Source: Fidelibacterota bacterium UBA1134 | GTDB lineage: Bacteria; Fidelibacterota; Marinisomatia; Marinisomatales; S15-B10 | Length of the DNA stretch: 36,329 nt | Direction: 5' to 3' | Assembly: GCA_002311975.1 (NCBI GenBank) | Contig: DCAL01000051.1 | Location: 8,699 to 45,027, forward strand | In this document: piece by piece, positions 1 through 36,329 of the stretch | How the letters are laid out: every line of letters begins with the position of its first letter | Numbering within the stretch: the first letter of the stretch is position 1 | The notes under the pieces: generated by a model | What the model saw: the letters and a program-made list of their open reading frames with translations, nothing else | What the model was told of the DNA's origin: nothing | Database searches by the model: none | Position numbers and translations under genes: made by a program

Positions 1-279
1 GATCTCCGCGAAGAGATCCGGTCTGTGATTTTCTCCTCAAAGGGCGGAAAGGGTGTTTTTGGTCCTGTTTCCGATGGCCACGGTTACCATGTTCTTGAGG
101 TTCTGGTGCGTTATCGCGCTCATTCTTTCAGGGGCCTGGACGAGGTTTACGATGAGGTGGCCCAAAGCGTGTTTCGCGAAAAAACTGCCGCTCTTTATTC
201 TCATTTGATGGACAGCCTTACAGGTCAACATCTTTCTGGGTCCTCGTTAGGTTTCAACCTCGATTGGGGCACCAGATAG
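1..279 (+). CDS. PpiC/parvulin-type peptidyl-prolyl isomerase, C-terminal fragment (5' end outside window)
   Basis: Frame 1 is open from base 1. 'GPVSDGHGYHVLEV' matches the C-terminal strand motif of parvulin domains (G-YH-I/V). Stop is at 277-279. The track ORF 25..279 is only the part after an internal start-like codon. Confidence 0.65.
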   Translation, partial: DLREEIRSVIFSSKGGKGVFGPVSDGHGYHVLEVLVRYRAHSFRGLDEVYDEVAQSVFREKTAALYSHLMDSLTGQHLSGSSLGFNLDWGTR

Positions 280-1571
280 GGGTGCGCGCGCCGGTTCTTA
301 TCTTTGCTTTTTCCTGCCTCTTGTGCCAGCCGCGACTTCTCGGTCAAGAAAGAAACATCATTGATGGTGTCGCCGCAGTTGTTGGAGAACATGTCATCCT
401 TAAGAGCGACGTTGCTCAGCTTGTTCAAATGACGGCCGTAGAGCTAAGGCTGGACCCGGGCTTGGACGGCAAGCGGCTGCTGAAACTGCAAAATGACGTT
501 ATTCAAAACCTTATTAACCAAAAACTGATTCTTGAAATTGCTGAGGTGGAAAGCATTGAGGTTGCCGAAAGAGAGGTGGAGACTGCTCTGGATCAATACA
601 TCAGCTCCCACGTTGCCCGGCTCGGATCTGAGGAACGGCTTGAAGAGGCTCTCGGCAAGAACATTAATGAGTTACGCAGAGAGTCTTGGTCTGATGTGCG
701 GGAACAGCTAATTGGGGAGCGCTTCCGCGCTGAGCTCTTGAAGAACATTTCTGTCACCAGAAACGAGGTTACCGCCTTTTACACGCTTTATAAAGACAGC
801 CTTGGCATTATCCCAACGCTATACGATTTGAGACATATTCTGTTTGAAGTGAGGCCCGGGGGAAAGAGCCGGCGCCGCGCCCAGGCGCTGGCCGATTCTC
901 TGCGCAATCGCCTTCTCTCAGGAGAAACTTTTACCCCCCTCGCAAGACAGTTCTCTAACGACCCGGGCTCTGCTCCAAGTGGGGGCGAGCTGGGTCTTGT
1001 CGGCAGGGGAACCTTTGTTCAGGCGTTCGAGGAGGCCGCCTTTTCCCTCAACAGTGGCGAAATTAGCCCCATTGTTACAACCCTGTTTGGATATCACATC
1101 ATTCAGCTGGTTAATAAGCTTGGAGAAAAGATCAATGTTCGACACATCTTGATTTCCCCGCAAGCGTCGGTTGCCGATGAGGACAGTATCTACGCCTTGG
1201 CCCTTTCTGTAAGAGACAGCATTACAAGTGCGGATGACTTTTCCAACATGGCAAGCGTCTATTCGGCGGACGAAAACACCCGAGACGGGGGCGGCAAGCT
1301 TGGTTGGATTAACCCGGCCTCACTTCCCGTTAAAGAGATGTCACAAGTTCTTTCCATTTTAGATGTTGGGGAGGTTTCTCCTCCTGTAAATGCTTCCGAT
1401 GGCTATCACTTAATGCTGATCTCAGATGTCAGGGTGGGCGGTTTTCCGACACCGGAGTCCCACTGGATAGAAATTGAGCAGATGGCGTTGGCAAAAAAGA
1501 AGGGAGACTTTTTCAACAGCTGGATAGAGGGTGTTTCGTCTGCTGTTTTCATCAAAAGCTATCTTGAATAG
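264..1571 (+). CDS. SurA-like periplasmic chaperone / PPIase with two parvulin domains
   Basis: 435-aa ORF with a hydrophobic N-terminus ('VLIFAFSCLLC'). It has a SurA-N-like helical region ('IIDGVAAVVGEHVILKSDV') and two parvulin domains ('LRHILFEV...GGELGLV...FGYHIIQLV' and 'VRHILISP...GGKLGWI...DGYHLMLI'). The start is uncertain: TTG at 264 or GTG at 282. Confidence 0.85.
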   Translation: MGHQIGVRAPVLIFAFSCLLCQPRLLGQERNIIDGVAAVVGEHVILKSDVAQLVQMTAVELRLDPGLDGKRLLKLQNDVIQNLINQKLILEIAEVESIEVAEREVETALDQYISSHVARLGSEERLEEALGKNINELRRESWSDVREQLIGERFRAELLKNISVTRNEVTAFYTLYKDSLGIIPTLYDLRHILFEVRPGGKSRRRAQALADSLRNRLLSGETFTPLARQFSNDPGSAPSGGELGLVGRGTFVQAFEEAAFSLNSGEISPIVTTLFGYHIIQLVNKLGEKINVRHILISPQASVADEDSIYALALSVRDSITSADDFSNMASVYSADENTRDGGGKLGWINPASLPVKEMSQVLSILDVGEVSPPVNASDGYHLMLISDVRVGGFPTPESHWIEIEQMALAKKKGDFFNSWIEGVSSAVFIKSYLE

Positions 1572-1580
1572 TGTTCTTTT

Positions 1581-1895
1581 TTATACACATCTTCTTAACC
1601 CGATACTCACAGAATACCACCAAGGTGGCTGGTGTGACCCCCCTTTGCATGAATGTCTAACTTATTCACATGTTTGTCACATAAAGTGCTGCATTATCTG
1701 ACCAATCTTTCAACCAAGAAACAGAGTGGTTCACGATACTTGGCAGGGCCGATCCAGACTTATCAACATTGATAATAATTATAAAGATCTTCTTTCTAAC
1801 TTAGAAATATTTTAATTAATCGCTGTGTTTTGTGGGAAAAACTTGTTGTCAGTCAGGCTATTATTACCTAACATCATTTCTAGGATTTATCCTCA
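1581..1895. promoter_or_regulatory. DnaA-box cluster with AT-rich tract (candidate oriC or DnaA-regulated dnaN control region)
   Basis: Four 9-mers lie one mismatch from TTATCCACA, all in the same orientation: 1581-1589 ttatacaca, 1662-1670 ttattcaca, 1760-1768 ttatcaaca, 1887-1895 ttatcctca. An opposite-strand 2-mismatch box tgtgggaaa is at 1831-1839. An A/T tract spans 1769-1820 and contains the palindrome tttctaa-c-ttagaaa (1793-1807). Confidence 0.45.
1846..1874 (+). promoter_or_regulatory. Candidate sigma70-type promoter for dnaN
   Basis: TTGTCA (1846-1851), a 17-bp spacer, then TAACAT (1869-1874), 60 nt upstream of the dnaN ATG. Pattern match only. Confidence 0.3.
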
Positions 1896-1933
1896 AATTT
1901 CAAAAGGCTTCTGAAAATAATGGACAATAATTC

Positions 1934-3049
1934 ATGAAAATAAGTCTGTCAAAACAATCGCTTCAAACAGCACTGGGAAATCTTGGTAAAGCCACACCAA
2001 CACGATCAACGATACCGATTCTTAATACCGTTCTGTTCACAGCAAAGGACACTCTTAGTCTGCGAACGACGGACCTTGAAATCAGTATTATTGCTCTGGT
2101 GGAATCAAAAATAAATGAAGAAGGCTCTGTCGCCATTCCCTATAGAACGTTGAGCGACACGGTAAATGCCATGCCAGACACAGAGCTCGTCATTGAAGCA
2201 GATGAGAAAAACAGGGTTGAAATCAAAACAGATTTTGGGAGTTATGACATTGCCGGGTCAAGTGCCGAAGAGTTTCCCACAACCCCCCAAGTAGACAACA
2301 AAAAGGAAATTCAGATCAAGGCGGACGTACTCAAGCGGCTGATAATGAAAACATCCTTTGCTGTCAGTACAGACGAACTGAAGCCGGCACTCATGGGGGC
2401 GCTGCTGGAAGTGGGGGAAAACAGTATCGTTTCGGTGGCCACCGATGGTCACCGGCTTGCCATCTGCTCCCGCAAGGACTATGAGTCTGCGGGGTATACC
2501 GGGGACGTTGTTGTGCCAAGAAAGTTTCTGCATCTTGTACTTCCTTACCTCGACGAACAGGACGAGGCAGTTCTCTGGATTGGAGAAAACCATCTCACCA
2601 TTTCCTTTGATGGGGTCACCGCATTCTCCAGAATAATAGATGAACGGTACCCAGACTATCGCTCTGTACTGCCACAGGAAAACGATAAGATTGTTAAAAT
2701 TGACAGAGAAAAAATGCTGGCGGCCGTAAAGAGGGTTTCCATATACTCTAACCGGGCCACGAGGCAAGTAACGTTGAAATTTGCTGGCGGGAAAAGCGTG
2801 ATTACAACAGAAGACTCAGAAAGCGCGTCGAGGGCAGAAGAAACAATAGATGTTGAATATGACGGAGAAGAGGTGTCAATTGGCTTCAATGCCCACTATC
2901 TCAGTGACATTCTCTCCCATCTGGACACAGAATCAGCCTACCTGCGACTCAACACCCCAATCAGCGCCACACTCATAAGTCCAGACTCCCAACAAGAACA
3001 AGAAGAAATTACCATGCTCCTTATGCCCATGCGCACAAGCGGGCAGTGA
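1934..3049 (+). CDS. dnaN: DNA polymerase III beta sliding clamp
   Basis: 371 aa. The N-terminus 'MKISLSKQSLQTALGNLGKATPTRSTIPILNTVLF' and the C-terminal 'MLLMPMR' are hallmark DnaN motifs, and length and domain order are typical. Confidence 0.97.
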   Translation: MKISLSKQSLQTALGNLGKATPTRSTIPILNTVLFTAKDTLSLRTTDLEISIIALVESKINEEGSVAIPYRTLSDTVNAMPDTELVIEADEKNRVEIKTDFGSYDIAGSSAEEFPTTPQVDNKKEIQIKADVLKRLIMKTSFAVSTDELKPALMGALLEVGENSIVSVATDGHRLAICSRKDYESAGYTGDVVVPRKFLHLVLPYLDEQDEAVLWIGENHLTISFDGVTAFSRIIDERYPDYRSVLPQENDKIVKIDREKMLAAVKRVSIYSNRATRQVTLKFAGGKSVITTEDSESASRAEETIDVEYDGEEVSIGFNAHYLSDILSHLDTESAYLRLNTPISATLISPDSQQEQEEITMLLMPMRTSGQ

Positions 3050-3083
3050 TGCTGGGCGAAACAGTTCGAACCGGATTGTTTTG

Positions 3084-3125
3084 GTGTAATTGTATCATTA
3101 CACCCACCGAAACAGCGGTTTTTTT
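3084..3125 (+). terminator. Possible weak terminator/attenuator after dnaN
   Basis: Perfect hairpin gtgtaat-N6-attacac (3084-3103), then a small hairpin accg-N6-cggt (3106-3119) running into a T7 tract (3119-3125). The T tract is not adjacent to the strong stem, so any termination is at most partial. Confidence 0.3.
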
Positions 3126-3153
3126 AAGGACAGTAAACACCACACTATAGGCC

Positions 3154-5438
<2,285 letters not shown>

Positions 5439-5447
5439 GAAGGCAGC

Positions 5448-7955
5448 ATGAGTGAAATAAGCAGAGATCTTTCAATCAAGCGCGACATCGTAGATGAGAT
5501 GAAGGAGAGTTATTTGAACTACTCCATGTCGGTGATTGTAGCGCGGGCGCTGCCGGACGTCAGGGACGGACTGAAGCCGGTCCACCGCCGAATACTCTAC
5601 GGGATGAATGATCTTGGGCTGCACTGGAACCGCGGTTACAAGAAAAGTGCGCGCATTGTTGGAGATGTTCTGGGAAAATATCATCCTCACGGTGACTCCT
5701 CTGTATATGATGCATTGGTGAGGATGGCACAGAACTTTGCCATGCGCTACCCACTGGTGGACGGACAGGGAAACTTCGGATCTGTTGATGGTGACAACGC
5801 GGCGGCGATGAGGTATACGGAGGCGCGCATGACGCGCATGGGCAGTGAAATGTTGCGCGACCTTGATAAAGAGACGGTGGGCTGGGCACCCAACTTTGAT
5901 GGTTCACTGGAAGAGCCGCAAATTCTCCCCACAGTTGTACCAAGCCTTTTAGTTAATGGGTCGGAGGGTATTGCTGTTGGTATGGCCACAAAAATTCCAC
6001 CCCACAACCTAACTGAAATCGTTGACGCACTTGTGGCGCTGATCGATGACCCCGAGATGGATGTGGAGAGCATAATGAAGATTGTACAAGGGCCGGACTT
6101 TCCTACGGGGGCGATGATAGAAGGGATAGACGGCATAAAGGAAGCATACAGTACGGGGCGCGGCAAAATTAGGGTGCGAGCGAGAGCTTTTATCGAAACA
6201 ATTAGGGGGGGCAAGTCCAACATCATTGTGAATGAGATTCCCTATCAGGTGAACAAGTCAAACCTGATAGCGAAGATTGCAGATCTAGTTCGGTCGAAAA
6301 AGATTGAAGGCATTGCGGACGTTCGTGATGAGTCAGATAAAGAGGGAATGCGGGTTGTTATTGAGACGAAACGTGATACCGTGCCGGAGGTAATTCTGAA
6401 CCAACTTTACGTGAACACGCAACTGAAAGAGACATTCGGTATCATTTTGCTGGCGCTCGTGGGCGGCGTGCCGCGAATAATGCCACTGAAGGAGATGTTG
6501 CGGCACTTTGTTGACCATCGCCACGAAGTTGTTGTGCGGCGCACCCAATATGATCTTAAGCGGGCAGAAGAAAAGGCGCACATATTAGAGGGGCTCAAGA
6601 TTGCCCTGGACAATATTGATGAAGTTATTATCCTTGTTCGCCAGAGCAAAGACCCCGCCCACGCCAAGGAGGGACTGATGAACGCATTTGACCTCTCTGA
6701 GAAACAGTCCCAAGCGATCCTTGACATGAGACTTCAGAAACTAACGGGCCTTGAGGTGAAAAAGATCGTTAAGGAGTATAAAGAAACAATTCAGATTATT
6801 GCGAAGCTGAAAGGACTTCTGGACAGTCGACCGCAGCGGATGGCAATCATTAAGAAAGAACTGGAAGAGGTTCGGCAGATGTATGGCGATGACAGGCGGA
6901 CGGAGATTATACCCGTGGGAAAGACTTTTTCTGTCGAAGACATGATTGCTGAAGAAGACGTTGTTATTACGATAACACATAACGGCTATATAAAAAGAAC
7001 CGCTGCTTCAACGTATCGCAGTCAGCGTCGCGGAGGAAGGGGGCTTCAGGGCGCCAAGGCAAAGGAAGAAGACTTTATTGAACACATGTTCATTGCCAAC
7101 ACGCACGACTATATGCTCTTTTTTACTGATAGGGGAAAGTGTTATTGGGCAAAAGTGCATGAAATACCACCGGGAGGCCGAGCAGCCCGTGGGCGTGCTG
7201 TCGTGAACTTGGTAGGAACAGAGCCGGGTGAAAAGGTTGAAGCGTATGTAAGTGTCAAGGAGTTTGATAAAGATCGGTTTATTGTGATGGTGACAGAGCA
7301 TGGAATTGTCAAAAAGACGCGCTTGTCTGCGTATGGAAACCCTCGAAAGGGAGGAATTTACGCCATCGACATCCGGGAAGGCGATAAACTGATTGATGCT
7401 AAAATCACCGATGGAGACAATGACATCCTCCTTGGAACATGGGAAGGGAAGTCGATACGTTTTTCGGAGCAGGACGTTCGGCCCACGGGGAGAAAAACGC
7501 GGGGCGTGATCGGTATCCGCAAGTCCGCCAAAAAGGACAGAGTTGTGGGCATGGTTGTGATCAGAAGGGAGGGAACGATACTGGTTGCCACAGAGAAGGG
7601 CTACGGCAAACGAACAGACATTATGCAGTATCGGGCTCAAAAGCGGGGCGGCATGGGCGTCATGGCTATGCGGACGACAAAAAAAGTTGGTAAAATGGTA
7701 GCCATTATGGAGGTGGTGGATTCAGACGGTCTGATGGTTATAACAGACCGCGGAGTGCTTATACGGCAACGGGTTTCAGAAATTCGGACGATCGGCCGCG
7801 TTACGCAAGGAGTGAAATTGATACGCTTGGATGAGAAAGACAAGATTTCAAGCATAACACGCGTGGTGGAGGAAGAAGTCAGCGGGGAGGAGGAGAAGGG
7901 AACATCCTCAGACAATGGGATGCCAGAGAAAGAGACAGAAGAGCCAATTGTGTGA
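5448..7955 (+). CDS. gyrA: DNA gyrase subunit A
   Basis: 835 aa. Motifs include '[12 protein letters not shown]', the QRDR '[20 protein letters not shown]' (wild-type Ser/Asp pattern) and the active-site '[10 protein letters not shown]'. It also has a beta-pinwheel CTD and an acidic tail. Confidence 0.99.
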
Positions 7956-8647
7956 TAAATCAAGCCGCTCTTGAATCGGTCAGGGAGAGGATCGATCGTG
8001 CACGCCGTCGCGTGGGCAGCGAGAAAGACCCCCCAGTTGAAATTGTAGCAGTTACAAAATCCTTCCCCGGAGAACATATTGTAAGCGCCCATGAATCCGG
8101 CTTGTTCACCATAGGTGAAAACCGGGTTCAAGAGGCAGAGAAAAAATTTAAAGAGCTGCCAGAGCTTGTGGGCATGAAATGCCGTCTCATCGGACACCTT
8201 CAGTCTAATAAGGCGCGTACGGCTATGGAAATATTTGACGCCATTGATTCAGTAGACTCCTTGAAGCTGGCAAAGCGGCTGTCAAGAATAGTGATTGAAA
8301 AAGGGGAGTCCTTTCCCGTTCTAGCTCAAGTGAACACGGCGGCCGACCCGGCGAAATCTGGCTTCGACTTGAATGATATAGAGCTTCTATTAGAACTTGC
8401 TGACCTGCCGGGACTGCTTGTAGAGGGCCTTATGACTATCGGAGAACTCACCCGTGACGAATCACACATCAGGAAAACTTTTGCCAAGCTGCGCGAGCTG
8501 CGGGGCGATCTGAACCGGCAGCTTCCACCAGACAGGCAGATGAAAGCTCTTTCTATGGGTATGACGTCTGATTTTGAGATTGCGGTGGAAGAGGGAGCAA
8601 CCATGATCAGGATCGGTAGAGCACTGTTTGGCGAGAGGCCGGGGTAG
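7952..8647 (+). CDS. yggS: YggS-family pyridoxal-phosphate homeostasis protein
   Basis: 231 aa. Motifs 'VEIVAVTK' (PLP lysine), 'GENRVQEA', 'LIGHLQSNK' and '[21 protein letters not shown]'. The GTG start overlaps the gyrA stop by 4 nt (GTGA). Confidence 0.9.
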
Positions 8648-9206
8648 GGTGGTCTTTTATCTGCCCCACGGCCAGAGCTTTTACGGCGACGCTTTCACCG
8701 GCTTCTTAACTGATGAACAGGCTATCGCTGACCATACCATCGCCAGAAATGGTAGACACATTTCCATCACGCCGCGGGCGCTCAACCTTGGAGCCTTTCA
8801 CCCCAAACACTTTATTGCGTTAGCTGAAAAGCTTGAGGTGGGAGAGTTGTGGCTGATAGATAGGGTGAAGGCGGAGGAACCCGTTGTTCAAATTACAGAC
8901 CATCGGAACCTTTCAGGTGAAAACACCCTTGCTGGGCGGACGCCCATTAGTGACCGCCCAAGGTTTCCCGATGTGAGCAGTATCTATTTGAAGAAAGACT
9001 TAGGGCTGCCTCGGCAGGTGGTGAGCACGGTGGGTCACGAAAGATTCTCTGAGGCGCAGGGAGAGAATGTTTCGGAGGTGGCGGCGCAGGTGGGATTGTG
9101 TGCTTCCTATGCGGAAATGATGGTGGTGGGGGTCGGGTGGAACAGTAATCTTGATGTGAATGGCATGCGCCTAAATAGCGCCTTGTTTGCGGAGCGTTCT
9201 CTATAA
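8628..9206 (+). CDS. Divergent, shortened purine-nucleoside-phosphorylase-family (PNP_UDP_1-like) protein; possibly non-functional
   Basis: 'ITDHRNLSGENTLAGRTPISDRPRFPDVSSIY' aligns with the PNP/PupG core 'ITDHINFMGTNPLIGPN...FGARFPDMSSAY'. It is only 192 aa against about 270. I could not find the N-terminal phosphate-binding Gly-rich region or the 'MSTVPE' motif. The start is uncertain (TTG at 8628 or GTG at 8649). Confidence 0.45.
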   Translation: MARGRGRVVFYLPHGQSFYGDAFTGFLTDEQAIADHTIARNGRHISITPRALNLGAFHPKHFIALAEKLEVGELWLIDRVKAEEPVVQITDHRNLSGENTLAGRTPISDRPRFPDVSSIYLKKDLGLPRQVVSTVGHERFSEAQGENVSEVAAQVGLCASYAEMMVVGVGWNSNLDVNGMRLNSALFAERSL

Positions 9207-9250
9207 GAACCAACCAGAACAGGCGGGACTTCTTCCAAGTTTGCTTATAC

Positions 9251-9284
9251 AAAAAACCCCCGCCCGACACGGGGGCTTTTCTTC
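9251..9284. terminator. Bidirectional intrinsic terminator between the PNP-like gene and hsp20
   Basis: GC stem cccccg (9257-9262) / cggggg (9270-9275) with a 7-nt loop. It is flanked by A6 (9251-9256, which gives a U tract for the minus-strand hsp20 transcript) and cttttcttc (9276-9284) for the plus strand. Confidence 0.8.
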
Positions 9285-9307
9285 TGGAACTTCTGTAGAG
9301 ACTGCGG

Positions 9308-9772
9308 CTAGCTGATCTCTACCTCAAGCTCTTTTACTTCCACCGGTTTTGACCGGGGAACGGAGAGGGTCAGTACGCCATTCTTGTAGCTGGCTTTGAC
9401 CTTCTTTTCGTTCACCTCGTCAGGCAGGCGGAAGGAGCGGGCGAAGCGACCATAGCGGGATTCGCGGTAAGTATAGTCGTTACCGTCCTTTTCATCCTCC
9501 GCCTTCTTTTCGCCGGCGATGGTGAGGACGCCATCCCTCACAGTCACGCTGAAGTCTGACTTCTCCAGACCGGCAGCCTCGACGCGCACCACATATTCTT
9601 TGTCCGTCTCCATCACGTCGAAGGCGGGAAGCCAGTTCGCGCCATGAGATGATTCGCCATCGAATCCCAGTGGAAACAAGGGACCCAAGAGGCGGTCAAA
9701 ATCACTGAACAGTGAGCGCGACCTGAAAGGGGCCATACCAGTCATTCTGGGTGTCCATTTTACGAGTGTCAT
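9308..9772 (-). CDS. Small heat-shock protein, Hsp20/alpha-crystallin family
   Basis: The alpha-crystallin domain is clear ('PAFDVMETDKEYVVRVEAAGLEKSDFSVTVRDGVLTIAGEKK...RSFRLPDEVNEKKVKASYKNGVLTLSVPR'). I chose the ATG at 9772 (154 aa) because AAGGAG lies 7 nt upstream. The track ORF's extra 39 codons up to 9889 look spurious. Confidence 0.95.
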   Translation of the reverse strand: MTLVKWTPRMTGMAPFRSRSLFSDFDRLLGPLFPLGFDGESSHGANWLPAFDVMETDKEYVVRVEAAGLEKSDFSVTVRDGVLTIAGEKKAEDEKDGNDYTYRESRYGRFARSFRLPDEVNEKKVKASYKNGVLTLSVPRSKPVEVKELEVEIS

Positions 9773-9839
9773 TGTTCTATCTCCTTTTTCTTGGTTGTCC
9801 GAGTAAGTTTTAGCCAAACAGACATTCACCTTCTTTAAG

Positions 9840-9854
9840 GCAAGGAGTGTGCCA
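9840..9854 (-). promoter_or_regulatory. Sigma54 (RpoN) -24/-12 promoter upstream of hsp20
   Basis: The minus strand reads TGGCAC-actcc-TTGC, matching the TGGCAC-N5-TTGC consensus with correct spacing. It lies about 68 nt upstream of the hsp20 ATG. It is the only correctly spaced match I found when scanning both strands for TGGCAC. Confidence 0.6.
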
Positions 9855-9885
9855 AAACAGAGAGCGTGACAGATGTGCAGATCAG

Positions 9886-10236
9886 CCAACCTTATCGACA
9901 GGGAATATCTGTAAGATTGGCACAGACCAGTCCCGGTATCCGTTGAACCCCATGCTCGGCCTCTACGCTACAGTTACACGACAGATACTCACCGGCGAAC
10001 CGGAAGGAGGGAGGTTTCCGGAAGAACGAATCACAACCGAGGAAGCCTTCCGAGCCGATACCCTCAACTCCGCCTACGGGTCTTTTGAGGAGGAGATTAA
10101 GGGACCCATCACTGTGGGGAAGCGGGTGGACATGGTGGTGCTATCAGAGAATTTCTTGAAGGTTGAGCCGAGCTAAATTAAGGACGTTGAGCCAGTGATG
10201 ACGAGTTTTGACGGCAAAATTATTTACAAAAAGTGA
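9886..10236 (+). pseudogene. 3' remnant of an Amidohydro_3 (YtcJ-like metal-dependent amidohydrolase) gene with an internal stop
   Basis: 'KIGTDQSRYPLNPMLGLYATVTR...ITTEEAFRADTLNSAYGSFEEEIKGPITVGKRVDMVVLSENFLKVEPS*IKDVEPVMTSFDGKIIYKK*' matches only the last ~115 residues of ~530-aa family members (GSD.P...NPL.GI...VTR ... G.I..GK.AD.VVL ... V..T...GK.VY). An in-frame TAA sits at 10174-10176 and the homology continues to the TGA at 10234-10236. The first ~400 codons are absent. Confidence 0.7.
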
Positions 10237-10273
10237 AGGGGAGCAAGCCGGTACTCAGGAACGGGACCAGACG

Positions 10274-12466
10274 TTAGACACCGAACAGCCGCGTAAACTT
10301 GATGGCGACATAGCCGGTGGACTGCTTAGGATTTCCCAAGTCACGTTCTTCAGAATAGACCACAAAGAGATCGCTCAGTGGCGCGTGGATAAAATTGAGC
10401 CGCGCGTTTGTTATCAAGCTGTTTTCGGCAGCGTTGTATTGTATATAGAGTGTATTGAGCAGAGTGGTGGACAGGTTGTATTTCAGCTTGAGTGAATAGG
10501 TGTCGGCAGAGAAGTTGCTATCGCTAAAGTCAATCTCGTTACGCTGAGCACCCAGTTGAGCTGATAAACGGTAGTTGGCCCGGAGGAGGACCTTCAGCAT
10601 TAAGGTGCGTCTGTTGCCGCCGTAGAAACCGCCGCCGGAAATAGCCAGATCGGCGGAGATGGGAAGACTTCTGTTCGATGTAAAATAGGATGAAAAGGAG
10701 TTAAATCTGTAGACGCCCGTTTCTACGGCTGTGTTGTAGAGTGAAAAGTCGCTTAAGACCCCCTCGTAGTTGTTGGTGATTTTGTTTATGAGGCGCGAGC
10801 CGTCAGCAAAAAGGAGATCGAGACCGACGGAGGCAGACCGTGTTTCGGTCACAGAAACAAGCGTTTCTATCTGGTTGATCTCCGCATAAGGGTTTAGCTC
10901 CAGCAAGCGGCGATTTCGAAAGCGTTTGTGGATACCGACCGTGCTGTACACCTCGCTCACACCTCTGCGTCTTATGAAGCCAGCTTCCGGGTTGAAGGAT
11001 TCGTCCACCTGTTTGTAGGTGAAGGAAGCGTCCCAGAAGTGATCGCGCCAGCCCACGGCAACTCTCGAAGCGCTGTTTATTCCTCTTGTGTCAGGATCCT
11101 TGGTGGCGGCGTAATACGAGTAAATCAGGAGATTACGGAACAGTTGAAAGTTGGCATCGACACCGTAGCCCCTGTTGAAGTTTGTGCCGGAAGATCTCTT
11201 GTTCACAACCATCAACCCCACATTTGAGTTTTTCAGGATGTTGCGGCGCAAACGCAGTACGCCAAAGTTTGCGGCATCCACTGAAGGAGCAGCAGCTGTC
11301 TGCATGTCTAAGACGCCCAGCTCATAATTGCCTAACTTGCCGCTCAATCGACCGCCGCCAATAATGGGAATCGTAGCGCCACCCGCCAAGCCAATGCGCC
11401 GCGAATGAAAGAGAAAGAAATCCCGGCCGTAACGGTTGGGCGCCATACGGTAGTTAAACTTTCTAATATCACCGAAAGTGAAGATGCCGGCGTTCTCAAG
11501 GAAGAAATCCCGCTTTTCTGGGAAGAAGAGTGGAAACCTGGTCAAGTTGATTCTCTCTTCGTCGGCCTCCACCTGAGAAAAATCAGTGTTGTATGAAACG
11601 TCCAATGTTAAGCTTGGAGTGACGCCATATTTGACGTCGATGCCGATATCGGCTTCCCTGCGAGAAGGTTCTTTGAGCTGTGCACTGGCCAGAGCAAAAG
11701 GTTTGATGTTCAAATTGCGGGAAGAGCGAAGATTGCTTAATCCGCTTAAGGTTCCGGCCTTGTTAATCCTGAGAAGAAGTTCGTGTGTCTCCACCGGCGC
11801 CCAGTAAGCATCCTCATTCTTGCGCCGGATCCTGCGTAGAAAGTTGATTCCCCACGGCTGTTCGCGGGAATTGTGATCAAAGCGCAGCGTATTGAAAGGT
11901 ATGGCGAGCTCCAGCACCCACCCTTTGGAAAATACGCGCGTCTTCGGATAAACAATGCCTTCCCAGGCCCGGTTCACATCGGCCCCGTCATTGCTGATCT
12001 GCATATCGAGGACAGCACCCTGAGAATTAAAGAGAAAAAGGAAAGCATCCTTCCTGTCGTTAAAAGTGTCCAGAATGAAAGCAAAGCTGTCGTTGCTCCG
12101 AGAATCAAAATCCTGCTCAAGACTTTCTACAATAATTCTGTCCGGGTGTGAATCATAGCAGACGGCGGAGATATAAAGGTGTTTGTCATCATAGATCACC
12201 CGGGCTACGGTCCGTTCGCTGATGGGCGATCCGGGGTTAGGCTTATTCTGGTAGAAATCTGTGATAGAATCAGCTAAAGACCAGCTCTGTTCGGTGAGAA
12301 AACCGTCAATAATAATTTCCTCAGTACCGTTGACCCTGGTGGCGCTCATAGTTGGCCGGGGGAAAGTGGCTAAATCGATGACGCCTCCTAATTCGCCCCG
12401 CAGCAGGGCGAAACAGAACACAGCGAAAGCGACCGCCATTTTCTTGGCGCTATGGTTGGGTTTCAT
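10274..12466 (-). CDS. DUF5916 / CBM9-like domain outer-membrane protein
   Basis: The N-terminal CBM9/DOMON-like module is recognisable ('IIDGFLTEQSWSLADSITDFYQNKPNPG...VIYDDKHLYISAVCYD...DSFAFILDTFNDRKDAFLF...KGWVLELAIPFNTLRF'). It is followed by a long beta-rich region. I chose the start at M24 (12466) ahead of the signal-like 'KKMAVAFAVFCFALL'; the track ORF extends to 12535. Confidence 0.72.
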   Translation of the reverse strand: MKPNHSAKKMAVAFAVFCFALLRGELGGVIDLATFPRPTMSATRVNGTEEIIIDGFLTEQSWSLADSITDFYQNKPNPGSPISERTVARVIYDDKHLYISAVCYDSHPDRIIVESLEQDFDSRSNDSFAFILDTFNDRKDAFLFLFNSQGAVLDMQISNDGADVNRAWEGIVYPKTRVFSKGWVLELAIPFNTLRFDHNSREQPWGINFLRRIRRKNEDAYWAPVETHELLLRINKAGTLSGLSNLRSSRNLNIKPFALASAQLKEPSRREADIGIDVKYGVTPSLTLDVSYNTDFSQVEADEERINLTRFPLFFPEKRDFFLENAGIFTFGDIRKFNYRMAPNRYGRDFFLFHSRRIGLAGGATIPIIGGGRLSGKLGNYELGVLDMQTAAAPSVDAANFGVLRLRRNILKNSNVGLMVVNKRSSGTNFNRGYGVDANFQLFRNLLIYSYYAATKDPDTRGINSASRVAVGWRDHFWDASFTYKQVDESFNPEAGFIRRRGVSEVYSTVGIHKRFRNRRLLELNPYAEINQIETLVSVTETRSASVGLDLLFADGSRLINKITNNYEGVLSDFSLYNTAVETGVYRFNSFSSYFTSNRSLPISADLAISGGGFYGGNRRTLMLKVLLRANYRLSAQLGAQRNEIDFSDSNFSADTYSLKLKYNLSTTLLNTLYIQYNAAENSLITNARLNFIHAPLSDLFVVYSEERDLGNPKQSTGYVAIKFTRLFGV

Positions 12467-12598
12467 AAACTGGCTATGTAGAACACGTTTTAGCGGCGGG
12501 CAGTTTAGTGCCTGTTTTAGGACTTTGCCTATCACTATATTTGTGGAGGATTTTACCGCCCACCTAAGAGCGAAAACTTTAAGAGCAGGGAGAACAAA

Positions 12599-15500
12599 AT
12601 GAACATCAACAAATGTATAATAAAAACGTGTACCGCAAGCTTTCTGGCCGCAGTTTTTTTAATAACAACCGTAGTGGCGGAAGATGCGCAGAAGAGCAAG
12701 CACTACCTGGATAAAGTTTCACTTTCCGGCCTGAAGTTTCGTTCCATCGGCCCCGCGGTCACGTCCGGGCGCATTTCTGCCTTTGCCGTGAACCCCGCCA
12801 ATCGGGCACAATATTTTGTTGCCTCAGCCTCCGGTGGCGTCTGGAAAACAGACAATAATGGCACCACCTATGAGCCCGTCTTTGATGGGGAGGGCTCCTA
12901 CTCTATCGGCTGCGTTACCATCGATCCAAACAATCCCCACGTGGTGTGGATTGGGACGGGAGAGAACAATAATCAGCGCAGCGTTGCCTATGGTGACGGT
13001 GTCTATAAATCGATGGATGGCGGTGAATCGTGGCAGAATATGGGGCTGAAAGAGTCTGAGCACATCGGCAAAATCATCGTAGACCCAAGGGACTCGGACG
13101 TAATTTATGTGGCCGCGATCGGCCCCTTGTGGAGTGAAGGGGGCGACCGTGGTGTATATAAGACGATTGACGGAGGCGCCAGCTGGGAAAGGGTGATGGA
13201 AGCGGATGAACATACGGGCGCGACCGATCTTGTTATGGACCCTAGAGACCCGGATGTTCTCTATGCGGCGGCTCACCAGCGGCGACGACATGTCTTTACG
13301 CTCGTTGGCGGTGGACCAGGATCTGCCATCTACAAATCGAGAGACGGTGGTGAAACCTGGGAGAAGCTTGACAAGGGATTGCCGTCAACCGTAATGGGTC
13401 GGATCGGTCTAGTTCTCTCGCCCGCAGATGCTGATGTTGTCTATGCCATCATTGAGGCGTCTGAAGGGGAGGAAGGGTTTTATCGTTCCTTGAACCGCGG
13501 GGCGTCGTGGAAGAAAATGAGTGATTATGTAACCAGCGGGAACTACTATCAAGAGATCGTGGCGGACCCAAAAGATGTGGATCGCGTCTACTCCATGAAC
13601 ACGTGGATGCACGTGACCGAAGATGGTGGTAAGACGTGGAACCGGGCGGGAGAGAAGAACAAGCATGTAGACAATCACGCCCTCTGGATCGACCCTGAAG
13701 ATACCGATTTTCTATTAGCGGGATGTGATGGCGGTATTTACGAAAGTTTTGACGGCAGCAAGACGTGGAATTTCAAAAGCAATCTTCCTGTGACACAGTT
13801 TTACAAAGTTTCAGTGGATGACGACAGGCCGTTTTATAATGTCTACGGCGGCACGCAGGACAACTATAGTCTCGGCGGACCGTCCAGAACCACCAGTTCA
13901 GCCGGGATCGTCAATGCTGACTGGTTCGTGACGCTTGGCGGCGATGGATTTGAAACACAGGTCGATCCTGATAATTCCGACATTGTCTATTCGCAGTGGC
14001 AGTACGGCAATCTCACCAGGTACGACAAAGCCAGCGGCGAGAAGCATGATATCAAGCCCCGGGCAAGAGAAGGGGAGGACGCCTATCGTTGGAACTGGGA
14101 CGCGCCGCTGCAGGTGGGTCAGCACTTTTCCGGGAGACTCTACTTCGCGGCCAACAAATTGTTTCGTAGTGATGACAGGGGAAACTCGTGGGACGTCATC
14201 AGCGACGATCTCACAAAGCAGATTGACCGCAACAAGCTTAAGGTGATGGGACGGACGTGGGGCGTGGACGCCATCGAAAAGAACCGAGCCACATCCAAAT
14301 ACGGCACCATTGTCGCTTTTCACGAGTCGCCTGTTGATGGCGACCTTCTATATGTAGGAACGGATGACGGCTTGATCCAGGTGACCGAAAACAGCGGCGG
14401 GAAGTGGAAAAAGACATCGCGCTTCAGCGGTGTACCGGAGAACACCTATGTCAATATGGTGCTGGCCTCACAGCATGAAAGATCGGTAGTGTACGCTGCG
14501 TTCAACAATCACAAGCGGGGCGACTTTAAACCATACATTCTCAAGAGTACAAATAACGGCAGGACGTGGAAATCTATTGCAGCCAACCTGCCGCAGCGAG
14601 GATCTGTCTACAGCATTGCCGAAGATCATGTGGACCCAGCTCTTCTTTTTGTTGGTACCGAGTTCGGCGTCTTCTTCACGGTGGATGGAGGAAAATATTG
14701 GAAACAGCTAAAAACGGGCGTACCCACCATAGCGGTGCGCGATCTGGCCATTCAGAAGCGGGAGAACGATCTTGTTCTCGGCACGTTCGGGCGAGGATTT
14801 TACATTCTGGATGACTATTCGCCCCTCAGAAATCTGAATGAGGAAAATCTTGCACAGGACGCAGCCATTTTTCCCGTTAAGGACGCTCTTATGTTCGTTG
14901 AAAGCAGTCGTATCGGGGGGAGTGGTAAAGGTTTTCAGGGGGATAACTATTTTCTGACGCCGAACCCTCCTGTGGCGGCGGTCTTCACCTACTATCTAAA
15001 AGAGAAAATAGAGATGCAAACTGAGAAGCGACGCCAAAAAGAAAAGGAGCTGCGTGATGCGGGAAAGGATGTTTCCTATCCAACGCTGGAAGAGTACAGA
15101 ACCGAGAAACAGGAAGAGAAGCCCAAACTGGTCTTCACCGTCCGGGACTCTCGAGGAAACATTATTCGCAGGCTTACGAACTCTCCATCGACAGGCATAA
15201 ACCGCATCACATGGGATTTCCTGTATGTGGCTCAGGGGCCCATAAGCGAAGAAGAGAGCAAATCAGGAGATGTTGAAGGCGGTGTACCGACAGCGCCCGG
15301 TGAATATACCGTCACCATGGAAAAGCGTGTTGAAGGCGAGATTATCGAACTGGCGGGACCGGTTTCATTTCAGACGGTTTCCTTCGGCGGCGTTACCCTT
15401 CCTACTGAGGACAGAGAAGAATTAGCGGCTTTCCAGCGACGGGTGGAAGCGTTGCAGGCAGCGGTCCGCTCGGCGAATCGCGAGATGGAGGACCTTAAAG

Positions 15501-15883
15501 ACCGGCTGAAGCATATGAAAGCAGCCGCATCTGCTGTAGCCCAAGAGAACGAAACCCTGCTACAGAAGATTAAAGATGCCGAGGAGAAGCTCCATCTCCT
15601 TGATCGCGAAGTGAGGGGAGATCGTCTGGCAAATGAGCTGGACATGGCCGCGCCACTATCCGTAACAGGCAGGATCAACCGCATCGTCTACGGCATGATG
15701 AACTCCACATCAGCACCGACGCAGACGCAGCGGGACGGCTACCAGATGGCGAAGAGTGAATTTGAGCCTGTTCTGGCGCAGTTAGAAACAATCGCATCAC
15801 GCGACATAAAAGCGATTGAGAGAAAACTGGACGCCCTCGATGCTCCGTACACACCCGGCAGGCTGCCCAAACTGAAGAATTAG
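12599..15883 (+). CDS. BNR/Asp-box repeat, sortilin-VPS10-like secreted protein with C-terminal coiled coil
   Basis: 1094 aa with a signal peptide. There are at least 10 Asp-box-like repeats (S/T-x-D-x-G-x-T/S-W): 'KTDNNGTTY', 'SMDGGESW', 'TIDGGASW', 'SRDGGETW', 'TEDGGKTW', 'SFDGSKTW', 'SDDRGNSW', 'STNNGRTW', 'TVDGGKYW'. The heptad-rich C-terminus includes 'ELAAFQRRVEALQAAVRSANREMEDLKDRLKHMK'. Confidence 0.8.
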   Translation: MNINKCIIKTCTASFLAAVFLITTVVAEDAQKSKHYLDKVSLSGLKFRSIGPAVTSGRISAFAVNPANRAQYFVASASGGVWKTDNNGTTYEPVFDGEGSYSIGCVTIDPNNPHVVWIGTGENNNQRSVAYGDGVYKSMDGGESWQNMGLKESEHIGKIIVDPRDSDVIYVAAIGPLWSEGGDRGVYKTIDGGASWERVMEADEHTGATDLVMDPRDPDVLYAAAHQRRRHVFTLVGGGPGSAIYKSRDGGETWEKLDKGLPSTVMGRIGLVLSPADADVVYAIIEASEGEEGFYRSLNRGASWKKMSDYVTSGNYYQEIVADPKDVDRVYSMNTWMHVTEDGGKTWNRAGEKNKHVDNHALWIDPEDTDFLLAGCDGGIYESFDGSKTWNFKSNLPVTQFYKVSVDDDRPFYNVYGGTQDNYSLGGPSRTTSSAGIVNADWFVTLGGDGFETQVDPDNSDIVYSQWQYGNLTRYDKASGEKHDIKPRAREGEDAYRWNWDAPLQVGQHFSGRLYFAANKLFRSDDRGNSWDVISDDLTKQIDRNKLKVMGRTWGVDAIEKNRATSKYGTIVAFHESPVDGDLLYVGTDDGLIQVTENSGGKWKKTSRFSGVPENTYVNMVLASQHERSVVYAAFNNHKRGDFKPYILKSTNNGRTWKSIAANLPQRGSVYSIAEDHVDPALLFVGTEFGVFFTVDGGKYWKQLKTGVPTIAVRDLAIQKRENDLVLGTFGRGFYILDDYSPLRNLNEENLAQDAAIFPVKDALMFVESSRIGGSGKGFQGDNYFLTPNPPVAAVFTYYLKEKIEMQTEKRRQKEKELRDAGKDVSYPTLEEYRTEKQEEKPKLVFTVRDSRGNIIRRLTNSPSTGINRITWDFLYVAQGPISEEESKSGDVEGGVPTAPGEYTVTMEKRVEGEIIELAGPVSFQTVSFGGVTLPTEDREELAAFQRRVEALQAAVRSANREMEDLKDRLKHMKAAASAVAQENETLLQKIKDAEEKLHLLDREVRGDRLANELDMAAPLSVTGRINRIVYGMMNSTSAPTQTQRDGYQMAKSEFEPVLAQLETIASRDIKAIERKLDALDAPYTPGRLPKLKN

Positions 15884-15909
15884 ACAAAAAAAGATCACCT
15901 CCTCTTTTG

Positions 15910-15932
15910 TCCTCTCCCCATAAGGGAGAGGA
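15910..15932 (+). terminator. Stem-loop after the BNR gene (terminator-like, no U tract)
   Basis: 9-bp stem tcctctccc / gggagagga with the 5-nt loop cataa, 27 nt after the stop codon. No T run follows it, so its function is uncertain. Confidence 0.3.
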
Positions 15933-16309
15933 GCCCTTAGTTGCAGAACTGCAGCAGTCTTGCACTGGATCGGCGAAAAGCATCATGGCTTCGACTGCCT
16001 AGACCCCCTCTCCCTTTTAGATAACAGAAGAGTTAGGAGATTCAGGCCAATCTTTGTGCTACATACCACCCCGTCTGTCCCTCGTGGACTCGCGGGAAGG
16101 GCAGGCAAGGAGCGCCCTCTTTGAGAGGGGTGTCCGAAACGAAGTTGAGGACGGGGTGTGTTTGGCCAGACCCGAGGGGATCAAGTTGAGTGGCAGTAGA
16201 AGGATCTTCGGCCTCTGCATATTATCCACGGAACAGTACCCATGCAACTCTGCGAAGAACCGACAGTTATCTTGGACAGATATGAGCACAAAAGTTCTCA
16301 AGAAAAATC

Positions 16310-16339
16310 TTGACACAAGTTAAAATTAAGTTGTAATCT
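16310..16339 (+). promoter_or_regulatory. Candidate sigma70-type promoter for the SusC/SusD pair
   Basis: TTGACA (16310-16315), an 18-bp spacer, then TAATCT (16334-16339), about 100 nt upstream of the susC-like ATG. Pattern match only. Confidence 0.3.
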
Positions 16340-16439
16340 AGGCGGGTCTTAAGGGATACGTGGGGGTTATATGTACGAAAACAGCTTAAATCCGAGGAAC
16401 CCCCTAAAAGTTATAAACAGAAAAAAGGAGAGCAATTAG

Positions 16440-19400
16440 ATGAAGAATCAACGCTCGGTTATCCTCTTTGCGTTGCTATTGATAGTGTCGTTTCCTATCG
16501 CTCTATCTGCACAGAGCGGAGCAGTGGCAGGACGGGTAGCAGACCAAGAAGGCAACCCGCTGGCTGGTGCTAACGTGATAATTATCGGTACAAACCTTGG
16601 TGCAGCCACTGATGCCAATGGTGAGTATGATATAGACAAAGCACCCGTTGGTGAGTTCAAAGTGTCCGCTCACTATATCGGTTTCGCCACCAGCTCTCAG
16701 CAGATAACAGTTCTTGCTGGGACTGTTTCCGAGGCGAACTTCGCCCTGAGGCGATCAGCCATTGACCTGGAAGAGATCGTGGTCACCGGTACGGGTATTG
16801 CCATTGAGAGATCGAAAGTTGGTAACACCGTCGGCGTCATCAACATGGCCGAACTGGAGCTGGCGCCGGTCAGCTCTCTTGATCAGATTCTTACAGGCAG
16901 AGAGCCTGGTGTTCTGGTGAACCTGAACGGCGGCCTGGCTGGTGAAGGTGCTGAGATTCGCATTCGCGGTACATCCAGTATTTCTCAGTCGAACCAACCT
17001 GCCATCTATGTGGACGGTGTCCGCATGGACAACTCTACAAATGCAGGCGGCTACAACTGGAACGGCGGAGTGCCAGGGCGGATGAGCGAAATCAATCCTG
17101 ACGCCATTCAGAGAATTGAAATACTGAAGGGCGCTACGGCGTCGGCCCTCTATGGAAGTAAAGCTTCCAACGGGATCATTAATATTATTACGAAGCAGGG
17201 ATCTATTGGCCGACCGAAGTTTTCGTTCAAAATGGGTCAGACAACGGGCAGCTATAACGAAAGCCGCTACAAGGAAAACACCGGTTTTGGCAGAAGCGAG
17301 ACCTCGGCGGACAGGATGAAGCATATGTATGCAGCTGACGGCACAAATCCCGAAGGCGGCAGCTACTCCGGTAAACCGTGGGAAATTGTATCCATGCCCT
17401 TTTCCGGGATGCTGTACAATCAGGCGTCTGGCCAGACCATGTCGGCAAGCGTTTCCGGGGGAGCACCCGCAGCGACCTATTACGCCAATGTGCGCTATGA
17501 CGCGTATGACGGTCCCTTTGACAACAATGCAACGCTGGGTGGTTTACCCGTGGGTGACGGCACCGATACTGACAACAAGTTTATGGCTAACGCCACACTC
17601 AATATCATAGCCACGGATAAACTCCGTTTCAGAATCGGCACAGCTTACACGGGCCGTAAACAGAGCACCATTCAGAACAATAACAACATCTACGGTATTA
17701 CCTCTCTCATTCAGATGGGTAGGCCTGACTTTGCCACGTCACTCAGCTTTGGAGATGCTGTTGACAACTATACCGGTTCCTTTGCCTGGGCCACGGCGCG
17801 GGAAGTCACGAACCGTCAGCTCCACTCCGAGTCTGACAATACTCTGGTTACTATGAGCACGACGTACAAACCGGCTAGCAACCTCAATGTGAGAGGGACG
17901 TTCGGTATGAACATGACCAACGGCCGCGGTGAGAATTACATGCCGTATAACTGGAATGTGGATAATAAATCGAGTTACTACACGGCCGGCTATCTGGCCG
18001 TTGGGCGGCGGCAGCAGAAGGAGACGACTCTCGACGTAAAGGTTGACCATTCTCTACAGATGGGGAACCTGTCGTTTTCGACGCTGGCAGGATTCAACGC
18101 TAACCGCAAGGTTGTCAAGTTTATCGAAGGATGGGGCAATCAGTTCCCTGGCCCCGGCCTGTTGGTACTTGATGCGCTGAACGCACCAGCAGCCGGTTCA
18201 TACTTTGAAGAGGTCATCGAGGCTGGCTACCTGTTTCAGGAGACCATGGGAGTTGGTGAATACCTTTTCGCCACGGTCAGTGCCCGCTTGGACGCCACAA
18301 GCACGTTTGGAGAGGAGTTTTCGACCGTTACTTATCCCCGTGCAGGACTGTCGTATAGACTCTCTGAACAGTTAGGCGCACTGGGCCCAGTGAGTACACT
18401 TCGCCTGAGAGGGTCCTGGGGTCAGTCCGGCAACCAGCCGGGAGCTTTCGACAAGTACACAAGCTATAATCCATCCTCTTCCGTTGAAGGACCGGGTCTG
18501 CGACCCGGTAACGTAGGTAACCCGGCGCTGGGACCGGAGATCACAAGCGAGACAGAGTTTGGATTTGACTACGGTCTCTTAAATGATCGGATCGGTGGTG
18601 AGTTTGTCTTCTTCAGCAAGAGGACCACTGATGGATTGGTGCCGCAATCCTTTCCTCCTTCTGGCGGTTTTAGCTCTACCCAGCTGGTCAATATTGGTGA
18701 ATGGACGGCATCCGGGTGGGAGGCGTCGCTGGACGCGAACGTTACACGAACCAAGGCGGTGACCGTCGATGTGTTTGCCACCCTCTCCTACATGGAAGAC
18801 GAGTTGGTAAGCCTGGGCGGCGCCCCGGAGCAGAAAGTGGGCGGTTCTTATCCCCGTTACCGCAACTTCCTGACAGAAGGGTTCCCCATTGCGGCACTCT
18901 TCGGCACCAAGCTGCAGGATTGTGAATATCCTATTGATTCCAACGGTGATGGCGAGTGTGATGATAAAGCGACACTGCTGGCGTTTTTTGATACGGGTGA
19001 TCTCATGAACCTGCTCTCAGGGTGGAAGCCGGCCGTGGCTGTCCCGACGGACGCAGATGTAACAGCGAAGCGCGCCAAGACAGCTGGCGACCCGCTGGCG
19101 TGGTATCTCGGTAAACCGAGACCGGACTATACCGGCAGTTTCGGCATTAACATTACGCTCATGAACAATATTAGAATCAGTTCGCTTTTTGAGGCGCGCT
19201 GGGGCAACTATGGTTTGTCGAATTTGACGGATGCGTTCCGTAAGTCCAATCCGTACATCGGGCGCAACTTCTTTGGCTCCACGCAGACAGAGCGTGACTT
19301 CATGACGGGTGGCGTCAACAGTAATTACGAACCTCAGTATGATCCTGCGGCCCGCCTTGAAGCGGCAAAGACCTGGGTTACCACATACCAGTCTCTGTCG

Positions 19401-19691
19401 CCCTACAGCGGTCTAAATCTGATTGAAGATGGCGATTTCATCCGCTGGCGCGAGCTGAGCATTACCTACTCGCTGCCCAAGGAGATGGTGGCAAAGTTCG
19501 GCCTCAGCAATATGTCGTTCACTTTCGCCGGGCGTAATATTAAGATGTGGACTGATTACGCCGGTGTCGACCCCGAGCTAAATGCAGGCAGTGCGCAGGA
19601 CGGTGGCCTTGACATGTTCCGTGAGAGTATTGACGCCTTTGGTGTACCCGTGCCGAGGCTCTACACGCTCTCCGCGAACTTCGGATTCTAG
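16440..19691 (+). CDS. SusC/RagA-family TonB-dependent outer-membrane receptor
   Basis: 1083 aa with a signal peptide and AAGGAG 8 nt upstream. It has a carboxypeptidase-regulatory-like domain ('GRVADQEGNPLAGANVIIIGTNLGAATDANGEYDI') and a plug ('IEILKGATASALYGSKASNGIINIITK'). The C-terminus ends 'LSANFGF' with the terminal Phe. Confidence 0.92.
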   Translation: MKNQRSVILFALLLIVSFPIALSAQSGAVAGRVADQEGNPLAGANVIIIGTNLGAATDANGEYDIDKAPVGEFKVSAHYIGFATSSQQITVLAGTVSEANFALRRSAIDLEEIVVTGTGIAIERSKVGNTVGVINMAELELAPVSSLDQILTGREPGVLVNLNGGLAGEGAEIRIRGTSSISQSNQPAIYVDGVRMDNSTNAGGYNWNGGVPGRMSEINPDAIQRIEILKGATASALYGSKASNGIINIITKQGSIGRPKFSFKMGQTTGSYNESRYKENTGFGRSETSADRMKHMYAADGTNPEGGSYSGKPWEIVSMPFSGMLYNQASGQTMSASVSGGAPAATYYANVRYDAYDGPFDNNATLGGLPVGDGTDTDNKFMANATLNIIATDKLRFRIGTAYTGRKQSTIQNNNNIYGITSLIQMGRPDFATSLSFGDAVDNYTGSFAWATAREVTNRQLHSESDNTLVTMSTTYKPASNLNVRGTFGMNMTNGRGENYMPYNWNVDNKSSYYTAGYLAVGRRQQKETTLDVKVDHSLQMGNLSFSTLAGFNANRKVVKFIEGWGNQFPGPGLLVLDALNAPAAGSYFEEVIEAGYLFQETMGVGEYLFATVSARLDATSTFGEEFSTVTYPRAGLSYRLSEQLGALGPVSTLRLRGSWGQSGNQPGAFDKYTSYNPSSSVEGPGLRPGNVGNPALGPEITSETEFGFDYGLLNDRIGGEFVFFSKRTTDGLVPQSFPPSGGFSSTQLVNIGEWTASGWEASLDANVTRTKAVTVDVFATLSYMEDELVSLGGAPEQKVGGSYPRYRNFLTEGFPIAALFGTKLQDCEYPIDSNGDGECDDKATLLAFFDTGDLMNLLSGWKPAVAVPTDADVTAKRAKTAGDPLAWYLGKPRPDYTGSFGINITLMNNIRISSLFEARWGNYGLSNLTDAFRKSNPYIGRNFFGSTQTERDFMTGGVNSNYEPQYDPAARLEAAKTWVTTYQSLSPYSGLNLIEDGDFIRWRELSITYSLPKEMVAKFGLSNMSFTFAGRNIKMWTDYAGVDPELNAGSAQDGGLDMFRESIDAFGVPVPRLYTLSANFGF

Positions 19692-19721
19692 GATCAGGAA
19701 ATGAAAATCGGAGGAATTGAT

Positions 19722-21059
19722 ATGTTAGTCAAAATCAAAAAACTCTCGGCACTGTTCATCGTGCCCGGCGCCCTGATCTTGAGTCTGGGTACTGTGGGAT
19801 GTGACTTGGATGCAGAGAACCCCAACTCCCTTGTGGAGGACGACCTGACCAACCCTGCTGTGGCGGGAGCCCTTGCTAACGGCGCTCTCAACACACTCAG
19901 CCTCGGGACAGGATATGTACTGTGCCCCGTTTCGGTTGCCAGCGATGAGGCGACGTGGATTGGTTCCCGGGACGCATGGGGATCACTGGATAAAGGCCAG
20001 ATTTCAGACGTCTATAATGAGTTTGTGGACTTTGTCTGGCCGTATATTACTGAGGGACGGTGGATGTGCGACCGGGCCGTAACTGGACTTGAAGCGTTTA
20101 AGAGTGACGGCATTCTGAGCAATGATATCCTACTGGCGAAGGCTTATCTCTATGCCGGCGCTGTCAGGTGTGTTATTGCTGACAGCTTCGAGGATTTTGT
20201 CTATTCGGACAAGACGGTTTCCGGTCAGCCCATAGGGACGGGCAACATGATGCAGGTTTATGATGAGGCTATGACGCTCTTTAAGTCCGGCCTCGCCATT
20301 GCTCAGTCAGAAGGTGATACGGACCTGGAAGCGGTCTTCCACGGCATGCTGGCTCGTGCAGCGTTCTCCAAGGAAGTACACAGCAATATCGGCAACGCCG
20401 GTGGAGTTGTCACCGCCAGCATGGCCGCGTCACACGCCCAAGATGCACTGGACATCTGGGATGCAACATCCACGTGGCAGCTGCAATACTCTTCATCCAC
20501 CGTGTCGAATGAGTTCTCGTGGCAGATTAACGGGCGGTCTGAGCTTGAGTTCGGTTTCGACCCCGGCACGCAGGCGGGTGATGACCTTCCCGAAGACCTC
20601 ATTGATACAGATCTGAGTGTTAATGTTGTGGATCTTCAGGGTAACGACATGGGTCCTGCCGATCCGCGTTTGGCAGCCATTGCACTGGACTTCTTTTCGA
20701 ACCGCGGCGGAACGGACTATGCGCCCGTCACCATGGTTTCGGGAGCCGAAATGTACCTGATTCTTGCTGAGAATGCTTACGCCTCAGGCAATGACGATGA
20801 TGCGCTGACGTATCTCAACATGAACAGGACAGGCATGACAGCTTACGACGGCAGCAACGCCTCAGTGGCTGATGCTATAGTGCATGAGCGCCGCGCAAAC
20901 CTCTACGCGCAGGGGAAGCGTCTTCTGGATATGTACCGCTTTGGTGCAACATCGGTGCTGTGGGAATCTCAGTATGATGCACTCGGTTCTCCGGGTAGCC
21001 TGTTCCCTATCACCATTCAGGAGATCAGGGCGAACGAATTTGTGCTTCAGCCCGGATAA
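19722..21059 (+). CDS. SusD/RagB-family nutrient-binding outer-membrane lipoprotein
   Basis: It lies immediately downstream of the susC-like gene. The lipobox is 'LSLGTVGC'. The C-terminal SusD signature reads 'HERRANLYAQGKRLLDMYRFG ... FPITIQEIRANE'. I chose the start at 19722 because GGAGGA lies 7 nt upstream; the track ORF begins at 19701. Confidence 0.8.
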   Translation: MLVKIKKLSALFIVPGALILSLGTVGCDLDAENPNSLVEDDLTNPAVAGALANGALNTLSLGTGYVLCPVSVASDEATWIGSRDAWGSLDKGQISDVYNEFVDFVWPYITEGRWMCDRAVTGLEAFKSDGILSNDILLAKAYLYAGAVRCVIADSFEDFVYSDKTVSGQPIGTGNMMQVYDEAMTLFKSGLAIAQSEGDTDLEAVFHGMLARAAFSKEVHSNIGNAGGVVTASMAASHAQDALDIWDATSTWQLQYSSSTVSNEFSWQINGRSELEFGFDPGTQAGDDLPEDLIDTDLSVNVVDLQGNDMGPADPRLAAIALDFFSNRGGTDYAPVTMVSGAEMYLILAENAYASGNDDDALTYLNMNRTGMTAYDGSNASVADAIVHERRANLYAQGKRLLDMYRFGATSVLWESQYDALGSPGSLFPITIQEIRANEFVLQPG

Positions 21060-21087
21060 AGCAAAACCTTAAACTGTAGTTTGGAAG

Positions 21088-21123
21088 CGTGGGCTCCCTA
21101 TTAGTGGGGCCCACGTTTTTTTT
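21088..21123 (+). terminator. Rho-independent terminator after the susD-like gene
   Basis: 10-bp stem cgtgggctcc / ggggcccacg (one G-U pair) with an 8-nt loop, followed directly by T8 (21116-21123). Confidence 0.9.
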
Positions 21124-21158
21124 GTACTGTGACGGCAAAGGTCTGTAAATTATCACTC

Positions 21159-21824
21159 ATGGGGAAGTTGCGCCAACAGACAGTTGCTCTCTATCTGGCG
21201 GGGACAGTTTTTCTCACCTTAGCTCCAACAGTTTCGCTGGCGGAAAAGGGTGCAGGGAAGCCTGTTGTGGCATTTATCGGTGCTGAGCTCGAGGGCATTC
21301 CTGAACCACACCACAAGAGACTGTTAGAGCGGCTTGATAATCTCTTCTCGGAACAGAAAGGGTATCTGTATATGGGGCCTGAGGCTGTGATCTCATCGGT
21401 TGATCATTCCATGGTGATGAAGGCCCTTGCCACAAGAGAGAAGGAACTGCTTCTTGCGTTGGCGGACACAATCGGCGCAGATTATCTTTTTATGGCAAAG
21501 CTAAAAAATCGCTCGGATGAGCCGGGCCGCGTCATGCTGGTAGGAGATGTGGCGCGCTTTGACTGTAGCAATGGACAGTTGTACAGGGTGGAAGTTCTCA
21601 AGTATGTAGAGAACGTGGGAGTGGAACTGGCCAGAATCAGACTTAATCTGGTTGATACCATCATGGAAGATACCAAAGCGTCAGCCAACACAATCTTGTG
21701 GGTCTTTGCAACTATTGCCTTTTTGGGCGCGCTGATGCTGTTGTTGCTGAAGACTGAAGTTAAGTTGGGCGGTGAGGGGACTGGCGGTGATGGTGGTACG
21801 GGCGATCCGACAATGATTCAGTGA
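21159..21824 (+). CDS. Hypothetical secreted protein with C-terminal transmembrane anchor and Gly/Asp-rich tail
   Basis: The signal peptide is 'MGKLRQQTVALYLAGTVFLTLAPTVSLA'. It is followed by a ~150-aa soluble domain, a TM helix 'ILWVFATIAFLGALMLLLL' and the tail 'GGEGTGGDGGTGDP'. I recognise no family. The start could also be the GTG at 21129. Confidence 0.5.
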   Translation: MGKLRQQTVALYLAGTVFLTLAPTVSLAEKGAGKPVVAFIGAELEGIPEPHHKRLLERLDNLFSEQKGYLYMGPEAVISSVDHSMVMKALATREKELLLALADTIGADYLFMAKLKNRSDEPGRVMLVGDVARFDCSNGQLYRVEVLKYVENVGVELARIRLNLVDTIMEDTKASANTILWVFATIAFLGALMLLLLKTEVKLGGEGTGGDGGTGDPTMIQ

Positions 21825-21859
21825 GTGATGAGCTAAGAGTAGCAGGCGCGAGGTAAGCT

Positions 21860-23470
21860 ATGAATGATAAGACCAGACAACCCGATAAACAGTCAGCCAG
21901 TGATCCGGGAACAAGACTCGGACGGCGGGACGTCTTAAAGGCTCTTGCGTCAATTCCGGCCATGGCCCTGTTTGTCTATGAACTGCTGAAAAAGAGAGCA
22001 TTTGATGGATTGAGAAAGCTGAACATCCTCTCCGAGCTAGGGGCGCCCATGGAGGCGCCGGCTGTTGTACCTCCCAGGGCATCGGGAGAACTGATTCGGC
22101 TCGGTATCATAGGCTATGGCGGCAGAGGGGAACACCTTACGAGGGGCGCCGGCTTCGCACACTCTGACTGGACAGAGAGAAAAGCGGCGGACGCCAAGAA
22201 GAACAGGCTCGACAAGGCTTTTGAAACATTCATGAAGCAGCAGGATTTGAATGTTGTCATAAACGGCGTCTGCGACCTTTTTGATGTGCGTGCTGAAAGG
22301 GTCATGGCTGCCTCCAAAAATGATCTCAGGCCAGGCGCGGGCACACGGACACTTACAGAGGCAAGACGGTACAGACACTACACAGAGCTCCTTAACAGCA
22401 AGGATATTGATGCTGTCATTGTGGCTACTCCGGATCACTGGCATTCGCGCATAACGATAGATGCTCTGGAAGCTGGCAAGCACGTCTACTGTGAGAAATG
22501 TATGACACGGACTATCGAGGAAGCATTTGCGGTCCGCAAAGCAGTAAAGAGGACAGGAAACGTGTTTCAGCTGGGGCATCAGAACAGGCAGGTAGAAACA
22601 TATGAGCAGGCGAGAAGAATTGTTGAGAGCGGGATACTGGGCCTTGTGACGCTTGTTGAGGTAACCACAAACCGCAATTCACCCGGCGGAGCATGGGTGT
22701 GGGGTATCCATCCGGACGGAAACCCAAAGACCATCGACTGGCAGACATTTCAGCAGCCGTCACCTAACAAGGTGCCGTTCAGCCTGGAGAGATTCTTCCG
22801 CTGGAGGTGCTGGTATGATTACGGCACGGGACTGTCGGGAGATCTGTTTTCCCACGAATTTGACGCTTTCAACCAGATAATGAACGTGGGCATTCCCAAG
22901 TATGCCGTTGCCAGCGGCGGTATTTACCGCTATAAGGACGGCCGCGACGTGCCGGATGTTTTTCAGGTGACATTCGAGTATCCCGACAAAAACCTGACAT
23001 TGATCTACAGTTCGACGCTGGCGTCAGGGAGAAACCGGGGAAATCTATTTATGGGACACGATGCAACCATGCAACTCGGCAATGAGGGGTCAGCTTCCAG
23101 CAGTCCGTTGAGCGTGACGGCTGATCATCAGTCAACAAGGTTCAGGCAGAAAATCGATAGTGGCGAGATCAGTACTTCACTGCCGCTTTTCGCCTACAGT
23201 CCTGGATCGAGGCAAATTGACGGAATTACATCCGCCAGCGCAAAATATTTTGCCAGCAAAGGGCTTGTATATACGTATCGTGGCGGCAAAAGGGTTGACC
23301 CCACGCATCTTCATATAAAGGACTGGTTAGATGGAATCCGCCACGGCACAACACCCAGATGTAACATTGATGTAGGTTTTGAAGAGGCTATTGCGTGCCA
23401 TATGGCCACCAAAGCTTTTCTGGAGGGCAGGCGGGTGGAGTGGGATTCAGTGAATGAAAAAGTGATTTAG
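21860..23470 (+). CDS. Gfo/Idh/MocA-family NAD(P)-dependent oxidoreductase with twin-arginine N-terminus (paralog A)
   Basis: 536 aa. The Tat motif is 'GRRDVLKALASIPAMALF'. The Rossmann start is 'IRLGIIGYGGRG', followed by 'DAVIVATPDHWH' and the EKP-type motif 'YCEKCM'. It is highly similar to the gene at 28993..30657. Confidence 0.9.
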   Translation: MNDKTRQPDKQSASDPGTRLGRRDVLKALASIPAMALFVYELLKKRAFDGLRKLNILSELGAPMEAPAVVPPRASGELIRLGIIGYGGRGEHLTRGAGFAHSDWTERKAADAKKNRLDKAFETFMKQQDLNVVINGVCDLFDVRAERVMAASKNDLRPGAGTRTLTEARRYRHYTELLNSKDIDAVIVATPDHWHSRITIDALEAGKHVYCEKCMTRTIEEAFAVRKAVKRTGNVFQLGHQNRQVETYEQARRIVESGILGLVTLVEVTTNRNSPGGAWVWGIHPDGNPKTIDWQTFQQPSPNKVPFSLERFFRWRCWYDYGTGLSGDLFSHEFDAFNQIMNVGIPKYAVASGGIYRYKDGRDVPDVFQVTFEYPDKNLTLIYSSTLASGRNRGNLFMGHDATMQLGNEGSASSSPLSVTADHQSTRFRQKIDSGEISTSLPLFAYSPGSRQIDGITSASAKYFASKGLVYTYRGGKRVDPTHLHIKDWLDGIRHGTTPRCNIDVGFEEAIACHMATKAFLEGRRVEWDSVNEKVI

Positions 23471-23780
23471 CCTGAGTTACAGGACTTGAGTTAAGAATCC
23501 GAGGAGGAGAGTTGACTTAAGGACTAGGAAATCAGCACCATCGCTCTTAACTCGCTGAATCCTTCAAAAACGGCGTTACCTTGCCAGGGCCGTGAACGCC
23601 CTGCTTTCAGTATGGCGTTCTTTGATCTCCGCCTTAAAGGACGCGGCTATGTATGGAATAGTTCTCATGAATTTCGCCAGGAGGCCCAGGCCTATAATGA
23701 TTATCCAGAGTTAATGGCGAGGGGGCAGTTTAACCATCTGGTGAGAGTGGCGGTCTTTTACTTTTCTGTCCCATCTCGGC

Positions 23781-24731
23781 CTAACCGAGTTCAGTCCGAA
23801 CCCGCTCTAATAGTGTCTTCGTCGCCTTAATTCCGTCCATTTCACTGAACCCGTCCCCCTCGTATTCCACGCCTACATAGCTGCTGTAGCCGGCATCGAG
23901 GACAATATTCATCATCTGAACGTAGTCAGTGTGAATTTCATTGCCGTCTGAATCGAAGTCGTGGCTCTTGGCACTGACGGCTTTGGCATAGGGCATGAGT
24001 TCGGAGACCCCCTTATAGCGGTCGTATTCATCAAAACAGTCCCCTTCCCACAATCCGGGCCCTGACTTCTGAACACAAAAATTTCCAAAGTCAGGCAGCG
24101 TACCGCATCCTGGATGATCTACTTTCTTAATCACATTAGAGAGCCACTGTCCATTGCTGGAGAGACCACCGTGGTTCTCTACAATAACCTTGATGTTCTT
24201 CCGATCTCCAAATTCTGTCAGGCGGCGCAGCCCGTCCGCTGCTAGTTTCATCTGTTCCTCATAGGTTCCGTCGCTTCGGGCGTTGACCCTTATGGAGTGG
24301 CAGCCGAGAAACTTCGCCGCCGTCACCCATTTGTAGTGATTCTCGATGGCCTGTTTGCGGGCTGATTCATCTGGATCCCCGAGGTTTCCTTCAGAATCGC
24401 ACATGATGAGCAAACTCTTGACGCCTTCGCCGTCAGCGCGGGAAACCATCTCTTTCAGGTAGTCTTTGTCTTGCGCCTTTTCAAAGAAGAAAGTATTTAC
24501 ATATTCCACCGCATCAATGCCAAATTCTCCTCTGGCGATCTTAGCGAAATCGAGATGATTGATCTCGCCGCTCCATAAAGCCCTATGAAGAGACCACTCA
24601 GCCAAGGATATTTTGAACAATGGTTCTTCTACCCGGCTCGATAATCTCGTGCCCGGTAATCCCATGACAGTCAAACCTCCGGCAAGTGTGACGGACTGTT
24701 TCAGGAATGCCCGCCTGTCTATTATTTCCAT
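23781..24731 (-). CDS. Xylose-isomerase-like TIM-barrel protein (sugar phosphate isomerase/epimerase family, AP_endonuc_2) with Tat signal
   Basis: 316 aa. The Tat motif is '[16 protein letters not shown]'. Metal-site-like motifs are 'VIVENHGG', 'LPDFGNF' and 'YVGVEYEG'. GGAGGA lies upstream of the start. Confidence 0.88.
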
Positions 24732-24763
24732 TTCTTTTCCTCCTCGATTCTCCCAGAATTTAG

Positions 24764-25822
24764 TTGATTTGTCCCGTGCTTAGAACACTCTTTATTTTCA
24801 CCTCTTTCTGGTTTCTGATGTCATCCTGTGGCGAGTCGAAACGCGAAATTGTGCTTAACGGAAGAACTATGGGCACCACCTATCAGATAAAGTTATTATC
24901 ACAGCAAGGCTTGAGAGCTGTGGGAGTTCTGAAAACGGAGATCGACTCCGTCCTTGCCCAGGTAAACAGGCAGATGTCCCTCTACCAGTACGGCAGCGAG
25001 ATCAACGCCTTCAACCGCTCTTTATCCACAGAAGCGTTTGCGGTTTCTGAAGAATTCGCGTTTGTCCTTGGCAGGGCCCTCTACTGGTCAGCCGTGACAG
25101 ACGGGGCCTTTGATGTGACTATATTCCCACTTCTTTTTCTCTGGGGATTCGGGCCGGGCCAGGAGACAGACCCTCTTACCGTGTTTCCGGACAAGACCAC
25201 CGTTCAGAACAAATTGGTACATGTGGGGTACGGCAAGCTGAAGGTAGTGCAACAGACGCTGATTAAGAACGATCCCCATGTAAGGATTGATCTTAACGCC
25301 ATCGCCAAAGGTTTTGGCGTAGACGCTGTTTACGACTATCTTCAGTCTCAGGACGTTGCTCATATGATGGTGGAAATTGGCGGCGAAGTGCGCGTTAGAG
25401 GGAAGAATCAGAACGGCCATTCCTGGACCATTGCTATCGAGTGCCCCCATCTGTCCGCTGATTCGGAGAGGACTTTTGATTGGATCTGTGAATTGAAAGG
25501 AGGTGCTGTGGCAACGTCAGGGGATTACAGGAATTTCTTTGAAGTGGACGGCGAGGTTTTCTCACACGAGATCGACCCAACAAGTGGCTATCCTGCCAAA
25601 ACTAAAGTGGCCTCCGCCACCGTCACTGCTCCTAATTGTACTGATGCTGACGCGCTGGCCACTGCCCTCATGGTGATGGATGTTAACGAAGGGATGAAGC
25701 TCGTAGAATCACTTCCGGAGGTGGAGGCGTTCCTGCTGGTGAGGGAGTCCGCCAGTCAGTTTACATCCCGCCGCAGCTCCGGCATGACCATTAGGGCCGT
25801 TGGAAAGGACTCAGATAGGTAG
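24764..25822 (+). CDS. apbE: ApbE-family FAD:protein FMN transferase, lipoprotein type
   Basis: 352 aa. Motifs: '[10 protein letters not shown]', '[14 protein letters not shown]', '[17 protein letters not shown]', '[15 protein letters not shown]', '[11 protein letters not shown]', '[14 protein letters not shown]', '[11 protein letters not shown]', '[13 protein letters not shown]'. A TTG start gives the signal plus lipobox 'FWFLMSSC'. Confidence 0.92.
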
Positions 25823-25824
25823 CG

Positions 25825-26457
25825 CTATTCCAGCGCTTTCACGTAGATATTCCGGAAGGAAACGGTGGTGTCCCAGTCGTGGTTCTGGAGACCGATGTAA
25901 CCTTCGCCGGCGAAGTCCCTGATTTTCCCTCGCGGTTCAGCTTCCCAGTCCACGACCTTTTCGCCGTTCAGTTCCACTTGAATCCGCTTGCCTTGAAAGA
26001 TGATCTTGTAGTGGTTCCATTCCCCGCCGGGCTTTGACGCGTTTTTGCTGGCCGGTTCCGCATCGTAAACGGCAGCGGTCCTGTGGAGGGCTTCCTCTGC
26101 CGCATCATTGATCTGCACCTCAAACGAGTGATAGATGTATTCATTGCTTGATGGCATCTCGGGAACCCGCAGGAAAATGCCCGAATTGGCCTCAGGATGG
26201 GAACTCCTGAAATCGAGCTCCAAGATGAAAGCCCCGTACTTTCTTGCACTATACCAGAACAGGCCCATGCCTCCGTGGGAGGTGATGATGCCTGTCTCCC
26301 TATCTAGATCGAAGTAGCCGGGCCCGTAGTGATTCCATCCATGTTTGGAATAGACACCTTCGTGCTCCGAGAGTATTCGCTCAAATCCTTCCTTTTCAGG
26401 CGCAGATGCACACGAAGTCATGAACAACAGAACGATAAGTGATAGCCAACGCAGCAT
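25825..26457 (-). CDS. DUF1080 (3-keto-disaccharide hydrolase family) lipoprotein
   Basis: 210 aa. The lipobox is 'LLFMTSC'. Family motifs are 'YGAFILELDFR...ANSGIFLR', 'FEVQINDA', 'GEWNHYKIIFQGKRIQVELNGEKV' and 'GYIGLQNHDWDTTVSFRNIYVK'. AAGGAG lies upstream. Confidence 0.88.
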   Translation of the reverse strand: MLRWLSLIVLLFMTSCASAPEKEGFERILSEHEGVYSKHGWNHYGPGYFDLDRETGIITSHGGMGLFWYSARKYGAFILELDFRSSHPEANSGIFLRVPEMPSSNEYIYHSFEVQINDAAEEALHRTAAVYDAEPASKNASKPGGEWNHYKIIFQGKRIQVELNGEKVVDWEAEPRGKIRDFAGEGYIGLQNHDWDTTVSFRNIYVKALE

Positions 26458-26472
26458 AGTCAGAGTACTCCT

Positions 26473-27723
26473 TTATGATTCTTTCGGATTCCATTCCCCC
26501 TTCGCCACCGCTGGGATGAACGTCTCAAGGCTTGGAGGCGGGAATAGGATGGTCTTGTCTTGTTCGGCGCTCATGTAGGCGGTCATGAGGAGTTCCGTTA
26601 CGTTCAAGCCGTCGCTGAAGTTTTCTTCCGGTCTCTTTCCCGCCAGAAACGACTGCACCATGTGACGATTCTCAGCCGTATAGCCATAGGCCTCCGTCTC
26701 GTTGCTCACCACAGGCATTTCGCCCGACTCAGCGTTCTGTTTCTCCACCAGATCCTCGCTCTGAGACCCCGTCACATTGCGGCTGAAGAAGACGCGAAGA
26801 TCAGAATCGAGTGTATTGACAAACATGGAATACTCCGGGCCGAACAGTTCCAGACTGAGCCTCAGTCCCGCTCCTACAAAGCACCACGATGTGGTGGTCT
26901 CCACAACAATCTTTTCATCATCTTGATTGACATATTCGATGAGTGATCTGGCAAAGTCTTCTGAAGGTTTCTTGGTGTAGTCCGTCTTGCCGCCGCTGTT
27001 GTCTGAAAGGATTTTCGCATACTTGGGCCGCTGCCATTTCAGGCAGGCGGCGTAAGCGTTCACGCTGACCGGGGTCAGCACATCCCGTCTAGCGCCGGGG
27101 GGCGTCAGCATGAATCGGGCCTCTTCTACCGAGTGACACATCATATCATTCAGCACGCCGCCGCCCTGCAGTTCCCCCTCCCAGAACCACGGCATGTGCG
27201 GCCCGCTGTGCTCTTCCGCGGCGCGGGCGAGGTAGGGCGGTCCGGTGAGGGCAGCGCCCCGGGCCCAGACGATCTCTTTGCCGCGCGTCACCGATGGTGC
27301 AAAAATCTGATTCTCTAAATAGCCGTCCAGAAGATTGGAACTCTGAGCCAATTCCAGCATCTTGCGGGCCTCTGCCACATTACGTCCGAGCGGTTTTTCA
27401 CAGGTAACACCAATCAGTTCACCTTTACCTGTTTCAATGGCATGTACGATCTCCTCCATCACTTCAATACGGGTAAAGTTGGGGGCACAAATCCACAATG
27501 CATGAATATTGTTATCGGCAACCATATCGGTAATTGAATCATAGGCTTTGGCATCTCCGACACCAATTTCTCTGGCAAGTATTGCTGCTTCTTCCGCTGT
27601 ATCACGCGACTTTGAAACGACTCCTAGTACATCTGCATCTCTAACACCTATCAAGGACTTAATATGAAATCTGGCGATAAATCCACCACCGATAAAACCT
27701 ATGCCTAATCGTTTTTCCCCCAT
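26473..27723 (-). CDS. Gfo/Idh/MocA-family oxidoreductase, cytoplasmic (no signal peptide)
   Basis: 416 aa. The Rossmann start is 'LGIGFIGGGFIARFH', followed by 'ALWICAPNFTR' and the 'CEKPLG' EKP motif. The C-terminal alpha/beta domain is typical. Confidence 0.9.
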   Translation of the reverse strand: MGEKRLGIGFIGGGFIARFHIKSLIGVRDADVLGVVSKSRDTAEEAAILAREIGVGDAKAYDSITDMVADNNIHALWICAPNFTRIEVMEEIVHAIETGKGELIGVTCEKPLGRNVAEARKMLELAQSSNLLDGYLENQIFAPSVTRGKEIVWARGAALTGPPYLARAAEEHSGPHMPWFWEGELQGGGVLNDMMCHSVEEARFMLTPPGARRDVLTPVSVNAYAACLKWQRPKYAKILSDNSGGKTDYTKKPSEDFARSLIEYVNQDDEKIVVETTTSWCFVGAGLRLSLELFGPEYSMFVNTLDSDLRVFFSRNVTGSQSEDLVEKQNAESGEMPVVSNETEAYGYTAENRHMVQSFLAGKRPEENFSDGLNVTELLMTAYMSAEQDKTILFPPPSLETFIPAVAKGEWNPKES

Positions 27724-27729
27724 TAGATG

Positions 27730-28944
27730 TTATACCGATTGCAACTCTGCTGCAGTTGCTTTATGATCATCCTTAAAAAACAAAAGAAAGACAAAAGCCA
27801 TTACGGTACATAGCATCGCTGGTATTAAAAAGAATTTCCACCAGATTGTTGAACCATCTGCTAGTTTGAAAGTATCCCATATATACCCAGTAAATAATGT
27901 CCCTAAGTAATTACCGACACCTAAGGTGAAGAAGGTAAGCATAGCTTGGGCCGAAGCACGCATATCATCACTGGCCTTCATATTTACATAAATCTGAGAC
28001 GTAACGAAGAAAAAGGCGTAACCAAAACCATGTAGTGTAAGTGATCCAATAATAACGGATAAATTAGGTACCATAAACAAAAAGTATCTGATTGGCCAAG
28101 CCAAAATTCCAATCACCATTGTAAGCCTAACACCCAATTTCTGTATGGATACATGTAATAAGAAAAGCAACACCACAACTTCCGCGATCTGTGCAACTGT
28201 TTTTATAGCCGTTAGCCAAGCTTCTTCTGCGCCCATATCTAACAGAAATGGGGCTGTAGGTATATAATAAAATTGCAGTTCTGTTGTTACGGCAAATGAA
28301 GCCATCATAAAGATCAAAAAATTCCTATCTTTAAGCAACGAGAGCGCTTCAAGAAATGCAAGTGGATTATTTTGGCTGGCTACTGGCGGTGTTTTAGGTA
28401 AGGTGAAGCAAAACATGCCCATAATAATTGATGTAACTGCAGCAAACATTAATAAGTCGCTTCCGCCAGTCCAATTTTCGGTGTGCCATTGACTGCGCAT
28501 GAAAGTGACCACCCAGCCGACAGAAATCCACCCAATCGTGCCCCACATACGTATCTTGCCAAACTCTACTTCAGCATTCTCAAGATTCCGAAAACAAATA
28601 GAGTTTGTCAGCGCAAGGGTGGGGGCATAAAAAAGGCAATAAATAAACATCCAGGTCCACATTGGAACAAATTCTTGCTGGACAGCAGTAAAATAAAGAA
28701 GAACCCCACCCAAGAGGTGGGCGACTCCCAAGAATAATTGTGTCGGCAGTAATCGATCAGCGATCTGACCACCAATGAAAGGTGCAATTATACAGCCCAG
28801 CCACAAACAACCATATATAGCCGCGATCTCGCTACCGGCAAACCCCAGCTTATCTAAATGTGCGCCAAGGGCAGTAGTCCATGATCCCCAAATGGCATAC
28901 TGCAAAAACATCATGATACCAAAACGTGTTTTTCTATCACCCAT
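27730..28944 (-). CDS. MFS transporter, nucleoside:H+ symporter (NHS)-like subfamily
   Basis: 404 aa, about 12 TM segments. The N-terminus 'RFGIMMFLQYAIWGSWTTALGAHL' is typical of Nuc_H_symport-type MFS permeases. It lies 6 bp upstream of the next gene in the operon. Confidence 0.82.
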   Translation of the reverse strand: MGDRKTRFGIMMFLQYAIWGSWTTALGAHLDKLGFAGSEIAAIYGCLWLGCIIAPFIGGQIADRLLPTQLFLGVAHLLGGVLLYFTAVQQEFVPMWTWMFIYCLFYAPTLALTNSICFRNLENAEVEFGKIRMWGTIGWISVGWVVTFMRSQWHTENWTGGSDLLMFAAVTSIIMGMFCFTLPKTPPVASQNNPLAFLEALSLLKDRNFLIFMMASFAVTTELQFYYIPTAPFLLDMGAEEAWLTAIKTVAQIAEVVVLLFLLHVSIQKLGVRLTMVIGILAWPIRYFLFMVPNLSVIIGSLTLHGFGYAFFFVTSQIYVNMKASDDMRASAQAMLTFFTLGVGNYLGTLFTGYIWDTFKLADGSTIWWKFFLIPAMLCTVMAFVFLLFFKDDHKATAAELQSV

Positions 28945-28992
28945 TTTGATATACCCGCCTATTATTTAATGTGTAGTACTAAATAATTTACT

Positions 28993-30657
28993 CTAAACGA
29001 TTTTCCTTTTGACTGGGTCCCATTCCACTCTACGGCCCTCCAAATACGATTGGGTAGCCATGTGGCAGGCTACAGCTTCCTCGAATCCTTCTTCAATATT
29101 ACATTTTGGCTCTCCGCCGTATCGAATGCAATCCAGCCAGTCTTTCACATGAAGATGGGTGGGATCGACCCGTTTCCCTCCGCGATAGGTATAGACGAGA
29201 CCTTTCTGTGCAAAGTATTTTGCTGTGGCTGAAGTAATGCCGTCGATATCCTTTGACCCCGGCGAATAGCTGAACAGCGGCAGAGCGGTGTTGATGATAC
29301 CTTCCTCGATCTTACTCTTGTAGCGTGTGGATTGAGGATCGGGCGTAACGGTAAGACCACCGCCCACTTCCATGGTAGCGTCATGTCCCATGAACACCTT
29401 GCCGCGGTGACGGCTGTTTGCCAGAGAGGCGCTGTAAACAAGCGTCAGCCCCCTATCGGGATACTCGAAGATGGCCTGAAATGTATCTGGCACGTCCCTG
29501 TCTTCCTTGATTAAGTCAGGGAATCTCTCTTTGGTGTAGTAATAGATGCCGCCCGAGGCGGAGGCACTTTTTGGAATGCCAAGATCCATGATTTGATTTA
29601 CGGCGTCAAAGTCGTGAGATAGAAGATCGCCTGAGAGTCCTGTTCCATAGTCGTACCAGCAACGCCAGCGAAAATACCGCTCCAAGTTGAAGGGGTGCCT
29701 GTTAGGGGCCGGCCCCTGCCACATGTCCCAATCAAGACTTTTCGGTGTGGCATACTGTTCCTTAGACGCATAGGTCTGCCACACATCTTCGATGGAGTTC
29801 CACTGTATGGGATAGACCCAGGCTCCGCCGGGGCTGTTGCGGTTGGTGGTAACTTCAACCAGAGTCACCTGTCCCAGGATATCATTTTCGATCATTTCGC
29901 GCGCTTTTTCATGGCTGGATGAAGCCCTGCTGTGATGTCCCAGTTGAAACTTTAAATCACTTTTCTTTACCGCATCATAAACATCAATAGCCTCGCTCAT
30001 TGTACGAGTCATGCATTTCTCGCAATAGATATGTTTGCCGGCTCGCACAGCATCAAGGGTTATTTTTGCGTGCCAGTGGTCCGGTGTGGCGATTATTACA
30101 GCGTCAATGTCATCACTGGCAAGGAGATCCTGATAGTTACGGTACCCTTTGGCAGGCTCGGACTGGACCACTCCCCCCGGTCTTACGTCATTAGTCGATG
30201 TGGCAATTCCCTGCTCTCTTCTGGTATCAAAAACATCGCACACACCGGCCAGCTCAAGGTTTAGGTCTTCCTGACTCAGGTAGGTTTCCAGCCGCTTATC
30301 GAGTCTGTTCGCGTTAACTGCCTCTCTGGCTTTCGCCACCCACTCGGGACTGGCAAATCCTGCCCCCTTTGCAACTGCGGCACCTCGCCAGCCGTAGCCG
30401 ATGACCCCTAAGCGTATCAGTTCGTTTTTCTTTCGTGATTTCAGGACAGCGGGAGCTTTCTTGCTCTGGCCCAGTTCAGACATAACCTGAAGCCTTCTCA
30501 TACTGTCCAGAGCGCTCTTCTTTATGTAGTTGTAAAGAAAGAGGGCTAAAGCTGGTATGGTAGCTAAGCCTTTTATAATGTCTCTTCGACTGAAGCTTGG
30601 TTCATCTTGGGAATCAGGACTAACGGTATTTAATTTTCGCTCGGATGGATCTGTCAT
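28993..30657 (-). CDS. Gfo/Idh/MocA-family oxidoreductase with twin-arginine N-terminus (paralog B)
   Basis: 554 aa. Motifs: 'FSRRDIIKGLATIPALALF', 'IRLGVIGYGWRG', 'DAVIIATPDHWH', 'YCEKCM'. The C-terminal ~90 aa are nearly identical at protein level to paralog A, while synonymous sites differ. Confidence 0.9.
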   Translation of the reverse strand: MTDPSERKLNTVSPDSQDEPSFSRRDIIKGLATIPALALFLYNYIKKSALDSMRRLQVMSELGQSKKAPAVLKSRKKNELIRLGVIGYGWRGAAVAKGAGFASPEWVAKAREAVNANRLDKRLETYLSQEDLNLELAGVCDVFDTRREQGIATSTNDVRPGGVVQSEPAKGYRNYQDLLASDDIDAVIIATPDHWHAKITLDAVRAGKHIYCEKCMTRTMSEAIDVYDAVKKSDLKFQLGHHSRASSSHEKAREMIENDILGQVTLVEVTTNRNSPGGAWVYPIQWNSIEDVWQTYASKEQYATPKSLDWDMWQGPAPNRHPFNLERYFRWRCWYDYGTGLSGDLLSHDFDAVNQIMDLGIPKSASASGGIYYYTKERFPDLIKEDRDVPDTFQAIFEYPDRGLTLVYSASLANSRHRGKVFMGHDATMEVGGGLTVTPDPQSTRYKSKIEEGIINTALPLFSYSPGSKDIDGITSATAKYFAQKGLVYTYRGGKRVDPTHLHVKDWLDCIRYGGEPKCNIEEGFEEAVACHMATQSYLEGRRVEWDPVKRKIV

Positions 30658-30678
30658 GATTTAATCCCCTCTAATTTG

Positions 30679-31176
30679 CTAACGGCGTAATCTTTGAAGA
30701 AATCTGTCCAATCCTGTAATATGCCCTGTTGGAAATTTGGCCAGAACAAACAGTGCACATGCCTCCACCAGATTTTTGTCAATTAACAGATAACTTCCTT
30801 CAGTAGGTTTGGAGTATTCCAATCCTACCAAGGGCGGATGAAAAAGATAATAGAGAAGAAGAAGAAGCGCTCCGGCGAGGCTGCCCCAGCGTGAAAACAG
30901 TCCGCACATCAAGCTTAGCCCGATGGCGGTAAGTCCCCACATATTGAGGTGATCCACAATGTTCAGTGTGCTGGGATTGGAGACGAGTGAGTTGGCGATA
31001 CCGGAAAGGGCCCATTTGGTATCTAACAGAAAGGCCGCTGAAGACCAGTGCGGATTGGAAAGCTTGGCTACACCCTCATACAGAAAGTGCCACCCGATAA
31101 GGACCCGGAGCAATGACAATCCGATTAGTTGACTGTTGCTATATTCTGAGGAGAGCGGTTCTGACTTGCTGCTCAT
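30679..31176 (-). CDS. DoxX-family integral membrane protein
   Basis: 'LLRVLIGWHFLYEGVAKL' followed by 3-4 TM helices fits DoxX (RxxxGxxFxxxGxxK). I chose the start at the ATG at 31176 (165 aa). The track ORF extension to 31413 runs through the divergent promoter region and looks spurious. It is the first gene of the minus-strand operon, 21 bp before paralog B. Confidence 0.7.
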   Translation of the reverse strand: MSSKSEPLSSEYSNSQLIGLSLLRVLIGWHFLYEGVAKLSNPHWSSAAFLLDTKWALSGIANSLVSNPSTLNIVDHLNMWGLTAIGLSLMCGLFSRWGSLAGALLLLLYYLFHPPLVGLEYSKPTEGSYLLIDKNLVEACALFVLAKFPTGHITGLDRFLQRLRR

Positions 31177-31225
31177 AATAAGCCCCTGTTTTATGACGTA
31201 AGAGATCGAAGGAAAACTGAATGAG

Positions 31226-31254
31226 AGTGTAGTTAAGATTATCAATAAATGCAA
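31226..31254 (-). promoter_or_regulatory. Candidate sigma70-type promoter for the doxX operon
   Basis: The minus strand reads TTGCAT (31254-31249), a 17-bp spacer, then TACACT (31231-31226), about 50 nt upstream of the doxX ATG. Pattern match only. Confidence 0.25.
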
Positions 31255-31370
31255 ACAACAAAAGTATTTGAGCCAACACATTTTGGACACTATTTCATCC
31301 ATAAAGCACGGACTAAAGTGTAATTTGTCTGGCGCATTAATATTGCACTCACACAACGGATAAGGATCAA

Positions 31371-32516
31371 ATGAAGCATCGAATCGTATTAATTGGCGCA
31401 GGAAGCGCAACATTCGGTCTCAGCACTAATGGTGATATCCTGAAGAATAACGCCTTGGAAGGGAGCACCATCGTTCTGCACGATATAGATGCCAAAGCGT
31501 TGAGTTGTGTGGCGGAAATCTCGCAGCAGTATGTATAAGAAAAAAGTCTCCCCTATAAGGTAAAATCTACTCTATCAAGAGAAGAGGCGCTTCAAGGCGC
31601 AGACTTTGTAATTATCTCCATTGAAGCGGGTGATAGGTTTGCCCTCTGGGAACAGGACTGGAAGATCCTCCTGGAATACGGTTTCAAGCAGATCTATGGT
31701 GAAAACTGCGGGCCCGGTGGGATCTTTCACGCGTTGCGCATAATTCTGCCCATTCTGGAGATCTGTGAGGATATCCAGGCCCCCGCTGCCCGCAAGCTTT
31801 TGTATTCAACTTCAGTAACCCCATGACCAAGATCTGTCACACAGTACCGTGAGTCAGGGAAGGACGCGTATCCAGAGATCCTTGAGAAGGCTCCTGACTA
31901 CTTTCCCACGGCAGAGGCTTCCATGGGCGTCGTGGAGGAGAGGTCCCTATTCCTGGAAATCGTGAGCTTGTACAGGGTGCTGCCGATAACGACAGACAGC
32001 CATTTTGGAGAATACATCGGCTGGGCGTGGGATGTGGCCGATCATGACGGGACCAAGGAGTTCTATAGCAGATACAGGAAGTACATGCTTTTCAACAAAG
32101 GTCTCCCTGCTGAACGTCTTCAGCGGGGAACGGAAGAAGAGGAATTCTGGCGCGTGGTTCACATTATAGCTGGGATTGTTGCTGATTCAGGGCATGAAGA
32201 ATTAGCGGTGAACATCCCAAATGACGACTTTATTGAGGCCCTGCCGCGGAATCAGATCGTTGAAGTGCCGGCGGTGATAGACCGGAACGGCACTAAGGGC
32301 ATCAGGCTCGATTCTTACCCGAGGGTATTTTCAGGTCTGCTCCAGAGCGAGGAGCCCCTCCATGACCGGCTTACCGAAACAATCCTCACAAGATCGAAAG
32401 AGGCGGTTTTGCAGACACTGCTGTTGGACCCGGTGGTGGACAGGGTTCAGCTGGCAGAAGACCTGCTAAACAGGGTGCTCGATTTACAGACGCCGTATCT
32501 TGATTGTCTGCAATAA
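31371..32516 (+). pseudogene. Glycoside hydrolase family 4 (NAD+/Mn2+-dependent alpha-glucosidase/galactosidase-like) pseudogene
   Basis: The N-terminus 'MKHRIVLIGAGSATFG...GSTIVLHDIDAKAL' runs into an in-frame TAA at 31536-31538. Homology resumes in the same frame ('EEALQGADFVIISIEAG...GENCGPGGIFHALR'). It then shifts frame near the C5 run at 31780-31784 ('CPQAFVFNFSNPMTKICH', TGA at 31850-31852). It shifts back for the C-terminal half ('DAYPEIL...LPITTDSHFGEY...LAVNIPNDDFIEALPRNQIVEVPAVIDRNG...LLLDP'). The total span is only 382 codons against ~440-480, so internal sequence is also missing. Confidence 0.85.
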
Positions 32517-32605
32517 TTTTTTGGGCGAACACAATCCACATTGTCCCGTCGCGCAGTCCGGACTTCTCGGCGCCGCCCATCAATTCCGGTACCAGACCAT
32601 TCTTC

Positions 32606-34234
32606 TTATCCAGCAATCCAAGTTAAAAACAGATATATCCCAACTGTTACACCCATAATGGCGAATGAAGCATTTTTCGCCTGGGCCCATGGAGTCATAT
32701 CCACCGGGGCAGGATCCCGTTGGTCGCTTATGGCAATTTCTTCCGAAGATTTTGGCTGAACATAACCAATGATTAGCATTACCATTACAGAACCCATAAA
32801 ACTGATGAAATAACCATGAAGCCAATGTAAATCACCATTGCCATTGGCAAAAAATTCAGGCACATCCTTGATATTCACAAACGTAAACAATGCATAGGAT
32901 GCCATTCCCACCACCATCCCAACTTTGGCGGCAATGGCGGGGACATGTTTCGTCGTAATGCCTAACAGAAAAATACCAATGATCGGCACGCTGTAAAGTC
33001 CATTCACTTTTTGGAGATATTCAAAAATGGACTGCATTTGATCTAAAAGCGGTGCAATCAATATGGATGCAATGGCTAATCCAATACCGAATATTTTTCC
33101 TATAGATACAATTTGTACGCCACTCGCTTTTTTGTTGATATATCCTTTATAAAACTGAAGAGAAAAAAGCGTCGATGCGCTATTCAGAGCAGAATTGAAT
33201 GAACTCAGAATAGATCCCATTAATACCGCAGCAAATAAGCCTAATGACCAATCGGGTAATACATGACGTACGATGGCGCCATACACCTGATCCTGTTTAC
33301 CAATGGTAAGATCAGTCATGTGTAATGCGATAATCCCGGGGAGACATAACATTAACGGCCCCACCAGTTTCATGGCCGACGCAAACAGAACACCTTTCTG
33401 CCCCTCGGCTAAACTTTTGGCTGCCATGGCTCGTTGAACAATCACCTGATTTGTGGACCAATAAAATACTTGAATAAACATCATACCCGTTAATAGTGTT
33501 GGCCAAGGAACAGATACCACATTACCATCACCATTTTTTTGGGCTAAGACTGATAAATATTCCGGATTTGAATTTCCTAAACTGGATACACCGGCAAAAA
33601 AGGAACCATCTCCTAAAGCGAATAATGCTAATGTGGGGATCGCTAATCCGCCGATTAATAATCCAACACCGTTAATTGTGTCACTGACGGCTACAGATTT
33701 TAATCCGCCAAAAATGGCATATCCACTTCCCAAAATACCGATCGTTGCCACAGCAAACCATAAGGGTAAATCAAGATTAAACATACCGATTAAAGCTAAC
33801 GATCCTGTATACAGAACTACGGGGAGAAGAACGGTTACATATCCAAATAAGAATAAACCGGAAACCATAGATCTAGTGGTTTTATCAAATCGTTTTTCGA
33901 GAAATGCCGGTGTTGTTGTAAATCCGCTGGCCAAATATCTTGGCAAGAAAACCAATGCGGTTGCAATCATGGCAAGTGCGGCCAATGCTTCCCACGCGAT
34001 ACCCACCAACGCTTTATCGGCAAACACAGCACCATTGAGACCCACCAATTGCTCAGTTGATAAATTGGTGAGCAGGAGCGAACCGGCTACCACCGGCCAA
34101 GCCAAGGCACGGCCGCCTGTAAAATATTCTTCTGTGGCATTGGCGGATTTTTTCATTCGGCGGACAATCTGATATGTGAAATAGGCAACGGCACCTGTGG
34201 CTAATACAAATGATATAATGGAAATTGTATTCAT
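32606..34234 (-). CDS. Sodium:solute symporter family (SSF/SGLT-like) transporter
   Basis: 542 aa, about 13-14 TM segments. The N-terminal signature 'EEYFTGGRALAWPVVAGSLLLTNLSTEQLVGLNGAVF' resembles SGLT/vSGLT 'YFLAGR.L.WW..G.SL.A.N.S.EQ..G..G'. Confidence 0.92.
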   Translation of the reverse strand: MNTISIISFVLATGAVAYFTYQIVRRMKKSANATEEYFTGGRALAWPVVAGSLLLTNLSTEQLVGLNGAVFADKALVGIAWEALAALAMIATALVFLPRYLASGFTTTPAFLEKRFDKTTRSMVSGLFLFGYVTVLLPVVLYTGSLALIGMFNLDLPLWFAVATIGILGSGYAIFGGLKSVAVSDTINGVGLLIGGLAIPTLALFALGDGSFFAGVSSLGNSNPEYLSVLAQKNGDGNVVSVPWPTLLTGMMFIQVFYWSTNQVIVQRAMAAKSLAEGQKGVLFASAMKLVGPLMLCLPGIIALHMTDLTIGKQDQVYGAIVRHVLPDWSLGLFAAVLMGSILSSFNSALNSASTLFSLQFYKGYINKKASGVQIVSIGKIFGIGLAIASILIAPLLDQMQSIFEYLQKVNGLYSVPIIGIFLLGITTKHVPAIAAKVGMVVGMASYALFTFVNIKDVPEFFANGNGDLHWLHGYFISFMGSVMVMLIIGYVQPKSSEEIAISDQRDPAPVDMTPWAQAKNASFAIMGVTVGIYLFLTWIAG

Positions 34235-34495
34235 TTAAGCTTCCCCTAGTTTTGATAATTCATATATTCCCGGTTTGCTGGGGACGGACATATTGAAATG
34301 ATTGATCCCACAAGAATTCGGACTAACACCCGATTGCTGCCGAGGTTTGAAGCGAACAGGTTTGCTCCCACGGCCTGCCAGGAAGTAGTCGGTGTTTTCG
34401 TTCTTCTCGCACCATGCCGCCCAGTAACGGATGTCGATAATAATAAGAAAGTAAGCAGAGGTGATGAGGATATCAGCCAGCGCTAGTGAAGCCAT
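34235..34495 (-). pseudogene. N-terminal stub of a second SSF transporter gene (or fortuitous upstream ORF)
   Basis: The first ~42 codons, 'LALADILITSAYFLIIIDIRYWAAWCEKNENTDYFLAGRG', look like TM1 plus the DYFLAGR motif of an SSF N-terminus. The remaining 44 codons are non-membrane-like. The TAA stop directly abuts the ATG of the intact SSF gene. Confidence 0.5.
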
Positions 34496-34695
34496 GAAGA
34501 TTCTGCCACTTTAAGTGATGCTGTCAATCGGATCTCGAATGAACGCAGAGTGTTATGATTTTGAGGATCAAATACCCCCTGTATACCTATCAGCCCAGTT
34601 ATTCTCGCCACAAAATGGCCATCGGACAGATAGCCAGTGGTTAGAAAGATTAAAGGTGGAACATTGAATTAACACCTGTTAAGAGAGTCTCAAAC

Positions 34696-36329
34696 TTAGA
34701 ATTCCGGTTTCATTTGGAAGAGGAACCGCTTGAACGGTTCAGCCGTGACTTTTCTGCTGTTGTATGTCCGGAGGTAGGACTGGTGCTCTTCATCTTTCGG
34801 ATACGTTTCTTCCGCCCCATACGGATAGGAAGACATGCTGTGAAAGGGCAGCAACTCCACCGTCTGCCCCCGGGCGGTATTGAGGTCGCCGTCCTTCAGC
34901 CAGCCGTTGTTGTAGAAAAGAAAGTCCCTGCTCCACCCAGAAGGCAATTCGGGGACTTGGGCAGAATCGAATTCGAATGTTACTTCATCGCCGGCATTCA
35001 TAATTATGTATCTGTTGTCTGGCTCCAGCAAGAGGGGAAGCACATCTCCGTACCGCGTGTAGAGACCGGTGAGATCGCGCCATTTGGTTTCTGTGGAGAC
35101 GGTCTGATAGTCCGGAATGCTGGGACTGTACGGCGTCTGCCAAGTCAGCTCTGAAAATCCCCGGTAGTGAAGATCTGCGATTACTGGTTCGAGGCTTACC
35201 TTGCGCGACGAACCGCTGGACACGTCCGTGGAATAAAAGATATGATCCCAGTAGATCTGCATATTCGTTCGGATACGGACGCGGTAGTCCCGCCCAAGCG
35301 GGAGAAACTTGTTCGTCAATTCCACCACCAACGTTTTGTTTTTTCCTTTGGGGAAGCTAATGTTCTCAATCACTGTTTTCCAGCTTCCATCATCATCAAT
35401 CACCTGCAGATAGGGAAAAATGGAGCCGCCGCCCGCTGATTGCGCCATGTTCACATTGATGCTGGCATCGGTGGGAAAGAGCCATCCATACAGAAAAAGA
35501 AAGATGCTGTCGGCGCCGGAGAGATCTCCCAGGTCGAGAATGAGGTCGTGAGGCTCCATCACCCCCTGATACATGGCGGGGGTAAGATTAGAGACGTACT
35601 CTCCATCGGCGTGTGCGATCTTTTTTAAGACGTCATTTCCACGATCATCCCGGGCTGAGACAGGTTGTCGCTTATTTGTGACGGTATAGATGCGAAATGG
35701 AGGAAATGGAGGCGGCGTGAATGTTCCGTCAACAAAGATTTCCACACTGTCCGGATGGTCAACCACGAGCAGTTTAACTTGGTCGAGGTACGGAGTCTCC
35801 CACAGTTCAGAAGTGAATTGCAGTGAATACTTTCCATCCTTCGGCCTTAGCGTATTCTTGGGAATCTTGAAATATTCGCTGGCGGAATTGGGAAAAGCGT
35901 ACAGCGGCTCTCCCGCCACGATTCCCAGGGGCATGCCGAGAGCACTGGCCCACAGCACATCGGTGGCAAACTCGTACTCATTTCCATTCCACACATAAAG
36001 CCACGGGCACGACCCTTTCAGGATCTGCGTCTCCACGATGGTTTGATTCCTTTCGGGGTTGAACCGGTTTTGAGGCACGCCGTTGCTCCAGACGACCCGA
36101 ACCACATCCGCGCCGTCCCGGTTGCCGAGACCGAAGTGGGCGATGGGCTCACTCATCACCTTCATCTGGTATAGATCGCCCGCCTTCACTTCTACTTTGG
36201 CGCCAATGCCGAAGTAATTATTCTTTGTGCTGCCGGTGCGGAGCCCGGCCAACCGTACAATTAGGAAATTGTTCACATTGCCGCCGTCATTGCGAAGTGA
36301 GTGAACACCTCCTTGGATATCCACTAGAA
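34696..36329 (-). CDS. ASPIC/UnbV domain (CRTAC1-like) protein, 5' end outside window
   Basis: The frame is open to the right window edge. 'NNFLIVRLAGLRTGSTKNNYFGIGAKVEVKAGDLYQMKVM...HFGLGNRDGADVVRVVWSNGVPQ' is the UnbV_ASPIC motif. It is followed by a ~430-aa C-terminal region that I cannot assign. Confidence 0.78.
   Translation of the reverse strand, partial: LVDIQGGVHSLRNDGGNVNNFLIVRLAGLRTGSTKNNYFGIGAKVEVKAGDLYQMKVMSEPIAHFGLGNRDGADVVRVVWSNGVPQNRFNPERNQTIVETQILKGSCPWLYVWNGNEYEFATDVLWASALGMPLGIVAGEPLYAFPNSASEYFKIPKNTLRPKDGKYSLQFTSELWETPYLDQVKLLVVDHPDSVEIFVDGTFTPPPFPPFRIYTVTNKRQPVSARDDRGNDVLKKIAHADGEYVSNLTPAMYQGVMEPHDLILDLGDLSGADSIFLFLYGWLFPTDASINVNMAQSAGGGSIFPYLQVIDDDGSWKTVIENISFPKGKNKTLVVELTNKFLPLGRDYRVRIRTNMQIYWDHIFYSTDVSSGSSRKVSLEPVIADLHYRGFSELTWQTPYSPSIPDYQTVSTETKWRDLTGLYTRYGDVLPLLLEPDNRYIIMNAGDEVTFEFDSAQVPELPSGWSRDFLFYNNGWLKDGDLNTARGQTVELLPFHSMSSYPYGAEETYPKDEEHQSYLRTYNSRKVTAEPFKRFLFQMKPEF

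Follow-up and report, generated by a model that had tools for sequence, protein, structure and literature searches.

Exported Gfo/Idh/MocA sugar dehydrogenases encoded with DoxX and ApbE: a candidate flavin- and quinone-coupled route of glycoside oxidation

The gene cluster analysed here raises the question of how the NAD(P)H bound to an exported sugar dehydrogenase is reoxidised. For the glucoside 3-dehydrogenase AL3/BT2158, its authors left open a reoxidation by 'specialized proteins' (10.1101/2024.03.25.586180). The DNA examined (Fidelibacterota bacterium UBA1134, GCA_002311975.1, contig DCAL01000051.1, positions 8,699-45,027 of the forward strand; the whole stretch of 36,329 nt is called the window) comes from an uncultured marine bacterium. 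Our preferred reading, to which we assign a probability of roughly 0.55, is that the cluster encodes a 3-keto-glycoside pathway of the BT2156-2160/AL1-4 type in which Gfo-bound NAD(P)H would be reoxidised via covalent FMN to quinone at DoxX. If true, this would show how exported sugar dehydrogenases hand electrons to the respiratory chain. In the searched literature we found no description of an ApbE/DoxX-linked Gfo system nor, as the first-pass annotation had surmised, of any ApbE-dependent Gfo/Idh/MocA enzyme.

All genes of the earlier gene set were confirmed by Pfam profiles, and the positions of the twin-arginine motifs and the intergenic gaps were reproduced when recomputed, the former from the translations. 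The reverse-strand operon opens with doxX (30679-31176; PF07681, 32.7 bits against a cut-off of 23.6) and continues with the long dehydrogenase Gfo B (28993-30657; Pfam), an MFS permease of the nucleoside:H+ symporter family (27730-28944; Nuc_H_symport, 307 bits), a signal-less Gfo/Idh/MocA oxidoreductase (26473-27723; PF01408) and, last, a lipoprotein of the DUF1080/3-keto-disaccharide hydrolase family (25825-26457; 3keto-disac_hyd, 132 bits), with gaps of 21, 48, 6 and 15 bp. On the forward strand apbE (24764-25822; PF02424, 277 bits), which encodes a lipoprotein-type FAD:protein FMN transferase, converges with the DUF1080 gene at 2 bp and diverges at 32 bp from the gene of a xylose-isomerase-like TIM barrel with a Tat signal (23781-24731, reverse strand; AP_endonuc_2, 90 bits; motif DRRAFLK at 24699-24719 in the translation). 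The unit extends to the left: susC (16440-19691; SusC-type TonB-dependent outer-membrane transporter with CarbopepD_reg_2, Plug and TonB_dep_Rec_b-barrel), susD (19701-21059; SusD-family lipoprotein, SusD_RagB, 42.6 bits) and the gene of a 231-aa protein (21129-21824) precede the second long dehydrogenase, Gfo A (21860-23470), all on the forward strand with gaps of 9, 69 and 35 bp. The cluster arrangement was found again in 80 loci of many phyla, a recurrence that is beyond chance.

The two long dehydrogenases are paralogues, as had been proposed, of 536 aa (Gfo A) and 554 aa (Gfo B) with 58% identity. Gfo A has PF01408, C-terminal Gfo domains and the twin-arginine motif GRRDVLK (21920-21940, from the translation), the RR of which is invariant in the alignment; the motif of Gfo B is SRRDIIK (30571-30591, reverse strand; translation and alignment). 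Gfo B has more than 4238 homologues. Judging from the alignment, dehydrogenase features are retained, i.e. Gfo B keeps GxGxxG, the EKx lysine (EKC) and DxxxH (D344, H348), and its AF2 model has a Gfo fold and a single long helix at residues 24-61. The best solved-structure match of the long Gfo is AL3 (8tdf, E = 1e-31), and the top NCBIfam match of Gfo A is the BT_2158_fam glycoside 3-dehydrogenase, at 118 bits against a cut-off of 750. The similarity to AL3/BT2158 is limited to the central part of the protein; the C-terminal 155 aa, which include the motif discussed below, have no counterpart there.

The TIM barrel, a candidate 3-keto-glycoside lyase, matches PDB 4ovx (E = 2.7e-118), has no detectable sequence match to the AL1 structure and is fused to DUF1080 in 28 related loci. 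The DUF1080 protein matches the AL2/BT2157-type structures 8tda/8tde weakly. The signal-less Gfo is a cytoplasmic candidate 3-keto-sugar reductase with neither a signal nor a hydrophobic segment, and is 67-81% identical across phyla (53 loci). The MFS permease, present in 62 of the 80 loci, scores 260 bits with TIGR00889, under the cut-off. It is uncertain whether the 231-aa protein is part of the system; it has hydrophobic segments at residues 19-37 and 189-207, with a signal-like stretch at the N-terminus and a hydrophobic anchor at the C-terminus, no Pfam or NCBIfam match, and no homologue among the 80 related loci.

A motif scan revealed D-G-I-T-S-A-[ST] in both long dehydrogenases and in no other cluster protein: DGITSAS in Gfo A (23219-23239; predicted acceptor Ser460) and DGITSAT in Gfo B (29224-29244, reverse strand; predicted acceptor Thr478). 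The canonical ApbE acceptor motif is D-x-x-[S/T]-G-A-[S/T], and a G-to-A change leaves about 50% flavinylation (PMC12052999). The strict form D..[ST][GSA]A[ST] is present in 116 of 120 close homologues, the remaining four being near variants, and the acceptor position is S/T in all 120; moreover, all 75 complete doxX-adjacent Gfo proteins of the genome loci have the motif. As background, D..[ST][GS]A[ST] matched three times in the 293,107 residues of 823 neighbouring non-Gfo ORFs, i.e. 0.006 per 550 aa. Conservation of the motif is by itself weak evidence, about one evolutionary event, because conservation runs high across the whole Gfo family (mean column identity of 63% in the alignment). 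Position 5 is Ser throughout the core clade, against the canonical Gly, and no natural ApbE substrate with this residue is known to us. In P0136 and P0138, the farthest relatives that still bear the motif (39-42% identity), the same alignment column has canonical DAVSGAT. The Gfo B motif lies within a C-terminal loop (467-494, pLDDT <50), with a helix beginning at 477; in this region the AF2 model is of low quality. No solved structure shares the motif-bearing C-terminal part, and the segment is not an FMN_bind domain and has no Pfam match even at E = 10. Both exported dehydrogenases probably carry flavin attached by the neighbouring ApbE, as far as can be read from sequence.

It is conspicuous how regularly the long gfo is paired with doxX. 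The latter immediately precedes it on the same strand in 76 of the 80 loci, i.e. in all 76 informative ones, since the other four begin at or just before gfo. The pairs are spread over at least eight phyla (Marinimicrobia, Aminicenantes, Gemmatimonadota, KSB1, Latescibacterota, Calditrichota, Acidobacteriota and Zhuqueibacterota), with a median gap of 17.5 bp and frequent 4-bp overlaps. doxX also adjoins gfo in four of five more distant relatives and is directly upstream of gfo relatives at 41-45% identity in unrelated gene contexts; in the SGAT-type P0138 it is directly downstream. The ORF is open as far back as 31413 (244 aa), and the internal start at 31176 is supported by the length of the homologues (158-187 aa). 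The resulting 165-aa protein has four hydrophobic segments (17-33, 79-95, 103-119 and 130-150). DoxX gave no NCBIfam match. It also has no solved-structure relative, which counts against a quinone role. One of the subunits of thiosulfate:quinone oxidoreductase is DoxD (PMC8551704), and the NADH dehydrogenase of the extracellular electron transfer system that depends on flavinylation combines Pyr_redox_2 and DoxX in one fused protein (supplement of PMC8238504). By analogy we predict that DoxX is the quinone-side partner of the long Gfo, its quinone site being presumed.

apbE lies within 10 kb of the long gfo in 32 of the 80 loci, and in 16 of the 29 that have both flanks (at least 4 kb upstream and at least 6 kb downstream), where we estimate about 1-2% by chance. 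The apbE/doxX adjacency on which the first-pass annotation had made its hypothesis depend is conserved in relatives. Three arrangements occur, each in a different set of loci. In the Marinimicrobia loci and the window, apbE is convergent after the DUF1080 gene (ApbE 49-63% identical to that of the window); in mostly Aminicenantes it is divergent from doxX (28-34%); and in mostly Gemmatimonadota, with Acidobacteriota in addition, it is part of a co-directional, overlapping apbE-doxX-gfo (27-32%). This last class comprises 15 loci, with 13 full-length ApbEs and two genes cut by the contig end. None of the 13 has a lipobox or a twin-arginine motif before the conserved MGT, and in three of the class analysed by hydropathy the N-terminal maximum is 0.6-0.9. 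An ApbE without a signal peptide is consistent with FMN attachment preceding Tat export and difficult to square with maturing NqrB/C or RnfD/G. As had been claimed, the window has no classical client (no Nqr, Rnf, NosR or FMN_bind gene), nor does the source contig have one in the 10 kb that flank it on each side; the neighbours in the related loci include no recurrent Nqr, Rnf, FMN_bind or cytochrome family. Against the ApbE link, the gene is absent from the loci of both SGAT-type relatives (P0136, P0138).

The window apbE starts with TTG, the only start that gives a lipoprotein-type N-terminus, i.e. a hydrophobic segment followed by MSSC; elsewhere gene callers chose later ATGs. The protein matches the NQR-maturing ApbE of Vibrio cholerae (6nxi) at E = 5e-74. 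In the alignment the Ser of TSGDY and the His of SHEID are matched by the same residues in V. cholerae, and the Asp of TDADALAT by an Asp whose spacing is as expected for Asp285 (numbering Ser241/His257/Asp285 as in the ApbE review). By this alignment the active-site residues are intact.

The interpretation of the first-pass annotation is supported by these results, to which the acceptor motif on both long Gfo proteins and the signal-less, overlapping apbE of the Gemmatimonadota were added, and the comparative support for it is strong. We propose a periplasmic glycoside-oxidation pathway, attached to a SusC/SusD import pair, with a dehydrogenase, a TIM-barrel lyase, a DUF1080 lyase/hydratase and a cytoplasmic keto-sugar reductase; from BT2156-2160/AL1-4 it would differ in the reoxidation of the first enzyme. 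The two long Gfo enzymes would leave the cytoplasm through Tat as folded proteins that carry NAD(P), would probably be held at the membrane by the N-terminal helix, and would oxidise a hydroxyl of the putative glycoside substrate, most likely at C3. The hydride would pass from the bound nicotinamide to an FMN that ApbE would have joined by a phosphoester to Thr478 (Gfo B) or Ser460 (Gfo A) in the flexible C-terminal loop, and the reduced flavin would pass its electrons to quinone at the four-helix DoxX. The TIM barrel and the DUF1080 protein would then cleave the 3-keto-glycoside, and the keto-sugar would be imported by the MFS permease and reduced by the cytoplasmic Gfo.

The first-pass annotation overstated the case in holding that known chemistry does not account for recycling of the cofactor in the periplasm. 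A redox-neutral recycling, in which 3-ketoglucose reoxidises the tightly bound NAD, was already proposed for AL3/BT2158 and is a sufficient published explanation for related Tat-Gfo enzymes (10.1101/2024.03.25.586180); Zymomonas GFOR, too, exports a tightly bound cofactor (PMC8121099). Here, reduction of 3-ketoglucose or another sugar would reoxidise the NAD(P)H, the T-S-A-T loop would be merely structural or substrate-binding, ApbE a general NQR/RNF enzyme, and DoxX an unrelated membrane partner, e.g. an anchor or stress protein. The Ser in place of the canonical Gly, in a family conserved throughout, is in keeping with this, as are the 13 of 29 both-flank loci with no apbE within 10 kb. Since the window ApbE is very near that of V. 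cholerae and some Marinimicrobia have nqr and rnf (PMC8359207), it may serve several clients and may be a shared housekeeping enzyme here. Nevertheless, this explanation leaves unaccounted for the apbE adjacency, in three independent arrangements from different phyla with ApbE lineages 27-34% identical to that of the window, the overlapping operon with its signal-less ApbE, the canonical SGAT in the same column of distant members, and the near-obligate doxX pairing across gene contexts; nor does a classical client recur nearby. We consider it unlikely.

The Gfo may instead be flavinylated with no DoxX-quinone route: oxygen, an extracellular acceptor or a soluble carrier in the periplasm may take up its electrons, or the membrane may supply electrons in the opposite direction to reduce a periplasmic keto-sugar. 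ApbE-flavinylated proteins do serve diverse extracytosolic electron routes (PMC8238504), P0140 (L097) has a cleavable-looking Tat signal and an adjacent apbE without doxX, and P0136 has the SGAT motif with no doxX within 8 kb. In the core clade, however, doxX is always immediately before gfo, often overlapping it, and DoxX-family proteins have quinone links in thiosulfate:quinone oxidoreductase and the Ndh2 fusions. Passing electrons backwards from quinol to NAD(P) is thermodynamically uphill, which counts against the reversed version, and we regard the alternative as a whole as distinctly unlikely. That ApbE is a flavin-trafficking FAD pyrophosphatase of the Treponema Ftp type, supplying free FMN/riboflavin with no covalent attachment, is highly improbable: such ApbE/Ftp enzymes exist (PMC4767422), but the window ApbE is closest to a proven FMN transferase with Ser/His/Asp kept, the signal-less cytoplasmic ApbE of the Gemmatimonadota operons has no evident part in periplasmic flavin supply, and the neighbouring enzyme has an acceptor-like motif.

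The flavin- and quinone-coupled reading can be set against several known systems. BT2156-BT2160 of Bacteroides thetaiotaomicron and Alistipes AL1-AL5 share with the present cluster a Tat-exported Gfo, a secreted TIM barrel, a DUF1080 lipoprotein and a cytosolic second Gfo; doxX, apbE and the MFS permease, all present here, are not listed in the published descriptions (Liu et al. 2021, PMC8121099; Nasseri et al., 10.1101/2024.03.25.586180). Zymomonas mobilis GFOR is likewise a periplasmic, Tat-exported Gfo/Idh/MocA enzyme with tightly bound NADP (PMC8121099). It was detected as a structural relative of the long Gfo but, unlike the proposed system, it is a soluble enzyme whose cofactor is recycled by reduction of a second sugar, and it is not known to have a flavin motif or a membrane partner of its own. 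The respiratory glucoside 3-dehydrogenases LacABC and ThuAB belong to protein families different from those here; LacABC-type enzymes are of the FAD/GMC type and ThuAB includes a Gfo-like subunit. Their physiology is the one proposed here, i.e. periplasmic 3-keto-glycoside formation with electrons passed to the respiratory chain, but they depend on cytochrome c (PMC8121099), whereas the present clusters have no recurring cytochrome.

On the membrane side, DoxD of thiosulfate:quinone oxidoreductase (PMC8551704) and the Listeria-type Ndh2-DoxX fusion (PMC8238504) are of the same Pfam family as the DoxX described here, the former paired with a quinone-linked oxidoreductase and the latter encoded within flavinylation gene clusters. 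With the ApbE-flavinylated proteins (NqrB/C, RnfD/G, NosR, PplA, DUF2271, DUF3570; Meheust et al. 2021, PMC8238504) the cluster shares an apbE, a D-x-x-[ST]-x-A-[ST]-like motif on an exported redox protein and a membrane partner. The text of that study, part of its supplement and the 2025 ApbE review do not discuss Gfo/Idh/MocA as an ApbE client. The predicted acceptor lies inside a NAD-dependent Rossmann dehydrogenase and not in the FMN_bind, DUF2271 or DUF3570 domain of known clients, and the present DoxX is a separate 165-aa protein beside a periplasmic NAD-dependent sugar dehydrogenase, without a DoxA partner. In fumarate, acrylate and cinnamate reductases the covalent FMN relays electrons from an NADH-oxidising part, and the clients carry an FMN_bind domain. 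These reductases are NADH-dependent, and in Klebsiella and Vibrio a signal-less ApbE, like that of the Gemmatimonadota operons, flavinylates the soluble client (PMC12052999); there the client remains cytoplasmic, whereas here it would leave by Tat after modification.

Both long Tat-exported Gfo/Idh/MocA dehydrogenases of the window, Gfo A (536 aa; 21860-23470, +) and Gfo B (554 aa; 30657-28993, -), carry the sequence IDGITSA[ST]AKYF about 80 residues before the C terminus. The recognition motif of ApbE is D-x-x-[S/T]-G-A-[S/T], and FMN joins its last residue (PMC12052999). The segments in question, DGITSAS in Gfo A (23219-23239, +) and DGITSAT in Gfo B (29224-29244, -), fit 5 of the 6 specified positions of this motif (two are free) and have Ser where Gly is canonical. 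The Asp is known to be dispensable, and a Gly-to-Ala exchange retains about 50% of flavinylation (PMC12052999). We note that the presence of Ser in place of Gly throughout the core clade is a weakness of the suggestion that these proteins are ApbE clients. Across 823 non-Gfo ORFs from the neighbourhoods, the motif has a background frequency of 0.006 per 550 residues.

It is conspicuous that the pattern D..[ST][GSA]A[ST] is matched by 116 of the 120 best homologues. The four exceptions (DTVTTAT, EAVTSAT, DAITSPT and EGVTSAS) all end in Ser or Thr, i.e. the acceptor residue is kept in 120 out of 120 sequences. In the library clustered at 50% identity, the full-length representatives above about 350 bits all retain the motif at the same place. 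The canonical form DAVSGAT is found in the same alignment column of P0136 and P0138, the most distant motif-bearing homologues (39-42% identity), and in lower-scoring Gfo relatives the Asp and Ala are gone while Ser or Thr still occupies the acceptor column. As the whole Gfo family is conserved, this persistence counts as approximately one evolutionary event. The motif segment contains no FMN_bind (PF04205), DUF2271 or DUF3570 domain and gave no Pfam match at E values up to 10. In the AF2 model of Gfo B, built from 25 sequences (mean pLDDT 69), pLDDT is below 50 over residues 467-494, around the motif, and a helix starts at the acceptor residue; this is compatible with a flexible, exposed loop but is no proof of one. 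A perfect canonical motif, DEHTGAT, is also present at 13205-13225 (+) in a 1094-aa BNR/sortilin-repeat protein (12599-15883), where it is probably a chance match.

Both long proteins match the NAD(P)-binding Rossmann domain PF01408 (65.4 and 57.9 bits, cut-off 24) and the C-terminal Gfo domains PF22725, PF02894 and PF19051. In the alignment of long Gfo homologues (residue numbers of Gfo B), the GxGxxG glycines G84, G87 and G89, the E213-K214 pair with its EKP-type lysine, and D344/H348 of the DxxxH motif are invariant. The Gfo B model matches Gfo-family structures with a probability of 1.0, and the closest solved structure is the Alistipes glucoside 3-dehydrogenase AL3 (8tdf, E = 1e-31, central region only); the C-terminal 155 aa, which include the motif, found no match in the solved-structure search. 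The top NCBIfam model is the BT_2158_fam glycoside 3-dehydrogenase (NF058561 equivalog), with scores of 118.3 and 118.6 bits against a cut-off of 750 and about 200-240 residues covered; judged by sequence, the long Gfo proteins are thus relatives and not members of this family. Twin-arginine motifs are present in both (GRRDVLK in Gfo A, SRRDIIK in Gfo B) and in the TIM barrel (DRRAFLK). The RR pair and K29 are invariant in the alignment, the Tat pattern occurs in 108 of 120 homologues, and the N terminus of Gfo B has a model helix over residues 24-61 with moderate hydropathy.

The first-pass annotation had proposed that ApbE and DoxX couple the periplasmic Gfo dehydrogenases to the quinone pool, and had suggested a survey of genomic neighbourhoods. 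When single genomes of all GTDB species were scanned (185,579 species genomes), 568 loci with a Gfo relative emerged, of which the best 80 were analysed; they belong to Marinimicrobia, Aminicenantes, Gemmatimonadota, KSB1, Latescibacterota, Calditrichota, Acidobacteriota and Zhuqueibacterota. The adjacency of doxX proved to be conserved: in 76 of the 80 loci, tblastn with the proteins of the window placed it immediately 5' of gfo and in the same orientation, and the remaining 4 loci start at, or just before, gfo. The median gap is 17.5 bp and 4-bp overlaps are frequent. Three more distant homologues (P0125, P0126 and P0130, 41-45% identity) have doxX directly upstream despite unrelated contexts (Nramp, peptidases, DJ-1). 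The SGAT-type homologue P0138 has an uncalled doxX ORF immediately 3' (locus L082, about 9540-10020, +; DoxX profile E = 3e-30), and this small gene seems to be overlooked by gene callers; for P0136 no doxX was found within 8 kb. In other words, doxX stays with gfo across contexts, which makes the pair the core unit and apbE a frequent third member.

In the window, doxX (31176-30679, -) is the first gene of a tight minus-strand operon, followed by the genes of Gfo B, an MFS permease (28944-27730; nucleoside:H+ symporter family), a Gfo that lacks a signal (27723-26473) and a DUF1080 lipoprotein (26457-25825). The protein belongs to the DoxX family (PF07681, 32.7 bits, cut-off 23.6) and has four hydrophobic segments; the solved-structure search gave no match. 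Conserved residues of DoxX include IGWH..YEG and YY..PP. Its frame (30679-31413, -) is open for 79 codons 5' of the likely start at 31176, and the 244-aa product of the public gene calls is probably over-extended. In thiosulfate:quinone oxidoreductase one of the subunits is DoxD (PMC8551704), and a DoxX domain fused to Ndh2 of flavinylation-dependent extracellular electron transfer is described in the supplement of PMC8238504. By analogy with these two precedents, a link of DoxX to quinone is suggested.

The apbE gene was found in 32 of the 80 loci, in three arrangements; among the 29 loci with 4 kb or more upstream and 6 kb or more downstream it is present in 16 and absent from 13. We estimate the chance expectation at about 1-2%, given one to three apbE genes per 3-5 Mb genome. 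The window (apbE, 24764-25822, +) shares the first arrangement, in which apbE and the DUF1080 gene converge, with five Marinimicrobia loci. In the second apbE is divergent from doxX (twelve loci, labelled mostly Aminicenantes), and in the third it is co-directional (fifteen loci, mostly Gemmatimonadota, plus Acidobacteriota L068). The three arrangements occupy different sets of loci, and the divergent and co-directional ApbEs are only 27-34% identical to that of the window, i.e. different ApbE lineages are involved. In locus L055 (CP070812.1) the genes overlap (apbE 8395-9447, doxX 9438-10001, gfo 9998-11614). A metagenome scan with the window ApbE gave 6 loci, mostly short.

The window ApbE matches PF02424 with 277 bits and the V. 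cholerae ApbE 6nxi with E = 5e-74, and its TSGDY, SHEID and DAD segments align at the positions of Ser241, His257 and Asp285 of the latter; against the E. coli equivalog NF007774 it scores 213 bits, under the cut-off of 498. With a TTG start it has a hydrophobic N terminus followed by MSSC, and other callers chose a later ATG. The N termini of the Marinimicrobia and Aminicenantes ApbEs are lipoprotein-like. In the co-directional class, in which two apbE genes cut by the contig end were left out, none of the 13 full-length ApbEs has a lipobox or a twin-arginine motif ahead of the conserved MGT, and the hydropathy maxima of three of them are 0.6-0.9 (15-residue windows, first 60 residues). ApbEs located in the cytoplasm do exist (PMC12052999). 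A signal-less ApbE encoded within the operon would fit a cytoplasmic flavinylation of the folded Gfo before Tat export.

The ApbE of the window could be shared with NQR or RNF, which are present in some Marinimicrobia (PMC8359207). The source contig has no nqr, rnf, nosR or FMN_bind genes in the 10 kb on either side of the window, and families of the Nqr, Rnf, FMN_bind or cytochrome kind do not recur among the locus neighbours. The flavin sites of NQR and RNF are modified outside the cytoplasm. For this reason it is hard to reconcile the signal-less in-operon ApbEs with a housekeeping enzyme serving NQR or RNF. Chance adjacency of a housekeeping apbE was rejected as the main explanation because apbE is placed in three independent ways and because there are overlapping apbE genes whose products lack a signal. 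The TIM barrel, DUF1080, DoxX and the 231-aa protein encoded between susD and Gfo A were rejected as clients because none has the motif, which a scan found absent from all other cluster proteins.

The association of apbE with Gfo may reach beyond the motif-bearing clade. In 2 of 3 degenerate-motif relatives apbE is adjacent, contrary to the expectation that it would be absent. P0140 (RAETSDT; locus L097, 7001-9673) is followed after 76 bp by an apbE with a Tat signal, and P0146 (RTNAQPS; locus L096, 960-2852) adjoins a partial apbE at the edge of its contig; neither has doxX. Another neighbour, encoded between apbE and doxX in locus L012 (8173-9105, -), combines a likely Tat signal (MERRDFFKK) with a NusG_II domain at the C terminus; members of this ORF family occur in 11 loci, mostly Aminicenantes. 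According to the supplement of PMC8238504, NusG_II proteins adjoin apbE in Firmicutes flavinylation clusters.

Genes of a proposed 3-keto-glycoside pathway accompany the dehydrogenases. The genes named in the first-pass annotation are all present by ORF listing and Pfam scans, and its Tat motif positions and intergenic distances were exact. An adjacent susC (16440-19691, +) and susD (19701-21059, +) pair, the mark of a polysaccharide utilisation locus, runs in the same direction as Gfo A. The 231-aa protein (21129-21824, +) has a signal-like N terminus and a hydrophobic anchor at the C terminus, without a Pfam or NCBIfam match or a homologue in the 80 related loci. The gene of the Tat-signal TIM barrel (23781-24731, -) is divergent from apbE. 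[quoted passage not shown] The DUF1080 protein falls within its family (PF06439, 132 bits, cut-off 26.8) and matches AL2/BT2157-type structures weakly (E about 5e-6).

Among the 80 loci, an MFS permease was found in 62 (tblastn or ORF clustering), a cytoplasmic Gfo in 53, with a cross-phylum identity of 67-81%, and DUF1080 in 45 (tblastn). By ORF clustering, a separate DUF1080 gene occurs in 22 loci, a separate TIM-barrel gene in 14 and a TIM-DUF1080 fusion in 28. The fusion joins the AP_endonuc_2 TIM barrel and DUF1080 in a single protein of about 490 aa (L028, 14347-15819, and 27 other loci), which is Rosetta-stone evidence for the joint action of both.

The nearest homologues carry the annotation Candidatus Marinimicrobia. 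To the right of the window, the next 10 kb of the source contig include GH3 and GH32 genes as well as a gene for an FG-GAP/UnbV_ASPIC protein; to the left, the adjoining 10 kb contain housekeeping genes near dnaN and gyrBA. The genes dnaN, a DciA-family gene, gyrB and gyrA are grouped at 1934-7955 (+), as they are in locus L092, and yidC, mnmE, mnmG and mfd lie ahead of them on the contig. Such a group is typical of a replication-origin region, i.e. the sugar cluster lies near a gene set of this kind. A GH4-family glycosidase gene (31416-32516, +) is interrupted by two in-frame stop codons, and only a C-terminal 197-aa ORF (31923-32516, Glyco_hydro_4C) is still open. The truncated ORF (194-197 aa) is found in three independent assemblies, which excludes a sequencing error. 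GH4 enzymes likewise employ NAD-dependent C3 oxidation and elimination.

From this arrangement we infer the following course for every step, from SusCD import to the reduction of the keto-sugar. A glycoside or oligosaccharide would enter via SusCD and be oxidised, probably at C3, by the NAD(P)-loaded, Tat-exported Gfo. The hydride would pass to FMN tethered on a mobile loop at Thr478 (Gfo B) or Ser460 (Gfo A), and the reduced flavin would deliver its electrons to quinone at DoxX. The 3-keto-glycoside would be cleaved by the TIM barrel and DUF1080, and the keto-sugar imported by the MFS permease and then reduced by the cytoplasmic Gfo. We put the probability of the full course, from glycoside oxidation via FMN to quinone at DoxX, at roughly 0.55. 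Two narrower claims, that of Gfo as a client of ApbE and that of DoxX as the functional partner of Gfo, deserve somewhat more confidence. The generalisation is tentative, with odds slightly against it: the large Tat-Gfo clade (568 loci, at least 8 phyla) may be a new class of ApbE client in which covalent FMN on a mobile C-terminal loop shuttles electrons from the buried nicotinamide to quinone with an obligate 4-TM DoxX. The complex would be a sugar:quinone oxidoreductase that works without haem or Fe-S clusters, served in some phyla by a cytoplasmic ApbE before export. The modification may even extend to the degenerate-motif relatives, as apbE also adjoins P0140 and P0146.

A full-text literature search found no paper tying ApbE, flavinylation or DoxX to Gfo/Idh/MocA, and no Gfo/Idh/MocA client appears in the 2021 flavinylation-cluster survey (PMC8238504, text and part of the supplement) or in the 2025 ApbE review. 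If the suggestion is true, ApbE clients would widen to a Rossmann-fold dehydrogenase and a Ser-containing motif variant, which bears on surveys of 'orphan' ApbE genes and on flavin-tagging technology, and the DoxX proteins, widespread in membranes but little understood, would gain a role. Flavinylation of a Tat substrate by an ApbE that has no signal would mean that cofactor assembly can follow a new sequence of events. Moreover, 3-keto glycoside cleavage would become a respiratory reaction: the electron drain into quinone would render the unfavourable alcohol-to-NAD step effectively irreversible, conserving energy. Bacteria that degrade polysaccharides have very many Tat-exported Gfo/Idh/MocA dehydrogenases, and Marinimicrobia, Aminicenantes, Gemmatimonadota and KSB1 are abundant, uncultured recyclers of carbon.

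In its enzymes and their compartments the cluster mirrors the characterised AL1-AL4 and BT2156-2159 systems of Alistipes and Bacteroides thetaiotaomicron, which have a secreted TIM-barrel lyase, a lyase/hydratase that is a DUF1080 lipoprotein, a Tat dehydrogenase and a cytosolic Gfo. For those systems a recycling of the bound NAD through 3-ketoglucose reduction has been proposed, and the authors of the BT2158/AL3 work left periplasmic cofactor regeneration open (10.1101/2024.03.25.586180). A tethered flavin with a DoxX partner would be a concrete route of regeneration for one large clade, with no need for a periplasmic nucleotide pool.

Follow-up and report, generated by a model that had tools for sequence, protein, structure and literature searches.

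Two Tat-exported oxidoreductases of the Gfo/Idh/MocA family, encoded within a 36,329-nucleotide stretch of Fidelibacterota bacterium UBA1134 DNA (the window), share a conserved loop that is very probably the site at which a neighbouring ApbE attaches FMN. The best explanation of the combined observations, and one which we consider likely, is that these proteins are glycoside 3-dehydrogenases in which bound NADH is re-oxidised by covalent FMN, with electrons passing to quinone via DoxX. In the proposed mechanism, a flexible insertion loop of the C-terminal domain would present the motif D-x-[IV]-[ST]-[SG]-A-[TS] and, following export, a periplasmic lipoprotein ApbE would move FMN from FAD onto S460 of paralog A or T478 of paralog B. 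The tethered FMN would then re-oxidise tightly bound NADH unable to leave the enzyme and pass the electrons to the quinone pool through a co-encoded DoxX membrane protein. A DUF1080 hydrolase, a TIM-barrel protein, an MFS importer and a cytoplasmic Gfo reductase would complete a 3-keto-glycoside pathway linked to respiration. That the enzymes represent a new type of respiratory dehydrogenase, an anchored Gfo protein made into a flavoprotein by ApbE and acting as a periplasmic glycoside:quinone oxidoreductase via DoxX-held quinone, is a tentative proposal that falls somewhat short of being probable. No description was found in the literature linking ApbE with Gfo or DoxX proteins, DoxX with Gfo, or flavinylation with 3-keto-glycosides. 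The features concerned, in window coordinates, are:

21860-23470, plus strand: paralog A, a Tat-signal Gfo/Idh/MocA dehydrogenase of 536 amino acids (Pfam PF01408, PF22725).
21923-21928, plus strand: twin-arginine pair R22-R23 of paralog A (RRDVLK), invariant in alignments A1 and A3.
23219-23239, plus strand: DGITSAS (D454-S460), proposed ApbE recognition motif of paralog A, from translation and conservation.
23237-23239, plus strand: S460, proposed FMN-phosphoester site of paralog A.
23781-24731, minus strand: Tat-signal xylose-isomerase-like TIM-barrel protein (Pfam PF01261, E 2e-25).
24764-25822, plus strand: ApbE FAD:protein FMN transferase (Pfam PF02424, E 2e-82; NCBIfam NF007774, E 6e-63).
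25825-26457, minus strand: 3-keto-disaccharide hydrolase (DUF1080) with a lipoprotein signal (Pfam PF06439, E 3e-38).
26473-27723, minus strand: cytoplasmic Gfo/Idh/MocA oxidoreductase without signal peptide, assigned by Pfam and a conserved operon member.
27730-28944, minus strand: MFS transporter of the sugar/nucleoside:H+ symporter type, in the paralog B operon (Pfam PF03825, E 2e-91).
28993-30657, minus strand: paralog B, a Tat-signal Gfo/Idh/MocA dehydrogenase of 554 amino acids, directly downstream of the DoxX gene.
29224-29244, minus strand: DGITSAT (D472-T478), proposed ApbE recognition motif of paralog B, from translation and conservation.
29224-29226, minus strand: T478, proposed FMN-phosphoester site of paralog B.
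30679-31176, minus strand: DoxX-family four-helix membrane protein of 165 amino acids, counted from an internal Met of ORF 30679-31413 (Pfam PF07681, 33.9 bits versus a cutoff of 23.6).

A first-pass annotation of this DNA had noted the resemblance of the two motifs to the ApbE flavinylation site. Translation confirms both motifs at the positions listed and, from the ORF coordinates, the last motif residue lies 76 residues from the C-terminus in both paralogs, which are 58% identical. Compared with D-x-x-[S/T]-G-A-[S/T], DGITSAS and DGITSAT agree at 6 of 7 positions, Ser replacing Gly. Both proteins match the Pfam Gfo/Idh/MocA N- and C-terminal domains (PF01408, PF22725) above cutoffs. The accompanying claim that the motif-bearing segment extends beyond the Gfo fold was wrong, as the segment is an insertion within the C-terminal domain after which the conserved Gfo C-terminal helices resume, residues 465-502 of paralog A, past the insertion, aligning to DgpA 306-342. 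A single motif match is not significant because chance would yield 0.84 matches to the loose pattern D..[ST].A[ST] across the window (∼10.9 k residues) and, as had been pointed out, a canonical-looking DEHTGAT is present in an unrelated BNR protein at 13205-13225. These two facts would fit a chance match to a short motif, with the window apbE a coincidental neighbour. The significance of the motif derives from conservation and gene context rather than from the match alone: it is kept across phyla down to 37% identity, and apbE recurs beside the family in loci of differing gene order, at a frequency exceeding the expectation in the main clade alone (see below). On these comparative data a chance match is very unlikely, to the point of being almost negligible.

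The expectation that the terminal hydroxyl residue is invariant was borne out, this position being T or S in 52 of 52 homology-defined relatives with a complete C-terminus. These relatives, 37-62% identical and spanning at least five phyla (Neomarinimicrobiota, Gemmatimonadota, Bacteroidota, Aminicenantes and one gammaproteobacterium), all keep D-x-[IVLFY]-[STA]-[STG]-[AP]-[TS]. Among 139 distinct segments, D is found in 124, T, S or A at -3 in 104, 21 and 8, S, T or G at -2 in 116, 10 and 5, A or P at -1 in 121 and 12, and T or S at the site itself in 118 and 18, amounting to 136 of the 137 segments having a residue there. Thus ∼9% of segments have Pro instead of Ala at -1, and ∼6% have Ala instead of S/T at -3. 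The motif forms a low-entropy island after the highly variable residues 447-452. A clade profile detected >7,700 90%-identity clusters at E ≤ 1e-20, with the family occurring mainly in Bacteroidota, Marinimicrobia, Gemmatimonadota and relatives, cultured carriers of which include Prevotella sp. 10(H), Odoribacter laneus, Algoriphagus alkaliphilus and Carboxylicivirga sediminis.

Ser and Gly interchange at the -2 position within the family. The close relatives P0419, P0425, P0370, P0136, P0138 and L021 read DAVSGAT or DAITGAT, and DAVSSAT is found in P0420, P0452 and P0456, which are close to the SGAT- and TGAT-bearing proteins. In E. coli RsxD, an RnfD-family protein, the sequence is DGISQAT, compared with DGITSAT in paralog B, with Gln where the canonical motif has Gly; the -2 position therefore need not be Gly. 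The flavinylated residue of RnfD is, we presume, Thr-187. In the known ApbE substrates NqrC/RnfG (FMN_bind) and NqrB/RnfD, the last Thr/Ser of D-x-x-[ST]-G-A-[ST] is flavinylated; mutations at the Gly and Ala positions reduced flavinylation of a model substrate, and a Gly-to-Ala mutation lowered but did not abolish it (PMC12052999). The paralogs resemble these substrates in having a seven-residue motif with Asp first and Thr/Ser last, in being predicted to be extracytosolic and in the putative use of apbE as a maturation gene, but differ in their NAD-binding Gfo/Idh/MocA fold and in a -2 residue that is mostly Ser. Flavin-binding enzyme folds known to have acquired a flavinylation motif likewise carry it on an inserted or unstructured segment and were spotted by apbE co-localisation plus motif, although those folds, mostly from Firmicutes, bind flavin non-covalently whereas the Gfo fold binds NAD(P) and not flavin. 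A second motif-like site, DFSTGAS, occurs in L051 and is limited to L051 and P0129-like proteins.

The two paralogs fall within a large clade, as yet uncharacterised, of NAD-binding Gfo/Idh/MocA sugar dehydrogenases exported by Tat. G85-x-G87-x-x-G90, D139, E212-K213 (with the EK(P) lysine) and the catalytic His H332 show little or no variation among relatives, leaving the NAD and catalytic motifs intact. In Foldseek searches the AF2 model of paralog A matches many Gfo/Idh/MocA structures with a probability of 1.00, the best matches being NAD-dependent sugar dehydrogenases, several of them C3-acting, and no flavoprotein was found among the Gfo/Idh/MocA enzymes in these solved-structure matches. 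We infer that the clade most likely comprises glycoside 3-dehydrogenases. The nearest NCBIfam model is the BT_2158 glycoside 3-dehydrogenase (NF058561), of which the paralogs are not members because they score 118.3 and 118.6 bits, at partial coverage, versus a cutoff of 750. The CEKC sequence (C211/C214) was considered as a metal site and rejected, as it is not conserved and reads LEKP or VEKP in relatives. Twin-arginine signals, RRDIIK in paralog B, are predicted from sequence and invariant in the clade. In paralog A, R22-R23 is followed by a hydrophobic helix and then a Lys-rich stretch; because no obvious Ala-x-Ala cleavage site follows the helix, the N-terminus is probably an uncleaved Tat membrane anchor, and residues 22-59 form a single long helix in the AF2 model. 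Both paralogs probably remain anchored at the periplasmic face of the inner membrane. The Tat signals and the lipoprotein-like N-terminus of the window ApbE (…FLMSSC) agree with the prediction, already made in the first-pass annotation, that both paralogs are periplasmic and share a compartment with ApbE.

The structure of paralog A was modelled by AF2 from a more diverse alignment (pLDDT 85, pTM 0.83), replacing an earlier model from a shallow 65-sequence alignment (pLDDT 69) in which all of 441-478 was unplaced. Internal pLDDT falls below 50 only at residues 410-412 and 450-459, the latter being without secondary structure, and S460 stands at the start of helix 459-466. The motif is thus modelled in a low-confidence internal loop of an otherwise confident structure, which is consistent with the exposed location expected of a flavinylation site and suggests that the loop is flexible and exposed. 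No Pfam family was detected on the 67-68 residue insertion at E values up to 10, so that a recognisable flavin-binding domain within the insertion was rejected, and Pfam searches of the full paralogs detected no FMN_bind, DUF2271, DUF3570 or NqrB/RnfD domain. Helix N-capping could account for part of the conservation of the site residue, which begins a helix. This bears on a different explanation, that the loop is unmodified and serves as a substrate lid, an oligomer or DoxX contact or a Thr/Ser helix N-cap, with ApbE supplying FMN as an FAD pyrophosphatase or flavinylating NQR/RNF elsewhere. Such a role would accommodate the helix-initiating hydroxyl and the conservation of Y463, F464, G468 and L469, which is as strong as that of the motif. 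One report (PMC4767422) also describes some ApbE/Ftp proteins as FAD pyrophosphatases. However, loading of a non-covalent cofactor would take place in the cytoplasm before Tat export, making a periplasmic transferase unnecessary, and the gene arrangements described below are left unexplained.

The window apbE sits between the two paralog genes, and apbE adjoins the Gfo family in 11 distinct loci from several lineages, in differing gene orders; the Gfo protein is the only partner common to these loci. In four of them (P0142, P0145, P0340 and P0360) apbE lies directly downstream of gfo with a gap of 42-76 bp or, in P0360, a 4-bp overlap, and in such two-gene cassettes the Gfo protein is ApbE's only partner. 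Contiguous apbE-doxX-gfo genes are found in Gemmatimonadota (L004/L005) and Bacteroidota (L051), the Prevotella sp. 10(H) operon has the order doxX-gfo-gfo2-DUF1080-TIM-apbE-tatC, L009 is similar to the window, and in P0144 a convergent partial apbE follows gfo. Throughout the apbE operons the Gfo protein is the sole protein with a motif-like site, no other candidate client being encoded, and the ApbEs adjoining Gfo genes carry lipoprotein or Tat signals. In a locus scan using a 12-sequence alignment, five apbE genes were found in 0.78 Mb of main-clade loci compared with ∼0.2-0.8 expected (Poisson p 5e-6 to 1e-3). apbE is present within 10 kb in only 6 of ∼58 main-clade loci and 0 of 26 other Gfo loci, a difference that is not significant in a Fisher test calculated by hand (p ∼0.17), and the linkage rests on the genome-density estimate and operon structures rather than on this test.

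The ∼90% of main-clade loci without a nearby apbE are in keeping with an unmodified loop, as is retention of the hydroxyl residue in divergent relatives lacking the Asp and Ala. P0136 and P0419, which have the canonical SGAT, have neither apbE nor doxX nearby, and apbE also adjoins the divergent relatives, which have [RK]-A-x-T-x-[DE]-T or AQPSS in the loop. The first-pass checks that were run, on the terminal residue, on linkage to apbE and on the loop, all favour its interpretation, with a qualification on apbE: it does adjoin the family repeatedly, but the motif is not confined to apbE-adjacent members. A rule that the motif occurs only where apbE is adjacent was rejected, the motif being present with or without apbE and apbE being found beside divergent-loop relatives, from which it follows that apbE is linked to the loop and its hydroxyl residue and not to the exact seven-residue motif. 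An unmodified loop leaves unexplained the translationally coupled gfo-apbE cassettes, the insertion of apbE into doxX-gfo operons in three separate lineages and the Ser/Gly interchange that regenerates canonical SGAT, and we regard it as quite improbable.

Covalent flavinylation of the loop would bear on an acknowledged open point in the 3-keto-glycoside pathway of gut Bacteroides, the re-oxidation of non-exchangeable NAD(P) in periplasmic Gfo enzymes (PMC8121099; bioRxiv 10.1101/2024.03.25.586180). The BT2158/Alistipes AL3 glucoside 3-dehydrogenase (PDB 8TDF/8TDH) and Zymomonas glucose-fructose oxidoreductase, structural neighbours of the paralog A model, are likewise Gfo/Idh/MocA enzymes exported to the periplasm by Tat and binding NAD(P) tightly, and are encoded, as here, alongside 3-keto-glycoside pathway genes for DUF1080 and TIM-barrel proteins (PMC8121099). 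Unlike in the route proposed here, NAD recycling in both is considered to occur through reduction of a second sugar. The BT2156-BT2160 cluster as described is without doxX or apbE (PMC8121099), and the BT2158-like Gfo2 of the Prevotella operon lacks the motif. FAD-dependent glucoside 3-dehydrogenases (LacABC type, with a cytochrome c subunit) and ThuAB also convert glycosides to 3-keto-glycosides in the periplasm with a link to the respiratory chain (PMC8121099), but with an unrelated flavoenzyme fold and electron exit by cytochrome c, without NAD, DoxX or ApbE. If the proposed mechanism is correct, covalent flavin and DoxX would provide a direct path into the quinone pool, such that periplasmic glycoside oxidation feeds respiration and a second sugar is not needed as electron sink. 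It would also extend the range of ApbE substrates to a new fold, that of an NAD enzyme instead of a flavin-binding domain, provide a concrete role for the poorly understood DoxX family, place a glycoside:quinone oxidoreductase widely in Bacteroidota, Marinimicrobia, Gemmatimonadota and relatives, and explain part of the remaining 'orphan apbE' genomes.

The DoxX gene lies directly beside gfo in 52 of 54 main-clade loci compared with 0 of 26 other Gfo loci, mostly overlapping it or within 20 bp, and also adjoins P0360 and P0138. Such tight pairing suggests that the two predicted proteins form a physical complex. Quinone-linked precedents exist for DoxX-type partners. DoxX-fused NDH-2, encoded in gene clusters associated with apbE and flavinylation (PMC8238504, supplement), follows the same logic, in which electrons move from NADH through flavin to quinone and a DoxX module takes part; its Pyr_redox_2 fold lies on the cytoplasmic side and binds FAD non-covalently, NADH is a free substrate and DoxX is fused to the enzyme, whereas the proposal here invokes bound NAD in the periplasm, covalent FMN and DoxX as a separate gene. 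The DoxD/DoxA thiosulfate:quinone oxidoreductase and BtdLS hydroxyhydroquinone dehydrogenase similarly combine a DoxX/DoxD-family subunit with a catalytic subunit and are membrane-bound and quinone-related (PMC10084136), although their catalytic partners and substrates differ from Gfo and no link to flavinylation or apbE is reported in the literature examined.

Electrons from a flavinylated loop might instead go to O2, a cytochrome or some other soluble acceptor in the periplasm, such as a redox protein, or the enzyme might work in reverse and reduce 3-keto sugars; DoxX might act only as a membrane dock or as a regulator. DoxX is not nearby in the clade I gfo-apbE cassettes P0142, P0145 and P0340, and paralog A, which has SusC/SusD-like genes upstream, lacks an adjacent DoxX gene of its own. 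Furthermore, BtdS, a DoxX/D-family protein, additionally sequesters a regulator (PMC10084136), and the AL3/BT2158 authors weighed cytochromes or small hydride acceptors for re-oxidation (bioRxiv 10.1101/2024.03.25.586180). Set against these points are the tightness of the doxX-gfo pairing, the N-terminal anchor that would place the enzyme at the membrane, and the quinone linkage of DoxD and DoxX-fused NDH-2. We therefore consider these other electron routes unlikely and favour transfer from FMN to quinone via DoxX.

Other genes near paralog B would complete the proposed pathway. By analogy with the 3-keto-glycoside pathway (PMC8121099), the cytoplasmic Gfo oxidoreductase is probably a 3-keto-sugar reductase. 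A DUF1080 homolog is found in 22 of the 54 main-clade loci, TIM-barrel genes recur in related operons, and the MFS gene recurs downstream of doxX-gfo in L087-L090.

The first-pass annotation had described ApbE-like flavinylation motifs in two paralogous proteins, and translation of both stretches gave the motifs as described, DGITSAS at 23219-23239 (+) and DGITSAT at 29224-29244 (-), with 76 residues from the last motif residue to the C-terminus in both paralogs, as had also been claimed. The host proteins, which are 58% identical, are assigned to the Gfo/Idh/MocA family by Pfam and both carry a twin-arginine motif at the N-terminus.

Features of the window considered here
21860-23470 (+): paralog A, 536 aa, host of DGITSAS
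24764-25822: apbE, between the two paralogs (PF02424, E 2e-82; NCBIfam FAD:protein FMN transferase, E 6e-63)
28993-30657 (-): paralog B, 554 aa, host of DGITSAT
30679-31413 (-): DoxX-family membrane protein upstream of paralog B, start probably at an internal Met at 31176

The N-terminus of the window ApbE resembles a lipoprotein signal. Across all window proteins 0.84 matches to the loose pattern D..[ST].A[ST] are expected by chance and, as had been cautioned, a canonical motif occurs in an unrelated BNR protein: DEHTGAT at 13205-13225 (+), in a 1094-aa BNR/sortilin-like protein, is the only strict ApbE-motif match in the window. A lone match is therefore uninformative, and comparison with relatives must decide.

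That comparison supports interpretation of the motif as an ApbE flavinylation site. Among the closest 120 relatives in the database, all with at least 59% identity, 117 have D-x-[IV]-T-S-A-[TS] and, when 1.84 billion cluster representatives were searched and the homologs aligned, the motif loop was kept down to ∼38% identity, two distant members carrying the canonical DAVSGAT. A locus scan using one genome per species gave 80 loci, 54 in an orthologous clade (L001-L054) and 26 encoding other Gfo proteins (L055-L080), the latter without the insertion. The clade spans Neomarinimicrobiota, Gemmatimonadota, Aminicenantes, one gammaproteobacterium and many Bacteroidota, including Prevotella sp. 10(H), Odoribacter laneus, Algoriphagus alkaliphilus and Carboxylicivirga sediminis. 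Invariance of the terminal residue, proposed earlier as a check, was observed: the first-position Asp and last-position Thr/Ser are present in 52/52 clade members having a complete C-terminus. Among 139 distinct segments, Asp occurs in 124, position -3 is T104/S21/A8, -2 is S116/T10/G5, -1 is A121/P12 and the site itself T118/S18. Residues 447-452, just before the motif, are among the most variable of the protein and D454 and 458-460 among the least, in a set picked with a motif filter, the unbiased conservation figure being that from the 52 homology-defined loci. In a search seeded with a divergent relative, loop variants form a continuum, with SGAT/TGAT and SSAT in close relatives within one subclade. 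E. coli RsxD, from the RnfD family, which ApbE flavinylates, has DGISQAT; thus natural members of a substrate family can lack Gly at position -2. The ApbE motif is given as D-x-x-[S/T]-G-A-[S/T], with flavinylation reduced, not lost, on Gly-to-Ala substitution and only a minor effect of Asp-to-Ala (review, PMC12052999).

Modelling of paralog A on a shallow alignment gave a poor first result (pLDDT 69); pLDDT 85 and pTM 0.83 were obtained with a 50-sequence alignment of greater diversity. Internal stretches with pLDDT <50 in the better model are confined to 410-412 and 450-459 (SRQIDGITSA), the latter loop lying between a strand at 442-446 and a short helix at 459-466 that S460 begins. Strong conservation where the model cannot place the chain suggests that this segment either serves as a recognition motif or becomes ordered only in contact with a cofactor or partner. 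NAD-dependent sugar dehydrogenases have the matching fold, and several of them are C3-acting (DgpA1, the Alistipes glucoside-3-dehydrogenase AL3 and levoglucosan dehydrogenase); RgNanOx and GFOR match too. The Rossmann glycines, D139, E212-K213 and H332 are kept in the family; the protein appears to be an active NAD enzyme. One long helix is modelled for residues 22-59, in which no signal-peptidase site is obvious, and we infer that the Tat signal stays uncleaved as an anchor.

Within 10 kb of gfo, apbE is present in 5/54 clade loci versus 0/26 other Gfo loci. Five apbE genes in 0.78 Mb of clade loci compare with 0.2-0.8 expected (Poisson p 5e-6 to 1e-3), an expectation which rests on an assumed, not measured, density of 0.3-1 apbE per Mb.

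Clade loci with apbE, gene content confirmed by Pfam
L005, Gemmatimonadota (L004 similar): apbE-doxX-gfo, contiguous, same strand
L051, Bacteroidota MAG: apbE-doxX-gfo
L007, Prevotella sp. 10(H), NZ_JOMI01000009.1 8079-17329: cytoplasmic gfo, doxX, motif-gfo, BT2158-like Tat-gfo, DUF1080, TIM barrel, apbE and tatC, same strand
L009, Marinimicrobia: arrangement like that of the window

The Prevotella operon seems to supply a flavin transferase and a Tat component of its own. apbE is also directly downstream of gfo in divergent relatives without the exact motif (P0142, P0145, P0340 and P0360), with gaps of 76, 42 and 24 bp and one 4-bp overlap, the other neighbours being unrelated genes; a partial apbE is convergent to P0144. 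ApbEs beside divergent Gfo relatives have twin-arginine N-termini, for example SRRYFLGG and GRRRFLKG, not a lipoprotein signal, and the Gfo partners at the following loci carry loops of the form [RK]-A-x-T-x-[DE]-T or E-A-I-T-S-A-T.

Twin-arginine ApbE genes directly downstream of divergent gfo
L084: 9570-10673
L091: 1172-2194
L092: 9522-10559
L093: 9536-10576

The main alternative is that the loop is an unmodified structural element and ApbE serves another purpose. Against the link with apbE, no apbE was found within 10 kb in three long contigs carrying the standard operon, nor within 10 kb of P0136, P0138 and P0419, three proteins with canonical SGAT. At all apbE-adjacent loci examined no protein but Gfo has a motif-like site, and in the two-gene gfo-apbE cassettes Gfo is the sole partner of ApbE. 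The distinct apbE-adjacent loci number 11 including the window, and the insertion-bearing Gfo is the only element common to their differing architectures. We consider it probable that S460/T478 are flavinylated by ApbE and that the flavin acts as a redox relay.

Two observations concern individual relatives. The L051 ortholog (9974-11584) has a second, fully canonical DFSTGAS at residues 360-366 in another insertion, a second site limited to L051 and P0129-like proteins (EFSTGTS in P0129). The P0419 gene (L095 9466-10938) lies in a SusC/SusD locus and is followed by an FAD-dependent oxidoreductase (PF12831), not DoxX or ApbE.

A DoxX homolog is directly adjacent to gfo in 52/54 clade loci versus 0/26 other Gfo loci, in most cases just upstream with an overlap or a gap of at most 20 bp, and downstream in four; L047, one of the two exceptions, ends at a contig edge. 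DoxX also occurs beside P0360 and P0138. When the neighbouring genes were clustered without bias, DoxX was recovered at 52 loci, DUF1080 at 22, TIM-barrel proteins at 11 + 6, MFS at 8 and ApbE at 5. A recurrent operon has the order doxX-gfo-MFS-cytoplasmic gfo-TIM-DUF1080, which the minus-strand window genes from 31176 to 25825 match. Paralog A has no DoxX gene of its own, being preceded by SusC/SusD-like genes and an unknown membrane protein. Directly upstream, in the place of DoxX, 21129-21824 (+) encodes 231 aa with a Gly-rich tail and predicted N- and C-terminal hydrophobic segments; it has no match in Pfam or NCBIfam, and none of the 80 related loci encodes a homolog.

In a Bacteroides pathway where BT2158, a Gfo enzyme exported through Tat, oxidises glycosides at C3, the 3-keto-disaccharide hydrolase is DUF1080 (PMC8121099). 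The bound NAD of BT2158/AL3 is thought to be recycled via 3-keto-glucose reduction, the authors of that work leaving room for re-oxidation by other proteins. The window proteins are not members of the BT2158 family (118 bits versus a cutoff of 750). In this clade, ApbE would attach FMN to the loop Thr/Ser after export, and the tethered FMN could take hydride from captive NADH and deliver electrons to quinone at DoxX. Comparative evidence supports the flavinylation step well. The route of the electrons and the identity of the substrate are inferred, and the complete scheme, from NADH through FMN to DoxX/quinone, is proposed tentatively. There are precedents in Flavodoxin_4 and FMN_red proteins, which gained motifs on insertions or unstructured tails (PMC11334425), and in DoxD/DoxX small subunits of quinone-related membrane dehydrogenases.

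Gfo is not among the ApbE substrates of Méheust et al. 2021 and the 2024 follow-up, Gfo/MocA being absent from the main text, and 4% of genomes in the Méheust et al. set are still 'orphan apbE'. A literature search whose coverage excluded subscription journals found no paper with both ApbE and DoxX and no relevant paper on DoxX-Gfo or on flavinylation of 3-keto-glycoside enzymes, which does not prove novelty; no description of the two-gene doxX-gfo module was found in the literature. Databases name the family only 'Gfo/Idh/MocA family oxidoreductase' or 'predicted dehydrogenase'.

The window Gfo proteins find their best relatives in metagenome bins of Marinimicrobia (Neomarinimicrobiota/Fidelibacterota). 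An ORF of 197 aa at 31923-32516 (+) is matched solely by PF11975, the C-terminal domain of family 4 glycoside hydrolases; the gene could be truncated, a pseudogene or called from the wrong start. At the left end, 264-7955 (+), housekeeping genes were recognised by eye from ORF translations: a SurA-like chaperone, dnaN, gyrB and gyrA.
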